DNA of 64,000 bases from Candidatus Poseidonia alphae (GTDB lineage Archaea; Thermoplasmatota; Poseidoniia; Poseidoniales; Poseidoniaceae): NCBI GenBank assembly GCA_002505405.1, contig DAVD01000037.1, forward strand, positions 82,880-146,879, given 5' to 3'. The position numbers and the translations under genes were made by a program. Below the pieces are notes generated by a model. It had not been told where the DNA came from. It worked only from the letters and a program-made list of their open reading frames with translations, and searched no databases. Positions 1-64,000 of the stretch are shown here, piece after piece; within the stretch, counting starts at the first letter, position 1; every line of letters starts with the position of its first letter.

Positions 1-532
1 CACGGTCTGATTCTTGCAGGAGTGATGTTACCGCTTTCAAGTCCAAAGAGTAAGGGTCCAATGCAGCGGGAGGCGCAACGTATTCAACACCCTTTTTCAG
101 TGTCCTTCCAGCATATGAGGCGTGAGTTAAGGGTTGAACAATAATTCCATGTTCATCTACTAGGATGATGTTCCCGTCTCTGAAGACTTCGACATACAGC
201 GTACGTTCCCCTCCTTTCGTATCAAAATGGAAGGACAACACTCGGTCAAAACCAACTTGATTCACAGCGGTGAGGCGAGCATTGCGGAGATGCTTTCGGA
301 GGACCATGGCGAACGGTGGTGGAGTCATCGGCATCGGTCGGTCTCGTTGAGAGGTGTATATCCGTTCTCCACGTACCAAGACGAGGTCAGATTGGTCTGC
401 TCCTTTCGGATTAAGGCGAAGTACGACTTGCTCATAGTGGGGCATGTATGCTTTCTTGACATAGGCACCAGCCAGGTCGTTCAGTTCACGAGCGATCGCT
501 CGTAAATCAAAACCTGACATTGCTTTCTTCAT
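1..532 (-). CDS. NFACT/FbpA-family (Rqc2-like) protein, N-terminal part; the 3' end lies outside the window
   Basis: Absent from the ORF track because it runs off the left edge. Hand translation of the minus strand from ATG at 532 gives MKKAMSGFDLRAIARELNDLAGAYVKKAYMPHYEQVVLRLNPKG...PPPFAMVLRKHLRNARLTAVNQVGFDRVLSFHF..., open to position 1. The P-F-x-LRKHL...Q...DR pattern is typical of NFACT-N/FbpA N-termini. Confidence 0.55.
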   Translation of the reverse strand, partial: MKKAMSGFDLRAIARELNDLAGAYVKKAYMPHYEQVVLRLNPKGADQSDLVLVRGERIYTSQRDRPMPMTPPPFAMVLRKHLRNARLTAVNQVGFDRVLSFHFDTKGGERTLYVEVFRDGNIILVDEHGIIVQPLTHASYAGRTLKKGVEYVAPPAALDPYSLDLKAVTSLLQESDR

Positions 533-582
533 TCTGCTACCCCCTTGTTGTTCTTGTGAAGTTGAGGTTTATTGAAGGTTCT

Positions 583-1002
583 TCATGCTCCGTAGGTGAC
601 GGGGTATCCAGCACTCTTCCACCCATTGATTCCAGTTTCAAGGTCGCGAACGTCGGTGTATCCGAGGTCCAGAAGCGTTTCAGCAGCGGCTTGGGATCGG
701 TTTCCACTGCGGCAATACAGAAGAATGGTCGTGGATTTGTCATCGGGCAACTCATCGGTCCGTTCCGATATTTCATCGTGCGGGATAAGGGTCGCGTTTT
801 CCAAATGGCCATCTGCCTCCCACTCATCTTGAGTGCGAGTGTCAAGGAGGAACGCATCTTCTTCATCATCAATCGCCACAGCGAATTCATCAGCACCGAG
901 CCGAACCCAATTGTCGGTTTCCGAAGTGCATCCCGCCAAACTTGCGATCGGTAGCACAAGCAACACAAGCATTGCATGTTGCAGAATTCTTGCCTTGAAC
1001 AT
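583..1002 (-). CDS. Rhodanese-domain sulfurtransferase lipoprotein
   Basis: Start refined to MFKARILQHAMLVLLVLPIASLAGC (lipobox LAGC) at 1002, which avoids overlap with the upstream gene ending at 1007. Rhodanese active-site loop YCRSGNRS. Confidence 0.8.
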   Translation of the reverse strand: MFKARILQHAMLVLLVLPIASLAGCTSETDNWVRLGADEFAVAIDDEEDAFLLDTRTQDEWEADGHLENATLIPHDEISERTDELPDDKSTTILLYCRSGNRSQAAAETLLDLGYTDVRDLETGINGWKSAGYPVTYGA

Positions 1003-1006
1003 CAGT

Positions 1007-2044
1007 TCAATCCCCTCCGTCATCTGGTGAGAATTGTAACAGAACTTTTCCGATATTCTTGGCGTCATGGATGTACTGGTGAGCGTCTTGAACCTGCTCT
1101 GCGGGAAATATACTGTCGACGGTTGGGTTGAGATGACCGTCTTCAATTCCAGTTAAAATTCGATTAAGCTGGGTTTGCATGACGGCCTCATCACTCCATG
1201 TGCCCATGTGGACGCCAAACACTGAACGATTTCGCGTCATCAGTCTAAGAGGGTCGAATTTAGGCGTTTTCCTCATTGCAAAGAGAGCCTTGAGAAGAGA
1301 ACGTTTTGATGTGGGAGCTGCAGCAGAAAGGCCGTAGGTGTACAATCGACCACCTTCTGCAACAACCGAAAGACTTCGCTTGAGGTGCTCTCCTCCGATT
1401 GGGTCAAGAACGTGATCGACTCCTCTTCCATCGGTTTCCTTTCGAACAATGTCAACGAAATTTTCGTTATGGCGGTCAATCGCCCGTGCCCCATACTGTT
1501 TGATGACGTCGTGTTTAGGTGCGGATGAAGTGGCCCAGACCTTGTCAACTCCAGCCCACTTGCACAGTTGGAGCGCTGCAATTCCAACGCCTCCTGCACC
1601 TCCGTGGATGAGTACGGAATGGTCTTTTTTCATATGACCCAGATGGTGGAGCATATGATGAGCGGTGAGATAGATTACCGGAATTGCAGCAGCTGATTCG
1701 AGTGATATTTTGTCAGGAAGAGCAAGAACCCTGGAGGCTTCACACGTCACGTGGCTTGCTTGTCCCCCGTTACGCATTGCGGCCACAACACGTTGTCCAA
1801 GAGCGAAGGAGGTGATACCAGGCCCGAGGGCATCAACGTAGCCGCTGACTTCGTATCCTGGAGTGAACGGGTAGGGCGGTCGTGGATTGTAAAATCCCAT
1901 TCGCATCAATAAATCAGCGAAGTTGATGCCGGCAAAGACGACTCTGATTCGGACTTCACCCTCTCCGGGTTCGGGCATGTCCATGGATTGGACGGTAATG
2001 GCGGAAACGCCTCCTGCTTTGTTGATTACGACTCTTCTCGGCAT
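1007..2044 (-). CDS. Zn-independent MDR-family NADPH:quinone oxidoreductase-like protein
   Basis: 345 aa with GINFADLLMRMGFY, PFTPGYEVSG and VLIHGGAGGVGIAALQ (Rossmann), typical of zeta-crystallin/quinone-reductase MDRs. Confidence 0.8.
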   Translation of the reverse strand: MPRRVVINKAGGVSAITVQSMDMPEPGEGEVRIRVVFAGINFADLLMRMGFYNPRPPYPFTPGYEVSGYVDALGPGITSFALGQRVVAAMRNGGQASHVTCEASRVLALPDKISLESAAAIPVIYLTAHHMLHHLGHMKKDHSVLIHGGAGGVGIAALQLCKWAGVDKVWATSSAPKHDVIKQYGARAIDRHNENFVDIVRKETDGRGVDHVLDPIGGEHLKRSLSVVAEGGRLYTYGLSAAAPTSKRSLLKALFAMRKTPKFDPLRLMTRNRSVFGVHMGTWSDEAVMQTQLNRILTGIEDGHLNPTVDSIFPAEQVQDAHQYIHDAKNIGKVLLQFSPDDGGD

Positions 2045-2056
2045 GGTGTCTCCTCC

Positions 2057-3565
2057 TTATTGGTTCACAGACCAAATCCTGTTGTTATGAGTTAGGTTTC
2101 CTTCCTCTTGATGAGCGAGCAGATGAGATAATGTTTGGTCAATTGCAAGACCAGGGTGTGCGTCTGGCGTGTCTTCATAGGCCCTTTTTGCGATATCTTC
2201 CACGACAGAATCTCCAGCGATAACAGCAGCCAATACTCGTTGGTGCCGAGCAATTCTATGGTCGATGTAGCGTTGGATGGTTTCCTCCGGCAGAGCGATA
2301 ACGGGCCCATGGCTGGGGAAAATGAGATGTGGCTTTGCATCTTTTAGTCGCTTCAACTGGGCTATGTATTCGTTCATGTTACCGGTGTGAGGGGGAATGA
2401 GTATGGTTCCAATTCCTGCAACCATATCACCCGCGATCAGCCCCGCATCTCCAAGAAGACAAACATGGCCTGGATGATGGCCAGGGGTTATCAGGACATT
2501 CCAAGACTGGTTCCCGAGTTGAAGTACATCTCCATCAACGAGAATACGGTCGCATCGGACGCTTTGTGAAGTATATTCACTGCCCCAAATGGGAGCGTCA
2601 ATTGCTTCTCGGAGCAGCCCGATATCGGCAAGATGGTCACCGTGGCTGTGAGTAAACACAACGGCCACAAGGGTGCCCTTATGTCGGTCAATGGCGGTTG
2701 CCAGAGATTCCATGTCCTCTCGCATTCTCACGGCAGGGTCAACCAAAACATAGTCTCCTTGAGGGTCTCCCACCATGTAGGCGTTCGTGTGGTCCGCAGG
2801 CGGTAATGTAGCCGTCTTAATCGGCACGACTTCAACACCGTGAGCAAAAAGAATTGAGCGCCGTCCGGGAAGTCTTGAAGCGATGTCATCTGCAGCCTTC
2901 TCCATGTTGCGGTCAAACCGTTCAAGGGTGCGCTCGATTTCCATGAGGAGCGTGACCACGGGAGGAGCAACTTTCATCTCATAAGAACGCCATTTTGAGA
3001 GAATTTCCACGGGCTTTGCCCACATGACCTCTGTAAATTCAGTTTGAGGTTCCAAATCAATTTCAGGTACATCTTGGGATGGACCTGCGTGGTAATGGAG
3101 GAATGCATTATCAAACTGTACGGGGCCAAAGGGGGGCGTAATTCGGTGACTGAAGACCTTAATGTTCTCTCTTGACACTGGGAAAGCGTTGTTTTGAGCC
3201 ATTGGAAGCCAGTTCTTTTTGTCGCTAACGATGGCCAATCTGGCTTCTGAAGGTATTGCTATTAGGCCGGTCAGTGCAGGAACAAGGCCGAGTTCTTCAG
3301 TCATCTCTCTCAAAATACAAGCGATGGTCTTGGCCTCTTCCCCTTCAAGCTGGGGGAAGCACTCTACTGCCGCTGTATCTACCGAAGATACTCCTCCACC
3401 CGGAAAAGCCCAGTAATTTGGAAACGCTCGCATGGTTCGAGAACGCTTACCGAGGAGTACTTCGACGCCTTCTGGACCGTCACGTGTGAGCGTCATGGTC
3501 GCAGTTGGGCGCGCTGATCGGCGCGGGGCAGGAGCGAAGTTGACACCCTTGGGTACTTCACTCAT
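2057..3565 (-). CDS. Nudix hydrolase / MBL-fold metallo-hydrolase fusion protein
   Basis: The N-terminal part has FPGGG...REMTEELGL (a Nudix-box-like element with a long insertion). The C-terminal part has the metallo-beta-lactamase motif THSHGDH and later HHPGH. Confidence 0.7.
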   Translation of the reverse strand: MSEVPKGVNFAPAPRRSARPTATMTLTRDGPEGVEVLLGKRSRTMRAFPNYWAFPGGGVSSVDTAAVECFPQLEGEEAKTIACILREMTEELGLVPALTGLIAIPSEARLAIVSDKKNWLPMAQNNAFPVSRENIKVFSHRITPPFGPVQFDNAFLHYHAGPSQDVPEIDLEPQTEFTEVMWAKPVEILSKWRSYEMKVAPPVVTLLMEIERTLERFDRNMEKAADDIASRLPGRRSILFAHGVEVVPIKTATLPPADHTNAYMVGDPQGDYVLVDPAVRMREDMESLATAIDRHKGTLVAVVFTHSHGDHLADIGLLREAIDAPIWGSEYTSQSVRCDRILVDGDVLQLGNQSWNVLITPGHHPGHVCLLGDAGLIAGDMVAGIGTILIPPHTGNMNEYIAQLKRLKDAKPHLIFPSHGPVIALPEETIQRYIDHRIARHQRVLAAVIAGDSVVEDIAKRAYEDTPDAHPGLAIDQTLSHLLAHQEEGNLTHNNRIWSVNQ

Positions 3566-3607
3566 GAAGGGGCCTTGAGCGGCTTACCTTCAAGGCTTGC
3601 GTTTCTT

Positions 3608-4036
3608 TCAACCTTGACGGCGAACAAAAGCTGCACCTAGCAACGAAAGCGTGGCGAGCATCCCGGTGAAACCTGGGAGGGTTGGATTCTCGTCGCTGTA
3701 CGCTTCAGCAGAGGCAGAGTAAAGCCGAACAGTGTTCCATGCTTCTTCAACACCGCCGTTGTTGTTGATGTAGACCATGTCGCCATCTGAAAGTGTTCCT
3801 GATTCATCGGCATCCAAAAAAGAGGTTTTGGCCATTTTCAGCATCATCATCCATTCAAATTGGGCTCCGAGGGTAAAAATAGGGCCGATGGTACCGATGG
3901 GATGTGAGTCATGAATCGGTGGAGGAGCATCTGGCCGAAATGGCCGATCTGATCGAGCAAGCAGAAGCGATGGGGATTGACCTTTGGCCAGAAACCAAAC
4001 CTTCGCGCCCGTGGGCGAAATATGCGTTGGCGTCAT
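3608..4036 (-). CDS. Small ORF ending in a PGF-CTERM-like archaeosortase sorting signal; possibly a gene remnant
   Basis: The C-terminus is ...NPTLPGFTGMLATLSLLGAAFVRRQG (PGF, then a hydrophobic helix, then a basic tail). No N-terminal signal peptide follows any candidate start (4036, or the MMMLKM cluster near 3850). It overlaps the plausible + ORF 3904-4092. Confidence 0.3.
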   Translation of the reverse strand: MTPTHISPTGAKVWFLAKGQSPSLLLARSDRPFRPDAPPPIHDSHPIGTIGPIFTLGAQFEWMMMLKMAKTSFLDADESGTLSDGDMVYINNNGGVEEAWNTVRLYSASAEAYSDENPTLPGFTGMLATLSLLGAAFVRRQG

Positions 4037-4148
4037 TCATGACCATCATGATGCTCTCTTGGGTTTCGAAAGTTCTCTTTCGCTTTGTTTGAGTTGAGAA
4101 CCTTCTCACCGTTTATTTCAAGAAGGACTCGTTCTTCGCCAAGGATAC

Positions 4149-4220
4149 AGTCCCTTAGTGTAGCGGTCCATCATGGAGGATTCTGGTTCCTCCGACCTCG
4201 GTTCAAATCCGAGAGGGACT
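4149..4220 (+). tRNA. tRNA-Gln (anticodon CTG)
   Basis: Hand-folded cloverleaf. Acceptor AGTCCCT/AGGGACT; anticodon stem GAGGA/TCCTC with loop TTCTGGT; T arm CTCGG-TTCAAAT-CCGAG. 72 nt, CCA not encoded. Confidence 0.85.
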
Positions 4221-4330
4221 ATCCGCAAATCTCGCTTCAGTCTCGTACGGCCGCCAAGCATAATTTTTAGGGTATACGAAATACTATAAGTGGGGTACTT
4301 TTAGGGCGGCCTAAACCAGTAGGGCTTAAC

Positions 4331-6442
4331 GTGAAAACACGAAAACTAAAATCAACATTGCTTATCTTCCTCTTTGCCACAGCTTCACTCGCTGGATGTC
4401 TCGGTGGTGAATCAGAAACCCAGACTGAATTAGATGAACTCGTTATCGCTTACAGTATCAAGGATGATTACACGAATGTCGATGAAAATCCTCAACGTCT
4501 CTCAGATTATTTGAGTGAAAAACTCGACATGGATGTTTCGCTTTATCCAATTGATTCAGAGGGTGCTGCTCTCCAAGCCCTTCGCTTTGGAAATGCAGAC
4601 ATCGCCTTCATGGACGGCGGTGCAGCATGGGTTGGTTGGCAACAATATGGCCTCGATGCTCTTGCTGCTGACCAAAAATCTGACGGCAGAACGTACTACA
4701 GCGCTCATGCTGTGGTTCTAAAGGACTCAGATATTGCAGCAGCGCACTTGGATGATGATCCCTCCACCGACCCGTTCTCTCTGATGGCGGGTAAGACTTC
4801 GTGCCATACTGGATGGCTCAAATCGGCAGGTATGCTCTTGCCAATGGGCTTCCTTATCGGAAACGGATATGCCAACGTTATCGGTGATGCCAGCGATGTC
4901 GAATCATTGCGCTCGACCATCACGAATTTCTTCAACGAAGATGCTAGCATACCTGACTCCGGAACTCCATATTACTCCTACAGTGGTGCAGTCAAGTGCC
5001 TTTCCGAAGGTGTCGGTGATGTTGCCTTTGCCAAGGACTCTACCATTGCTTCATACTGTGGGAACGAGGATGCAAGCACGAACGAAGCATGGTGTTTGCC
5101 AGAATCCGATTACATCTTGCTGCCTTCGTACGGAAATGCGCCTTCACACCCGGTGATGTACAACCCTTCAACCAGCGATGCAGCCACAATGACCCTTGTT
5201 CAAGATGCACTTGTGGCCATGAAAGATACGGTAGAAGGGCAATCCATTCTCACGGATGTTCTCAATACGCCAGCAATCTCTCCAACAAATGCGTCACAAC
5301 ACCTTGCCTCTTACGGTAATCTAATCGAAGATGTCCCTGGAATTTCAGCATATTACGACACGAAATTCGCCATTAACGATTCAGTTGAACCAACGATCTC
5401 CAATATCCGGATCGCCTTTGAAATGAAGGACGATTACGAGAACCCCGCGGAGAACCCCCAAGTTTTGGCTGATTTCATCTCCGAACAAACAGGAGTTACT
5501 GTGACGCTTTACCCTGTGACCTCCGAAGGGGCAATTATTGAGGCCCTGCGATTCGGTAATGCTGACATCGCTTTCATGGACGGTGGGGCTGCTTGGGTTG
5601 GATGGAAAGAATATGGCCTAGCAGCAATGGCTGCTGACCTAAAATCCGATGGGCGCACTCATTACGATGCTCATGCTGTTGTCCTCAACGGCTCCGACAT
5701 TGCCAACGCTTACTTAGACGACGATGCTTCGACCGATCCTTTTGCTCTCATGGAAGGAACCACCTCATGTCACACGGGATGGCTCAAATCTGCCGGCATG
5801 CTCCTTCCAATGGGTCATCTGATTTCACAGGGCTATGCTCCTGTTGTGGGGCCCCAAGAGGACATAGAATCCCTCCGCAACACCATCACGTCGTTCTTTA
5901 ACGAGAATGCGAGCATCCCTGAATCTGGAACGCCTTACTACTCCTATTCTGGAGCAGTGAAGTGTTTGACAGAAGGCGTTGGCGATGTTGCCTTTGCAAA
6001 GGATTCCACCGTTGCTTCATATTGCGGTAATGAAGAGGTCAGCGATAACGCAGAATGGTGCCTTCCTGAATCGGAATACATTCTTCTGCCGTCCTACGGT
6101 TCTGCACCATCGCATCCGGTGATGTACAATCCAGAAACACTTGATGTCCAAACTCGCACGGCCATCCTCAACGCTATGCTGGCATTGAACAATGAGATGT
6201 ACGTTCAGGATTATCCAATGCAGGGACAGAATTACACCGGTTGCTACTCAATGGTTTCTCATCAAGTGGATTCAACCTCACCTCAATCTGCATGTGGCGA
6301 CCAAATCCTGGCTAATGTACTCAACACCCCTGGCTTGGTCGAAGTGAATTCTCAGGAACATCTGGGCAGTTACAGCAGCCTTATCGGTGCAGTTCCAGGA
6401 ATCTCGGCCTACTTTGATTCTAAATACGACATTACGGAGTGA
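4331..6442 (+). CDS. Bilobal transferrin-like solute-binding lipoprotein (PhnD/transferrin superfamily)
   Basis: GTG start with lipobox LFATASLAGC. Both lobes contain MDGGAAW, (Y/H)Y.AHAVVL, TSCHTGWLKSAGMLLPMG, YYSYSGAVKCL.EGVGDVAFAKDST and APSHPVMYNP, which match transferrin lobe motifs. Confidence 0.85.
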   Translation: MKTRKLKSTLLIFLFATASLAGCLGGESETQTELDELVIAYSIKDDYTNVDENPQRLSDYLSEKLDMDVSLYPIDSEGAALQALRFGNADIAFMDGGAAWVGWQQYGLDALAADQKSDGRTYYSAHAVVLKDSDIAAAHLDDDPSTDPFSLMAGKTSCHTGWLKSAGMLLPMGFLIGNGYANVIGDASDVESLRSTITNFFNEDASIPDSGTPYYSYSGAVKCLSEGVGDVAFAKDSTIASYCGNEDASTNEAWCLPESDYILLPSYGNAPSHPVMYNPSTSDAATMTLVQDALVAMKDTVEGQSILTDVLNTPAISPTNASQHLASYGNLIEDVPGISAYYDTKFAINDSVEPTISNIRIAFEMKDDYENPAENPQVLADFISEQTGVTVTLYPVTSEGAIIEALRFGNADIAFMDGGAAWVGWKEYGLAAMAADLKSDGRTHYDAHAVVLNGSDIANAYLDDDASTDPFALMEGTTSCHTGWLKSAGMLLPMGHLISQGYAPVVGPQEDIESLRNTITSFFNENASIPESGTPYYSYSGAVKCLTEGVGDVAFAKDSTVASYCGNEEVSDNAEWCLPESEYILLPSYGSAPSHPVMYNPETLDVQTRTAILNAMLALNNEMYVQDYPMQGQNYTGCYSMVSHQVDSTSPQSACGDQILANVLNTPGLVEVNSQEHLGSYSSLIGAVPGISAYFDSKYDITE
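4436..6442 (+). repeat. In-frame tandem duplication forming the two lobes (lobe 1 ~4436-5401, lobe 2 ~5402-6442)
   Basis: Residues 36-357 align with 358-703 at an offset of 322 aa (966 nt). In the ~195-aa core I counted about 36 differences by hand. The nucleotide sequences are also visibly similar (ttcatggacggcggtgcagcatgggttggttgg vs ttcatggacggtggggctgcttgggttggatgg). Confidence 0.85.
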
Positions 6443-6477
6443 TCTTCACAACCCTTTCCTCACCTTAAACCGCTGGC

Positions 6478-6536
6478 GGAGTGATTCAATCACCGCACCC
6501 ATAGAAGGGTCACTCCGTTAGCACCCCGGAGCTAAC
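6478..6536 (+). promoter_or_regulatory. Two adjacent intercistronic stem-loops between the binding-protein and ATPase genes
   Basis: GGAGTGA (6478-6484) pairs with TCACTCC (6510-6516). Immediately after, GTTAGC (6517-6522) pairs with GCTAAC (6531-6536) around an 8-nt loop. Confidence 0.3.
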
Positions 6537-6633
6537 ATGACCGCCACAACCGATTCTAGACTTGGAGATGTTGATGTCGCCATGTCCAACCGCTTGAATA
6601 AGACCTGCTCGCAGGAGTGAATGAGGGGATATT

Positions 6634-7320
6634 ATGAGCGACACAGCCATCCTATCTCTTGACCAACTTTCCATCGGTTATGATGATCCGCTGGTGGAAC
6701 CAATTACACTTGAAGTGAAACCAGGTGAAATTATCGCCATTCTCGGTCCATCAGGCATCGGGAAGACCACATTGATACGCACTGTTGCAGGTCTCGTTCG
6801 GCCCCTTGGGGGCTCTTTTGAATTGAACGTTGAACGCCGAGGAGGTCTTGGATACATTCCTCAGCGTCTTGGTCTCGTTCGGCATGCAACCGTTGCCCAC
6901 AATGTCTCGTTGGGGGCCAGAATGCGCGTGAAGTGGTCACTTGAAATGTTTAAGGAGCGCAAAGAACGCACGTTTGAGGCTCTTCGAACGCTTGGAATTG
7001 AGAACAAAGCCTCTGAACCCGTTCGGCGTCTCTCAGGAGGTCAACAGCGGAGAGTAGCAACTGCGCGAACGCTCGCTCAACGGCCAGAAATAATGCTCGC
7101 TGATGAGTTTCTTGGTGAGTTGGACCAGGCGAACGTTGACATTGTCTTAGGAGCGGTCCTAGATTTAGTCGAGAGTGGAACGGCGGTGATCATGGTCGAA
7201 CACCATGAAGACAACGTCCTAAATTTCGCCACGCGCATTTGGGAAATTAAGGGTCAGCGTTTCTTGGACCTTCCCATCGGGGAGTGGGTCAAGCAAAACT
7301 CAATGGAGGAAGAGGAATGA
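6634..7320 (+). CDS. ABC transporter ATP-binding protein, PhnC-like
   Basis: Walker A GPSGIGKTT, signature LSGGQQRRVA, Walker B IMLADEF. GAGGGG lies 5 nt upstream of the ATG. Confidence 0.9.
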   Translation: MSDTAILSLDQLSIGYDDPLVEPITLEVKPGEIIAILGPSGIGKTTLIRTVAGLVRPLGGSFELNVERRGGLGYIPQRLGLVRHATVAHNVSLGARMRVKWSLEMFKERKERTFEALRTLGIENKASEPVRRLSGGQQRRVATARTLAQRPEIMLADEFLGELDQANVDIVLGAVLDLVESGTAVIMVEHHEDNVLNFATRIWEIKGQRFLDLPIGEWVKQNSMEEEE

Positions 7321-8204
7321 AGTACCGCTTATTTGGTATCCTCTTGTTTCTCCTCTTCTTGGCTTGGCGAACGCTTGATGGACTCGTTGACGGCGATTGG
7401 GGCAGGCTTGAAGGAGGATTGTCTAACCTTGTAGTGTTTTTCAAGGAAAGCATGTGGCCTCCGAATTGGAGTGTTCTTGAGGCCCGTTCCTACCCAGTGT
7501 GTGAAAAAGACATTGAATTCTTTTGCTCTGTGGGCTACTTGGGCATGATGGAGACTCTGAAAATCGCCTTTGTTTCTACAGTTCTAGGGTTCATTGGTGC
7601 AATTTGTCTTTCATCTCTAGCAGCGAGGAATTTGACACCTCTTTCCATTTCAATTCCCATCCGAGTCTTTCTTTCTGCTGTTCGGAGCCTTCCCAGTTTG
7701 ATTTGGGCGATTCTATTTGTGATTGTGATTGGCTTTGGGCCCCTTTCGGGCGTATTGGCGATGACATTCTACACGGTCGGATATCTTGGTAAATTGCAGT
7801 ATGAAGTGTTTGAGGGGATGCCAAGCGACCCCTTGGAAGCAGGTCGGGCCATGGGGCTGAGTCGTCCGAGCATTTTCTTTAACATCGTCATCCCAGAAAA
7901 CGGAAATCATTTGCTCAGTCAACTGATGTTCATGTTCGAGTACAATGTGCGGCACGGTACCGTGATTGGAATTGTTGGTGCTGGTGGTATCGGTTATTAC
8001 ATCAGCACCTATCTCAAATTTCTTCAATACGACAAAGTCTTCGCTTTGTTGATTCTCATCTTCATCGTCGTCGTCTTGATCGACCTGTTCTCGTTGATGG
8101 TTCGTTCCTTTGTCAACGAAGAAGGGGATGTGAGAAAACCAACATGGTTAACCGTTCTCATGAAGGCTAGGAAGCAAAAAGATACTTCCGAGGATGAGGC
8201 CTAA
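7317..8204 (+). CDS. ABC transporter permease, PhnE-like
   Basis: Start refined to MKYRLFGILLF at 7317 (ATGA overlap with the ATPase stop). EAGRAMGLSR...VGAGGIGYY is a PhnE-type hallmark; multiple hydrophobic helices. Confidence 0.85.
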   Translation: MKYRLFGILLFLLFLAWRTLDGLVDGDWGRLEGGLSNLVVFFKESMWPPNWSVLEARSYPVCEKDIEFFCSVGYLGMMETLKIAFVSTVLGFIGAICLSSLAARNLTPLSISIPIRVFLSAVRSLPSLIWAILFVIVIGFGPLSGVLAMTFYTVGYLGKLQYEVFEGMPSDPLEAGRAMGLSRPSIFFNIVIPENGNHLLSQLMFMFEYNVRHGTVIGIVGAGGIGYYISTYLKFLQYDKVFALLILIFIVVVLIDLFSLMVRSFVNEEGDVRKPTWLTVLMKARKQKDTSEDEA

Positions 8205-8420
8205 TCAATCAGCAGCAATATGCAAAGACCCGTCCTTGTAAAACACCTGGATGCGGTCCGATGCCTTCTTGCTCAAGGCTGAGATCGCTTCGTAAATTTC
8301 GTCTTCAGATACTTTGAATGTCTTCGCCGCGTCTTTAGTTGACCACGGTACAATGTGGAATTCACTCTTAGCCAGCCACGTCAATAATTTGACTTCAAAC
8401 TCAGAGAGTTCATCGGACAT
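8205..8420 (-). CDS. Small hypothetical protein (71 aa)
   Basis: Only the MSDELSEFEVKLLTWLAKSEF...SLHIAAD part of track ORF 8205-8834 is free of overlap with gpsA. Acidic, helical-looking. Confidence 0.45.
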   Translation of the reverse strand: MSDELSEFEVKLLTWLAKSEFHIVPWSTKDAAKTFKVSEDEIYEAISALSKKASDRIQVFYKDGSLHIAAD

Positions 8421-8466
8421 ACCACGCTCACGAAGCCTTCCCTCAAAACAGCACCGATGGCTTCCT

Positions 8467-9474
8467 TCAACCAAGTGCAACCATGCGTCTGCAACATTCT
8501 TCAGCGTCAATGTCCCCATCAAGAAGGGTATTGAGCGCTTTCGTGAAGGGGACCTTGAGTCCACTGTCCTCTGCGCGTTCAATAAACATTCGAGTGGCTC
8601 GGACACCTTCTGCAACCATATGCATTTCATCCAGAGCTTGCTCAAGAGTGAGTCCAGTCCCAAGTTTTTCCCCCATGCTGCGGTTTCTTCCATGCGGTGA
8701 AGTGGCGGTGACGTACATGTCTCCAAGTCCTGCTGGTCCAAAAGCAACCTCTGCTCGCGCTCCGAGTTCCGCAAGAAGAAGACAACCTTCCTTGAATCCG
8801 GACATGAATATCGCAGCTTTGAGATTGTCTCCACCGAGATCGCCTACTTGTTTGAGTCCGTCAACAAGTCCGCAAGCAAGGGCGACCACATTTTTGTAGG
8901 CGCCCCATAGTTCCGCTCCGACAGGGTCACTTGCAGGGTGAAGAATGAAACTGGGCGTCCCTAGTGTGCTCGCCAAGCGATTGGCAACAGCGTCATCCTC
9001 ACTCGCAACTAAAGCAGTGGTCATAACGCCTGCTGCTGCTTCTGGAGCAATGGTTGGGCCTGTAAGTACAGCAAGGGGATTCGTTTTTCCAGCTTCTTTG
9101 AGCATTCCATGAATCGCTTGAGAAATAAGTCGTTTCCCAGGTGCAAGACCCTTCGCCAAGTCGAGGAGAACGTGGCGCGGCTGAAGGTGGGGGATGATGT
9201 CTTCCACCACATCAAGAATGACGGATGAGGGTACGGCAAGAACAATGATTTCGCTTCCTTCAAGCGCTTCTGAAAGGTGCATGGTTGCATCCAATCCCTG
9301 AACTGGATGGTCAGGGAGATATTTTGAATTGACTCCATCAAGGGTAATTGACTGATATACCTCTTCTTCAATGGTCCAACCCTTGACCTTGTGGCCTTCC
9401 AAAAGCCACAAACGAGCAATGGCTGTTCCCCAGTTTCCGAGACCCAATACAGAGATGTGTGCCATAGCAATCAT
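8467..9474 (-). CDS. gpsA: NAD(P)H-dependent glycerol-3-phosphate dehydrogenase
   Basis: ISVLGLGNWGTAIA (Rossmann), KNVVALACGLVDG and MVAEGV, with the expected length (335 aa). Confidence 0.85.
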   Translation of the reverse strand: MIAMAHISVLGLGNWGTAIARLWLLEGHKVKGWTIEEEVYQSITLDGVNSKYLPDHPVQGLDATMHLSEALEGSEIIVLAVPSSVILDVVEDIIPHLQPRHVLLDLAKGLAPGKRLISQAIHGMLKEAGKTNPLAVLTGPTIAPEAAAGVMTTALVASEDDAVANRLASTLGTPSFILHPASDPVGAELWGAYKNVVALACGLVDGLKQVGDLGGDNLKAAIFMSGFKEGCLLLAELGARAEVAFGPAGLGDMYVTATSPHGRNRSMGEKLGTGLTLEQALDEMHMVAEGVRATRMFIERAEDSGLKVPFTKALNTLLDGDIDAEECCRRMVALG

Positions 9475-9494
9475 CTGCTTCGCACCTTCTTTGG

Positions 9495-9500
9495 TTTATA
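9495..9500 (-). promoter_or_regulatory. Candidate TATA box for gpsA
   Basis: The minus strand reads TATAAA about 21-26 nt upstream of the gpsA ATG (9474), which would imply a leaderless or near-leaderless transcript. Confidence 0.3.
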
Positions 9501-9510
9501 CCATTTCCCG

Positions 9511-9540
9511 ATGAAAACACCGGCATGGTGCGGTTTTCAT
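9511..9540 (-). terminator. Hairpin downstream of the TIM-barrel gene
   Basis: ATGAAAAC (9511-9518) pairs with GTTTTCAT (9533-9540); an inner CACC/GGTG pairing is possible. A T4 run lies within the 3' arm on the minus strand. Confidence 0.3.
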
Positions 9541-9559
9541 GAGCCTGAGTACGGCGCCA

Positions 9560-10684
9560 TCAGAACAAGTCATCATCGTCTTCTTCAAAGTCGAAGACGT
9601 CTTCCTTGGTCCCCTTGGTTTTCGGAGCTGCTTCTTCTTTCTTCGTTTCGGGCTCGGGTGTGGGCGCCTCCTCCTTGACTTCAGTCGCTTCTTCTCGTGC
9701 TTGCGCTTGCTTGGTCTCATTGGTCTTGAGTTCGTCTTCAGTCTTACCGGTTTGAAGGGCGAGTGCTCTCCTGCGGTCTTCTCGGGCCTTACGCTCCAGT
9801 TGCCTGTGGCGTGACTTCTCGATGTTTTGCATCATGTACATGGCGTCGTGTTCCAGCAACGGGGAATCGGAGATAAGGGTGATGTCCAGCCATCCTCCAT
9901 CTTCAACGATAAATTCAGCAAGCGGTTCAAAGTTAAGATCGGATTTCTTGATCTGTGTGTAATGCATGGCGTTGCCCGTACGGTGCTCCACACCAGAGAA
10001 GTGGCAGTAGAATTCTTTTGTTCCGATGGATTCACGAACCATGTCGAACAACTCTCCGTAATCCTCAGAAGTACGCATTTGTCCATGCCCCCGGGCGTGG
10101 ATGTGAGCAATGTTGAGGACAGGGATGGTTCCTTCAACATGGTTCACGACTTCAAGGACTTCTTCGAGACTGCCCCAGAGTTCTTGTCGACCGGATGTTT
10201 CAACTCCAATCTTTGACGGAGTGCCGTCTTTAATCCACGGGAACACGGGAAATTCATCCTCTTCATCTTCCCAGATTTCATGGATACGGTCTACAATTCC
10301 AGAAAACACATTGGCGACTTGTTCGTTTGCTTCATGGCCTCGGCCAAATTCGCCGTAATTTCCTGCATGGAGGGTAATGTGGCGAGCATTGATGGTTCGA
10401 GCAGCTTGGAGGGTTGCTTCTATTTTCGCAAGAGAGCGGCCACGCTCAATTTTGTTGCCCAACAACTCGGAATAGTACGGGCCGTGGATGTTCATCTCAA
10501 AATCCGTCTTGTTTGCAAGCACGCCGGCCTGCCAGTATTGTTCAAAGTGCTGTGGGGCAACCATGCGCACGGTTTGAACTTCCATGGTCTCAAGACCGAG
10601 GGAAATAATGTCGTCCATTCCTTCAACAATTGTGCGTCCCTTGCATGACAATGGAACGCCTGCTGGTCCGAGTTTAACTGGCAT
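9560..10684 (-). CDS. Xylose-isomerase-like TIM-barrel protein (AP endonuclease 2 / Endo IV-like) with a Lys/Glu-rich C-terminal tail
   Basis: Start refined to MPVKLGPAGVP (10684). Contains HITLHAGNYGE, IAHIHARGHG and CHFSGVEHR. The tail is REDRRRALALQTGKTEDELKTNETKQAQAREEATEVKEEAPTPEPETKKEE... Confidence 0.65.
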   Translation of the reverse strand: MPVKLGPAGVPLSCKGRTIVEGMDDIISLGLETMEVQTVRMVAPQHFEQYWQAGVLANKTDFEMNIHGPYYSELLGNKIERGRSLAKIEATLQAARTINARHITLHAGNYGEFGRGHEANEQVANVFSGIVDRIHEIWEDEEDEFPVFPWIKDGTPSKIGVETSGRQELWGSLEEVLEVVNHVEGTIPVLNIAHIHARGHGQMRTSEDYGELFDMVRESIGTKEFYCHFSGVEHRTGNAMHYTQIKKSDLNFEPLAEFIVEDGGWLDITLISDSPLLEHDAMYMMQNIEKSRHRQLERKAREDRRRALALQTGKTEDELKTNETKQAQAREEATEVKEEAPTPEPETKKEEAAPKTKGTKEDVFDFEEDDDDLF

Positions 10685-10826
10685 ATTTTTCCCCCCGCGA
10701 AACCAAGCCAAGGTCCGCCCTATGATAACCTCTTTCTGTTGGCTGTCCGCTATCATTGGGTCGCTGTTGTGGTTTCAATGGTGATTGCATACGACTCTTC
10801 ATGAAGGTGGGGCTACAGCCACCCCC

Positions 10827-11552
10827 ATGGACGCTCGATTAAAAAAGGCGGTTGACGCCTTCAAAAACGGAGACCCAGTCTGTCTTTTCGACTCTGAGAA
10901 ACGAGAAGGAGAAACCGACTTGTTGTTTCCCGCAGAGCATGCGAAGCCGGAAACGATGCGTCAACTTCGACACGATTGTGGAGGGTTGCTGTTTCTCGCC
11001 ATCGGCGATGACGTCGGAGCATGTTTTGGCCTCCCGTTCCTGCAGGACCTCCACACCGATGCGTCTGCTGTGTCGAACTTCCCTGTTCTAGGCCATTTGG
11101 TCACCAACGACCTTCGCTATGATGCCCGCTCAGCCTTTACGCTCTCCATCAATCACAGAGATACCTACACGGGAATTACCGATCATGACCGCTCGCTTAC
11201 GACCCGCAGATTTGCAGAGTTGGCGAAGTCAGTCATGGATTCAGGTGATTCATTGGAGGTTGCTATTGAAACACTAGGGGCAGAGTTCCGAACGCCTGGC
11301 CACATCCCAGTTTGTCGAGAGGCAGAGGGTGGATTGGCCCGACGTCAAGGTCACACGGAATTGGCCGTTGGACTTGCTCGTCTTGCAGGCATGACGCCTG
11401 TCGTCATCGGCGCCGAAATGCTTCAACCCAACGGGGATTTTGCTTTGTCGGTTGATGACGCAAGGGAATGGGCGGAGTTGCGTGGGATTCCGTTCCTTGA
11501 AGGTGCAGACCTACTGCGAGCGTTTGCTAATGAAACACCGTCATCCTCTTGA
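10827..11552 (+). CDS. ribB: 3,4-dihydroxy-2-butanone-4-phosphate synthase
   Basis: ATG at 10827 (the track start at 10785 is TTG). Contains EGETDLLFPAEHAKPETMRQLRHDCGGLLFLAI and TPGHIP. Confidence 0.85.
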   Translation: MDARLKKAVDAFKNGDPVCLFDSEKREGETDLLFPAEHAKPETMRQLRHDCGGLLFLAIGDDVGACFGLPFLQDLHTDASAVSNFPVLGHLVTNDLRYDARSAFTLSINHRDTYTGITDHDRSLTTRRFAELAKSVMDSGDSLEVAIETLGAEFRTPGHIPVCREAEGGLARRQGHTELAVGLARLAGMTPVVIGAEMLQPNGDFALSVDDAREWAELRGIPFLEGADLLRAFANETPSSS

Positions 11553-12025
11553 AGAACAAACCCTCCGTTACCAAAGGTGATACCGTGAAGCGAATCATGG
11601 CTGTTGGAGTTTTCGACCTGCTTCATGCAGGACATCTCCACTATCTTGAGCAAGCAAAAGCACTCGGCAGCCACCTTACCGTGGTGGTCGCACACGACGA
11701 TACGGTTCGCAAAAGAAAACACAATCCCATTACCAGCCATGACCTCCGGAAACGCATGGTAGAGGGCCTCAAGCCAGTGGACGATGTGTTCATCGGAAAC
11801 CCCCCTGAAGTCCCGATTTTCGATATCCTGCCCCAGGTTAAACCGGATATTATCGCCCTCGGCTACGACCAAGAACACGCAGAGGAAAACATCCGATCTG
11901 CGTTAAAATCGCGCGGATACGGCACCATTGAAGTTGTTCGTGTAGAAGGCCTAACCGAAGATTTAGACGGTACTCGAAAAATCATTGCCCGAATACTTGA
12001 ACGTGCAGCCAACCAGGAGGCATGA
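11549..12025 (+). CDS. ribL: Archaeal FAD synthetase (CTP-dependent FMN adenylyltransferase)
   Basis: Cytidylyltransferase fold motif VGVFDLLHAGHLHYL, ~150 aa. Start is uncertain: TTG at 11549 overlapping the ribB stop, or ATG at 11597. Confidence 0.75.
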   Translation: MKNKPSVTKGDTVKRIMAVGVFDLLHAGHLHYLEQAKALGSHLTVVVAHDDTVRKRKHNPITSHDLRKRMVEGLKPVDDVFIGNPPEVPIFDILPQVKPDIIALGYDQEHAEENIRSALKSRGYGTIEVVRVEGLTEDLDGTRKIIARILERAANQEA

Positions 12026-12630
12026 ACATGTTTACCGGAATCGTTCAAGGAAAAGGCCAACTGGTCGGCCTCGAAAAGGGAGAGCAGGTACAAACCCTCA
12101 CCGTTCAACTGCCCGATGCAGTTGGCTTGGAGCGAGGGGCAAGCGTTGCTCTCAACGGGGTTTGTTTGACGGCAACGGACATTGTCGGAAACCAGGTCGC
12201 CTTCGACGTCATTCCCGAGACGCTTGAGCGGACGACCTTAGGGCGCCTCAAGGTCGGGGATGAGATGAACGTAGAGCGCTCTCTCAAAATGGGAGATGAA
12301 CTGGGGGGCCACATGCTCTCCGGGCACATCATGGCCAAGGCCACGGTGGTCCATTTGACAGAGAAAGGAGAAGGCATGGACTTCAAATTAAAAGCACCTG
12401 TCACGCTCATGAAGTTTATCCACGAGAAAGGATACATCGGCCTTAACGGTGCGTCCCTTACTGTTGGACGAGTTGAGGATGACACTTTTTCCATCCATTT
12501 GATTCCCGAGACACTGAGGCTGACCACATTTGCATCGCTTTCATTGGACGATCAAATCAACGTCGAAATTGACTCCATGACGCAAACCATCGTCGCTACG
12601 GTGGAGCGAATGATGAAACAGGAGATATGA
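12022..12630 (+). CDS. ribE: Riboflavin synthase (bacterial/eukaryotic MFTGIV type)
   Basis: N-terminus MNMFTGIVQGKG, with the internal repeat expected of a two-barrel riboflavin synthase (LNGVCLT... / LNGASLT...). Confidence 0.85.
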   Translation: MNMFTGIVQGKGQLVGLEKGEQVQTLTVQLPDAVGLERGASVALNGVCLTATDIVGNQVAFDVIPETLERTTLGRLKVGDEMNVERSLKMGDELGGHMLSGHIMAKATVVHLTEKGEGMDFKLKAPVTLMKFIHEKGYIGLNGASLTVGRVEDDTFSIHLIPETLRLTTFASLSLDDQINVEIDSMTQTIVATVERMMKQEI

Positions 12631-13025
12631 GGTGGCGTAACATGGTCAAGAACATCGGTATCGTTTGTGGTTCCTTCCACCGTGACGAAGTTGAACGCAT
12701 GCTCGCATGGGCAAGAGAAGAAGCCGACGCGAACGATTTAGAAATCACTCACGTTGAATGGGTACCTGGTTCGATGGAAGTTCCGCTTGCACTCGACCGC
12801 ATGCTGAGCGCTTGCGATGCTGCAGCATGTTTGGGAATCATCGAGAAAGGAGAGACCCAACACGGCCTTGCAATGGGCCAAGCGGTCATCAAAACGATTC
12901 TTGAATTGCAACTCAAGCATAACAAACCGATTGGCTTGGGGATCATCGGTCCAGGTGCAGAACAGCACCACATTGAACCAAGGTTGGAACCCCACGCACG
13001 AGCAGCAGTGCTGGCTCTCATTTGA
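12627..13025 (+). CDS. ribH: 6,7-dimethyl-8-ribityllumazine synthase
   Basis: IGIVCGSFHRDEV...VPGSMEVPLA...GETQH, length ~130 aa. ATGA overlap with ribE; alternative ATG at 12642. Confidence 0.8.
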   Translation: MRWRNMVKNIGIVCGSFHRDEVERMLAWAREEADANDLEITHVEWVPGSMEVPLALDRMLSACDAAACLGIIEKGETQHGLAMGQAVIKTILELQLKHNKPIGLGIIGPGAEQHHIEPRLEPHARAAVLALI

Positions 13026-13146
13026 TGGAAGGGCTTAGGCTTAACAAACCCCGGTGGAGTTGGGCGGAAATGGGCCACTCACTGCCCTTCTTTGGCGCGG
13101 AATAGAACGTGCGAACCTTCAAACACCCCCTCCGTCCAAACGCTGG

Positions 13147-14088
13147 ATGGAGAACAACATGTCAGAAGTGCGCAATGTCATAATTATCGGTTCAGGTCCT
13201 GCAGGATACACCGCAGGATTGTACACTGGGCGAGCCATGCTGAACCCCCTCATGTTTGCCGGTTACATGTCAGGTGGACAACTGATGTTGACCAGCGACA
13301 TTGAAAATTTCCCCGGATATCCCAAGGGGATCGGAGGGCCTGAAATGATGACGGAACTGCGCGAACAAGCGGAACGATTTGGCCTGGAAGTTCAAGACCG
13401 TAATGTCGATTCAGTCGATACATCAGAGCGCCCATTCAAGGTTGAAGTGGAAGGTGAGACGTTCCTTACTCACTCCATAATTGTCTGTACAGGGGCCGAA
13501 TCCATTTGGTTGAACGCCCCCGGGGAAGAAGCCCAAAAAGGCCGAGGTATTTCCACGTGCGCCACCTGCGACGGTGCCTTTTTCCGCGATGAAGAAGTCC
13601 TGGTCATTGGCGGCGGAGATTCTGCTTGTGAGGAGGCTACCTTCCTCACGCGTTTTGCGAGTAAGGTCACGCTCATTCACCGAAGAGATGTGTTCAAAGC
13701 ATCAACCATCATGTACGAACGCGCTGCAAATCACGATAAAATTGAGATTCGTACCTTCCGTCAGGTCAAAGAATGGTTGTCTGATGAAAAAGGCCTCACC
13801 GGTGCAGTGCTTGAAAACATACAAGATGGAACGACAGAGACCATCAATGCAACGGGGGCTTTCATCGCAATCGGTCACAAACCGATTACTGGATTTTTGA
13901 GCGGTCAAGTTGAAACCGATGAAAACGGTTACATCGTCAACAAAGAATACACTATGACCTCTGTCCCGGGCATTTTTGCCGCAGGTGACGTCGTTGATAC
14001 CCGTTACAAGCAAGCGATTACCGCTGCTGGAATGGGATGCTCTGCTGCAATTGATGTTGAAAAGTGGCTTGAAGAGAACGTCCACTGA
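13147..14088 (+). CDS. trxB: Thioredoxin reductase
   Basis: Start refined to MENNMSEVRNVIIIGSGPAGYTAG. Redox-active CATCDG, a second Rossmann motif VIGGGDSACEEA, and GIFAAGDV. Confidence 0.9.
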   Translation: MENNMSEVRNVIIIGSGPAGYTAGLYTGRAMLNPLMFAGYMSGGQLMLTSDIENFPGYPKGIGGPEMMTELREQAERFGLEVQDRNVDSVDTSERPFKVEVEGETFLTHSIIVCTGAESIWLNAPGEEAQKGRGISTCATCDGAFFRDEEVLVIGGGDSACEEATFLTRFASKVTLIHRRDVFKASTIMYERAANHDKIEIRTFRQVKEWLSDEKGLTGAVLENIQDGTTETINATGAFIAIGHKPITGFLSGQVETDENGYIVNKEYTMTSVPGIFAAGDVVDTRYKQAITAAGMGCSAAIDVEKWLEENVH

Positions 14089-14127
14089 GGGCGGTGCATT
14101 CATCAAAGTGGCTCCGCTGGCCGGTTC

Positions 14128-15297
14128 ATGGTTGACCTCGAACGTCATGCGCGTCACCTTTCCCTCCCCAATGTTGGAATTAAGGGTCAACAGCGCTTGG
14201 TTGATGCCAGCATTCTCATCATTGGTGCCGGTGGATTAGGCTCTCCAGCTGCCCTTTACCTCGCTGCTGCAGGCGTTGGCCATCTTGGCTTGATTGATGA
14301 TGATGTCGTGGACCTTTCAAATCTTCAACGTCAAATTCTTCATACTTCAGAAAGCGTAGGGACGCCCAAAGTTGAATCCGCTAAGAAGCGCCTCCATGCA
14401 TTGGATGAAGGCATTAAGGTCACATCATTCCAAACCCGTTTCAACCCAGGGAATGCCATGCAATTGCTTGAGATGGGATGGGATCTCGTCATCGACGGCA
14501 CGGATAACATTCCGACGCGATACCTCATTGACGATGCCTGCGCATTGAAGGGGATACCTTGGGTCTACGGTTCAATCTTCCAATTCGAAGGACAAGTTTC
14601 TGTATTCGGATATCAAGGAGGCCCTTCGTATCGGGACCTTTTCCCTGAACCCCCACCTCCAAATGCAGTTCCGAGTTGCGAAGAAGCTGGTGTGTTCGGA
14701 GTCCTTCCTGGAGTGATTGGATTGCTTCAAGCAACAGAGGCGATAAAACTCTTGCTCGGACTCAACGTGGCTCTTTCAGGACGGTTACTCATTTACGATG
14801 CAACGGCGATGTCCTTCACTCAGTTATCGTTCGAACGGGATGAAGAGCGTACAAAAATTTTGGATTTGAGTTTATCCTCAGCCATGTTTAACCCTTCTGA
14901 ATGGTGTTCTCTCGAAACCGGTACAATACATGGAGGCATTAAAAAACAGGAAGCCCACCAGGGCAAGAACATGTTCAACCACATTTCCATCTCCGATGCT
15001 TTGCAGCGACGTTCCAGTGGATGGTCACCGTTTATTCTTGATGTTCGCTCAGATGGTGAATACCATCAAGCACATGCGGCTTCATGCGACTTGCAAGTCC
15101 CCCATGACCAAGTTGGTTCTGCCCTTGATCAAATTCCCTCCGACCGGGATATTCTGGTTTATTGTCGAAGTGGAATGCGTTCTCAAATCGCAGCAATGAG
15201 CATGATTCAAGCAGGATACGATGCGACACGCGTGTACAACCTTGACGGTGGAATCACCGCGTGGAAGGCAGCAGCGCCTGATGAAATCATCAATTGA
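14128..15297 (+). CDS. ThiF/MoeB-type E1 adenylyltransferase with C-terminal rhodanese domain (MoeZ/UbaA-like)
   Basis: IIGAGGLGSPAALYLAAAGVGHLGLIDDDVVDLSNLQRQ, then a C-terminal rhodanese domain with YCRSGMRS. Confidence 0.85.
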   Translation: MVDLERHARHLSLPNVGIKGQQRLVDASILIIGAGGLGSPAALYLAAAGVGHLGLIDDDVVDLSNLQRQILHTSESVGTPKVESAKKRLHALDEGIKVTSFQTRFNPGNAMQLLEMGWDLVIDGTDNIPTRYLIDDACALKGIPWVYGSIFQFEGQVSVFGYQGGPSYRDLFPEPPPPNAVPSCEEAGVFGVLPGVIGLLQATEAIKLLLGLNVALSGRLLIYDATAMSFTQLSFERDEERTKILDLSLSSAMFNPSEWCSLETGTIHGGIKKQEAHQGKNMFNHISISDALQRRSSGWSPFILDVRSDGEYHQAHAASCDLQVPHDQVGSALDQIPSDRDILVYCRSGMRSQIAAMSMIQAGYDATRVYNLDGGITAWKAAAPDEIIN

Positions 15298-16165
15298 TTC
15301 GGAGTGCTTCTCCACAGTGCTTGCAATGCTTTGCATTCCGATCATGTCCCTCTCTGGAACATGAGCTGCAAGCACGGGTGTCAACCTCTCCCAGTTTCAT
15401 CAGCTCCGATGACACGATTCCTGTTGGGACAATGATAAGGCTGTATCCAAGCACCATAATCACAACAGCCAGCAACTTGCCCAATGGCGTTAAGGGGACC
15501 GCATCTCCATACCCCGTCCCAGTGATGGTAGTCAGCGACCAATACACGCTTTGTGGTATTGATGTGAAGCCGTTTGCTGGGCCTTCCAAAAGGTACATCA
15601 TCGCTCCAGAAATGAACCCAAGAATTGTCACAGTGAACAGGAATATGATGATTCGGGTTTTTGATTGTAAAAGGGCCTCGAACAGCACCTCACCTTCTCC
15701 GATATAGCGGCTCAATTTCAGAACTCGGAACATCCTGAGCAAGCGCAATGCTCGAACAATGAGGAGGCTTTGTGCTCCAGGTACAATCAAACTGAGGTAG
15801 GTGGGTATTATCGCAATCAAGTCAACGATTCCGAAAAATGAAGTGGCATATTGCTGGGATTTCTTAGTCGAGTAGAGGCGAAGGAGGTATTCCAAGGTAA
15901 AGAGGATGGTAATGGCCCATTCAATCAGTCGCAATTCAGTGTGATATGCCTTGTCAATCGAGTCAACGCTTTCCAAGGAAACGGTGAGGATTGATGTTAA
16001 AATCGCTAACAACAACGCGATGTCAAAAAATTTCCCTGAGGGCGTGTCAGCCTCAAAAATGATTTGTTGGATTCGTTCTTTTCTAGAGACCTTTACGACA
16101 GATTCAGCCTCGGACATAATGCGGGACTTTCCAAGTGGTTTAAGGAAGATTTCGCTCAAGTGCAA
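15290..16165 (-). CDS. Voltage-gated-type K+ channel with C-terminal zinc-ribbon
   Basis: S4-like RALRLLRMFRVLKLSR, selectivity filter TITGTGYGD, C-terminal CSSCSREGHDRNAKHCKHCG. Alternative start MSEAESV at 16117. Confidence 0.85.
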   Translation of the reverse strand: MHLSEIFLKPLGKSRIMSEAESVVKVSRKERIQQIIFEADTPSGKFFDIALLLAILTSILTVSLESVDSIDKAYHTELRLIEWAITILFTLEYLLRLYSTKKSQQYATSFFGIVDLIAIIPTYLSLIVPGAQSLLIVRALRLLRMFRVLKLSRYIGEGEVLFEALLQSKTRIIIFLFTVTILGFISGAMMYLLEGPANGFTSIPQSVYWSLTTITGTGYGDAVPLTPLGKLLAVVIMVLGYSLIIVPTGIVSSELMKLGEVDTRACSSCSREGHDRNAKHCKHCGEALRIN

Positions 16166-16286
16166 CCCATTGGCGAGTTTTCGGGCAACTTACCAAAATA
16201 CGGGCCGCTTTTCGAATTTGGAGGGTGATATTGAAAGGCGCGGCTCCCTTCCTCAAATTGAGGAGGGGGTAACGATAGTAAAAATC

Positions 16287-17342
16287 ATGGTTGCCGATGA
16301 AAATCAAGGCCGTCGGGACCTCCTCGCCAACACCTTTCAGAGAGAAGGTTTTGATGTAACGAGAACTCCGACATTGAGGCAAACAGAAGCGACAGCGCTC
16401 GTCACTTTCCCCGATGTTCTTTTGCTTGAGAGTGAATGGAGTCAAGGGAGCGTCCTCGATGTTTGTCAAAAGATGAACAACAGCCCACAATTCCGTAACA
16501 ACACCCGTATTGTCGTTCTATCAAGAACCATCACGCCTGATTTTCTTTCCTCCGCGGCAATGGCTGGAGTTGCGGAAGTCATTGGCAAACCCATTGACAT
16601 GAACCAACTCATCAATCAAATGCAACGTCACGCATCAAAGCAATTCGTTGCACCACCGGCCGAAATAGCCCCTACTCAAGGAGGTGGACTTGGCGGTCAA
16701 CGGTTTGACGTATCCATGACCATGAATGACAGTCAATGGGCGCTTCCTATGCTGCGTAGACTGGTCGAGGCAGGGAACATTGATGATGAGTTTGTTCGCG
16801 ACCTCCAAACTGAAATGGGAAAGGTAGAGGACGAGGAAGACGAGCCACTTCTTTCTTCAGAAGAATTGACGACGATGGTACGTCTTGCGCTTAACCGTCT
16901 TGTTGGCTCTGAAGATTTAGACGACCAAGCATCTCAAGAAGTAGGTAAAGGCCCGTCGTTTCGTTCAATTAGCAAGGGGGCAAGTCTCTCTGACGGGGCA
17001 AAGCCGAACCTCGCCCCTCAAGGAGGTCTTGGCGGTTCAATGGAAGATATTCTCGAAAAGCAAGCAGAAGAACTTGCAGCAGAGGTCGAGGGGAAAATGG
17101 ATGGAATTCTTGATGAGGAGCCAGAATATATTTCTCTGTTGATGCCCGATTCCCAATCTTACATCGATCCTGAGGCTCTTGTCATGACTCAACTCACGAC
17201 CGAGGTGGTTCATGACTTACTCAAACTCCTCAAACGCCCTGGTGCTGTTTCAGACATCACCCTCCTCACGCAAATTGAGGATGCCCTCGTTTTGACCGGT
17301 GATGTATTGGAGGCCCTTCCTGCGAAGGAGGAAGAAGAATGA
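16287..17342 (+). CDS. Receiver-domain (CheY-like) protein with long acidic C-terminal region
   Basis: Start refined to ATG 16287, preceded by GGAGGGGG (16262-16269); the track ORF from 15951 overlaps the channel gene. MVADENQGRRDLL...PDVLLLESEW...VVLS...GKP follows a receiver layout. Confidence 0.65.
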   Translation: MVADENQGRRDLLANTFQREGFDVTRTPTLRQTEATALVTFPDVLLLESEWSQGSVLDVCQKMNNSPQFRNNTRIVVLSRTITPDFLSSAAMAGVAEVIGKPIDMNQLINQMQRHASKQFVAPPAEIAPTQGGGLGGQRFDVSMTMNDSQWALPMLRRLVEAGNIDDEFVRDLQTEMGKVEDEEDEPLLSSEELTTMVRLALNRLVGSEDLDDQASQEVGKGPSFRSISKGASLSDGAKPNLAPQGGLGGSMEDILEKQAEELAAEVEGKMDGILDEEPEYISLLMPDSQSYIDPEALVMTQLTTEVVHDLLKLLKRPGAVSDITLLTQIEDALVLTGDVLEALPAKEEEE

Positions 17343-18598
17343 AAGTTTCTATAGAGCAAAGGCAAGCGGTCGCTTTCCGTGCTTTAATTGCTGCATTCTT
17401 TGTCAATTTTCTCGGATATGCCTTCATCGTACCCATTCTTCCTTCATGGCAAACACAGTTTGACATCAATGCTACACAAGCAACACTTCTCGTTTCGCTA
17501 TGGGCGGTACCTATGTTTTTGATGGGGCCTATGTCCGGGAGAATAACGGACCGATTTGGAGCAGGGACTACGATTCTGACCAGTCTTATTTTGCTGACCA
17601 TCTCGAGCGGAGTCTACCTGCTGGCTACCAACGAATGGTTGCCTCACCCGTTCCTCGCCCTCTGTTTTGCTCGGTTGCTTCACGGGGCATCAGGAGCGAC
17701 CATCATGACCGCAGGTTTAGCCGCAGCGTCTCAACTTTGGCCAACACGATTTGGAGAACAGGCAGGGAAATTGCTTGGTATTGCCGCAATAGGTGGACTG
17801 CTAGGTCCCGTATTTGGAGGAATACTTTTTGCTTGGGGCGAAGCATCAGCATTTGGCTTCCTTGGCCTGGTGACGTTTTCGGTAATTCCGTTCATCATCT
17901 CTGCTGGTCCATCCCTCGGGAAAGCACAGGAACCGTCTCTCGGAGGTGCTTCTGTAAAGGTATTTTTCACCGATCCAGTCTTGCTTCGGGTTGGAATATT
18001 ACTGGCCATCACGACCGTTGCAACGGGGGCTCTCGAGGCTGGTGTTCCTTTGTTTTTGGATGATACGCTGGGGTTGAGTTCAGCCGAAATTGGAGGTGTC
18101 CTTTTGGTCATGGTCTTGATGCAAGGTCTTGGCTCGCTTATTTGGGGCAAACTCGTTGACCGCAACGGACCTACACGGTACATGATTCTCGGATGGACCG
18201 TCGTTGTTGCTTCACTCCTTGGAGTTGGTTTTGTGGGATGGAAGTTTTCTGGAAACAATGCTGTTTTCGGAATGATTGTACTCCTCGGAGCGTTCCAATT
18301 TTCAATTGCTGCTGCCCAAATCCCCATGCTCCCCATCATTGATACTGCAACAAACCGAGCACTGGGGGACGGAAACCCAGGTTTGGCTTTCGGAGCGTTT
18401 GGGACCGCTTGGGCTGCGGGGACCATTCTCGGACCTCTCATGGTCGGTCCAGTGTTTGACATCTTCCAATCTTGGGCATTGGCCCTTGGTGTGCTTGCCC
18501 TGCCGGCCAGTGTTGCATTATTCATTACGCTCAAGAACAGAGAAATGCTTCACGAATGTTACGATTCAGAGATGCAGCGACGTTTAGGGGCCGATTGA
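17339..18598 (+). CDS. MFS transporter
   Basis: About 12 hydrophobic helices and an MFS loop motif GRITDRFG. ATGA overlap with the upstream receiver gene. Confidence 0.8.
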   Translation: MKVSIEQRQAVAFRALIAAFFVNFLGYAFIVPILPSWQTQFDINATQATLLVSLWAVPMFLMGPMSGRITDRFGAGTTILTSLILLTISSGVYLLATNEWLPHPFLALCFARLLHGASGATIMTAGLAAASQLWPTRFGEQAGKLLGIAAIGGLLGPVFGGILFAWGEASAFGFLGLVTFSVIPFIISAGPSLGKAQEPSLGGASVKVFFTDPVLLRVGILLAITTVATGALEAGVPLFLDDTLGLSSAEIGGVLLVMVLMQGLGSLIWGKLVDRNGPTRYMILGWTVVVASLLGVGFVGWKFSGNNAVFGMIVLLGAFQFSIAAAQIPMLPIIDTATNRALGDGNPGLAFGAFGTAWAAGTILGPLMVGPVFDIFQSWALALGVLALPASVALFITLKNREMLHECYDSEMQRRLGAD

Positions 18599-18673
18599 TT
18601 TCCCTATTTGTTCATAGGTTGCACAAACATAGTATTGAAACGAACCGCTTCATGGCAGGGTTGAGGTGGCGTT

Positions 18674-21277
18674 ATGACTCAGGGTGAACTACCACAAATT
18701 TTCGGTTCGGTTTGGACTCCAAAAGAACCACTTAATTTCGTTCAGCCACTCGTTCAGGAGGCCGCCCGTTCAGAAGTTCTCTCCTTTGTCGCTCAACGGC
18801 ATGACGCTCATCTTTTCCTCGTTGCTAACGTTTGGGACCATGTGGTTAGCAACGAACCAAATCAGTTCGAAGGGCCGTCATGGCATACCTTCTCGAAACG
18901 GTTCTTGAACGGTCTTGAACGAGGCATGAAGAAGCAAGCTACAACCTCTCTGAAGGAGGAACTTGAGCGAGAAGTCATCCCTCGACGTAGCATGGAACTC
19001 ATGCTTGAGCGTCGTCGAACACATTTCCTCATTGACATGCGTTTGATGCTTCGCCGTCTCGCACACTACATGGCCATCACGGTTGATCATCGTATGGAAT
19101 GGCAGCGCTACATGACCCGCACACGCTACCTCGATACCTCACTCAAGGACCTGTTTACCGAAGGTGTTGAAACACCAGATGGAGGGACCTTTGGAGGCAA
19201 AGGGTTCCGGTCAACATGGCAGGAAGGCGTCGTCGCCGTTGCTACTGCTCTCAAGCGACAGCCCGATGCTCCTCGCGACGCTCGGCCTGGGCAAGGATAC
19301 GACGGTGACTTGGTTGCTCCAATGATTCGAGATATTGGTCTCGGCCTAGCAATGGGAGATACTGCCCTTGACGTCATGGCTGCGAACCTTGGTAAAGCGG
19401 GCTCAAACCAAAACGGTGGATGGGAGAATGCAGGAGGACGTGACCTTCACGTCGGTGCATGGCATGTGGGCGTTCTACCACCTACCGCACCGCTTCCAAT
19501 CGCCAGCGTCACGATGACTGGACTGGCTTTTGCAGCATGGCGTAAGGGGCTAGAAAGGTTCCATGTCGCCTGTATCGGGGAAGGTTCCTCTTCCAGTGGG
19601 GAGTTCTGGGAGGCGATGAATCTTGCAGGAGCACGCGGTCTACCCATCACTTACATTCTTCAGAACAATCAGATCGCTCTTGATACCCCGCCTGCAAAAC
19701 AATCTGGTGTTGAATTGTGGGCGGATAAAGCCGAAGCAATGGGCTTTCCATCTTGGACCATTGACGGCTCAGACCCAGCCGCCTGGCATGCCTCAACAGC
19801 AGTAGCACGCGAATTCTCTCTTGCTGGAGGCGGTCCGACGCTCATCCATGTCGAAACCATGCGGGGGTGCGGTCATGCTCATCACCACGATGATTTGTAT
19901 CTCGGCAATCCCAGCGGAACCCCTCCGGGTTACGTTGACCGTGACCTCCTCGCCTATTGGGAGGCAAAAGACCCGCTACCGAACCATCGCAACTTGCTTT
20001 TGGATTTGGGGGTTGACGAACACGACCTCACTACCATGGAACAGGAGGAACAGGAACGCGTCAATACTGCACGGACCGATCTTGATGCAATGGAATGGCC
20101 TCTGCCGGAAACTGTAACCAAAGGCGTAACATCTCTTCATGATGCAGACACTCACTTGGACCGTCAACACCGCTATCAAGGTACGATACGCCAACCCTCA
20201 ATTGCAGGTCCTTTGGCCCTCGGTGAAACCCAGCTCGTCTATGCGGAAAAAGGAGGCTGGACCTATGCACGAGCCATCCAGCAAGCCATGGCTGATATCG
20301 CAACAACATTCGGTGAAGACTGCGTCTTCATCGGAGAAGACATGGAAGTTGCCGGTGCGTTTGGAATGAATATGGCTCTAAAAAATGCAGGGCATGAAGA
20401 CAAGTTGGTTGACATGCCGCTTTGCGAAGCGGTAATCGTTCATACTGGAATTGGTGCTGCATTATCGGGTATGCGTCCAATGGTTGAAATCCAATTTGGT
20501 GGATTCGCCGCATTGGGCTTCAATGCCCTCATCAATAACGCCTCAATGCTTCGCTGGCGCTGGGGTGCAGATTGTCCCATGACCGTCCGCATTCCACTCG
20601 GAGCCCGAACGCGCTCTGGGCCATTCCATGCAAACATGATTGAATCCTGGTTTGCAAATGACCCGGGTCTCATCGTTCTTGCTCCAGGAACCCCTCAAGA
20701 TGCTTATGACCTTCTCGTTGAAGCCTCTCACCTCCCCGACCCGGTATTGATGCTCGAGCACATTGGCCTTTACGGTCTGCGAGGAGGATTGACCGGTTGG
20801 GGCATGAACATCAATCAACATGTGGACACAGAATCCGTGAAGAAACGTATTGAGGCCGGAGAGAACTTGGCCATTGGTCAAGCCAATATCATCAGAGGGG
20901 GCCGTGATGTGACGCTCGTTACATGGGGCGCTATGGTTCACGTTGCATTGCAGGCGGCTGAAAAGCTTGCAGAGGAAGACATTGAAGTCGAAATCATTGA
21001 TTTGAGGACACTCATTCCATTTGATGCAGCAACATGCATACAATCGGTTCAGCGAACAAACCGACTGGTGATTCTCCAAGAGGGTCAATGGTCGGGTGGA
21101 CTTGGCCACACGGTGCAGTCACGAATCATGGAAGAGTGCTTTTACGAACTTGAATCTGCTCCTTGCGTCATTGGCGCATTGGATACACCCGTGCCGTTTT
21201 CTCCACCACTGGAAAACCATACCGTTCCATCGCTTGAGTACGTGATCACAATGCTTCGTGCATCGGTTCAATCTTGA
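18674..21277 (+). CDS. Fused 2-oxoacid dehydrogenase E1 alpha-beta (ThDP-dependent)
   Basis: Alpha part: GEGSSSSGEFWEAMNLAGARGLPITYILQNNQIA (a ThDP-binding GDG...NN-type motif). Beta part: YARAIQQAMADI...FIGEDMEVAGAFG through the transketolase-C-like end. Confidence 0.8.
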   Translation: MTQGELPQIFGSVWTPKEPLNFVQPLVQEAARSEVLSFVAQRHDAHLFLVANVWDHVVSNEPNQFEGPSWHTFSKRFLNGLERGMKKQATTSLKEELEREVIPRRSMELMLERRRTHFLIDMRLMLRRLAHYMAITVDHRMEWQRYMTRTRYLDTSLKDLFTEGVETPDGGTFGGKGFRSTWQEGVVAVATALKRQPDAPRDARPGQGYDGDLVAPMIRDIGLGLAMGDTALDVMAANLGKAGSNQNGGWENAGGRDLHVGAWHVGVLPPTAPLPIASVTMTGLAFAAWRKGLERFHVACIGEGSSSSGEFWEAMNLAGARGLPITYILQNNQIALDTPPAKQSGVELWADKAEAMGFPSWTIDGSDPAAWHASTAVAREFSLAGGGPTLIHVETMRGCGHAHHHDDLYLGNPSGTPPGYVDRDLLAYWEAKDPLPNHRNLLLDLGVDEHDLTTMEQEEQERVNTARTDLDAMEWPLPETVTKGVTSLHDADTHLDRQHRYQGTIRQPSIAGPLALGETQLVYAEKGGWTYARAIQQAMADIATTFGEDCVFIGEDMEVAGAFGMNMALKNAGHEDKLVDMPLCEAVIVHTGIGAALSGMRPMVEIQFGGFAALGFNALINNASMLRWRWGADCPMTVRIPLGARTRSGPFHANMIESWFANDPGLIVLAPGTPQDAYDLLVEASHLPDPVLMLEHIGLYGLRGGLTGWGMNINQHVDTESVKKRIEAGENLAIGQANIIRGGRDVTLVTWGAMVHVALQAAEKLAEEDIEVEIIDLRTLIPFDAATCIQSVQRTNRLVILQEGQWSGGLGHTVQSRIMEECFYELESAPCVIGALDTPVPFSPPLENHTVPSLEYVITMLRASVQS

Positions 21278-21924
21278 CGTTGCTTCTTTGGAAAGGTAAT
21301 CCGCTTGATGTCGCATGCAAACCAGGCGCCAAGCACCGTAGATGTTCCGTAAAAGAGCAGGCTTGCCCACAATCCTGAAACGGCATTTGGACCAAAGGTT
21401 CGTGCTGGATTCATACTCGCTCCAGTCGCTGGTCCGGTGAGGAATGCAAGAATTCCAACGGTGGCCCCAACCCACACGGCAAGGAGGACGATGGAAGGTT
21501 CAGTCCGTACAACGGCAAAGATACTCAACATCAAAAGCAAGGAGATGGACACTTCAATCGCGAACGCCTCAATGAGGGTAAGGTGAGAGGCTACCACCGT
21601 TGGTCCTGCGCCACCAAGTGCAATTGCAGCAACAAGTGCTCCTGTCATCTGTCCAGCAATGTACAGCAGCAGTTGGCTGTTTTCAAGTTCTCCTTCCCTC
21701 CAAAAAGCGATGGAAACTGCGGGATTGATGTGGGCTCCGCTCAGGTTGCCAAACAAAAGAATAGCGAGCATGACCGCGAATGCAAAAGTCAATGAAATCC
21801 AAGCATGGCTTGCGCCGTAGAATATGCTTCCACAACCAAGCCCAACCATCAGTGCTGTGCCAAGAAATTCAAAGAACGCTTGGCGGCTCATGGTGTGGGC
21901 GAGTTGTCCTCGTCTTGAAACCAT
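21268..21924 (-). CDS. MIP-family channel (aquaporin-like)
   Basis: Two NPA boxes (SGAHINPAVS, GASMNPARTF). The likely true start is MSRQAFFEFLGTALMV at 21891. Confidence 0.85.
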   Translation of the reverse strand: MVSRRGQLAHTMSRQAFFEFLGTALMVGLGCGSIFYGASHAWISLTFAFAVMLAILLFGNLSGAHINPAVSIAFWREGELENSQLLLYIAGQMTGALVAAIALGGAGPTVVASHLTLIEAFAIEVSISLLLMLSIFAVVRTEPSIVLLAVWVGATVGILAFLTGPATGASMNPARTFGPNAVSGLWASLLFYGTSTVLGAWFACDIKRITFPKKQRQD

Positions 21925-21988
21925 TTTGCACCATTACTACGAGGACAACCATGCGAACGGTCAAGAAGGGTATTCCCTTGGAAGAACC

Positions 21989-23122
21989 ATGGGGGATGAA
22001 AAGAATGTCATGGGCATTCCGCAGTTGGTCCTCAGCAATACTCTTCTCATCAATGGAGCCTTGTTTTTAGGCCTCGTTGGGATTCATACAGGCATCGATG
22101 AGGTCCATTTGGACAGCACACCGGTATCCATTACACTTCTCATATTGGCCATGGCATTGCTGATTAAATCTGCAGACTTTTTCATTGAAGGGGCAAAGGG
22201 CCTGGCTTACCGGGCAGGACTTCCAGAGGTTGTTATTGGCCTTACCATTGTCTCTATAGGCACCTCACTTCCAGAAATTTTAGTTACGACTACCTCGGCT
22301 GCAGACATGCGCTTCCGAGGAGCAGATGCTCAATTTGCAGACTTTGCCCTTGGGGGGATTTTCGGCTCAATTCTCGTCCAAATCACGTTTATTCTTGGCG
22401 TAGTTGTGACGTTTCGTGGTGTAAAAATCCGTCCCTCTTGGCTCAAAAGAGACGGTTTGATCATGCTCGGTTCGATTCTCCTCCTCACCTTCTTTTTGAA
22501 CACTGGAGGGGTGCTGAGCAGTCTTGAAGGATTGATTCTTGTGAGCCTTTACGGAATTTACATCTATTGGTTGTTGTCGAATCGTGAGGAGATCATGCGA
22601 GAAGAGATGACCGAAGAGAGTCCCGTTGAACGGGTGTCAAACTGGACCACTGCGTCATATATCGTCATGGTCACACTCGGCCTTGTTTTAGCCCTATTTG
22701 CAGCTCACCACCTCGTAGAAATCGCCAGTGACATGGCTTATGAACTCAACGTGCCGCATGCAGTTGTCGGAACGACTGTTTCAGGATTAGGAACCTCTTT
22801 GCCCGAACTGACCATCGCCTTTATGGCCGCAAAACGGAGTGAAGGCGTTGCCATCGGAGCCCTCATTGGATCCAACATTACCGACCCGCTCCTTTCTGTT
22901 GGCCTTGCCGCCATGGTCTTCCCATTGTCATTGACCGCCGAAGGTTATCCATTGACCATGCACCTCATTATCCCAGCAACCGTTCTTGGAACCATGGTTG
23001 CCTTAGGAATGATGCGTTCGCAATACGAATTCAAGCGCTGGGAAGGCATTGCCCTGATTTTCTTTTATCTTATCTTTTTGGGTTTACTTGTCGCACACCG
23101 GCAGGGCATTCTTGTTCTTTGA
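21989..23122 (+). CDS. Ca2+/cation antiporter (CaCA family, YrbG-like)
   Basis: Start refined to MGDEKNVMGIP. Two alpha-repeats, GTSLPEILVT and GTSLPELTIA. Confidence 0.8.
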   Translation: MGDEKNVMGIPQLVLSNTLLINGALFLGLVGIHTGIDEVHLDSTPVSITLLILAMALLIKSADFFIEGAKGLAYRAGLPEVVIGLTIVSIGTSLPEILVTTTSAADMRFRGADAQFADFALGGIFGSILVQITFILGVVVTFRGVKIRPSWLKRDGLIMLGSILLLTFFLNTGGVLSSLEGLILVSLYGIYIYWLLSNREEIMREEMTEESPVERVSNWTTASYIVMVTLGLVLALFAAHHLVEIASDMAYELNVPHAVVGTTVSGLGTSLPELTIAFMAAKRSEGVAIGALIGSNITDPLLSVGLAAMVFPLSLTAEGYPLTMHLIIPATVLGTMVALGMMRSQYEFKRWEGIALIFFYLIFLGLLVAHRQGILVL

Positions 23123-23140
23123 CGGAAGCAACCTCGGAGA

Positions 23141-24331
23141 ATGAATCCTAATCGCCTTAAGGGAGCGGCTCTTGGGAACATCATGGTCGACTTCCAACTC
23201 GATGAGATGCAAACCATGCTCAAAGAACTCGCTCATGAGTTCGCAGTGGATGAAATTCGTCCAAAGGCAGAACATTGGGATGAAGAGTCAGTTTATCCGA
23301 TTGAGACCATTCGTCAAGCCCATGAGATGGGGTTGCTTAACCTTCACATTCCTGAAGCATATGGCGGCGCAGGCCTTGGCTCGCTCGAGGAAGTCCTCGT
23401 TAACGAGGAACTGGCATGGGGTGACCCTGGTTTTGCAACTGCAGCCTACGCGACCGCTCTTGCCTGTGCTCCAATTATCACAGGAGCAACAGAGGAGCAA
23501 AAGAACATCTGGCTTCGTAAAGTCACTGAAGAAGGGGCACTTGCCTCCTACGCTATCACTGAACCAGGAGCAGGTTCTGATGTTGCAGCACTCAAAACTA
23601 CCGCCATCAGTGACGGTGATGAATACGTTTTGAACGGTTCAAAGATGTGGATTACTGGAGCGGGATATGCGGATTTCTTTTTCGTTTTGGCCAAAACAGA
23701 CCCTAACGCTGGCTACCGAGGTATGTCTGGCTTTATTGTGGAAAAAGACACACCAGGGTTCACTCTTGGAAAGAAAGAAACCAACATGGGTCAGCGATGC
23801 TCAGACACCCGCTCTCTTTCGTTTGACAACGTGAGAATCCCTGCAAGTCATCTGATTGGAGGCTCTGAATCGGGTGGATGGATGAACGCTATGAAAGCAT
23901 TTGACATGAGTCGCCCCAACATCGCTGCACATGCAACGGGTTTGGGAAGGGCTGCTTACGAACACGCTCTCAATTATTCAAACGAGCGCAAAACATTCGG
24001 TAAACCTCTTCACCAACATCAAGCCGTCCAATTTATGCTTGCAGATATGAAAACAAGCATTGAGGCATCGAGAATGCTTACATGGAAATCTGCATCCGAA
24101 TTCGACAATGGAATCCGCAACACAGAGTCTGCTGCCCACGCAAAACGCTTTGCGGCAGACATGGCCATGAAAGTAACGACCGATGCGGTTCAGGTGTATG
24201 GCGGCTACGGTTACTCAGAGGAGTATCCCGTTGCCCGCTTGATGCGGGGAGCAAAGGTCATGCAAATCTACGAAGGCTCATCTCAAGTTCAACGGATGAT
24301 TATCGGCCGTGAAATCACCAAGGATTTCTGA
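23141..24331 (+). CDS. Acyl-CoA dehydrogenase
   Basis: YAITEPGAGSD, GSKMWITGAG, QVYGGYGYSEEYPVARLMRGAKVMQIYEGSSQVQ. Alternative start at 23183. Confidence 0.9.
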   Translation: MNPNRLKGAALGNIMVDFQLDEMQTMLKELAHEFAVDEIRPKAEHWDEESVYPIETIRQAHEMGLLNLHIPEAYGGAGLGSLEEVLVNEELAWGDPGFATAAYATALACAPIITGATEEQKNIWLRKVTEEGALASYAITEPGAGSDVAALKTTAISDGDEYVLNGSKMWITGAGYADFFFVLAKTDPNAGYRGMSGFIVEKDTPGFTLGKKETNMGQRCSDTRSLSFDNVRIPASHLIGGSESGGWMNAMKAFDMSRPNIAAHATGLGRAAYEHALNYSNERKTFGKPLHQHQAVQFMLADMKTSIEASRMLTWKSASEFDNGIRNTESAAHAKRFAADMAMKVTTDAVQVYGGYGYSEEYPVARLMRGAKVMQIYEGSSQVQRMIIGREITKDF

Positions 24332-25108
24332 TCAATCCAAACCCCGAAGAAGCGCTTCTTCGATGTCCCAAATCTGATTTTCATCGTGATGCCAGGGGAC
24401 CTCTTCCTTTGTGTATGCCACTTCTTCCTTTCGGTCAAACCATTCTTGGAAGTTCATGTACTCATGTTCATTTGCAGAGGCTTGGTCATCGTCAGCAAAC
24501 GTTTCACTGATTTGGTCTGCTTCACAAGTAAGGTCAATCAGACGCTGTTGAGCTTGCCGACGTGGATTGGGTTCGTACTCAAATTCATCATCATCATAAA
24601 ACAATTCATCGTTGTACATGGCACCTTCCGCAGTAAACTTGTACACGTCGAGGAGAGCTTCTCGTGGAGCAATGACAAATTGTGCGAGCAAACCGATACG
24701 TACTGCTGTTCTGCGGTCGTCTCTCAGTCCGAGTGCAAGGGTTGCAAGTTGGTCTCCAATGGGGAGGTCTTTGCCTCCATGTTCAGGGTAAATGCAAAGG
24801 CGTACAGAATAATCGTTTAGGGCCAAAAGGTCGGTTTTTCGAGGGGCTGCGCGAACGTCAAAACCCCAGACGACTCCATCTTCCATTTCACCGATCAAGT
24901 TTTGATAAATTGTTTTTTCAGGCACCGCCTGAAGTGAATACCAACGCCTTGAACTACCTTTTATCCGGACCGATGGAAGTCCGTTTGGGAGCGCATAAGT
25001 CTCCAAGTGTTGCGATGAATCGCAAATGGACTTGAGGAATTCAAGTCCACGGTCATGAGCAGCCCGCTTTTGGACGGTCCATGATTGGGGTATTTTCCAT
25101 ACCTTCAT
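24332..25108 (-). CDS. Hypothetical protein, acidic C-terminal half
   Basis: 258-aa ORF with no motif I recognise. The C-terminal third is rich in D/E/F/Y (DELFYDDDEFEYEPNP...EHEYMNFQEWF). Confidence 0.55.
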   Translation of the reverse strand: MKVWKIPQSWTVQKRAAHDRGLEFLKSICDSSQHLETYALPNGLPSVRIKGSSRRWYSLQAVPEKTIYQNLIGEMEDGVVWGFDVRAAPRKTDLLALNDYSVRLCIYPEHGGKDLPIGDQLATLALGLRDDRRTAVRIGLLAQFVIAPREALLDVYKFTAEGAMYNDELFYDDDEFEYEPNPRRQAQQRLIDLTCEADQISETFADDDQASANEHEYMNFQEWFDRKEEVAYTKEEVPWHHDENQIWDIEEALLRGLD

Positions 25109-25180
25109 GTCAGGTTTTGCGGTTGACTCTATTTGAAGGAAAAGAGGAAAAGCAATTGGTCGGCAACGGTTGGAGCGAAC

Positions 25181-25780
25181 ATGGCTCGCTCTGTACCTGG
25201 CATTATCCTTGCAGCAGGGGCAAGTTCCCGACTCGGCGAACCGAAATTATTGGTTAACGTTGGAGGTACTCCATTGGTCCGGTGGGCATATGAGAACCTG
25301 AAGACGGCTGGCTGCGAACCCATCATTGTGGTTACGCGGGCTGAGTTATCTGTTGATGTGCTCTTGGCGGTCCCCGATGCGATTGTGAGCATCAACCCTC
25401 ACCCCGAAGCGGGACGCACCGGTAGCCTACAGAACGGTATTTCTTCGCTTCATTCCGAACTGGGAAGGTTGCCTCGGAAGGTGGTTATGGCGCCCGTTGA
25501 CCGCCCCGGCTGGAATGCAAGTTTAGTGAAGGCCTTGACGGGCCATGACGAGTCGGTGTGCCCAATCCATCAAGGAAGAAAGGGCCACCCAGTGGTTCTT
25601 AATGGCGATGACCTTGAGCGCATATTGTCTGTTTCCAGCGCTACGTCATTGCGAGACATCGTTTCGTTCAAGGAAGTAACGGTCCATGGACCATGGCTCC
25701 ATCTGAACATTGATACGCCAGAATCACTTAGCAACTTGCAAGAAGATGCGGCAGAACTGCACGCCTATTTTTTGCGATGA
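25181..25780 (+). CDS. mocA: MobA-like NTP transferase (molybdenum cofactor cytidylyltransferase-like)
   Basis: ATG at 25181 (the track start at 25133 is TTG). GIILAAGASSRLGEPKLL is the MobA/MocA signature. Confidence 0.75.
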   Translation: MARSVPGIILAAGASSRLGEPKLLVNVGGTPLVRWAYENLKTAGCEPIIVVTRAELSVDVLLAVPDAIVSINPHPEAGRTGSLQNGISSLHSELGRLPRKVVMAPVDRPGWNASLVKALTGHDESVCPIHQGRKGHPVVLNGDDLERILSVSSATSLRDIVSFKEVTVHGPWLHLNIDTPESLSNLQEDAAELHAYFLR

Positions 25781-25814
25781 CAAGGGATATGAGGGCAAGC
25801 CGAGAGGGTTGTGC

Positions 25815-26687
25815 ATGACGGCTCGTGTACTCCAATGGGCCTTGAGCCGATTGAATGCACAACACAAGGTTGTACTTGCAACGGTGTTGAATACTTCAGG
25901 TAGCGTTCCGGGAAAAACGGGTGCTCGTCTAGCGATGACCGCTCCTGATTTGAGTTGGGAAGGAACCGTTGGGGGGGCTGGCTTGGAACTAAAGGTCCTC
26001 AATCGTTGCAAAATCTTGCTCGAGCAGTCGACAATACCCGTCGCAGAAGTGGTGACCTACGGCCTGAATAAAGGGGCGAAGGGCTATGAAGTGCAACCCC
26101 TTGATTCGTTATGCGGTGGGCAAGTCACCCTCTCGCTTGAAGTGATGATTCCTATGCCCCACGTATTCCTCATGGGCGGCGGTCACTGCGGCCAAGCGAT
26201 TGCAACACTGCTTGACCAAGTTGGCTGGTCGTACTCCGTACACGATACACGGCCTGAATTTGCTTCTAGCGAATTGTATCCTTCCGCAGTGGCCCTCTCT
26301 TCCAAGGACATTGAGGCGCTTCTTTCCAATGAATCTCTCAAGTCCATGAACCGATTTTCAGACGTCTTGCTCCTCGGGCACGATTGGAGTGAAGACCAAG
26401 AACGGCTTCTTGGTCTGTTGGGTTTGTTCAATCAAGATGGCGTGGCATTGGATGGTTCCACTGCCCCGCGTGTTGGGGTGATTGGTAGCCGGTCAAAATG
26501 GCAGGCTTTTCGTGCTGAATGTGAAGGTCGTGGTTTGCCCAGTACCCTATTGGACCAGGTGATCTGTCCCATTGGATTGAACATTGGTGCGGAATCACCT
26601 GAAGAGATTGCTGTAGCAGTGGTCGCACAAATCATGTCTGCCTTCAAGAGAAAAGATCCCACTGAGCCAACGTGGCGTCAAGATTGA
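25815..26687 (+). CDS. xdhC: XdhC/CoxI-family Mo-hydroxylase maturation factor
   Basis: ATG at 25815. VLATVLNTSGSVPGKTGARLAM (XdhC_CoxI N-domain) and a C-terminal Rossmann-like LMGGGHCGQAIA. Confidence 0.8.
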   Translation: MTARVLQWALSRLNAQHKVVLATVLNTSGSVPGKTGARLAMTAPDLSWEGTVGGAGLELKVLNRCKILLEQSTIPVAEVVTYGLNKGAKGYEVQPLDSLCGGQVTLSLEVMIPMPHVFLMGGGHCGQAIATLLDQVGWSYSVHDTRPEFASSELYPSAVALSSKDIEALLSNESLKSMNRFSDVLLLGHDWSEDQERLLGLLGLFNQDGVALDGSTAPRVGVIGSRSKWQAFRAECEGRGLPSTLLDQVICPIGLNIGAESPEEIAVAVVAQIMSAFKRKDPTEPTWRQD

Positions 26688-27226
26688 GGGACGAACAAAT
26701 TCGTTCTGAAGTGCTTCAACTCTTCAATGGATTCGAGGATATCATCGAGGGCTAAATGTGCCCCTTTCTTCGCGTAGAAGGGTGTCTTAGGATACCATCT
26801 GCGAGCAAGTTCCTTGATGGTTGATACATCCACCATCCGATAATGAAGCATCTCTAAAATCGCCGGCATTTCTTTGGCAAGGAATTGTCGGTCGTTCCAA
26901 ACACTGTTCCCACAAAGAGGAGCAGTTCCCGGTTCAATCCACTCTTTTAGAAATTCGACCGTTTCCCGTTCCGCATCCCCCAATTCCGTACCTTCTTCAT
27001 GAATACGTTGCACCAATCCACTCCCATGGTGGTGCCTTGTGTTCCATTCATCCATCCCGTCAAGAAGTTCTTGTTGAACGTTAATCGCTAGATTCGGGCC
27101 AGTGGCTAGGATGTTCAGTTCACTGTCAGTAATGACGGTAGCAATCTCAATGATGGACTCACGTTCAAGGTCAAGCCCGGTCATTTCGAGGTCAATCCAA
27201 ACCATCCGTTGAGATGTTTCACTCAT
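26678..27226 (-). CDS. orn: Oligoribonuclease (DEDDh 3'-5' exonuclease)
   Basis: MVWIDLEMTGLDLERESIIEIA...NSVWNDRQFL...HLALDDILESIEELKHF; length 182 aa. Confidence 0.85.
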   Translation of the reverse strand: MSETSQRMVWIDLEMTGLDLERESIIEIATVITDSELNILATGPNLAINVQQELLDGMDEWNTRHHHGSGLVQRIHEEGTELGDAERETVEFLKEWIEPGTAPLCGNSVWNDRQFLAKEMPAILEMLHYRMVDVSTIKELARRWYPKTPFYAKKGAHLALDDILESIEELKHFRTNLFVPQS

Positions 27227-27233
27227 GCTTTGC

Positions 27234-27249
27234 CCTGAGTGGGCTCAGG
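27234..27249 (-). terminator. Short hairpin after the giant membrane-protein gene
   Basis: CCTGAG-tggg-CTCAGG between the stop at 27275 and the orn start at 27226. Confidence 0.25.
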
Positions 27250-27274
27250 TCTTTGTTGTTCGCAGGATTGAAGT

Positions 27275-31369
<4,095 letters not shown>

Positions 31370-31539
31370 GTCAATCTTTATTTTTTTCCTTCAATAGGTC
31401 TTAAAATTTCACCCGTGGATTTGGACAAAGTACGGATTTGACACCTCCAGGATTGCCTTCGGTTGACCTCGTTGAGGTCGTGCCACATGTTCCCAATGGG
31501 TTCAAAAAGACCACCTGCTTGGAATTAAGTGTTGAGCCT

Positions 31540-33543
31540 ATGCTAATCAAAAAACTTCTGAGCGCATTTTGTCTAACGTTGATGCTGCTTCCAACTTTGG
31601 CCTTGGCCACCCCCATTCAAATTGAAACTGAATCTTCCGTTGAAGAAGGATGGTGGATTGAGACCACGGTCGACCAAAACAAGAACTCCATCGGAGACAT
31701 GGTGGAATTTCACAAAGACAATCCTGTTTTCCTTGATGAAGACAACACTCTGCCGTTGATCATTGACTTTGACCACACGCCATCCACTGACGAAATCGCA
31801 TTGTTGGAACGGGAAGTTGGTTATGTGCACCAATGGGAATTGACACACATTGATGCGCTGGCTGGCCGCGTTCACGTTGATTTGATTCGCGAGACCCTCA
31901 ACATTCCAGGAGTCGTCATGATTGAACTTGACAGCATTCTCACCATTCAAAACGGGGATGCAGCTGTTCTGCACGGCGTTGACATGGCTTGGGAAGAAAC
32001 TGGTTACGATGGCTCCGGTGTAACCGTCGCCATCATCGATACCGGAATTGACGGCGCCCACGCAAGTCTGGACGACCTCGACGATGATAACTCAACCAAT
32101 GACCCGAAGGTGATTGGATTTTACGACCCTGTGAATAACCCTACCCTTACCAACGGTACAGAAGTGTTCCCATACGACGACCAAGGACACGGCTCTCATT
32201 GTGCGGGTACAACTGCAGGAACGGGCGCCCCTAACTACGAGCACGTCGGAATGGCTCCACAAGCAAACCTTGTTGGCGTTAAGGTCCTTGATGCAGGCGG
32301 TTCGGGTTCCTTCGCAACCGTAATGGCAGGCATGAAATGGACCGTAGACAACCGTTACCAATTCAACATCCGCGCTGCTTCAATGAGTCTTGGTGGCCCG
32401 GGCCCAATTGAGTGGACCTCCTCAGAAGAAGACAGTGTTAACCGGTACGCCAATGAAATGGTGCGCTCGGGAATTGCGCTTTTCATCGCTGCTGGTAACA
32501 GTTTTTCATCGGCCAGCATCGGGACTCCTGGGTCGGCTGAAGACGTCATCACCGTTGGTGCATTGGACAAAGACTCCTCCATCTCTGTTTATTCAAGCCA
32601 AGGCCCGACTGAAGAAGGTAGGATCAAACCAAACGTCGCTTACGTTGGCTCAAACGTCATGTCAGTGGCTTTCAACACCGGAGACCAATATACGGACATG
32701 TCAGGAACCTCAATGGCAACACCCGGTGCTGCTGGTGTGGCGGCTTTAATGTTGCAGGCCAATCCAGACCTTTCACCGTTTGATGTTCGTAACATCATGC
32801 AAGAGACTGCAACTTATCGTGAATGTTACTACATGGGTGACCCAGATGGAATAAAAGGCTGCCCTCTAGACAGTACTGGCGCTGGTGTCTTGCCGAAGGC
32901 TCGTCAGAATAACGTCTACGGTCACGGAGAAGTTCGTGCGCTTGATGCTGTTATGGAAGCGGCAGAACAGGATTATTCCTTTGATAACAGTGTGACTCTC
33001 GCTATGGAAACTTCTTCTGGACCTGATAATCGCGTACACATGACCAATGGCGATTCACTTGAATTCACCATTACAGAGGGCGTTGAAACCATTCAATGGC
33101 GAAGCAACCATTTGCTTGACGATTGGACGAACATTCATTCATACGAGCATACAGAGGCTTTCGAGTTAGAGGTTATTGATATCGTTCATGAAATTGAGCA
33201 TCTACCTGGTGTAGAACTCCAAGGGAATCATACCATCTCCATTCGTGGTCTCATGGAGACTGGCGAAACAAATTTCTCCTCAACCCCAATCATTACGGCA
33301 GACATTATGCTCATGGATGTTAGCAAAGACGCAGCGATTGAAGAAAGCGATGGAATGTTTTCCGGAAGTATCGTTCTGGTCGGTATTGCTGGAATGATTA
33401 TCGGTGTGATATTGGTCCCTCTGGTCATGCTCGCTCTCAACAAATCAGAAGATTCTATTGAAGTTGAACGGTTCAAGTGGTCCGATGCAGTTCCAGACGA
33501 GGACATTGAAGCGATCTTGGTCGAAGAAGCTAAACTTCAATGA
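31540..33543 (+). CDS. Subtilisin-like serine protease (S8), secreted and C-terminally membrane-anchored
   Basis: Start refined to MLIKKLLSAFCLTLMLLPTLALA (signal peptide). Catalytic triad motifs AIIDTGID, HGSHCAGT and GTSMATPGAAG. C-terminal TM helix IVLVGIAGMIIGVILVPLVMLAL. Confidence 0.9.
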   Translation: MLIKKLLSAFCLTLMLLPTLALATPIQIETESSVEEGWWIETTVDQNKNSIGDMVEFHKDNPVFLDEDNTLPLIIDFDHTPSTDEIALLEREVGYVHQWELTHIDALAGRVHVDLIRETLNIPGVVMIELDSILTIQNGDAAVLHGVDMAWEETGYDGSGVTVAIIDTGIDGAHASLDDLDDDNSTNDPKVIGFYDPVNNPTLTNGTEVFPYDDQGHGSHCAGTTAGTGAPNYEHVGMAPQANLVGVKVLDAGGSGSFATVMAGMKWTVDNRYQFNIRAASMSLGGPGPIEWTSSEEDSVNRYANEMVRSGIALFIAAGNSFSSASIGTPGSAEDVITVGALDKDSSISVYSSQGPTEEGRIKPNVAYVGSNVMSVAFNTGDQYTDMSGTSMATPGAAGVAALMLQANPDLSPFDVRNIMQETATYRECYYMGDPDGIKGCPLDSTGAGVLPKARQNNVYGHGEVRALDAVMEAAEQDYSFDNSVTLAMETSSGPDNRVHMTNGDSLEFTITEGVETIQWRSNHLLDDWTNIHSYEHTEAFELEVIDIVHEIEHLPGVELQGNHTISIRGLMETGETNFSSTPIITADIMLMDVSKDAAIEESDGMFSGSIVLVGIAGMIIGVILVPLVMLALNKSEDSIEVERFKWSDAVPDEDIEAILVEEAKLQ

Positions 33544-33548
33544 TGCCT

Positions 33549-34076
33549 TCAGGCAGAAGCGGCTTCCCATCGTTTCAAGATCTCTGCGGTATCGTCCATT
33601 CTGCCTTCATGAAGGTAGGTGACTTCACCATCGGCGTTGACAAAGACCACAGATCCCGGCTTGTCAATGCCGAGACTGATTCCCGCCTCATGCCCTTTCA
33701 TGAAGGCATATGTTGTCAGGCTGACTCCGGTTGCTTCCCCATCATCATCGTGAGCATCAGCAGATTCATGCCATTCTGAGAGGGTCACGCCAGTTGCATT
33801 TTCGGCAGGGTCGGTGGACATGACCAAGACTGGAAGTTCTGCTTGAGCAGACCATATGGCGTGCATGGTGGTGAAGCATGGGCTGTTGCACCATTCAGCA
33901 GAAAACACGACAATGTAGGCGCTACCTTCCATTCTTGTGTTGTCGTAGATCTCATTGTTATCCGCAACAGAAGAGAATACGGGGAAGGATTGCGATTCCT
34001 CTGTTTCTTCGGAGGTACAACCTGCAAGAGAACTACTGAATAAGAGCATGAGCATCATGAAGGCAAATTGTTTCAT
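33549..34076 (-). CDS. Thioredoxin-fold lipoprotein with CxxxC motif
   Basis: Start refined to MKQFAFMMLMLLFSSSLAGC (lipobox) at 34076. Contains VVFSAEWCNSPC. The upstream part of track ORF 33549-34553 is antisense to the TSP3 gene. Confidence 0.7.
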   Translation of the reverse strand: MKQFAFMMLMLLFSSSLAGCTSEETEESQSFPVFSSVADNNEIYDNTRMEGSAYIVVFSAEWCNSPCFTTMHAIWSAQAELPVLVMSTDPAENATGVTLSEWHESADAHDDDGEATGVSLTTYAFMKGHEAGISLGIDKPGSVVFVNADGEVTYLHEGRMDDTAEILKRWEAASA

Positions 34077-34140
34077 AGATGGCACTGGCCACTGCTCCTT
34101 ATAGAAACCTTTCCGGTGCTGTTGGATGCAATAAAGCCAT

Positions 34141-35250
34141 ATGGGCGGTCGTTTAGCGCTCTTCATGAAACAGTGGGGCACGACGTATGTGTGCATTTTC
34201 TCTTTGTTTTTATTGCTCCTTCCAACAGGCGTTGGAGCACAAGATTCAACTCCTGTTTGCGGAACCGAAGGAGACTCAACCATGGACCGAGTGGGCTGCT
34301 TGGATACAGACGGAGACGGATGGTCTGACCCCGATGCTTCATGGAACGCTTCAATGGGGGCTGATGCTTTTCCCGACAATGAAAGCGAACACCGCGACCT
34401 TGACGGTGACGGCATCGGTGACGAGGCAGACCCTGATATGGACGGAGATGGGGTTGGGGATGAGGTTGATGTTTGGCCTGAGGACCCTGTTATTTGGTCT
34501 GACGGCGACGGCGATGGATATGCAGACCAAAGCATGCACCCGCTGTCCGACAATTGCCCTTACACCTACGGGAAGAGTCGTATTCGCTTGAAGGGATGTT
34601 CAGACCTTGATGGAGATTTCATGCCAGACGTGTACGATGATGATGCCGATGGCGATGGCATACGCAATGAAATGGAACGGTCAGCCTCGTCGGGCACCAT
34701 TCTTTACGACCCGTACAATGCGCAATCTACACCCTTGGACTCCGATCAAGACACCATTCCCGATGTCTTGGACCATGACAACGACAACGATGGTTGGCCT
34801 GACGATGTAGAGCTTGACCGAGGTTCAGATATTTACGATGAGGATGAAACGCCCTTCACACTTTACTTTGGCCTCAATACCGGCATTTTCTATGCGGGAG
34901 GTTTGACTGGTGAATCGTTCAGTCTCGAATATCACGCCGACAGCATGGAGTTCTCTGTTTCCGGCGTCATGGAAATAGTGTTTGAGGAACTGGTCATCCC
35001 GCTGCTGTTGATTCCGGTTTATTTTGGAGTTTACTTTTCTCGTCGAAACGAGTTTATGCGTTGCTTGAATCGTATTGAAGAGGCCATGACCATCGAGGAA
35101 TTGAATGTAATAGAAAAAGTTGTGAATAATTTTGTGAAAGAAAGGAGAATCAAGGTTTACCACGGTTTAGTGCTTCGAAATGCTTTGGAAGAAGCGGAGT
35201 CCGATTGTAGAAACCCTACGGCGAATTCAAAATGGCTTCAAGAAGAGTAA
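34141..35250 (+). CDS. Thrombospondin type-3-repeat (Ca2+-binding) membrane-anchored protein
   Basis: Signal peptide ...FSLFLLLLPTGVGAQD. Repeated DxDxDGxxDxxD units (DTDGDGWSDPD, DLDGDGIGDEADPDMDGDGVGDEVD, DHDNDNDGWPDD). TM helix near residue 290. Confidence 0.8.
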   Translation: MGGRLALFMKQWGTTYVCIFSLFLLLLPTGVGAQDSTPVCGTEGDSTMDRVGCLDTDGDGWSDPDASWNASMGADAFPDNESEHRDLDGDGIGDEADPDMDGDGVGDEVDVWPEDPVIWSDGDGDGYADQSMHPLSDNCPYTYGKSRIRLKGCSDLDGDFMPDVYDDDADGDGIRNEMERSASSGTILYDPYNAQSTPLDSDQDTIPDVLDHDNDNDGWPDDVELDRGSDIYDEDETPFTLYFGLNTGIFYAGGLTGESFSLEYHADSMEFSVSGVMEIVFEELVIPLLLIPVYFGVYFSRRNEFMRCLNRIEEAMTIEELNVIEKVVNNFVKERRIKVYHGLVLRNALEEAESDCRNPTANSKWLQEE

Positions 35251-35323
35251 GCAAAGGGTTTTTTGAAACATACCGCCCCGAATTATCAAAGAGTGGGACG
35301 CCAACGGATGGACAGGGACGAGT

Positions 35324-35926
35324 ATGGTTGGCAAAGAACACATCACAATGACTCCTCCTGCAACCAGCGAACGTTGGTCGGGTGTTGTTAACGGACGGCC
35401 GGTCGAAGTTCTTGCACCCTCGAACGCAGTACTGCTTGATGTTTTGAGAGATAAAGTCGGCACCTTGGGTGTGAAACGTGGATGCGATCTTGGCACCTGT
35501 GGATGCTGTACTGTCATGATTGACGGCGTTCCAAAATTGTCTTGTTTAACACTTGCTGGCCAAGTAAAAAACAGTGAAATTCTGACCGTCGAAGGCCTAT
35601 CAGAAGGCGCACACCTCACTCCAATTCAGACCTGCTTTGCAACACATGGAGGCTCTCAGTGTGGATTTTGCACGCCAGGTTTCATGATTGCTTCTCAAGC
35701 ATTGCTGAATGTTAATGACAACCCGTCTCGGGATGAAATCGCCGAAGCGATTGAAGGAAACCTATGCCGATGTACCGGATACCAACAAATTATTGATTCC
35801 ATCGAGGCGGCAGCGGTTCTCCATCGTGGCGAAGGAGAAGCGCCCTCTCCAGCCAGTGACCCTCACCCGGACCCACATCCATCAGGGCCCGAAGACCCAA
35901 CGATGCCTCCAGGGCACGCGAAGTGA
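35324..35926 (+). CDS. Mo-hydroxylase small subunit, [2Fe-2S]-binding
   Basis: CDLGTCGCCTV, GGSQCGFCTPGFM, NLCRCTGYQQI. The C-terminal Pro/His/Asp-rich tail (DPHPDPHPSGPEDP) is additional. Confidence 0.9.
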   Translation: MVGKEHITMTPPATSERWSGVVNGRPVEVLAPSNAVLLDVLRDKVGTLGVKRGCDLGTCGCCTVMIDGVPKLSCLTLAGQVKNSEILTVEGLSEGAHLTPIQTCFATHGGSQCGFCTPGFMIASQALLNVNDNPSRDEIAEAIEGNLCRCTGYQQIIDSIEAAAVLHRGEGEAPSPASDPHPDPHPSGPEDPTMPPGHAK

Positions 35927-38733
35927 TTGTTATGGGAAGCTATCGTCAACAACCTGGCTCTGGCAAAGGTAGCCAGCGAAAAGATGGCAAGCGCGTCGCA
36001 GGAAAGCAGGTTTTCCCACCTCCCGGCTCCGGTGGCTCCGACCCCGAGATGCGTCCACGCGACTTGGACTTCATTCCCGAGACTGTTGGCGGACGCGAGC
36101 CAAAACCAGCAGGCGATCACATACACGACCGGGACCGGACCGGTACTGCCGTTGGAAAGCCCATGGCGCTGGTTGACTCGAATGCAAAGGTCACCGGTCA
36201 GGCATGGTACGGTGACGATGTTCGCCTTCAAGGTGAGGCCATTGGAAAAATTCTACGTTCGCCTCACCACTATGCGAGAATCAAGTCCATTGACACCACT
36301 CGAGTTGAAGCCCTCCCCGGCGTTCTTGCTGTTGCTACCGGAGAAGATGCTCCAAACCGATTTGGCGTCCTCCCCGTCACAAAAGACGAGCATGCTATGG
36401 CGGTTGACAAGGTTCGCCACGTCGGTGATTTGGTGGCCTGTGTGGCTGCTGTTGACGAAGCTACCGCCATTGAGGCCCTTTCTTTATTTGACATTGAATG
36501 GGAACTTCTCGAACCGGTGTTTGACCCAAAGAAAGGTCTAGAGGACCACGATGAACCGATTCACTGGCGGGGCAAGTATCACCTCGCACGAACCAACGTT
36601 CAGAAAAGAGTGTTCCAAGAATTCGGTGACCGTTCCTTGGTCAAATCCCCTCATGCTGCCTCGCACGGCTCATGGACCATGGCAGGTGTCCATCATGGAT
36701 TTACTGAACCTCACGCTGTTGTGGCTCATTGGGACCCAAACGGTCGTTTGCAACTGTACACTCCCCAGCAAGTCCCCCACTACACTCATCGAGCCCTTTC
36801 AACGGTTCTCGATGTCCCCATGCATCAAATCAACGTCGTGAGAACCTTTGTCGGCGGCGGTTTTGGAGGGAAGTCCGATCCCTTCCCTCACGAAATGTGC
36901 GCTGCGATCCTGGCTCGTAAGGCGGGCGTTCCAATTCGAATTACCTTTGACCGTGAAGAGGTTTATTGGATTAACAGAGGCCGCCATCCGTCTCATATCG
37001 ATGTGAAAATGACGGCTGACACGGAAGGACGAATTTCCGGCTTTGACATTGACGCTCTTATTGACGGCGGTGGCTTTGCTTCCTTCGGCCACGTCACCTC
37101 TTACTACAACGGCGTGCTTGCGACTGCTCCGTACGAATTGGGCTCCTTCCATTACACAGGTGCTCGCGTTTGGACCAACAAACCAGCATCTGGAGCAATG
37201 CGGGGCCACGGAGCCGTGAACACCCGCTGCGCTGTAGAAGTTGGACTGGATGAAATGGCTGAGCAAATGGCTGTTGACCCCATCGACCTCAGGTTAGCCA
37301 ACCTGCTTCCTCCGCACAGTCGGACCATCAGTGGATTCCGCATCACCTCAAACGGTATGCGAGAAGCACTAACACGCGTCAGAGAAGGTTCGGATTGGGA
37401 CAATAAATTCCGACAGCTTCCGCTCGGTAAGGGAATCGGAATTGGTTGCGGTTTCTTCATCTCTGGTTCGGGACTCCCCATCCATTGGGACCCAAAGAAT
37501 TTCCCTCATGCTACCGTCCACATTCAAGTCGATATGGATGGAGGCGTTACCGTTCACACCGGTGCAGCCGATATCGGTCAGGGATCAACAACAGCAATCG
37601 CCCAAGTTGTGGCCGAAGTTCTCGCACTTCCTGTGGAAATGATCCACGTGCGAAGCCACGAAAGCGATACGAGTCCGGTTGATTTGGGTTCATACTCCAG
37701 TCGCGTCACCTTCATGAATGCGAACGCAGCCATTCGTGCTGCTATCGGCATTCGTGACCAATTGCTCAAGGCAGCATGGGAAATGCTCGGATACCACCCC
37801 AATGTATTGGTTCTCAATGACCGAAGAATCTACTACAAACACGACCCTGCAGTCGGCGTGTCGTATTTGCAAGCCTTGCACAAGGCACAGGAGGATACAG
37901 GCGCACTCATCGCTCGAGGGGCGTACCGTTCACCGCCAATGGGTGGCGTTCACAAAGGAGCAGCAGCGGGGCTGGCTCCAGCCTATTCGTTTTCAGCCTA
38001 CGTTGCAGAAGTTGACGTTGACGTTGAAACCGGTAAGGTTTCTTGCACCAATGTTTGGGCCGCTCATGATTGTGGAAAAGCATTGAATCCGCTTGCCGTA
38101 CGAGGACAAATTATTGGTTCCTGCCATATGGGATTGGGCCAAGTTCTCTCTGAGAAGATGGTTTACGGACGAACTGGACACCTTCAAAATGCAAATTTGT
38201 TGGATTACAAGATTCCTTCGGTCCATGAAATGCCTCATGTAGAACCCATTATCGTTGAATCCAGCGACCCCGAGGGGCCGTTTGGTGCAAAGGAAGCCGG
38301 CGAAGGACCTCTTCTACCGATTCTGCCAGCGGTTGTTAATGCAGTATACGATGCAACAGGTATCCGGATGCGAGACCTTCCACTCACTCCCGATGTTGTC
38401 TACAAAGGGATTGAGAAGCATCTGAAAAAGCACGACATCGATGACCCGTTGGACCTCATACCCCCCACGCTCACCCACGGCCCCTTGCAGGAGCAACTCA
38501 TAGAACGTGCAAAAGAACACGAAGTCCGTGACCGTCTGCGTCAACGCAGTGAGGACACTTCTGCCTACGTGAACGGAGTTTTGTTTGGTTTTGACCCAAA
38601 CCGCCCTCTCAGTGAACAAGTTGAAGGATGGAGGGAGGCAGATGAACCGCTTCCTGAACAACTTGCTGAACTCGGATTTGCCGGTCGTGCTTGGCTCAAA
38701 AAAGAGCAACGACACATGGAGGATGATGCTTGA
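35923..38733 (+). CDS. Xanthine dehydrogenase/aldehyde oxidase-family molybdopterin-binding large subunit
   Basis: a/b-hammerhead region (GQAWYGDDV...), VGGGFGGKSD, GAMRGHGAVN, GADIGQGSTT, FGAKEAGEG. Alternative ATG at 35932. Gly/Pro-rich N-terminal ~85 aa and a ~100-aa C-terminal extension. Confidence 0.9.
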   Translation: MIVMGSYRQQPGSGKGSQRKDGKRVAGKQVFPPPGSGGSDPEMRPRDLDFIPETVGGREPKPAGDHIHDRDRTGTAVGKPMALVDSNAKVTGQAWYGDDVRLQGEAIGKILRSPHHYARIKSIDTTRVEALPGVLAVATGEDAPNRFGVLPVTKDEHAMAVDKVRHVGDLVACVAAVDEATAIEALSLFDIEWELLEPVFDPKKGLEDHDEPIHWRGKYHLARTNVQKRVFQEFGDRSLVKSPHAASHGSWTMAGVHHGFTEPHAVVAHWDPNGRLQLYTPQQVPHYTHRALSTVLDVPMHQINVVRTFVGGGFGGKSDPFPHEMCAAILARKAGVPIRITFDREEVYWINRGRHPSHIDVKMTADTEGRISGFDIDALIDGGGFASFGHVTSYYNGVLATAPYELGSFHYTGARVWTNKPASGAMRGHGAVNTRCAVEVGLDEMAEQMAVDPIDLRLANLLPPHSRTISGFRITSNGMREALTRVREGSDWDNKFRQLPLGKGIGIGCGFFISGSGLPIHWDPKNFPHATVHIQVDMDGGVTVHTGAADIGQGSTTAIAQVVAEVLALPVEMIHVRSHESDTSPVDLGSYSSRVTFMNANAAIRAAIGIRDQLLKAAWEMLGYHPNVLVLNDRRIYYKHDPAVGVSYLQALHKAQEDTGALIARGAYRSPPMGGVHKGAAAGLAPAYSFSAYVAEVDVDVETGKVSCTNVWAAHDCGKALNPLAVRGQIIGSCHMGLGQVLSEKMVYGRTGHLQNANLLDYKIPSVHEMPHVEPIIVESSDPEGPFGAKEAGEGPLLPILPAVVNAVYDATGIRMRDLPLTPDVVYKGIEKHLKKHDIDDPLDLIPPTLTHGPLQEQLIERAKEHEVRDRLRQRSEDTSAYVNGVLFGFDPNRPLSEQVEGWREADEPLPEQLAELGFAGRAWLKKEQRHMEDDA

Positions 38734-39710
38734 TGTTGATGCCTCCGTTTGAACTTCATCACCCCGAAACCGTGGAGGAAGCCTGCGCCCTTGCGGCCGC
38801 TCTGATGGAACAAGGGCACGCCTTCGATTGGGTCGCTGGAGGGACGGACGTCTTGCCCAATTACAAATGGCGCATTAATCCGAAGCCCCACGTGATTTCC
38901 CTCGCGAGCATCCAGGATGCGTTTGCACTCTCTCCGTCCGAAATTGGATGCATGGTCTCTCTGGACACCTTGGTGGCTTCAGAGCATGCCCACCCACTGC
39001 TGCGACAAGCTGCTGCAAAAGTTGCCTCGTCATTGATTAGAAAAAGTGCAACAGTTGGTGGAAACCTTTGCCTTGACACCCGATGTTTCTGGTACAACCA
39101 GTCCGAGGATTGGCGCCGTTCAATCGATTGGTGTCATAAAGCAGATTGCGGCACCGGAGCAGATTGCAGAGTTATACCGAATCAGAACACGTTGTGCGTA
39201 GCGACCTATCAAGGCGACCTTGCTCCTAATTTCATGGTCCTCAACGCCTCGGTTCTGATCGTCGGTCCTAACGGTGAGCGAACGGTTGATGTTGCTTCTT
39301 TTTACCAACTGGATGGGATGAAGAAAAACGTCCTTGAAGAAGGAGAGTTTTTACTCAAAGTGATGCTTCCAAAGGACGCCTCCAAGCGAGAAGGCTGTTA
39401 TCAAAAACTACGTGTGAGGGAATCATGGGATTTCCCAGAGGCCGGTATTGCTGCTTCATGGATTCCAGGCAAGGCCGACACGCTTCAAATCGCAAGCACT
39501 GCGCTCGAGTCAATTCCCAAAGAACATTCAGAACAAATTTCGCAACATCTTGAAGAAAACGATGGTCTTATCGATGTGAAAACAATGGCCACCAGTATCC
39601 AAAAATCGGTGAAGCCTGTTAACAACACCGCCCTGCCTCCTCGATACCGCCGCTCAATGGTCAAAACCCTTACGAAACGGGCCTTAAAGGGCATCATGAA
39701 GGAGGACTGA
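38730..39710 (+). CDS. Mo-hydroxylase medium subunit, FAD-binding
   Basis: PPFELHHPETVEEA...WVAGGTDVLPN...ATVGGNL. ATGA-type overlap with the large-subunit stop. Confidence 0.85.
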   Translation: MMLMPPFELHHPETVEEACALAAALMEQGHAFDWVAGGTDVLPNYKWRINPKPHVISLASIQDAFALSPSEIGCMVSLDTLVASEHAHPLLRQAAAKVASSLIRKSATVGGNLCLDTRCFWYNQSEDWRRSIDWCHKADCGTGADCRVIPNQNTLCVATYQGDLAPNFMVLNASVLIVGPNGERTVDVASFYQLDGMKKNVLEEGEFLLKVMLPKDASKREGCYQKLRVRESWDFPEAGIAASWIPGKADTLQIASTALESIPKEHSEQISQHLEENDGLIDVKTMATSIQKSVKPVNNTALPPRYRRSMVKTLTKRALKGIMKED

Positions 39711-39714
39711 AGCA

Positions 39715-40674
39715 ATGAGGAAGACGTACCTGGTCCTTCTGGCTTTTGTTCTGTCATTGACACTGCCGCTTTCCTCGGCCCAGGAATTCAATCCCCCCTC
39801 GTGGGAATTGGGGTGGGATACCGATATGGATTCAACCTATCTTGTGGATTTGGAAGATGATTGGGACCTCACAGGAGAACTTGTCTTCTACATTAACAAC
39901 GAGCAAACAGGGGAATTGAACATTGAAATGACGTACGATTACGATGAGGATGGACCCTTTGATTTTGATGGGCCAGATTCGGTTTCCGTTGGTGGCTCTT
40001 CAAACAAGTCGTTTTCAATTTCAATTTCCGGCGCAGATGCAGAAACCGTACGGGCTTTCTCGCCTTCTTCCTCGATTAAACTCACCGTTCTCGCCCAAGA
40101 AACCGTTGGAGAGACGCCCGTTCGGGACAATGAGATCGAGGGCGACATCAGTACGCCACGCATGTATCAACTTCTTCCAGAAGTACAACTTCCAACCGAT
40201 ACGCTGTTCTCGGGTTCTTGGGTTGATTTTACCCTTGAAGTGAGCAATCTCGGCAACAATCAAGACGCCATCACATCCGGCGAAGCCACCATTAGAAGTT
40301 GCCCGCACCTTTCTGTGACCGGCCTTGACTCCTTGGAAGGGACCGTCGTTGCCGTGACCGATGAAAACGGCACGGGAGTTGTATCCTTCACGTTGCGCCT
40401 TGAGGCAACCAGCAGCCATCAGGAGCGGACTTGTGAGGTCTCAATCTCCATTCTGTCTGAGGGTGATGGAACAACCCGCTCATCGACCATGAACGTCAAT
40501 GTTGAAGCTCCGCAATCTACGGATAATTCTGGCGATTCCAGTGATGATACGGCAAATGACGACAAGACATCCACAGGTTCGGAATCAATGCCGGCGTTGT
40601 CCTTGATTGAAATTTTCTTCGTGTTACTTCTTACATCGTGGTTTTCCCTACGAAGTCAACGTGAATTTCTTTGA
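39715..40674 (+). CDS. Secreted, C-terminally anchored hypothetical protein (CARDB-like segment)
   Basis: GGAGG lies 9 nt upstream. Signal peptide MRKTYLVLLAFVLSLTLPLSSAQE, VDFTLEVSNLGNNQDAI, and a C-terminal TM helix LSLIEIFFVLLLTSWF followed by RSQR. Confidence 0.7.
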   Translation: MRKTYLVLLAFVLSLTLPLSSAQEFNPPSWELGWDTDMDSTYLVDLEDDWDLTGELVFYINNEQTGELNIEMTYDYDEDGPFDFDGPDSVSVGGSSNKSFSISISGADAETVRAFSPSSSIKLTVLAQETVGETPVRDNEIEGDISTPRMYQLLPEVQLPTDTLFSGSWVDFTLEVSNLGNNQDAITSGEATIRSCPHLSVTGLDSLEGTVVAVTDENGTGVVSFTLRLEATSSHQERTCEVSISILSEGDGTTRSSTMNVNVEAPQSTDNSGDSSDDTANDDKTSTGSESMPALSLIEIFFVLLLTSWFSLRSQREFL

Positions 40675-40686
40675 ATCGCCTCTTTG

Positions 40687-40740
40687 GCTTCAAAAAATGT
40701 AATATTTCAAGCCTTAGAGCATTTTTTCAAAAATATTGAG
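40687..40740 (+). terminator. Imperfect hairpin plus T-runs in an AT-rich spacer; a promoter for the next unit is likely here too
   Basis: GGCTT-caaaaaatgtaatatttc-AAGCC followed by cattttttc and cttatttttc. This is the most AT-rich intergenic stretch that I read closely. Confidence 0.3.
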
Positions 40741-40799
40741 GACTTATTTTTCTAGAGTTTGTTGGTTTTTCCTTGAACACCCTTGAGCAATCATTATGA

Positions 40800-42431
40800 G
40801 TGGAGCGAAGTTCCGACAGATGTATATCTGGCGTTTCGCGTCAGTCACTAGGAGAGATTAACATCGCAGAAGCAGAAAAATCCGGTTTGAGCCTTGAAGC
40901 ATGGCTCATGGTAGGATTGATTGTTTCTGTTCTCCTCTCCACGGTTGTTATCGCCTTGGTTTCCGCTGGTAAGACCACTGTTTTTTCCCCATATCAGAAC
41001 GATGATGAATTTTCGGACCAACAACTCACGCTGATGAGGGCCAACTTGACCGAATTCAACATCGCAAATACCATGTCCACTCCCATGCTTGTCAACGACT
41101 GGCAAGAGCCTCACCGAACGCTCCTCGTTATCGCAGCACCGGAGAAGCCTTTTGACGCAGCTGAGTCTGCTGCAATTTATGACTTCGTCACCGAACGCGG
41201 TGGTAAGGTCATCCTCGCCTCGAACTCAACCAACGCACAACTGGTTGCAGAAGAATTCGGAGTGAAATACTTTGACGCTCCAGTCCGAGACGATCCAACA
41301 ACTGGGCGCTATTATGAGGTTACCAACGATAACGACGAACGTGTGAGCCCAGACACAAAGAAACTGTGGGCTGTTTCATCGGTAACTCGTGGTATTGATA
41401 CCATGGGCGATGAGAAGGCAATTCCATGCTCACACGACAATGTCCGGGACAAAGAAGTAGAGAATTGCCGAATGCCGGTTTTGTTCCATCGCCCAACGGC
41501 CATCCAAGTATTGGATGAGCAACTTGATACAAATCGAGAAATTCATGTGCTCGCCCAAGCCTCTACCTCAGCCCAAATTGATCTGGGTAAGGGCGAAAAC
41601 AATCCGACCCTCGGAGAAGGTGAAACTGGACTCATCATTCGTATTGACTATCCCGGTCAAGAGGTTCTTGACCAACAACCAAACAATGACTACGGCGAGG
41701 TGAGTGTGACAGGAAGCATCGTCTTTGTATCGGACCATTCCGTTCTCGCAAACCACCTTTGGGATGAAGACCGCGCTGCTGCAACCGGAAAGCAACAATG
41801 CGATTCGCAACTTTACCAGCAATTCGGTCACATGTGCTGGGAAACAGATTCAGCAGGATTGAATTCGGGTCTGGGCGATACCTCATGGAGCGGCAATTCC
41901 ATGTTCTTCACGGCACTGATTAACGATATGATGGAGTTCGATAACGAACAAATTTCAACCCAAGTTACTCGTTATCCTGCCCAGTTCAACATCGTCTTTG
42001 ATGAGAGCCGCCACGTTTCCAGCACTCTTTCCATGCCGTTCACGGAAGCCATTGGGGCGATTGTCTTGCTCACGAGCGATGGCGTTCTCAAGTGGCTCAT
42101 TATCCTCAACCTTTTCGCACTCCTAGCGATCGCCATCATGGTCGTCCCGGAGAAAGAGAACTGGCGTCACGTCTTTGACTTGACTCGATTCAGGGAGCGG
42201 CCAACAAAGTTGGACCCTTCACAATACCACCGACGAACCAGGGATGCTTTGCTCTCCAAGGTTCGTCAATTCAACGACCTGACGCGCGACGAATTCGCCC
42301 GCAAGTCTCCCGCCGAAGTAATGCAAATGGTGCGGGAACCCCGCTTGGTTGAACTTGTAAGTTCAAACCGCTCATACTCCAACGAAGAATTGAGGGAATT
42401 GATCCCTCACATCCGACGTTGGGGTAATTGA
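40800..42431 (+). CDS. DUF4350-like membrane protein (N- and C-terminal TM helices)
   Basis: HRTLLVIAAPEKPFDAAESAAIYDFVTERGGKVILAS resembles the DUF4350/GldG-like pattern. Start uncertain: GTG at 40800, or ATG at 40908 immediately before the first TM helix. Confidence 0.6.
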   Translation: MERSSDRCISGVSRQSLGEINIAEAEKSGLSLEAWLMVGLIVSVLLSTVVIALVSAGKTTVFSPYQNDDEFSDQQLTLMRANLTEFNIANTMSTPMLVNDWQEPHRTLLVIAAPEKPFDAAESAAIYDFVTERGGKVILASNSTNAQLVAEEFGVKYFDAPVRDDPTTGRYYEVTNDNDERVSPDTKKLWAVSSVTRGIDTMGDEKAIPCSHDNVRDKEVENCRMPVLFHRPTAIQVLDEQLDTNREIHVLAQASTSAQIDLGKGENNPTLGEGETGLIIRIDYPGQEVLDQQPNNDYGEVSVTGSIVFVSDHSVLANHLWDEDRAAATGKQQCDSQLYQQFGHMCWETDSAGLNSGLGDTSWSGNSMFFTALINDMMEFDNEQISTQVTRYPAQFNIVFDESRHVSSTLSMPFTEAIGAIVLLTSDGVLKWLIILNLFALLAIAIMVVPEKENWRHVFDLTRFRERPTKLDPSQYHRRTRDALLSKVRQFNDLTRDEFARKSPAEVMQMVREPRLVELVSSNRSYSNEELRELIPHIRRWGN

Positions 42432-42448
42432 AACAAGGAGGAATAGAC

Positions 42449-42607
42449 ATGCAACCCCCAGCCCCCCCAGCAGCCCCGCCCGCGCCAGCACCTGCAGCGC
42501 CTGTAGCACCTGCGGCCCCAGCAGCACCAATGCCAATGGCACCTGCTGCACCAGCCGCACCTGTTGCACCTGCAGCACCGGCCGCTCCGGCCCAGCCGAA
42601 GCACCAG
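42449..42607 (+). repeat. Low-complexity Pro/Ala-coding region (imperfect GCACC/GCAGC repeats)
   Basis: Encodes MQPPAPPAAPPAPAPAAPVAPAAPAAPMPMAPAAPAAPVAPAAPAAPAQPKHQ. It also generates Gly/Ala-rich shadow ORFs on the minus strand. Confidence 0.9.
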
Positions 42608-43573
42608 AGTACACCAGAAGTCCGAGAACGCCTCAAGGCCGTCGGTGCAATCGCAACAGCGATTTCAGCCGAAGTCCAAAAGGTCATTATCGGTAAGGCC
42701 CACGTTATCGACAACGTATTGGTCAACATTCTGTCAAACGGAAACCTTCTCTTCGAAGATTATCCAGGTTTGGCTAAGACGTTGATGACCAACACGTTCG
42801 CCGATGCGCTCGGTTGCGACTTTAAGCGTGTTCAATTCACGCCGGATTTGCTTCCTGCCGACATCACTGGTACCAACATTTACGACGCCAAGAAAGGCGA
42901 GTTTACGTTCAAGCCAGGCCCACTGTTCTGCAATCTCCTCCTCGCTGACGAGATTAACCGTGCACCTCCAAAGACTCAAGCTGCTTTGCTTGAGGCTATG
43001 CAAGAGAAGCAAGTTACCATCGGTACAGTGACTCACAAGTTGCCAGCACCGTTCATTGTTATGGCTACTCAAAACCCTGTTGAACAAGAAGGTACATACC
43101 CCCTTCCTGAAGCACAACTTGACCGTTTCATGTTCAAGATGTCCGTTGGATATCCTGACCGTGCAGACGAAGACGAAATCCTCGCCCGACGTATCAGCCG
43201 TGGAAAGGACGCCGTTGATGTTGACGTCATTACTGACCCTCAACGAGTTATCGCTATGCAACAAGCTTGTGAAGACGTTTACGTCGATCCTGCTCTGCGC
43301 ATGTACATGGTTGAAATCGTGTCCCGAACCCGCGAAGACCCTCGTGTCCTCGTAGGCGCATCGCCTCGTGGTTCCCAAGCATTGTTGAAGACCTCCCGTG
43401 CTGCCGCAGCACTTCGAGGTCGTGATTTCGTCACACCCGACGATGTTAAGGCGATTTCAGAACTTGCACTTGCCCACCGTATTATCCTCAAGCCTGAACA
43501 CCAAATCAAGGGCTTGGAATCCGGTGAAGTGATTCAAGCTATTCTACGAGAAGTCCCCGTTCCAACGGTCTGA
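42449..43573 (+). CDS. MoxR-family AAA+ ATPase with Pro/Ala-rich N-terminal extension
   Basis: AAGGAGG (42435-42441) precedes ATG 42449. Walker A YPGLAKT, Walker B LLLADEINRAPP, ATQNPVEQEGTYPLPEAQLDRF, SPRGS. Confidence 0.9.
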   Translation: MQPPAPPAAPPAPAPAAPVAPAAPAAPMPMAPAAPAAPVAPAAPAAPAQPKHQSTPEVRERLKAVGAIATAISAEVQKVIIGKAHVIDNVLVNILSNGNLLFEDYPGLAKTLMTNTFADALGCDFKRVQFTPDLLPADITGTNIYDAKKGEFTFKPGPLFCNLLLADEINRAPPKTQAALLEAMQEKQVTIGTVTHKLPAPFIVMATQNPVEQEGTYPLPEAQLDRFMFKMSVGYPDRADEDEILARRISRGKDAVDVDVITDPQRVIAMQQACEDVYVDPALRMYMVEIVSRTREDPRVLVGASPRGSQALLKTSRAAAALRGRDFVTPDDVKAISELALAHRIILKPEHQIKGLESGEVIQAILREVPVPTV

Positions 43574-43605
43574 TTTCTGAACGAAATCATTGAGGTGAAT
43601 TGAAG

Positions 43606-44919
43606 ATGTGGAGTCGTAAGTCAGCCATGCTCGGCAGCCTAGCTGTCGCTATGTATTTGCTTGGCCTTACGCTTCGTAACTCTCAACTTGTTACCGTCGC
43701 TGTTGTCATCTTTGTCTTCCTAACATGGGCTGCACTCGTGGGGAATCATGCAGATGTCGCATCCAGCGGCCGAAGAGCCGAAGAATGGTCGGGTGAAGAG
43801 GGAGTTGCTCTTGGTAGCGTTGTTGCCATGAGGAAACTTTCCAGTGCCCGGATGTTTGAGGACGGCGAATTGAGCGTAACATTGCGTATGCAAAATACAT
43901 CTTCACTGCCTAAGATTTTGGAAGTACGAGACCGTGTCCCTGAAGTCATGAGAATCAAAGAAGGCGCCAATTACATTTTGATGGAACTTGGCCCTCGCCG
44001 TGAAACATACATCGAATATACGGTAGAGTGTCCTCTGCGAGGATTCTACAGTCTCGGTCCGGTCACGGTCCGTATCCAGGACGCTTTCGGATTGTTCCAT
44101 AAGGAAAAGGAGTTGCATGTCTACAACGACTTCCTTGTGTTCCCTAAGATGGAAGACCTGAAAGAAACATTCGTCAAGTCTCGTGTTCCCAAGATTTTCA
44201 CCGGTGCCGTCAACATTCGTCAACCGGGCCCAGGTTCGGAGTTCTACTCCCTCCGTGAGTACTTTGAGGGAGATTCGTTCCGTGCGATCAACTGGTCTGC
44301 ATATGCCCGCTCGGGTAAACTCATGGTCAATGAGCGTGAGCGAGACGCCGTTTCCGACATTATCATCATCGTTGACTCAAGAGCGGTGTCAGAAACAGGA
44401 CCCGTATCAAGAAATGCATTGGTTTACTCTACACGAGCCGCTGCGTCACTTGCAAAATACTTCCTAGGACGTCGTGACTCCGTTGGGGTCATTGTTTACG
44501 GTGATGAAGTCGTCAGCGTTGACCGAGATACCGGCAAGAAGCAATTGTACGTCATTCTCACTAAACTTGCAGGTGCAGTTGCCCGTGGTAACATTCCACT
44601 CCAGGTTGTTGTCAACCGTATTCTACCGCACATCAACAAGGGTAGCCCGATCATCTTCCTTTCCAATCTTGAAGATGACCCAACCATTGTCAATGCACTG
44701 CGTGATTTCCGTGCACGAGACTTTGATGTCACCGTTCTTTCGCCATCATCGCTTGAGTTTGAATTCGATGCTCGACGGATTGACCGAACCGGTTACGAAG
44801 TCATGAAGACCGAGCGCGACGTCCTGATTGGGGAGTTGCGAGGTCTTGGCGTGAACATCATGGATTGGGAGCCTGATATGCTGCTCTCAACCGCTCTTGC
44901 TGGGGCACGAGGATTCTGA
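43606..44919 (+). CDS. DUF58-domain (vWA-like) protein
   Basis: Two N-terminal TM helices, then FYSLREYFEGDSFRAINWSAYARSGKLMVNERE (the DUF58 signature) and IIIVDS. Confidence 0.8.
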   Translation: MWSRKSAMLGSLAVAMYLLGLTLRNSQLVTVAVVIFVFLTWAALVGNHADVASSGRRAEEWSGEEGVALGSVVAMRKLSSARMFEDGELSVTLRMQNTSSLPKILEVRDRVPEVMRIKEGANYILMELGPRRETYIEYTVECPLRGFYSLGPVTVRIQDAFGLFHKEKELHVYNDFLVFPKMEDLKETFVKSRVPKIFTGAVNIRQPGPGSEFYSLREYFEGDSFRAINWSAYARSGKLMVNERERDAVSDIIIIVDSRAVSETGPVSRNALVYSTRAAASLAKYFLGRRDSVGVIVYGDEVVSVDRDTGKKQLYVILTKLAGAVARGNIPLQVVVNRILPHINKGSPIIFLSNLEDDPTIVNALRDFRARDFDVTVLSPSSLEFEFDARRIDRTGYEVMKTERDVLIGELRGLGVNIMDWEPDMLLSTALAGARGF

Positions 44920-44931
44920 GGAGGGAAATGA

Positions 44932-45849
44932 ATGGCAATGAAATCCGGTGATACTGCACATCTCTACGATGGAAAGACGGTTCGCTCGTCAGCTCCTTCA
45001 CGAAAGAAACTCGCAGGCAATGCATCTGCGACTGGAGAGATTCCAAAAGATGCAATCCCAACCGTTGAGATCCCATCGTTTATCGAAAGCCTACTTGGAG
45101 GGCCGTTGGTCCCCAAGATGAAGTTCCTACCTCCAGACAAGATGGTCCAAAACCTACAATTTGCTGTTTACGGTGTATTGGTGGCATTGGCGCTCTTGAC
45201 GTTCATGATTTCACCGCCTGAAGGCACCATCTGGTACATCATTACCGGCAGCCTGGGTGTAGCCAACTTGTTCCAGTTATCGGTTATCGTTGGCGCAACC
45301 GTTTCAGGTTTTATGGGCACATACAAGCGTGATGCACGTTTTTCTCTCGCCAGCAACGTTCTCTTTATTCTTGCAATTCTCCGTTTTGCCTCCTCGAAAA
45401 CATCTTTGTCGAACGATCTCTTCGGCTTCCAGGACAATCCCGGGGCGCTTGCAATCCTGGTCGTAGTTTACTCTGTCCTCCTTATCATGTACTTTGAGTT
45501 GAGCAACGGTGTCATTCGTTATTCAATGCTCGATACGAGTATTCGCACCAACGAAGTGTACGTGATGAACCCAAAGAAAATCGTATCAAAGTACCACCGT
45601 TCTTTGATCATGAATCCAATTATTGCAACCTTGCTCGCTTGGTTTGTTCTCTCTGCTAACATGATTCTACCCGCAATCGTACGTATCTTCTCATCGGATA
45701 CGGCATTACGAATGGAAGAATCGGTTGAACTCACATCTGTTTACGGCGTTGCCCTTGGAACACTCTTCGTGTTCATTGTAGTTGGTGGTCTCTTTGGTCT
45801 GAATCTTCCAACTCACCTTCAACGCTACCGTGAAAGCAAGGCAGAGTAA
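44932..45849 (+). CDS. Hypothetical polytopic membrane protein
   Basis: 305 aa with about 6 hydrophobic helices and no recognisable motif. Last gene of the MoxR unit. Confidence 0.6.
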   Translation: MAMKSGDTAHLYDGKTVRSSAPSRKKLAGNASATGEIPKDAIPTVEIPSFIESLLGGPLVPKMKFLPPDKMVQNLQFAVYGVLVALALLTFMISPPEGTIWYIITGSLGVANLFQLSVIVGATVSGFMGTYKRDARFSLASNVLFILAILRFASSKTSLSNDLFGFQDNPGALAILVVVYSVLLIMYFELSNGVIRYSMLDTSIRTNEVYVMNPKKIVSKYHRSLIMNPIIATLLAWFVLSANMILPAIVRIFSSDTALRMEESVELTSVYGVALGTLFVFIVVGGLFGLNLPTHLQRYRESKAE

Positions 45850-47169
45850 TCAATTGTCGTTACGCTCACCGATTGACAATTGAGTGATCAATTCCTCAAG
45901 CAAATTGGAGATATCACTGCGTTGCGTGAGCAGATGAGTAGAATGTTGGCTTGAATTCAGCTGCTCGCTCACCCATCCATTGTCGAGAGAGGGAATGGTC
46001 AATTTGTGGTTCCCGGTATTCCCAATTAACGAAATCATTGCTGCATAGTAGTTGAATGAAACTTCGTCAAATCGTTGATTGAGCAACCCAATGCTCCGAT
46101 TGACTTCGTGTTGGGGGATGATGAACCTCCATTGAGCGTTATTTGACTCGAATGAACAGATCCGAATGTTGGCTGCATGGAATTCCTGTAACACATCGCT
46201 AAGCGCTGAAGTTGACCGATGCATGTATTTGGTTTCGACAACAATGCAGGCCACCTTCGGTATACATGCGACTCCTTTAGGAGCACTCAATTCATGAATG
46301 TCAGGTCCAATGACGGTTTTCATTCCAGTCTTCTCGTAACTGTAGAGGTGACGAATTTCTATTGGAATTCCAAGTGTATAAACGGGTTCAACTGTGGCTG
46401 GATGAATGATTGGGGCGTCAATGTGTGAGAATTCTATGGCTTCTGCGTATCCCAAGTAAGGAATTGGGGAGGAATGAACACCCCAACGAGGGTTGACAGG
46501 GTAGATTCCGAGGACGTCCTTCCATAACACAACACGTTGCGCATCGAGCAACGCAGCCAGGGCTGTAGCCGTGTGGTCGCTACCACCCCGGCCAAGCAAG
46601 GCGATGTTGCCATCCTTTCCTTGGCCAAACCACCCAGTGACCACGGGTGTACCATGGAGTGCCGAGCGTTGAAGAAGTTCTGTTGATTGTTTCATGTCCA
46701 CGGTTTGGGCTGTTGTTGTTCCATCCAAACAAAGACCAATGTCTTCCGCTCCTACTGGGTGTGCATCGATTCCGTGCTCGCTTAAGGCAAAGGCGACAAC
46801 AAGTGCAGAGAGTCGTTCCCCAGCAGCAAGCAGTCGATTGTAAGCACCGGAATCATCACGGTCCGTGGCGAGAATTTCGAGCGCATCCTCAATCCCCTTG
46901 AGAACCAATTGAAAGGTATCGTGTAAGGGGGAGTTGATGAGGTTCGGTGCAAAACGCAAGTGTTGACTCGCTAGATCGTTGACCAAGCGTCCAGCATACC
47001 GTGGTTCTTTTGCTGCTCGCATCAGTCGGTCGGTTGTCCCCCATAGAGCAGAGACAACGATAATACAGGGGTTCGTTGAGTTCAGCATGACTTCAGCGAT
47101 TCGATTAATATCGCTTGCATCGCGGAGACATGAGCCTCCGAACTTGTGAATCTCTGGGGGTTCAAACAT
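45850..47169 (-). CDS. Aspartate kinase
   Basis: IHKFGGSCL, VVSALWGTTD and LLGRGGSDHTATALAALL, with a C-terminal ACT-like region. Confidence 0.8.
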   Translation of the reverse strand: MFEPPEIHKFGGSCLRDASDINRIAEVMLNSTNPCIIVVSALWGTTDRLMRAAKEPRYAGRLVNDLASQHLRFAPNLINSPLHDTFQLVLKGIEDALEILATDRDDSGAYNRLLAAGERLSALVVAFALSEHGIDAHPVGAEDIGLCLDGTTTAQTVDMKQSTELLQRSALHGTPVVTGWFGQGKDGNIALLGRGGSDHTATALAALLDAQRVVLWKDVLGIYPVNPRWGVHSSPIPYLGYAEAIEFSHIDAPIIHPATVEPVYTLGIPIEIRHLYSYEKTGMKTVIGPDIHELSAPKGVACIPKVACIVVETKYMHRSTSALSDVLQEFHAANIRICSFESNNAQWRFIIPQHEVNRSIGLLNQRFDEVSFNYYAAMISLIGNTGNHKLTIPSLDNGWVSEQLNSSQHSTHLLTQRSDISNLLEELITQLSIGERNDN

Positions 47170-48244
47170 TCAAAAACCCTCCTCGAATCATCAAATCTGA
47201 GACTACCAATATTGCCATGGCTTCCACAACAGCAACGGCGCGAGGGGCAAGCACTGGGTCGTGGCGGCCCTTTACGGTCAAGGATTCCTGCTGATTTGTT
47301 TTCATATTGAGCGTCATTTGACTTTGGGGGATGCTTGACGGAGGTTTGAAGGCCACACTGACTTGGACTGGAGAGCCTGTCGACAGACCGGCCAACGCTC
47401 CATCCGGCCGTTCCCCTTCCATGACGGGTGCGTCTGATGTTCCACCCCACGCACTGTTATGCTCACTTCCGGTCATGGTTTGAACGCCAAATCCATGACC
47501 AAATTCAACTCCGCGTGCAGCTGGAATTGATAACATCGCTCGGGCAAGCGCCGGTTCAAGTCCATCAAACCATGGCTCGCCGACACCCAATGGGAGCCCG
47601 TCCACTACCAAATCAACGCGTGATCCGATGGAATCCCTTTGTTTCCGATATGAACTGATGAGTTCTGTCATGGCTTGTGCGGCAACGGGGTCGTAGCAAC
47701 GCATGTGTTGGCTGGCTTCACTTTCCAACGTGGGGGGACACTCATCAAGATGGCGTGCTTCAACGCTTCCTATGGCTCCAACATGTGCGCGGAAAGCAAC
47801 TCCTTTTTCGGCCATCCAAGGGCGAAGCAGAGCCGCTATCGCAACAAGAGGGGCGGTCATCCGTGCGCTTGAGGTCCCTCCGCCTCGTAGGTCAGCCTTT
47901 CCTTCAGTTTTCAGCATCATGACCATGTCTTGGTGACCTGGTCGAGGATGGTCGGGGAGGAATCCATAGTCCTTTGAACGAACATCGCTGTTTTTGATTC
48001 TACACTCAACGGTTTCTCCGGTACTGATTCCGTTCTCCAGCCCCGATAACCACATGACCTCATCCGTTTCTTTGCGTTGACTGCTGTATGGGCCACCAGG
48101 TTTGCGCATGTTCATGGCGGTTTTGAGGGCATCCTCATCAAGAACAATCCCCTTTGGTAAGCCATGGAGCACTGCACCTACATGAGGGCCGTGACTTGAC
48201 CCATAAAGGGTCAACCGCAACTGTTCACCAAGAGACATTTGCAT
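47162..48244 (-). CDS. aroC: Chorismate synthase
   Basis: LRLTLYGSSHGPHVGAVLHGLPKG, RPGHQD, GGGTSSARMTA, SIGS. Confidence 0.9.
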   Translation of the reverse strand: MQMSLGEQLRLTLYGSSHGPHVGAVLHGLPKGIVLDEDALKTAMNMRKPGGPYSSQRKETDEVMWLSGLENGISTGETVECRIKNSDVRSKDYGFLPDHPRPGHQDMVMMLKTEGKADLRGGGTSSARMTAPLVAIAALLRPWMAEKGVAFRAHVGAIGSVEARHLDECPPTLESEASQHMRCYDPVAAQAMTELISSYRKQRDSIGSRVDLVVDGLPLGVGEPWFDGLEPALARAMLSIPAARGVEFGHGFGVQTMTGSEHNSAWGGTSDAPVMEGERPDGALAGLSTGSPVQVSVAFKPPSSIPQSQMTLNMKTNQQESLTVKGRHDPVLAPRAVAVVEAMAILVVSDLMIRGGFLNV

Positions 48245-48286
48245 GATGGGTCAATGTTCCCAGCCGTGGGGCCTTCAAGAAGGTGT

Positions 48287-49180
48287 TCACTCTTCAGGCC
48301 CATCGTTTTGAGAGGATAAAAACGCGGTCTCGATGATTTCAGCATCCTTGTAGCGGATGCCGTACCATGATTTTATTCGTTCAATTGTTGGTTTTTGTTG
48401 GCTTGGGACGACGATGACAAGTGCAGGCCCTGAACCGGTCACTCCAGCAGCCCGGGCGCTGTTGACAAAGGAATCATTGGTCATTTTACGGCCTTCAGTA
48501 TCGCCAAGAACAGCAACCATTCCACGCCCATTCCAAGTTAATGCGACCAATTCTTGGTTGTTTTGGAGTGCTGAGAGGGCCTGTTGAAATGCAGCTGTAT
48601 GGGGGACGAAGTCTTCGAAAGTCGGACGGTGTTTTCTTGCACCTCTCAAGACGAGGATAATGGTCCAATCAGATGGATTTGGACCGCTTCCTTCCAACAA
48701 TATTCCGGATTGAACCTCAGCCTGGGGGTCGATGAGTTTCCAGCCTTTTGTGGCGCATGCCCAAGCGTCGTCAAGCGAGCCGGTCATCGAAACACCTGCG
48801 GCGATCTGAGCATGGCCGGAGAGTTCGACAGCCAATTCATCGCTGACCTCTATTTCGGTTGCCTCCCCCAGAGCACGGAAAGCTGCAACGCACAGTGCTG
48901 AAGATGACTTCAATCCTTGCTGTGGTGGGATCTTTGAATTGACTCCCCAATGCAATTGTTCACTCGTGAAGCCTTTGGGAAGTGCAAGGCCCGCATCCAT
49001 CCAAACTTGGAGTATTGAGGCGAAGAGATTGTCATGGTCGTGAACATCACGCTTGCTTTTTTTATCCAGCAAGCGAACGGTCATCGGGAGGTCCAAAGCG
49101 ATACTTGCTCCGTAACCAAGAGCGGCAGCATGGAGAAGACTACAAGCACCATGTGCCGTTCCCTTCCCCAAAACTCCCAT
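48287..49180 (-). CDS. Archaeal GHMP-type shikimate kinase
   Basis: GHMP motif-like KIPPQQGLKSSSALCVAAF. Length and operon position between DHQ synthase II and aroC fit this call. Confidence 0.7.
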   Translation of the reverse strand: MGVLGKGTAHGACSLLHAAALGYGASIALDLPMTVRLLDKKSKRDVHDHDNLFASILQVWMDAGLALPKGFTSEQLHWGVNSKIPPQQGLKSSSALCVAAFRALGEATEIEVSDELAVELSGHAQIAAGVSMTGSLDDAWACATKGWKLIDPQAEVQSGILLEGSGPNPSDWTIILVLRGARKHRPTFEDFVPHTAAFQQALSALQNNQELVALTWNGRGMVAVLGDTEGRKMTNDSFVNSARAAGVTGSGPALVIVVPSQQKPTIERIKSWYGIRYKDAEIIETAFLSSQNDGPEE

Positions 49181-49183
49181 TTT

Positions 49184-50218
49184 TTATCTCTCCTCGACAC
49201 TGCTCTCTATTGCGGTGCCAACATGACGCCCCTTTCTCCCAAGCCAACCGATGACGATGGTATGTCGTGGTAACTCAGTTACAGAGTGGCGAGTTTTGTT
49301 TTGGCCGACCAAGCGAACCGTTTCTGCTTGTTGCATAAATACATGGCCTTCATTAGGCTTTTGCATGTTATGATTCATCCGATGGAAGTTAATTTTCAGC
49401 ATCGGCCGTTGTTCAATTTTGATTCGGCCCAATGTTGCCGACCGACTTCCACCGGTTTCGCTTAGAATCAAAACCTCGTCTCCACTGCTCAATTCGCTCA
49501 TGTATTTCGTATTCCCGTCAGCCATCAATATGTACGAATGTGGCGCTCCAGCATTGACTCGGAAAGGACGGGTTGGGACAAATGAAGAAGGGATTGTTTC
49601 GCTGTGAATCAGGAGCATTTGAGATGAACTTGAACCAACAAGGACGCCCTCTCCAACATGAAGTAATGATGTGAAATCAAGGCAATAGCGGTCACCAATA
49701 CCCCCATCTTCAACACTCTGTATGGAAAAGAATTCCAATTCCATAGGTTCTGGCTTCCTTCGTTCGTGGTGAACGGCATTGGATTCCACTTCAAGTCGTT
49801 GTGATTTCGTGACCAGGGCGGCTTCAATCAGTTCCTGTGAGTTTGCGACCAGCAAAGCGTCTACGCCTTGTTCTAGCGCAAAGCCGGCTCCTTGAGCCTG
49901 CTGCGGTGTTGTAATTATTGCTGCGATTTTGGTCGCCGAGCCTTGGCGTGCAGCAATGAGGTTCTCAAGTGGAATCATCGACCACGTTTCGCATTCAATG
50001 AGCAACCAGTCAGCACTTCCAATGGCCGCCTTCGATCGGTTTTGTGATGTTTCATCGGCAACAACAAAGTATCCGCCCAGGACAGAGGACGGGCCATGTA
50101 TCAAGGCTCCATCAACTGAAAATTCGTTATCTTTCGTGGGTTTTTCAACCCACAATCGGTCGATTCCTTCCGCTATGACGGGAAGTTCACCGTTGCGCAC
50201 ATCAACCCAGATTTCCAT
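49184..50218 (-). CDS. aroB': 3-dehydroquinate synthase II (archaeal type)
   Basis: MEIWVDV...; the size (344 aa) and adjacency to the DhnA-type aldolase are characteristic of the ADH pathway pair. Confidence 0.7.
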   Translation of the reverse strand: MEIWVDVRNGELPVIAEGIDRLWVEKPTKDNEFSVDGALIHGPSSVLGGYFVVADETSQNRSKAAIGSADWLLIECETWSMIPLENLIAARQGSATKIAAIITTPQQAQGAGFALEQGVDALLVANSQELIEAALVTKSQRLEVESNAVHHERRKPEPMELEFFSIQSVEDGGIGDRYCLDFTSLLHVGEGVLVGSSSSQMLLIHSETIPSSFVPTRPFRVNAGAPHSYILMADGNTKYMSELSSGDEVLILSETGGSRSATLGRIKIEQRPMLKINFHRMNHNMQKPNEGHVFMQQAETVRLVGQNKTRHSVTELPRHTIVIGWLGRKGRHVGTAIESSVEER

Positions 50219-50227
50219 AAACTCATC

Positions 50228-51025
50228 TCACAAGCCGTTTGAACTCAATGCATGCTCAACATCAGCATTTTCATGCACGATCATCATGAGTGCTCGCGCT
50301 AAGTCTTCTCGTTGTGGATGTGCGAACACTTGACGTCCCATGCAAACCCCTGATGCACCAGCATCCATGGCTTCATGGACCATGGTGATAATCGCCCGAG
50401 CATTACCGGTTGAGGGCCCTCCTGCGACGAGAACCGGAATTGGTGCAGCGGAAGAAACCACAGAAAAGCTTTCTTGATCACCGGTCCAAACCGATTTTGC
50501 AGCATCGCACCCCATCTCAAAAGCCAGTCTTACACCATGTGCTTGTCCGCCCGTCGGGTCGTTTTCCATCACATTAAGATGCTCTCCACGAGCATAGATC
50601 ATTCCAAAAGATGGCAACTGTTCATGATGCGCCTGACGATTGAGTTCTCCCATTCGTTCAATCATAGCCGCTTCGTGGTGGCTACCTAAATTGACTTGGC
50701 TTGAAACGGCCAGGCCACCTCTGCCGATGGTTTCGTCGGCGTGGCCAACGATGACTTTGTTATCGCTATCTGGGCCACCGTGGCGTGTTGATACTGAATA
50801 GTGCACAACCATTGAAGTCATCGTTCCTTCGCACAGGTGAGCGTATTTGCTCACCACTCCTTTTTGAGCTACAATGGCATTGACGCCTGCTTTTACCAGC
50901 GAGATGATGGTGGCCTCGAGGTCTTGTAAGCCCTCTGTTGGATAATCGGAGGCGCCGTGGTCGATTGGAATCCAAACACCTCGGCCACCGGGCAGGAGTG
51001 CGTCAAGTCGCGTCGCCTTGTCCAT
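50228..51025 (-). CDS. aroA': 2-amino-3,7-dideoxy-D-threo-hept-6-ulosonate synthase (class I aldolase, DhnA family)
   Basis: 265-aa DhnA/FbaB-like protein (IPIDHG, VHYSVST, CDAAKSVWTG, VLVAGGP), adjacent to DHQ synthase II. Confidence 0.7.
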   Translation of the reverse strand: MDKATRLDALLPGGRGVWIPIDHGASDYPTEGLQDLEATIISLVKAGVNAIVAQKGVVSKYAHLCEGTMTSMVVHYSVSTRHGGPDSDNKVIVGHADETIGRGGLAVSSQVNLGSHHEAAMIERMGELNRQAHHEQLPSFGMIYARGEHLNVMENDPTGGQAHGVRLAFEMGCDAAKSVWTGDQESFSVVSSAAPIPVLVAGGPSTGNARAIITMVHEAMDAGASGVCMGRQVFAHPQREDLARALMMIVHENADVEHALSSNGL

Positions 51026-51071
51026 GGTGTGTCGAAGCGCCCCTCATCATCAAAGGTTTGTATGTGGGAGT

Positions 51072-51707
51072 TCATTCGACCTGGTCGCTAAACCACTGCA
51101 AAATGGCTTGTTCGGCACCTTGCAGATGTTCTTGGTAGGTCGAGCGGGCGATGTCCATGTACTCAGCTAGTCCCTGAATGGTGACCAGTTTTGGCTCTTT
51201 GTAATAGCCGTGTTTTGAAGCAAGTGCGAAACAATCGTTTTGTCTCGGGGTGAGAATGGCTGTAATTTCATCAGTGTTGCTCCGCACGTTATGAACTCGC
51301 ACTTCATCTGGCTCCAACACTACCTTGCACAACTTGACAAATGTTGAAATCGATTCCGGGAGGCCGCGAATGTTAACGGTGATTGCACCATCATCAAATT
51401 CGTATGGAGGTAGAATGTGAATGTTCTCGGTGTTGGATGCAAGGCAAACCAAAGGATGCCTGTTCCAAATCACGACAGCGTCGCTTTCCCGTTCGTTCAA
51501 TTTTTGCTCTACAGAAATAAAACCAAGGCCGTCAAGGTCTTTGACGGTCTTTCCTTCTTGATATATGGGGAGTACTATTTGTTTGACACCCGAAGGTTCA
51601 ACGGCCAAATGGCCCATAACTTTCAGATTTGACACAATTTCGCCAAGTTCTCTAAATTCAGTTGTAGCAAGAGTCGTTTTGGACCAACTTAACGATACCT
51701 CTCGCAT
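51072..51707 (-). CDS. HTH_10 (Bat-type) DNA-binding transcriptional regulator
   Basis: C-terminal LTPRQNDCFALASKHGYYKEPKLVTIQGLAEYMDIARSTYQEHLQGAEQAIL is the bacterio-opsin-activator-type HTH. Confidence 0.75.
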   Translation of the reverse strand: MREVSLSWSKTTLATTEFRELGEIVSNLKVMGHLAVEPSGVKQIVLPIYQEGKTVKDLDGLGFISVEQKLNERESDAVVIWNRHPLVCLASNTENIHILPPYEFDDGAITVNIRGLPESISTFVKLCKVVLEPDEVRVHNVRSNTDEITAILTPRQNDCFALASKHGYYKEPKLVTIQGLAEYMDIARSTYQEHLQGAEQAILQWFSDQVE

Positions 51708-51818
51708 ATCATAACGGTAGGGTCTTGCCTTCTTATGTCTTCATGCAATATTTCTGGCAAATTATACTCATTCTTGTACATCGTATGTTTCAAGTGGTGA
51801 CTGCACATGGAGTAAGGT

Positions 51819-53000
51819 ATGCAGCCGACCGATTACCTCCTTACATTTGCGTTGGGCGGGGCTTTTGTGATGGGCCTCTTCTTCATTGTAATGCGAAGGG
51901 AAGCGCAGGTCAATGTCCAAAGCGGCATGAGTGCAGAAGGACTTATGAAGCAACATTCGGGCATGGGATTTGGTAAAGCGAAGAAAAATTTAGACCGCAA
52001 GTTAGCCGCAGTACAAGATATCCTGCGCCGTCAAAATCATTCGGACCTCGGTTCGGCAGAAGAGCGGTTTGCAAAACGTCGTGAAGAGGAGCTAATCGCA
52101 GAAGAAGAAGCTCGTCGCCGTCGCGAACTCGAAGATGCAAAGCGCGAAGATGATGAGGAAGACGAACGCCAGCGTCGAGAATTAGAAATGGAGCAAAAAG
52201 CAGCACAAAGGGCCGCAGAAGAAGATCGCCTTGCAGCTGAGCGCGAATCAGCACGGCAACTGGAACTTGCTAGCTCAGAATCTGACCGCTTGAAAGAGAT
52301 AGAAGCTGCCCGTGAACAAGAGGCGCTGGAATCCCGTGAAGCAGCACAGCGAGCCATGTCTGAATTGCAAGCACGTTTGGAACGTGAGGGTGCTCAATCA
52401 TCCGATGTTCAAGTTTCGTTAATGTGGAACAATTACAACGATTTGGATCTGCACGTCGTTTGTCCTTCTGGTGAGCGTATCCACGGTGGAAACAAGAATT
52501 CGGACTGTGGCGGTGAACTGGATGTGGATGCTAACGTCCGTGCAGAAACTCGCAAACCCGTTGAGAACGTGTTCTGGGAAGAAGGAAGCGCTCCTGCAGG
52601 CAAGTACCAAGTCTATGTACACTATTACAAGAAGCATAACAAGCGTCGTAGCAAGGACCCAACGAAATTCCAACTCATTGTCAATGCGGGCAACGACTTG
52701 CTTGAGTTCAGTGGAGAACTTTCTGCCGGCGACCCAATCATGATGGTTACTGAATTTGTCCTTCCATCTCCAGAAGAGCGAGAAGAACGCCGCCGTGATC
52801 TTGAGAAGCAAATACAGGATGCAAAAGGAGGCTCAACTGCCGACAAGGCCCCTCACGACGAGGAGAAACTCCCTGAAGAGGCTGAAGAAAAAGGTTCGAC
52901 TGCCGTTGAAGGAGAGTCTAAGGATGGTTCATCCTCCCAAGAACTACCTGGTGCTCCAGACCTTGATTTGCTCATGGGCGATGATGATTCTGAGGATTAA
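51819..53000 (+). CDS. N-terminally anchored coiled-coil protein with DUF2135-like beta domain and acidic tail
   Basis: TM helix LLTFALGGAFVMGLFFIVM, then ~140 aa of E/R/A-rich predicted coiled coil, then VSLMWNNYNDLDLHVVCPSGERI...GGELDVDAN...PAGKYQVYVHYY. Confidence 0.7.
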   Translation: MQPTDYLLTFALGGAFVMGLFFIVMRREAQVNVQSGMSAEGLMKQHSGMGFGKAKKNLDRKLAAVQDILRRQNHSDLGSAEERFAKRREEELIAEEEARRRRELEDAKREDDEEDERQRRELEMEQKAAQRAAEEDRLAAERESARQLELASSESDRLKEIEAAREQEALESREAAQRAMSELQARLEREGAQSSDVQVSLMWNNYNDLDLHVVCPSGERIHGGNKNSDCGGELDVDANVRAETRKPVENVFWEEGSAPAGKYQVYVHYYKKHNKRRSKDPTKFQLIVNAGNDLLEFSGELSAGDPIMMVTEFVLPSPEEREERRRDLEKQIQDAKGGSTADKAPHDEEKLPEEAEEKGSTAVEGESKDGSSSQELPGAPDLDLLMGDDDSED

Positions 53001-53003
53001 TCC

Positions 53004-54116
53004 TCAAGAAATAATATCGTCCAGTGTTTCTGAATCGATTCCGTTACGAATCGAACGAGCAATGCGACGCCCCGTGGACATGAACCGCTCATTGATGTCT
53101 GAATAAGGCGAACCACCTACAAAGGGATTTGAGCCGGCGACAATACGAGCGCTGATTTCAAAGACCTTGAATTCGAGTTGGTCAGTAACGATCGTCTCAA
53201 GACAAAATGGCCCGAGCATACCTCGTGATCCTTCTTCAAGATTGAACGATGCTGCAACAGTGCCTTCAGCCATTTCAAAAGCCCGTGGTAACAACGACTC
53301 ACGAATGACAACGGGTTGGTTTCCAGTTACGACAAAAGATGGTTCAAGGTCCATTTCTCTCAAATCTCGCAAGCTTCCAAGTTTGTAAAATTCATCAACA
53401 TTGCTTTCGTCTCTTCGGTCCATTGAGAGCAATTCAAGCCGACCAAGGTTCTTGCCTGCATGTTGGCCACGGCCTTGGACTTGATAGCCGTCGGTTGCCG
53501 TGGGGTCAAAGAAGAAATGGAGGTAATATCTGCACCCCAGCACGTATTCTTGGATGGTGAATTCTTCTTCAATATCGACGTTCCTTCTGAAATCTCGGTA
53601 GTCGCGGGCGATAAAATATCCACGACCTCCCTTTGCCCCAGCATACTTGACAATGACTGGGCCGGCGATGTTGTGAGGGTCTTCAATGACCTTGGGCATG
53701 GTACATCCGCCTTTTTCAAGCCACTCGCGTTGGAGCGCTCTGCTGCTTTCCCAGTGCAGGATGTTACGGTTTCCAAATGTTGGGACTTCAAGGTTTCTAA
53801 AATTCGTCGCACCAAGGTATTCAACGAGAGAACCATGAGGTATGATGATGACATTCTTTGAGCGAAACCACTCTGCGTGGTCAAGCATTTCTCGGTAGTC
53901 ATCGAGCATGAGCCATTCGTCGGGTTCAGCCCCTGGGAAGGCTTTGTAAAATCGCCGACGGTTTTCACCAACAGCGATTCCAAGTGTTCGAAACCCTTCT
54001 TGGCGGGCTCCGTGCAGGATTTGAAGGGATGAGTGTGAGGCGACCACGCCGATGGTAATCTGGCTGGAATCATAGCCTGCGAGCCAACTTTGAACAGTCT
54101 CGTAATCTACGCCCAT
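53004..54116 (-). CDS. purP: FAICAR synthetase (formate-dependent, archaeal PurP)
   Basis: IGVVASHSSLQILHGARQEGFRTLGI and an ATP-grasp-like remainder; 370 aa. Confidence 0.8.
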   Translation of the reverse strand: MGVDYETVQSWLAGYDSSQITIGVVASHSSLQILHGARQEGFRTLGIAVGENRRRFYKAFPGAEPDEWLMLDDYREMLDHAEWFRSKNVIIIPHGSLVEYLGATNFRNLEVPTFGNRNILHWESSRALQREWLEKGGCTMPKVIEDPHNIAGPVIVKYAGAKGGRGYFIARDYRDFRRNVDIEEEFTIQEYVLGCRYYLHFFFDPTATDGYQVQGRGQHAGKNLGRLELLSMDRRDESNVDEFYKLGSLRDLREMDLEPSFVVTGNQPVVIRESLLPRAFEMAEGTVAASFNLEEGSRGMLGPFCLETIVTDQLEFKVFEISARIVAGSNPFVGGSPYSDINERFMSTGRRIARSIRNGIDSETLDDIIS

Positions 54117-54249
54117 GCCGAGGGGTTTCGTATTCGCTCTATGAGTGTTATGCTGGTTTTTTGTCTATCTGTAAATCTTGGAACAACATATCCCGTCTCC
54201 GGGACCTTGTGATGGATTCTGCTGAGCATGCATCCGAGGTGAAGGGTTC

Positions 54250-55368
54250 ATGTGGTGGATTGGGCTCCAAGGAAGCATGGGACAAGACGCACCTGCGGTT
54301 CGCATGACTTATGGAGGATACTTGCAACTCGATTCTCTTCTCGACCTCCAATCCGGTCCGGAAGGATATACTCCTGCACCATCAAACGATGAACTCCATT
54401 TTATCGTCGTCCATCAAACCTTTGAGCTGTGGTTCAAACAGATTTTGCGAGAGTTGAAGGAAGCAAGAGACCTCATGACATCAGAGCGTGTCCAAGAGGC
54501 TACAGTGCCCGTTATCGTCCATCATCTTGAAAGAGTTTCAGAAATATTCAGATTGCTTGCAAACCAGTGGAAAGTCATGGAAACACTCACTCCTCAAGAC
54601 TTCCTCGCATTCAGGGACCGCCTTGGTACTTCTTCAGGATTTGAATCATGGCAGATGAGGGAAATGGAAGTGCTGCTCGGACTTGAAAACGAGCAACGAA
54701 TGGGCGGCATGGACCCTCTTGCTCACATGGAAAAACTTGCTGGAGAAGGTAAAGTATCACCTTCTGCCCTCGCAGATTTCCACAACACGCATTCTCTTCC
54801 TTCGCTCAATGATGCTTTGATGTCCTGGCTCGGAAGAACGCCAATACATGGCTCCTCTCCGGATGGAAATGACGATACTGACGTGGTTCTTGATTATGTA
54901 AACAAGCATCTTGACTCCATGTCGGAACATGGAGAATCGGTCATCAAGCACATGATCTCGATCGGACACGGTGATGAAGCAACGATCCGCCCTAGGATTG
55001 AGGCTGGAGTTCATGGCGCTCGCTCTTTCCTCATCGGAGAAGAGGGTGTCATTCGTTCTCGAGCAGGTTTGTTGTTTATTGAATCTTATCGGGACCTACC
55101 TTTGCTATCGTGGCCTCGTAAACTCATTGACAGTTTCGTAGAACTTGAAGAATCCATGCTTCTCTTTAGAACCCACCACGCACGAATGGTAGAGCGAATG
55201 ATTGGGCGAAGGATGGGGACTGGTGGTTCAAGCGGTGTAGATTACCTGGACGCTACGACCAAATATCGTATCTTTGTTGACCTCTGGGCTGTCAGGACCA
55301 TGCTCGTTAAACGCGACGCACTTCCAAGTTTAGAGCATGCAGAATTTTACGGATTCTCATCCTCTTGA
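54250..55368 (+). CDS. kynA: Tryptophan 2,3-dioxygenase
   Basis: LTYGGYLQLDSLLDLQ, DELHFIVVHQTFELWFKQIL, FRDRLGTSSGFES, GTGGSSGVDYL. Start is ambiguous (54250, 54277 or 54304). Confidence 0.85.
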   Translation: MWWIGLQGSMGQDAPAVRMTYGGYLQLDSLLDLQSGPEGYTPAPSNDELHFIVVHQTFELWFKQILRELKEARDLMTSERVQEATVPVIVHHLERVSEIFRLLANQWKVMETLTPQDFLAFRDRLGTSSGFESWQMREMEVLLGLENEQRMGGMDPLAHMEKLAGEGKVSPSALADFHNTHSLPSLNDALMSWLGRTPIHGSSPDGNDDTDVVLDYVNKHLDSMSEHGESVIKHMISIGHGDEATIRPRIEAGVHGARSFLIGEEGVIRSRAGLLFIESYRDLPLLSWPRKLIDSFVELEESMLLFRTHHARMVERMIGRRMGTGGSSGVDYLDATTKYRIFVDLWAVRTMLVKRDALPSLEHAEFYGFSSS

Positions 55369-55371
55369 GCC

Positions 55372-55389
55372 CTGCTTGTTGCAAAGCAG
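55372..55389 (+). terminator. Hairpin just after the kynA stop
   Basis: CTGCTT-gttgca-AAGCAG, beginning 4 nt after the TGA at 55366-55368, between convergent genes. Confidence 0.25.
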
Positions 55390-55483
55390 CAAAAGGCACT
55401 GATCTTGCCTCAAACGTCATGACAGAGGTAACCGTTTGTTTGTCAATCGACCTTTGAACGGGGTCCAGAGGATGTGATTGAAA

Positions 55484-55735
55484 TCACTCGTGGGGGTCAA
55501 TGTCGATAGGAATCAAATGATTCTCGTATTCGTAAAGAGCAATCTTGAGCGGGTCGAGAACGAAACGAGCAGATGCTTCTTCGAGCCCGTAAAGGGAAAT
55601 CAGTTCGTCTTTGAATTCTTGGCGAAGGACTTCTTCAGTAGCGTAAAGTGGAGCGCCCATTCCAATTTGAAGGGCTCTTGCACCAATAATTCTAGCTCGT
55701 TCAAATCGTGTGTGGAGTCGTGCGGGCTTGACCAT
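55484..55735 (-). CDS. rpoK: DNA-directed RNA polymerase subunit K (Rpb6 homologue)
   Basis: Start refined to [30 protein letters not shown], which removes the overlap with the upstream gene. Confidence 0.8.
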
Positions 55736-55811
55736 TTTTGTACACCTGCGAGCAAAGTCGCAAACCGCCGACAGGCCGACTCTTCTTGAACCTACCTCTG
55801 CCGTTGGACGT

Positions 55812-56729
55812 TCATTCGCTCTCAAAAAACTGTTTAAGAGGTGACTTATTCATCAAGCGGCGGTGCATAAAGAGGGCAGGGAGAAGCATGATGGCGAGCC
55901 CAGCTGCAGCGGCTACAGCCAACCATGCAGGATTCCAACGTTGGCCCTCCGAACCAACATCGGTGATTGCACCATCGATTTCCACACGGCCCGTTGGAGC
56001 GTCGGAAGATACGGTCAAATTCCGAACTCCAGGCCGTTCAAGCATTACGGCGAATGAACCGTTTCTTGTGGTTTCAAATTGGCTTAAATTATACGATAAT
56101 GTGGACGAATTAAGTTCCCATGACTCCCGAGCAAGATGAGGGTGAATTCGGTTTTCCGATGTGTGTGGGGTTGGTTCGATATACCATATGCGGAGTACAT
56201 CTCCCGCTGAGGCATTCCAATCAATGGTCCCATTTCCAACTGTCATCGATTCCAAGCCCGACCAATTCGTTGTGGAATTCTCCAATGTGGAGTTAAGGTC
56301 CATGGCTTGACGCGTTCCAGTCAGCAAATGTTTCCCGTTGACAACTAGAGAGGGATAGAGCAACAAGCGATATTCTTGGTCAAATCGTAGTTTTGATTCA
56401 GATAAGAAGGTCAGGTCTTTATTGGATGGGTGATGTTGGATGATGAGAGCCTCTGTTTCATTGAGGGCATTCACTTGCTGCGAAACTTGTTCACACGGTT
56501 CGCACCAGTCTGCACTGAAGTATTCCAGAAGGTGTGCGGGTTGATGAAGGTCACATGAGGAGTTGGTCAAACAATCAGCGGAGAATACCCGGATGTCAAG
56601 AAGAGCACCAGGCAGGTCCACATCAGTTTCATCCTGAAATCCATGGGCTGGAGTCACAGGTAAAATCATCAGGGTCGCAAGCAGAAATGGGAGAGAAAAC
56701 CGCCAACGCATGCATGGGGGTGGAGGCAT
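55812..56729 (-). CDS. Secreted thioredoxin-domain protein with C-terminal TM anchor
   Basis: Signal peptide [24 protein letters not shown] (possibly starting at 56711), [13 protein letters not shown] (CxxC), and a C-terminal helix [19 protein letters not shown]. Confidence 0.7.
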
Positions 56730-56762
56730 TTGTTCAAAAGGGGTCTGCTACCACACCCAACC

Positions 56763-57839
56763 ATGGAACTGCCTTGGTGGCGTCGCCCGTCCACCCTGCC
56801 GTTGATGTTGTTCATCATGGCGCTCCTCATTATTGTGGTAGGGGGAAGCATACGCATCAATGATGCTGGCGAATCCTGTCCAGAATGGCCAACCTGCTTT
56901 GGCTCATGGCATTTTGATATTTCTGAAGCAGAGCAATCGGCCTATTGGGATGCGAATCCAGATCAAATTGATTCCCGTGGCGAAGACCATCGTTATACGA
57001 CCTTCCAAATCTTTGTGGAATGGTTCCATCGTTTGCTGGTTGGAATTATTGCAATCCCGATCATACTCAATGCATTCCTTGCAAAAAAGCGAGTCGCAGA
57101 GTACGGTGAATCGGTTCACAAAGTCTCTTGGTTTTCGCTGGTATTGTTAGCAGTACAGGCTACTGCGGGCTATGTTACCGTTCGGTTTGATAATGCAGAT
57201 TGGACCGTTGCCCTGCATCTTTCGCTTGCAAGCATCTTTGCCGCTGGATTGCTCTGGCAGTTCATGTCGATGAAAATCACTGAAGGTGCATCTTGGAACT
57301 TCTTGAAATCACCAAAAACATATACGGAGAAGCACTTCAAACGGATGAGTACAATGGCGGGAGCAGTGGGTGTTCTTCTTGTACTCGGCGCCTGGGTTTC
57401 TTCTTCTGCGGGAGGAAACTACAATCAAAGTTGCTCGGTTGGTTTACCTAACGGATGGCCGAAATGCCAAGGCTCATTCCTTCCCTCACTGAATGAACCC
57501 GGCATCTTCATCCAAATGATTCACCGCACAGGAGCCGTCGTAGTTGGTTTAATTCTCATTTTGGGCGTTTCAAATCTCCGTGTTTCGGGCCAGGGACTCG
57601 CTGGAGCCAATGATCTAACTCGGTTTGGAGAAATCACTGCCGGCATATGGATGCTGAATGTCATGGTCGGTGGTTCTTACATCGTTTTCGCCAAAATTGG
57701 TGACTTTCCTGAATGGCTCTCATTGCTGCACCTGGTGGTCGGAGTTGCCGCCTTCCTCTCCGCCATGTTGGCCGTATTTGCATTCCGCTTCGCACATTCA
57801 ACGGTTCATGACCATGAAATTGGAGTTGAACAGGAATGA
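56763..57839 (+). CDS. ctaA: Heme A synthase (COX15/CtaA)
   Basis: ATG at 56763 (the track start is TTG). GGSIRINDAGESCPEWPTCFGSW, conserved His-containing helices (WFHRLL, MIHRTGA). Confidence 0.85.
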   Translation: MELPWWRRPSTLPLMLFIMALLIIVVGGSIRINDAGESCPEWPTCFGSWHFDISEAEQSAYWDANPDQIDSRGEDHRYTTFQIFVEWFHRLLVGIIAIPIILNAFLAKKRVAEYGESVHKVSWFSLVLLAVQATAGYVTVRFDNADWTVALHLSLASIFAAGLLWQFMSMKITEGASWNFLKSPKTYTEKHFKRMSTMAGAVGVLLVLGAWVSSSAGGNYNQSCSVGLPNGWPKCQGSFLPSLNEPGIFIQMIHRTGAVVVGLILILGVSNLRVSGQGLAGANDLTRFGEITAGIWMLNVMVGGSYIVFAKIGDFPEWLSLLHLVVGVAAFLSAMLAVFAFRFAHSTVHDHEIGVEQE

Positions 57840-58855
57840 CGGGCGAGGAAGAAGTCGGACGAGAACCCACCCCTCATCCTGGCATGCTCAAGGTCATGAT
57901 ACAACTCATGAAACTCCGAGTGATTGTGCTCTTGCAGGTCACTGCAATTTGCGCAATATTGGTCCATGACGCTCTTGCTCGCTATGATTTGATCTTGTCA
58001 GAACGAACGTGGGCAGATACGATCATCGCTTGCATTGTCACTGTCGTTGGAGGGACGTTATCAGCAGGCGGTTCAAATTCGATTAACATGTGGTACGATG
58101 CGGACATTGACCCGCACATGCGGCGAACTCAAAACCGCCCGATTCCTCAAGGGCATACAACGCCACGTTTTGCTCTCATTTTTGGAACCTCCATTGCAAT
58201 ACTCGGCTCAAGTATCTTCTTCATCCTGAGTTGGAAAGCTGCGTTTTGGTCGTTTTTCTCCGTCTTGTTTTATGTTTTCATTTACTCCATTTGGCTTAAG
58301 CGAAGAACACCACAAAACATCGTCATTGGAGGGATCGCAGGTGCAACACCTCCACTCATTGGCTGGGCAGCCGCAGCGGGAGACTCCATCTCCAGCCTCA
58401 ATCCCTTCGATTTGGGTTCGCCCATTCCATGGATGCTGTTTTTCCTTATCTTCCTGTGGACACCACCTCATTTTTGGGCTCTGGCTTTGTATCGCTCAGG
58501 TGAATATGGAAAGGTCAACATTCCGATGTTGAACGAAGTTAAAGGGGCAGAACATACCCTTCTCCAATCAAAAATATACTGCCTTTTGCTGTTGGCTTTA
58601 GGGGCGGTGCCACTGTTCTGGCCGGAATCGGGTTTGCCTCTCTTGTGGGCATTTGTCTCTGTAGGCCTTACCTTGTGGTATGGGAAGTCGGTCTGGGACA
58701 TCGACCCTGCTGAACCCTTTGATGAAAACGGACGAATGCCCAAAGCGGCAAAATCCTTCTTCCGCAGCTTGTTTTATCTGGGCTGGATGTTCCTCAGTTT
58801 GGTCTTGATTTGTCTCATTCCGCCTTCGTGGTTGGGTTTCCTGGGGCCTTTGTGA
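57836..58855 (+). CDS. ctaB: Protoheme IX farnesyltransferase (heme O synthase)
   Basis: UbiA-family motifs NMWYDADIDPHMRRTQNRP and FLWTPPHFWALAL. ATGA overlap with ctaA. Confidence 0.9.
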   Translation: MTGEEEVGREPTPHPGMLKVMIQLMKLRVIVLLQVTAICAILVHDALARYDLILSERTWADTIIACIVTVVGGTLSAGGSNSINMWYDADIDPHMRRTQNRPIPQGHTTPRFALIFGTSIAILGSSIFFILSWKAAFWSFFSVLFYVFIYSIWLKRRTPQNIVIGGIAGATPPLIGWAAAAGDSISSLNPFDLGSPIPWMLFFLIFLWTPPHFWALALYRSGEYGKVNIPMLNEVKGAEHTLLQSKIYCLLLLALGAVPLFWPESGLPLLWAFVSVGLTLWYGKSVWDIDPAEPFDENGRMPKAAKSFFRSLFYLGWMFLSLVLICLIPPSWLGFLGPL

Positions 58856-58932
58856 CAAAACATAGCCCTGTTATCGGGGAGTCGCCTCAACCGTCATGTT
58901 CATGTGAGAACCGCAGGTCGCAGGGACAGCGA

Positions 58933-59019
58933 GCGGCAGTCGCATAGCCTGGCCATTGCGCTGGATTGCTAATCCAGTGGTGTCTCACCTCGGGAGTTCG
59001 AATCTCCCCTGCCGCGCCA
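58933..59019 (+). tRNA. tRNA-Ser (anticodon GCT), CCA encoded
   Basis: Acceptor GCGGCAG/CTGCCGC, anticodon stem CTGGA/TCCAG with loop TTGCTAA, long variable arm (GGTG-tct-CACC), T arm GGGAG-TTCGAAT-CTCCC, discriminator G followed by CCA. Confidence 0.85.
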
Positions 59020-59022
59020 TTC

Positions 59023-59038
59023 AATGATGTACATCATT
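59023..59038. repeat. Perfect 16-nt palindrome AATGATGTACATCATT
   Basis: Read directly from the sequence. It begins 4 nt after the tRNA-Ser CCA (59017-59019) and overlaps the stop codon (59034-59036, minus strand) of the surface-protein gene. Confidence 0.9.
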
Positions 59039-62018
59039 CGAAGAATTCATCGAATTCATCTTCATAACGCTTGGAATTGCTGTTTCGCTTCCGGGCATCT
59101 ACGATACGCTTGAGTCGCTTTCGCTTTTTGATGATCACGGGCAAGAGGATGAAATTCAGAAGCAGGACGCCCAACAGTGCGCCTCCAGCGTATTGGAATT
59201 CTTCTTCCAGCATGTATTCGTTGAACGTTTTTAGCCAGGGGATTCCGAGAGGGGGCTCGGGTTCGGGTTCGGGTTCTGGGATGAGGTGTTGATTGTACGA
59301 CCACCAATCATCGTCGATGTTTACTCGCTCGATGTTGGGCGAAGGGTATGAGGCGATTTGTTGCTCGTTACCGACATAATCCACTGGGGCCAGGATGTAG
59401 TAGTATGTTCGGTAGGCTCTGATGCCATCAACCTCAATGCCGCTTTGGTTGAAGGTGCCTTGTTCGCCAGGAACCCCTGTGAGGCTAGCAGCAATGGGGT
59501 AGATGTACTTGAGATTCACATTCGACGGTTGACTTTCAATGCGGTAAAGGTTCCAGTTTAAGTCGCCCTGGGCTTCATGGTCGGGCCAAGTCCATGTGAG
59601 GTTGACTACATAACAAATCGACCAGTCTGATCTCCGGTCGAAACAATCGGTATCGTTTGTGAATGACCATGAATGGTCAAACTGTATGACGGAGGTAGTG
59701 GGTGGGATGGCGTCACCACAAAGAAGCCCTGCCTCTCCATTCACGCGGGTAACGTTGACCATCTGATAATTCGGGTTGCCTTCACGGTCAACAGGTATAA
59801 CGGCGTATGAGGCGCAAATACCAGTTTCAAGGGGCTCAGGGTCCACCCATTGCGTTGCTTCAATGGAAAGTCCAACAGCAAATGAGTCGAGCGTTAATTC
59901 TTCCCACAAGCCGTCGTTCACGCCATTATTTGGTTCGGGGAAGTAGACAGATCCTTGGATGCCTTGGAATTTGTAAATGTTCCACCCTCCAACATAAGGG
60001 TTGGATATGTCTCCGGCCGGAATCCAGTCGAGTTGAATCTTTCCAGCTTCTAACGGCGTCCAGTTGAGTTCTTCTACGCTAGCATTTGTGGAGGGCAGGA
60101 TTCCGATCAGGAGGATGGCCCCGCTTGCCGTTAATTCAATGTCGACGTTGTAATCATCATCGATTTCGTAAAGGTTTGGTACTTCGATGTAATTCCACTG
60201 GCTTGAGTCCATTGTTGGCAGAATTCTGAGGTCAACCGTTGAGAGGTCAACGCTTTCGGGGAGAAGTTCAGTGAGGTTCATGGAAAGTTCAATTCCACGC
60301 AATCCCGGTTCGCTTTCTTCATCATTGGCCAAGATCTCTACTCCAACGAGCATAAGTGGTGATTTACCTCCGCCGATGGCGTAGTTCGTTCCTAAGTAAG
60401 GGAGTGCGATTTCATGTTTTGCATAGGCAGCAGTTTCAGTAACGGCCTCCCCTCTGAAGTAAGGCTCTGCCTCGATGCTGATTGCATTGAGTACGTCGAA
60501 TTCAATGTAGTTGTACTCAATGTTCCCGAAGGGGTCTCGAGCCTCAAGCGAAATGTTGTGGTGCCCAAGGCCAAAATCTGCTCCTGTTTTATTCAATACC
60601 TGGCCCTGCCCCCATACATAGAAGCCTTGCCTCCACGTGAAATTGAGAGGTTGGGATGCGATTTCACTGAACCTTGCAACCAGTTCAATGGTGTCGGAGG
60701 TCCGATAGATACCGTTCTGGATGTTTTGTTGAATGTTAGGGTTGATTTTACCCGATTCAACGTTTGTTGTGACGGTGAGGACATTGTCGGAGGTGCGTAC
60801 ATCCTCTCCATTCTGGAAGATGTTAGGAAGTCGAACACGCAGCAATCTGTTCGGACCTGTTGTAGTCATGTTGAACATGCATGTAGTGGATTCGCCCGGC
60901 AACAGTTCCTCAATTTCACAATCCAGTTCCACTTCCAGGTCGAATTGAGGGCTGTAGACTTCAAATTCGGCAGTGACGTTATAGACGGACATGTTGCCTT
61001 GATTGCTAATGACCGAATGAACTCGGTCAATGCCGTAGTAAAACGATATGCCTTGATTGTCATGACTGGGGTAAAGGTCGCTCACTTGAAGGTCGATGCT
61101 GTCGTCAACGATCAATGTCATCTGAGCGACATTGTCGTGCGTGTTCATGTCGGCATAGGGTGTGCCTACGCTTTCGAAGACCCCCCACTTGAGTATGAAT
61201 TCCCCTTCTTGTGAATAACTCATTGCGGGCAGATTCTTATTGAACGAGGTGAATCCACCCCACGCAGGTAGGTCGGTGACATTTTGGTAGGCCTCTTTGA
61301 GCAGAATTGTATCGTCGATTGACCACAACTGCCAGCCGAATGTTGCATCAAGATTGCATCCGCCACAGATCGTTGCTTGGCCACGAGAATTGAGGATGTA
61401 GTCTGTGTCGGTGTTGATCACTTCATGGCCTTGGTATACGGCGAGGCCGTCTACATTTTCAAGCGGGTTGTGGGCCTCGTTGATGATCACGTCTGAATAA
61501 TAACCGGTCACGTTGATGAGATAGCGGAGTTCGTCGTCGGACGGGTTGGAATCCGGGATGTCAAAGGCAAATAAAACAGTAAAAACGCCCTCGGAATTTT
61601 GACCAGGTGTCCATTGTTCAAGCGATGTGAAATTGTTGCTAGTGGATGGATTGATGTTTCCAATGTTGATGATTCCCTTTTCTTCATAGTTGGATTTGCA
61701 CGCCGATGAGGTGACGTCGCCTTCGCATACATACCACGCCATGCCGCGATTGAGTCCTGCAGGAGCTCCTGCATAATTGTAAATCTCAACCGTAAATTCT
61801 ATGTTTCCAAACGAGGAATACCATTTTGTTTCATCGGGCTGACTGGCACTGGCAATGCCGAGTGATTGGCTGCTGTTGGCTGACGCGGAAGGGGCGACGG
61901 CCAACGTGCCGAGCGTAGAGAAGAGGAGCAGAAAAACAAGGCCTAGGCCTGCTTTTGAGTTAGGTCTCGCACATTGCTTACGCTCTGTCATCGTATGTTC
62001 CTCGCAGTGGGGCTTCAA
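59034..62018 (-). CDS. Large secreted cell-surface protein (candidate envelope/S-layer-type glycoprotein), C-terminally anchored
   Basis: Signal peptide ...GLGLVFLLLFSTLGTLAVAPSASA and many N-x-S/T sequons. FN3/CARDB-like segments (LNWTPLEAGKIQLDWIP, VNLTWTWPDHEAQGDLNWNLYRIE). (PE)n linker, TM helix and KKRKRLKR tail. Confidence 0.8.
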   Translation of the reverse strand: MKPHCEEHTMTERKQCARPNSKAGLGLVFLLLFSTLGTLAVAPSASANSSQSLGIASASQPDETKWYSSFGNIEFTVEIYNYAGAPAGLNRGMAWYVCEGDVTSSACKSNYEEKGIINIGNINPSTSNNFTSLEQWTPGQNSEGVFTVLFAFDIPDSNPSDDELRYLINVTGYYSDVIINEAHNPLENVDGLAVYQGHEVINTDTDYILNSRGQATICGGCNLDATFGWQLWSIDDTILLKEAYQNVTDLPAWGGFTSFNKNLPAMSYSQEGEFILKWGVFESVGTPYADMNTHDNVAQMTLIVDDSIDLQVSDLYPSHDNQGISFYYGIDRVHSVISNQGNMSVYNVTAEFEVYSPQFDLEVELDCEIEELLPGESTTCMFNMTTTGPNRLLRVRLPNIFQNGEDVRTSDNVLTVTTNVESGKINPNIQQNIQNGIYRTSDTIELVARFSEIASQPLNFTWRQGFYVWGQGQVLNKTGADFGLGHHNISLEARDPFGNIEYNYIEFDVLNAISIEAEPYFRGEAVTETAAYAKHEIALPYLGTNYAIGGGKSPLMLVGVEILANDEESEPGLRGIELSMNLTELLPESVDLSTVDLRILPTMDSSQWNYIEVPNLYEIDDDYNVDIELTASGAILLIGILPSTNASVEELNWTPLEAGKIQLDWIPAGDISNPYVGGWNIYKFQGIQGSVYFPEPNNGVNDGLWEELTLDSFAVGLSIEATQWVDPEPLETGICASYAVIPVDREGNPNYQMVNVTRVNGEAGLLCGDAIPPTTSVIQFDHSWSFTNDTDCFDRRSDWSICYVVNLTWTWPDHEAQGDLNWNLYRIESQPSNVNLKYIYPIAASLTGVPGEQGTFNQSGIEVDGIRAYRTYYYILAPVDYVGNEQQIASYPSPNIERVNIDDDWWSYNQHLIPEPEPEPEPPLGIPWLKTFNEYMLEEEFQYAGGALLGVLLLNFILLPVIIKKRKRLKRIVDARKRNSNSKRYEDEFDEFFE
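59256..59279. repeat. Short hexanucleotide repeat (GGTTCG/GGTTCT-like) encoding PEPEPEPE
   Basis: ctcgggttcgggttcgggttctgg. This is the same repeat type as at 27456-27521, and it also sits just before a membrane-proximal region. Confidence 0.85.
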
Positions 62019-62040
62019 AGACTCATCGCTTCATTCTAAC

Positions 62041-62139
62041 AAAATCATGCATCTTTTGCCTGCTTTGGGTTGTTCGGCTTGGTCCGAGGCTTGCGAATTA
62101 AATCCCCAACTCCATTCTAAATGCGGCAACCTCATGAAT
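62041..62139. promoter_or_regulatory. Divergent promoter region with the duplicated 8-mer CATTCTAA (62041-62048 and 62132-62139)
   Basis: Each copy lies about 23-30 nt from the nearest start codon (62018 on the minus strand, 62162 on the plus strand). Both are A/T-rich and TATA-like. Confidence 0.25.
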
Positions 62140-62161
62140 TGCGCCCTCCGAGCCACCTCTC

Positions 62162-63241
62162 ATGCGACAGGCAGGTGAGGCAAACCTCGTTCGAGACGAA
62201 CGTGGCCTTACTGCCGTGATTGAATTTCTATCAGCCTTCACGCTTTTCCTGATGATCCTCACGGCCTTTCTTTCCCTAGCCCAACTCCAAATGGGTTCAA
62301 ACGACCCAGCAACCGACCGTCTTGACAGGGCTGCAGCGATGGGCCTTGACCGCCTTACCTCCGGTGAAGGTTGGTTTGTTCCAGGAGGCGATGGCGGCCT
62401 CGATTATGCAAATTCGACTTCGGACTGGCATTTGCAAGACGCTTCAACCCTCTATCAGGGACGCGTCCAACCCGGATTGCTTACAAATCATCGCTTGGAC
62501 GCCGCCAAAATACTTGCACTTCATGAAATCACAGAAGACGGCATGGCTGCAGGTATTGGATTGGGCGATGAAATGAGCCTCTTCCTTTCAATTAAGGTCA
62601 CTGAAAGCCAAAATGAAACCCGACAGGGCTCGTATCTCTTTAACGGAGGGACTGAACGAGGAACTGCCTCCTCTTCATCAACAGCCTACCGTAGTTTTCA
62701 ACAAGATGGGGAACTGATTCAAATCGTACTTGAAGTTCACGACGGGGGCAGAAAAAACAATCCTTTGCACCTCAATGAGGTCGTAGCACGCCCGTCCTCA
62801 AACGGCCCGGAGTGGATTGAAGTTTCCAATCCAAATGATTTTGCAATTGGTCTTCGAGGTTGGTCACTGAATCACACATCAGGCTCCTCATCAACAAACC
62901 TTCTCATTCAGTCAGGAGTCCTTTCTGGGAAATCCCTGGCTCTCTTTACAGGTGACCCCGCCAGTCAATCTGCGGGTAACGCTTCACAAATCATTGATTT
63001 GGGCCAATACGCCTTTTTGGGGGTTGGGCAGGTTGACGGCCTTGCCGATGGCCGAGGTATTCTGTCGCTGCGTTACACGCAACTCGACGAAACAAGGGCC
63101 GTGGAGATTGCCCGAGTTGAATGGGGCGGTGATACGGGTCTCTTCCTCGTCACAGGCCAATCGCTTCAGTGGGATGGCACCAGCATGACCGCTTCGAGTG
63201 CCTGGAGTATTGCTGAAACTCCCACGCCTGGTGAAGGCTGA
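62162..63241 (+). CDS. Type IV pilin-like (class III signal peptide) protein with C-terminal lamin-tail domain (LTD)
   Basis: N-terminus ...VRDERGLTAVIEFLSAFTLFLMILTAFLSL resembles the archaeal prepilin R-G/[LV]-[ST]-x-V-I plus hydrophobic helix. The C-terminal LHLNEVVARPSSNGPEWIEVSNPNDFAIGLRGWSL is LTD-like. Confidence 0.65.
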   Translation: MRQAGEANLVRDERGLTAVIEFLSAFTLFLMILTAFLSLAQLQMGSNDPATDRLDRAAAMGLDRLTSGEGWFVPGGDGGLDYANSTSDWHLQDASTLYQGRVQPGLLTNHRLDAAKILALHEITEDGMAAGIGLGDEMSLFLSIKVTESQNETRQGSYLFNGGTERGTASSSSTAYRSFQQDGELIQIVLEVHDGGRKNNPLHLNEVVARPSSNGPEWIEVSNPNDFAIGLRGWSLNHTSGSSSTNLLIQSGVLSGKSLALFTGDPASQSAGNASQIIDLGQYAFLGVGQVDGLADGRGILSLRYTQLDETRAVEIARVEWGGDTGLFLVTGQSLQWDGTSMTASSAWSIAETPTPGEG

Positions 63242-63323
63242 TACTTTCACGAATGAGGTGCCGTTTTGGGTGCATTATTGCGCACACTTCATCAACCACC
63301 GGCTGCACCAACGGTTCGTTCCC

Positions 63324-64000
63324 ATGCAACCTACAACCGTTTACACCCGAGACCGGTGCGTAACCGGTATCCACGGATTGGATGAGATTCTTCGTGGAGG
63401 CATTCCCTACGGCTCCACAGTTCTTGCTGCTGGAACATGCGGTTCTGGAAAAACGACGCTCGGCATGGAGTTCCTTGTTCGTGGTGCTCTCGCAGGTGAG
63501 GCGTGTGCCCACTTTACTGCAACCGAACCTTCTGTAAAACTTCTGGAAAACATTCGCCAGTATGCATTTTTTGACATGAACATGGTCGATTCGGGGCTCA
63601 TCAACGTATTCGACATGGACGTATTGTATTCCTGGCTCGGTCTTGACAAAGCCTCGTTCGAACTTGATGACGTACATGCTTTGATTAAAGCAATTGTAGA
63701 CATCGTCAACACCATCGGTGTGACTCGCCTTGTCATCGACTCGGTCACCACGCTGTGTTACAAGATCAAATCCGAACAACTCATCCGCGATTTCTTGTTC
63801 ACGCTTGGAAAGAAACTGGCGACTTTGGGATGCACCACCATTCTCATCTCTGAGATCACCTCCGCCACTGAAAACGCCCACTGGTCTTCCTTTGGTGTTG
63901 AAGAAGCGATAGCGGATGGAATCATTGTGATGGGGGACTCCGAACGGATGGGTCATCTTTTGAGGTTCCTGCAAGTTGTAAAGATGCGAGGTACTTCTCA
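63324..64000 (+). CDS. KaiC/RecA-superfamily ATPase, 5' part; continues past the window end
   Basis: Absent from the ORF track because it is truncated at the right edge. Hand translation gives MQPTTVYTRDRCVTGIHGLDEILRGGIPYGSTVLAAGTCGSGKTTLGMEFLV...RLVIDSVTTL...LISEI...LQVVKMRGTS (Walker A, Walker B-like). The minus ORF 63150-63974 is its shadow. Confidence 0.75.
   Translation, partial: MQPTTVYTRDRCVTGIHGLDEILRGGIPYGSTVLAAGTCGSGKTTLGMEFLVRGALAGEACAHFTATEPSVKLLENIRQYAFFDMNMVDSGLINVFDMDVLYSWLGLDKASFELDDVHALIKAIVDIVNTIGVTRLVIDSVTTLCYKIKSEQLIRDFLFTLGKKLATLGCTTILISEITSATENAHWSSFGVEEAIADGIIVMGDSERMGHLLRFLQVVKMRGTS

Follow-up and report, generated by a model that had tools for sequence, protein, structure and literature searches.

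Positions 4331-8204 of the 64-kb window, that is, the whole stretch of DNA analysed here, hold three ORFs: the gene of a substrate-binding lipoprotein (SBP), followed by those of a PhnC-like ATPase and a PhnE-type permease, the last two overlapping by 37 nt (Table 1). They lie exactly where the original prediction had placed them, and the genome is archaeal as proposed, the closest loci (91-93% identical) being those of Poseidoniaceae/Poseidonia MAGs, which belong to Marine Group II (MGII).

Table 1. Coordinates of the features of the locus within the 64-kb window
Feature	Position	Strand	Basis
Operator copy A, TTTAGGGTATACGAAA, hybrid TTTAGG/CGAAA palindrome abutting the 5' side of the TATA-like element	4266..4281		Motif match
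Putative TATA-like element of the promoter, TACTATAAGT, ~40 nt 5' of the start codon	4282..4291	+	Aligned upstream regions
Operator copy B, TTTAGGGCGGCCTAAA, perfect 16-bp palindrome between TATA-like element and start codon	4300..4315		DtxR/IdeR-box half-sites
Gene of the two-lobed transferrin-family substrate-binding lipoprotein, 703 aa	4331..6442	+	GTG start
Signal peptide with lipobox L20-A21-G22-C23, predicted membrane lipid anchor	4331..4399	+	Read from sequence
Lobe 1, about aa 36-353	4436..5389	+	Profile, phmmer and alignment evidence
Lobe 2, aa 354-703	5390..6439	+	Profile, phmmer and alignment evidence
Lobe-2-specific insertion of ~35 aa (about aa 623-658), holding C638 and C655	6197..6304	+	Gap in lobe 1/lobe 2 BLASTP
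ABC ATPase gene, 228 aa	6634..7320	+	ORF; best family match PhnC
PhnE-type ABC permease gene, 306 aa	7284..8204	+	ORF; TIGR01097 and PF00528 matches

The PhnC/PhnE character of the neighbours was borne out. The ATPase has Walker A (GPSGIGKT), signature (LSGGQ) and Walker B (IMLADE) motifs, and its best NCBIfam model is PhnC, at 126.6 bits, under the cut-off of 266.1; it shares 33% identity with E. coli PhnC and 50% with a protein (P0276) that NCBI names 'metal ABC transporter ATP-binding protein'. The permease, with a PF00528 match and an EAA loop (LEAGRAMGLSRPSIFFNIVIP), passes the PhnE equivalog model TIGR01097 (224.5 bits for a cut-off of 216.7). To our knowledge, no characterised PhnE/PhnC-type translocator imports a metal. 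As had been foreseen, automated annotation describes a phosphonate system: the JGI name of the SBP is 'ABC-type phosphate/phosphonate transport system substrate-binding protein' and the NCBI name 'PhnD/SsuA/transferrin family', and 'the transport of phosphonates' is listed among the core traits of MGII (Tully 2019).

The SBP begins with MKTRKLKSTLLIFLFATASLAGC, its lipobox LAGC occupying residues 20-23, and A21, G22 and C23 do not vary among 26 homologues. All the motifs quoted in the original prediction are present in both lobes: FMDGG (residues 93 and 415), TYYSAH at 121 in lobe 1 and THYDAH at 443 in lobe 2, SCHTGWLKSAG (157 and 479), YSYSGAVKCL (215 and 537) and APSHPV (270 and 592). They supply the candidate iron ligands D95, Y123, Y217 and H273 in lobe 1, and D417, Y445, Y539 and H595 in lobe 2, together with putative anion sites formed by T160, K164 and A166-G167 in the former and by T482 and K486 in the latter. 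Each lobe also has a cysteine pair (C158/C223; C480/C545) and two additional cysteines (C243/C255; C565/C577).

Transferrin and PhnD likeness of the lobes

Each lobe is a real transferrin homologue with a complete candidate ligand set; on this part of the original prediction phmmer, PF00405, profile columns and Foldseek agree. When each lobe was compared with all PDB sequences by phmmer, all 60 matches listed were lactoferrins or transferrins, the best E-values for the two lobes (1.8e-30 and 3.3e-30) being to lactoferrins. E. coli PhnD, by BLASTP, reached only E = 0.002 across 75 residues. In the phmmer alignment of lobe 1, D95 pairs with lactoferrin D60, the second Tyr in TYY with Y92, T160/K164 with T117/R121 and Y217 with Y192. 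By hmmalign, H273 and H595 line up with the His ligand of lactoferrin, and D/Y/T/K/Y/H of the lobes share profile columns with D/Y/T/R/Y/H of lactoferrin and serotransferrin. A Lys at the Arg124 position is common among genuine eukaryotic transferrins. Of 241 lobes from close homologues, 239 retain the D/Y/T/K/Y/H signature, as do 116 of the 120 divergent homologues that have a single lobe, and all 361 homologue lobes retain the transferrin-type Cys pair.

Structure prediction points the same way. The AlphaFold2 model of the SBP has a mean pLDDT of 87.0, with 90-96 for the ten-residue blocks containing the candidate ligand, anion and Cys residues of lobe 1. Its best 50 Foldseek matches in the PDB all belong to the transferrin family (E 2.7e-31 to 1.3e-24), although the input alignment contained eukaryotic transferrins and may have biased the model toward that fold. 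Titles of the matched entries include Ti, Yb, Bi, Cr, Al, Cu and Ce complexes. The insertion of lobe 2 is modelled as a beta-hairpin (strands 622-630 and 633-640) that lobe 1 lacks.

Both lobes score over the PF00405 (Transferrin) cut-off of 20.3, with 74.6 and 78.3 bits, but PF12974 (Phosphonate-bd) does equally well, with 80.6 and 68.4 bits. The two NCBIfam phosphonate SBP models both fail: with TIGR03431 the lobes reach 34.9 and 36.6 bits (cut-off 261.1), and with TIGR01098 the whole protein reaches 99.7 (cut-off 112.05). Moreover, where PhnD has its Ser/Thr-rich phosphonate loop (E. coli DPNSTSGF; TSxTGSSGF in PhnD-like proteins), the archaeal lobes have SCHTGWLKSAG, which matches the transferrin anion motif SCHTGLGRSAG. 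The Asp-Tyr-Tyr-His set, present in both lobes as claimed, turned out to be less telling than had been supposed: D/Y/T/-/Y/H also occurs in the closest proteins of PhnD type, those of Nitrosopumilus, and the residue set is therefore by itself no proof of iron binding.

Lobe number and descent

MGII, MGIII and other Thermoplasmatota share the operon, in the order SBP-ATPase-permease, with the ATPase syntenic in 74 of 80 loci and the permease in 69. SBPs with one, two and three lobes occur in this same operon among very close relatives. Judged from sequence, bilobality is a recent and independent archaeal duplication, since the lobes share 62% identity between themselves (BLASTP E 9e-161) but only about 30% with any eukaryotic one, and since close relatives have single-lobe or three-lobe versions. 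The idea of an evolutionary intermediate thus holds in part: in profile space the family falls halfway from PhnD to transferrin, and it has kept its ABC partners, but it is the single-lobe archaeal forms, and not the two-lobed one, that are the relevant comparison. The system shows what prokaryotic relatives of transferrin look like; we found no paper in which it is described.

An unlikely scenario is that a eukaryotic transferrin reached archaea by horizontal transfer and was later recruited to a PhnCE translocator, the archaeal family being a derived side-branch and no relative of the prokaryotic stem of transferrins. In our neighbor-joining tree, archaeal monophyly and branching order receive poor support (37% bootstrap), the family is confined to Thermoplasmatota among named matches, transferrin-bearing marine eukaryotes share the habitat, and the common Cys pair and SCHTG..SAG can be read as eukaryotic characters. 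However, the same tree unites the eukaryotic lobes in one clade that excludes all archaeal ones (69%) and gives a grouping of eukaryotes with MGII only 1%. Per lobe, PF12974 scores are far higher in archaeal proteins (68-112 bits) than in lemur lactoferrin (~18) or ichthyosporeans (46-47), and archaeal lobes have 4-8 Cys whereas eukaryotic ones have 7-16. The ancestral SBP-ATPase-permease operon is retained, with a permease that shares 42-52% identity with its counterpart in the PhnD-type operon of Nitrosopumilus; the latter operon has an operator of the same type, and the G+C of the SBP gene is in line with the remainder of the window. The direction of descent appears only moderately resolved, with 69% bootstrap for eukaryote monophyly and 77% for the separation of transferrin-like from PhnD-type proteins.

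Operators, linked regulators and the substrate

The palindrome TTTAGG-N4-CCTAAA is of the DtxR/IdeR-box type, its half-sites TTAGG and CCTAA being those of the IdeR box (consensus TTAGGTTAGSCTAACCTAA; PMC10317159). Copies A and B are the sole matches in the window. Copy A corresponds in position to the upstream one of the two copies of MGII and MGIII loci, and an A/T-rich 'TATA(T/A)A' block separates both palindromes in all aligned loci. The exact motif recurs in 69 of 80 related MGII/MGIII loci, nearly always directly 5' of the SBP gene; one relative (L088) has at the copy B position TTAGGTTAGCCTAAC, the first 15 nt of the IdeR consensus, and TTTCG..CGAAA variants occur in dtxR-linked loci.

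No DtxR homologue is encoded within the window, but relatives have one beside the operon. In three Thermoplasmatota assemblies a co-directional DtxR-family gene (PF01325 and PF02742) directly precedes the operon and is followed by the same two-palindrome layout, and in nine MGII/MGIII loci a divergently transcribed 219-aa DtxR/IdeR-type gene adjoins the SBP gene. The latter regulators have the three-domain IdeR architecture and, aligned to IdeR and DtxR structures, keep the Fe-type site of Met10, Cys102, Glu105 and His106, whereas in the Mn sensors MntR and DR2539 the Cys102 position is occupied by Glu.

We consider it probable that the operon encodes a binding-protein-dependent ABC importer that takes up ferric iron and is repressed by iron, its capture protein belonging to the transferrin family and not being a phosphonate binder. 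The preference for iron over phosphonate, already present in the original prediction, gains independent support from the DtxR/IdeR-type operator, the linked regulators and the lack of nearby phosphonate catabolism genes (no C-P lyase, phosphonatase or phosphite dehydrogenase gene among the ~50 window ORFs scanned). The SBP would be exported and anchored by lipid at Cys23 on the outer face of the single archaeal membrane, facing seawater. Each lobe would close on one Fe3+ through Asp, two Tyr and His, with a synergistic oxyanion, most likely carbonate, held as in transferrin by Thr, Lys and the N-terminal end of the helix that follows. A loaded lobe may then dock on the PhnE-type permease dimer, release and translocation being powered by the PhnC-like ATPase. 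Under iron sufficiency, both palindromes, which flank the putative TATA-like element, would be bound by a DtxR/IdeR-type repressor whose gene lies elsewhere in this genome, and the operon would be turned off.

Import of a different metal, for example manganese or another hard cation, under a DtxR/MntR-family sensor seems improbable. DtxR-family operators for Fe and Mn are indistinguishable by sequence alone, and transferrin sites can hold Mn3+, Al3+, Ti4+ and others. The co-directional Thermoplasmatota regulators could be Mn sensors, being short like MntR (140-147 aa) and having Glu at the Met10/Asp8 position; their best PDB matches include the Deinococcus Mn sensor (8pvt) and MntR. Yet the same regulators have Cys at the DtxR Cys102 position (HDAACxMEH, for HDEACRWEH in DtxR/IdeR), and the MGII/MGIII-linked ones have the full IdeR-like metal site. 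In addition, Asp/Tyr/Tyr/His with carbonate is the classic Fe3+ site, whereas the known Mn2+ binding proteins use His/Asp/Glu sites and fall in a different SBP cluster. Least credible of all is a PhnCDE-type importer of phosphonate, phosphite or phosphate with a transferrin likeness due to shared ancestry only: the permease score, PhnC as the best ATPase model, the PF12974 scores, the JGI and NCBI names and the reading of Tully 2019 favour it, and transferrin Tyr residues with a helix N-terminus can bind phosphate-type anions, but the failed SBP models, the replaced phosphonate loop, the marginal similarity to E. coli PhnD, the metal-responsive type of operator and regulators and the lack of catabolism genes among the window ORFs scanned all speak against it.

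For a ferric iron importer, the lobes would probably be independent capture modules, as suggested by their varying number among close relatives, and extra lobes might add capture capacity per transporter. The inserted unit of lobe 2 recurs in the third lobe of a three-lobed relative (P0026).

Two-lobed binding protein and its candidate iron site

The three co-directional open reading frames of the original prediction were found where it had placed them (see table), and every motif that it quoted for the binding protein (SBP) is present in each half of that protein. The N-terminus of the SBP, MKTRKLKSTLLIFLFATASLAGC, shows a basic n-region followed by a hydrophobic core and then a lipobox whose cysteine is Cys23; A21, G22 and C23 are invariant across 26 homologues. 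Lobe 1 and lobe 2 share 62% identity (E 9e-161). A tRNA-Gln gene (4149-4221) lies shortly upstream of the SBP gene.

Genes of the operon and operator copies in front of it (window coordinates)
Feature	Position	Strand	Product or sequence	Basis
SBP gene	4331-6442	+	703 aa	ORF
ATPase gene	6634-7320	+	228 aa	ORF
Permease gene	7284-8204	+	306 aa	ORF
Operator copy A	4266-4281		TTTAGGGTATACGAAA	sequence match
Operator copy B	4300-4315		TTTAGGGCGGCCTAAA	sequence match

The whole SBP scores 146.8 bits with PF00405 (Transferrin; cut-off 20.3), and lobes 1 and 2 taken separately score 74.6 and 78.3 bits. With PF12974 (Phosphonate-bd; cut-off 27), the lobes score 80.6 and 68.4 bits; in the per-lobe comparison proposed with the original prediction, both lobes thus pass both Pfam cut-offs. 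When either lobe was compared with all PDB sequences, the 60 matches listed were all lactoferrin, transferrin, ovotransferrin or melanotransferrin, with best E-values of 1.8e-30 and 3.3e-30 for the two lobes. HMMER alignment to human lactoferrin pairs D95 with Asp60, Y123 with Tyr92, T160/K164 with Thr117/Arg121, and Y217 with Tyr192. In a profile alignment of 175 lobes, the D/Y/T/K/Y/H residues of the window lobes fall in columns that read D/Y/T/R(K)/Y/H in lemur lactoferrin and in pig, lizard and fish transferrins; the His ligand position is also matched there, H273 and H595 aligning with that of lactoferrin and serotransferrin. In both lobes, the predicted anion site reads HTGWLKSAG and is spaced like HTGLRRTAG of lactoferrin. 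Lysine instead of arginine at the Arg124 position is frequent in genuine eukaryotic lobes, and therefore does not constitute an anomaly in the window lobes.

Among the 120 homologue clusters closest to the SBP, 239 of 241 lobes retain the six-residue signature, and so do 116 of 120 divergent homologues that have a single lobe. The cysteine pair of SCHTG...KCL, which we take to be the equivalent of the Cys118-Cys194 disulfide of human transferrin, was seen in almost every transferrin lobe examined from archaea and eukaryotes (361 of 361 for the archaeal ones), and PhnD-type proteins are devoid of it. These alignments indicate that each SBP lobe is a true transferrin homologue. The proposal of a bilobal, ligand-complete transferrin homologue is thus borne out at the level of the PF00405 match and of the D/Y/Y/H residues in the ligand columns of both lobes.

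AlphaFold2 gave an unusable model from a shallow alignment of 26 close homologues (mean pLDDT 47.7). With 112 sequences, the mean pLDDT was 87.0 (415 residues at or above 90) and the ten-residue blocks holding the candidate ligands were at 90-96, in a model that may lean toward the transferrin fold, given that its alignment contained eukaryotic transferrins. The best 50 Foldseek matches in the PDB, with E-values from 2.7e-31 to 1.3e-24, all belong to the transferrin family. A difference in how the lobes are oriented to one another keeps the global TM-scores low (0.27-0.35). By homology, the candidate ligands are expected to converge in one pocket per lobe.

Promoter, regulators and substrate of the operon

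The question arises as to what such a protein would deliver to its translocator. The readings considered include phosphonate import, which is the one found in databases, and import of ferric iron.

The window operon shares with E. coli PhnCDE the superfamily of the SBP and the type of cluster (SBP, PhnC-like ATPase, PhnE-type permease). A PhnC/PhnE-like translocator had been predicted, and this holds for the permease, which passes the NCBIfam PhnE model TIGR01097 (224.5 bits, cut-off 216.7); the best model for the ATPase is indeed PhnC, but its 126.6 bits are under the cut-off of 266.1. E. coli PhnD and the SBP also have in common the Tyr95 equivalent and an anion site at a helix N-terminus. 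However, PhnD lacks the Asp and the Cys pair, its C-terminal half (second Tyr, His region) does not align, and it carries a Ser/Thr-rich phosphonate loop (DPNSTSGF in E. coli, TSxTGSSGF in PhnD-like proteins), in place of which both SBP lobes have SCHTGWLKSAG. Identity between PhnD and the SBP lobes is 18-19% over profile columns, and direct comparison with the E. coli K-12 protein gives 25% over 75 residues (E = 0.002). Both PhnD models fail on the SBP: TIGR03431 yields 68.6 bits on the full-length protein and, on the separate lobes, 34.9 and 36.6 (cut-off 261.1), and TIGR01098 gives 99.7 bits (cut-off 112.05). Finally, E. coli phnCDE adjoins C-P lyase genes, whereas the window operon does not, and has a DtxR-type operator in front; no phosphonate or phosphite catabolism gene was found among the approximately 50 window ORFs scanned.

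This operator was recognized in aligned upstream regions of divergent loci, where two 16-bp palindromes, TTTAGG-N4-CCTAAA, flank an A/T-rich, TATA-like block, the second copy ending about 15 nt 5' of the start codon. Copies A and B are the sole matches to the motif within the 64-kb window. The exact motif is present in 69 of 80 loci, nearly always directly 5' of the SBP gene, and elsewhere in the 5-kb flanks it occurs just twice, as a third copy immediately upstream of the ATPase gene in loci L034 and L056. The motif shares its half-sites, TTAGG and CCTAA, with the DtxR/IdeR box, TTAGGTTAGSCTAACCTAA, where each subunit of the repressor makes contact with a single CCTAA repeat (PMC10317159). 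The spacing of the archaeal palindrome would correspond to the distance between alternate repeats of the IdeR box, and the two copies, flanking the TATA-like element, would be positioned to block transcription initiation.

In three Thermoplasmatota assemblies, a DtxR-family gene (PF01325 and PF02742) is located directly upstream of a single-lobe SBP gene, on the same strand. The promoters concerned have the two-palindrome layout, with a TTTCG..CGAAA variant and hybrids such as TTTCGAGGCCCCTAAA. Locus L088 contains TTAGGTTAGCCTAAC, which reproduces the IdeR consensus over its first 15 nt. At nine MGII/MGIII loci, a divergent gene encodes a DtxR/IdeR-type protein of 219 aa, with the palindromes situated between this gene and the SBP gene. 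Alignment of this regulator with M. tuberculosis IdeR and with DtxR structures reveals conservation of Met10, Cys102, Glu105 and His106, the residues of the primary Fe-sensing site; in the same comparison, Cys102 is replaced by Glu in the Mn sensors MntR and DR2539. The shorter Thermoplasmatota regulators keep Cys, Glu and His and have Glu at the Met10 position, which makes their metal selectivity less clear. In the 64-kb window, no DtxR, PhoU or other regulator was found.

Taking the transferrin-type site, the operator and regulator evidence and the lack of phosphonate genes among the window ORFs scanned together, import of Fe3+ is the best explanation. We therefore favour, with fair confidence, an operon that would import Fe3+ under iron-dependent repression, keeping in mind that sequence alone cannot separate Fe from Mn. 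Such a role is comparable to that of FbpA, FutA and SfuA (the 'bacterial transferrins') with FbpBC, in which Fe3+ is imported through an SBP and an ABC transporter and the system is iron-repressed. In these class II SBPs, naked Fe3+ is held by Tyr, His and acidic ligands together with an oxyanion. However, FbpA is an analogue of transferrin that belongs to the SBP_bac_6/8 families and works with an FbpB-type permease, whereas the SBP is a true homologue and has a PhnE-type permease; no match of the SBP to SBP_bac_6, SBP_bac_8 or SBP_bac_11 was obtained in Pfam at E <= 1. To our knowledge, the SBP would be the first true transferrin homologue to serve an ABC importer as its binding protein. The FutABC system has been described (PMC7676907).

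The gene order SBP-ATPase-permease is kept in 69 to 74 of the best 80 loci, the remainder mostly stopping at a contig edge. In the window, the spacer between the SBP and ATPase genes (6443-6633) is unusually long (190 nt), and contains a short inverted repeat, GTGATTCAATCAC, at about 6481-6493. With this long spacer, or with the extra operator copy of L034 and L056, expression of the SBP and of the translocator may differ.

Relatives, lobe number and position between PhnD and transferrin

Clustered at 90% identity, relatives of the SBP number more than 700. The best 120 are 72 to 99% identical to it, with the addition of a three-lobe form at 55%; the named ones among them come from Poseidoniales or Euryarchaeota MAGs. 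In an exhaustive search of 1.84 billion representatives, only 372 related clusters were obtained. Named relatives fall into four groups: single-lobe archaeal proteins (Poseidoniaceae, Poseidoniales, Thermoplasmatota); two-lobe archaeal proteins, together with one three-lobe protein (cluster P0026, 1156 aa); eukaryotic transferrins, the nearest of which are from unicellular holozoans (Chromosphaera, Creolimax, Sphaeroforma, Corallochytrium, Amoebidium, Ichthyophonus, Abeoforma) and the green alga Bryopsis; and PhnD-type proteins, including one of Nitrosopumilus. No named bacterial member was found among the named SBP relatives in these searches. A scan of species-representative genomes produced 393 loci, of which the best 80 belong to MGIIa, MGIIb, MGIII and other Thermoplasmatota. 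Two loci bearing bacterial labels in GTDB, L057 (Yoonia sp.) and L074 (a Deltaproteobacteria single-cell assembly), were rejected as bacterial members: their SBPs are 62 to 67% identical to that of the window, and SBP, ATPase, permease and a 71-aa ORF next to the permease gene are all MGII-like in sequence and order. These contigs are probably mis-binned or contaminating archaeal DNA.

Vertebrate transferrins (serotransferrin, lactoferrin, ovotransferrin, melanotransferrin) resemble the SBP in their homologous lobes (E ~1e-30, ~28% identity over profile columns), in the Asp/Tyr/Tyr/His and Thr/basic/Ala-Gly columns, in the Cys pair and in having two lobes, and they provide the best structural matches. 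They are, however, soluble or GPI-anchored proteins of receptor-mediated endocytosis, whereas the SBP is an archaeal lipoprotein with an ABC translocator; they contain 11 to 16 Cys per lobe against 4 to 6, and lemur lactoferrin reaches ~427 bits per lobe with PF00405 against ~75 for the SBP. Closer to the SBP, and its nearest non-archaeal relatives, are transferrins found in unicellular holozoans (Ichthyosporea, Corallochytrium, Chromosphaera) and in green algae (Bryopsis; TTf of Dunaliella), with 33 to 39% identity to lobe 1. Most of them have Lys at the anion position, as does the SBP, and their lobe number varies too, the Abeoforma protein P0176 being single-lobed and membrane-anchored. They differ in being eukaryotic and secretory, in having no ABC partner, in their larger number of cysteines, and in their higher PF00405 (~110 bits per lobe) and lower PF12974 (~46) scores. 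The Dunaliella proteins are located at the cell surface and are regulated by iron (PMC10372677). The diatom phytotransferrin ISIP2a captures Fe3+ at the surface in a carbonate-dependent manner, and an ancestry shared with transferrin, among phosphonate-binding periplasmic proteins, has been proposed for it (McQuaid 2018, in the summary of PMC7676907). Surface capture of Fe3+ in marine plankton is also the role proposed here for the SBP, but ISIP2a is eukaryotic and endocytosed; it is absent among the best 150 relatives listed from the exhaustive search, and thus much more distant from the SBP.

The Pfam scores run between two extremes (see table), and the archaeal family appears intermediate in sequence space between PhnD and transferrin. 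The match to both families is in itself no proof of this, as lemur lactoferrin also passes PF12974 (35.1 bits); since vertebrate transferrins match that family too, it is the relative scores that are informative.

Scores with the Transferrin and Phosphonate-bd families (bits per lobe)
Protein	Transferrin	Phosphonate-bd
Lemur lactoferrin, per lobe	~427	~18
Ichthyosporean transferrins, per lobe	~108-113	~46-47
Window lobes	75-78	68-81
Other archaeal single-lobe forms	44-91	60-112
P0244	22	171
Nitrosopumilus P0253	none	151

A neighbour-joining tree of lobes (Kimura distances, rooted on E. coli PhnD) separates PhnD-type proteins from all transferrin-like ones (77% bootstrap), and gathers the eukaryotic lobes in one clade (69%). 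Archaeal monophyly receives 37%, deep branch order is without resolution, and a grouping of eukaryotes with MGII receives 1%. This last value, together with the 69% of the eukaryotic clade, argues against a recent transfer from eukaryotes to MGII. As for an origin of eukaryotic transferrins from within archaeal diversity, the tree, with its moderate to poor deep support, cannot decide, and we make no such claim. According to a study of choanoflagellates, the ancestor of holozoans already had transferrin (PMC11429873).

The window lobes are only ~30% identical to any eukaryotic lobe, and much closer to each other, so that the two-lobed state is convergent with that of animal transferrins. Bilobality is a local archaeal invention, through a separate recent duplication. 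The candidate evolutionary intermediate of the original prediction is therefore to be sought in the family, which is midway in Pfam scores, and not in its two-lobed form. In four loci of close relatives of the window organism (L014, L016, L018 and L019, at ~4850-5950), a single-lobe SBP is found in the same operon, with an ATPase 75 to 89% identical to the window's. These SBPs are lobe-1-like, and yet their last residues are those of the C-terminus of lobe 2 or closely similar (FDSKYDITE in L014), as if recombination between the repeats had added or removed lobes. At the other extreme, P0026 has the full ligand set in all three of its lobes. Each lobe is probably an autonomous module, and this natural series of one, two and three lobes offers a way to ask what purpose multiple lobes serve.

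Lobe 2 of the window protein contains an insertion of its own (6197-6304, ~aa 623-658) with two Cys and a predicted beta-hairpin. The third lobe of P0026 has three repeats of a Cys-containing unit similar to it.

A second two-lobe paralogue is present in L034 (7345-9441), with a partly degenerate lobe 1 (K->H, Y->F, H->D) and a lobe 2 deprived of the ligand residues. Being located between the ligand-complete SBP gene and the ATPase gene, it presumably uses the same translocator, and binds another ligand or none. Degenerate paralogues of this kind are also found in clusters of their own (P0122, P0123, P0127, P0130 and P0131).

Nitrosopumilus-type relatives, annotation and neighbouring genes

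The nearest PF12974-type relatives of the SBP are PhnD-like proteins of the Nitrosopumilus type (P0253, P0244 and P0261), at ~29% identity. At the transferrin ligand columns they read D/Y/T/-/Y/H, as in the SBP, but they are single-lobed, have no Cys, keep the TSxTGSSGF loop with Gly for Lys/Arg, and score at most 22 bits with PF00405. For P0253, 80 metagenomic loci were taken (L089-L168). They have the SBP-ATPase-PhnE layout of the window operon (for example L133, 5900-8706), with a permease 42 to 52% identical to the window's, and in 72 of 76 a palindrome of the same operator type, TTAG-N6-CTAA (for example TTAGCTTATCCTAA), lies directly 3' of an TTTAAATA TATA box, for a background of 10 matches in 603 kb. 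In L133, the genes upstream of the operon encode a subunit of a CbtA-type metal transporter and two small wHTH regulators, and no phosphorus gene was found among them. Ligand columns, palindrome and metal-type neighbours suggest that this thaumarchaeal 'phosphonate' ABC transporter may be metal-regulated, and may also be a metal (iron?) system.

A broader proposal can be put forward tentatively, as one that we hold somewhat more doubtful than probable. The D/Y/Y/H-bearing PhnD branch of planktonic archaea, made of the Cys-containing forms of MGII, MGIII and other Thermoplasmatota and of the Cys-free Nitrosopumilus type, would be an unrecognised ferric uptake system controlled by DtxR/IdeR and annotated as phosphonate transport; it would at the same time be the prokaryotic stem of holozoan and algal transferrins, the iron site and carbonate dependence predating eukaryotes. 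The window operon itself, if it works as proposed, would provide an expressible prokaryotic system in which to test whether transferrin and phytotransferrin derive from phosphonate-binding proteins, and would open a route to carbonate-dependent iron capture, hence to ocean-acidification sensitivity, in archaea.

As had been anticipated, SBPs of this family are named phosphonate-binding in databases, and naming is inconsistent across members. Some single-lobe archaeal proteins (P0496, P0510 and P0519) are labelled 'melanoma-associated antigen p97', that is, melanotransferrin, by JGI, and a Poseidoniaceae ATPase 50% identical to the window's (P0276) is a 'metal ABC transporter ATP-binding protein' at NCBI. 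Other labels are already generic ('PhnD/SsuA/transferrin family', PF00405 matches). Such labels and matches were thus known, as was the proposal that transferrin descends from phosphonate-binding proteins (McQuaid 2018, as summarised in PMC7676907). Full-text literature searches returned no description of archaeal transferrin-like SBPs, of their DtxR-type control or of an iron role for the MGII 'phosphonate transporter', although the trees of McQuaid 2018 may include such sequences. In the MGII genomics papers searched, iron is absent or named just for iron-sulfur proteins, and the metatranscriptome papers examined contain no evidence on expression of the operon. The operon is a concrete candidate for the iron uptake system of MGII. 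'Phosphonate transport' has been given as an MGII core trait (Tully 2019), which would be wrong if the operon imports iron; surveys of PhnD-like genes would then over-count phosphonate uptake through the iron transporters of archaea, possibly also in ammonia-oxidising archaea.

The 71-aa ORF (8205-8420, minus strand, beginning MSDELSEFEVKLLTWLAK) converges on the permease gene. It occupies the same position in at least 53 MGIIa/MGIIb loci, with 45 to 99% identity. We did not retain it as a regulator: it has no Pfam match, and its conservation may just mirror MGII gene order. It may instead belong with the adjacent glycerol-3-phosphate dehydrogenase-like gene (8467-9474).

Further away, two large ORFs on the minus strand, 27275-31369 (1364 aa) and 59034-62018 (994 aa), have no Pfam match at E <= 1e-6 and may encode surface proteins; the ORF adjoining the second one (62162-63241) has a weak Lamin Tail Domain match, below the Pfam cut-off. 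Haem-related genes are found at 54250-55368 (tryptophan 2,3-dioxygenase) and 56730-58855 (CtaA/UbiA-family). A xanthine-dehydrogenase/CO-dehydrogenase-type molybdoenzyme cluster (35324-39710) encodes a 2Fe-2S subunit, a 936-aa Mo-cofactor subunit and a FAD subunit, and XdhC-like and MobA-like genes (25133-26687) lie some 9-10 kb upstream of it.
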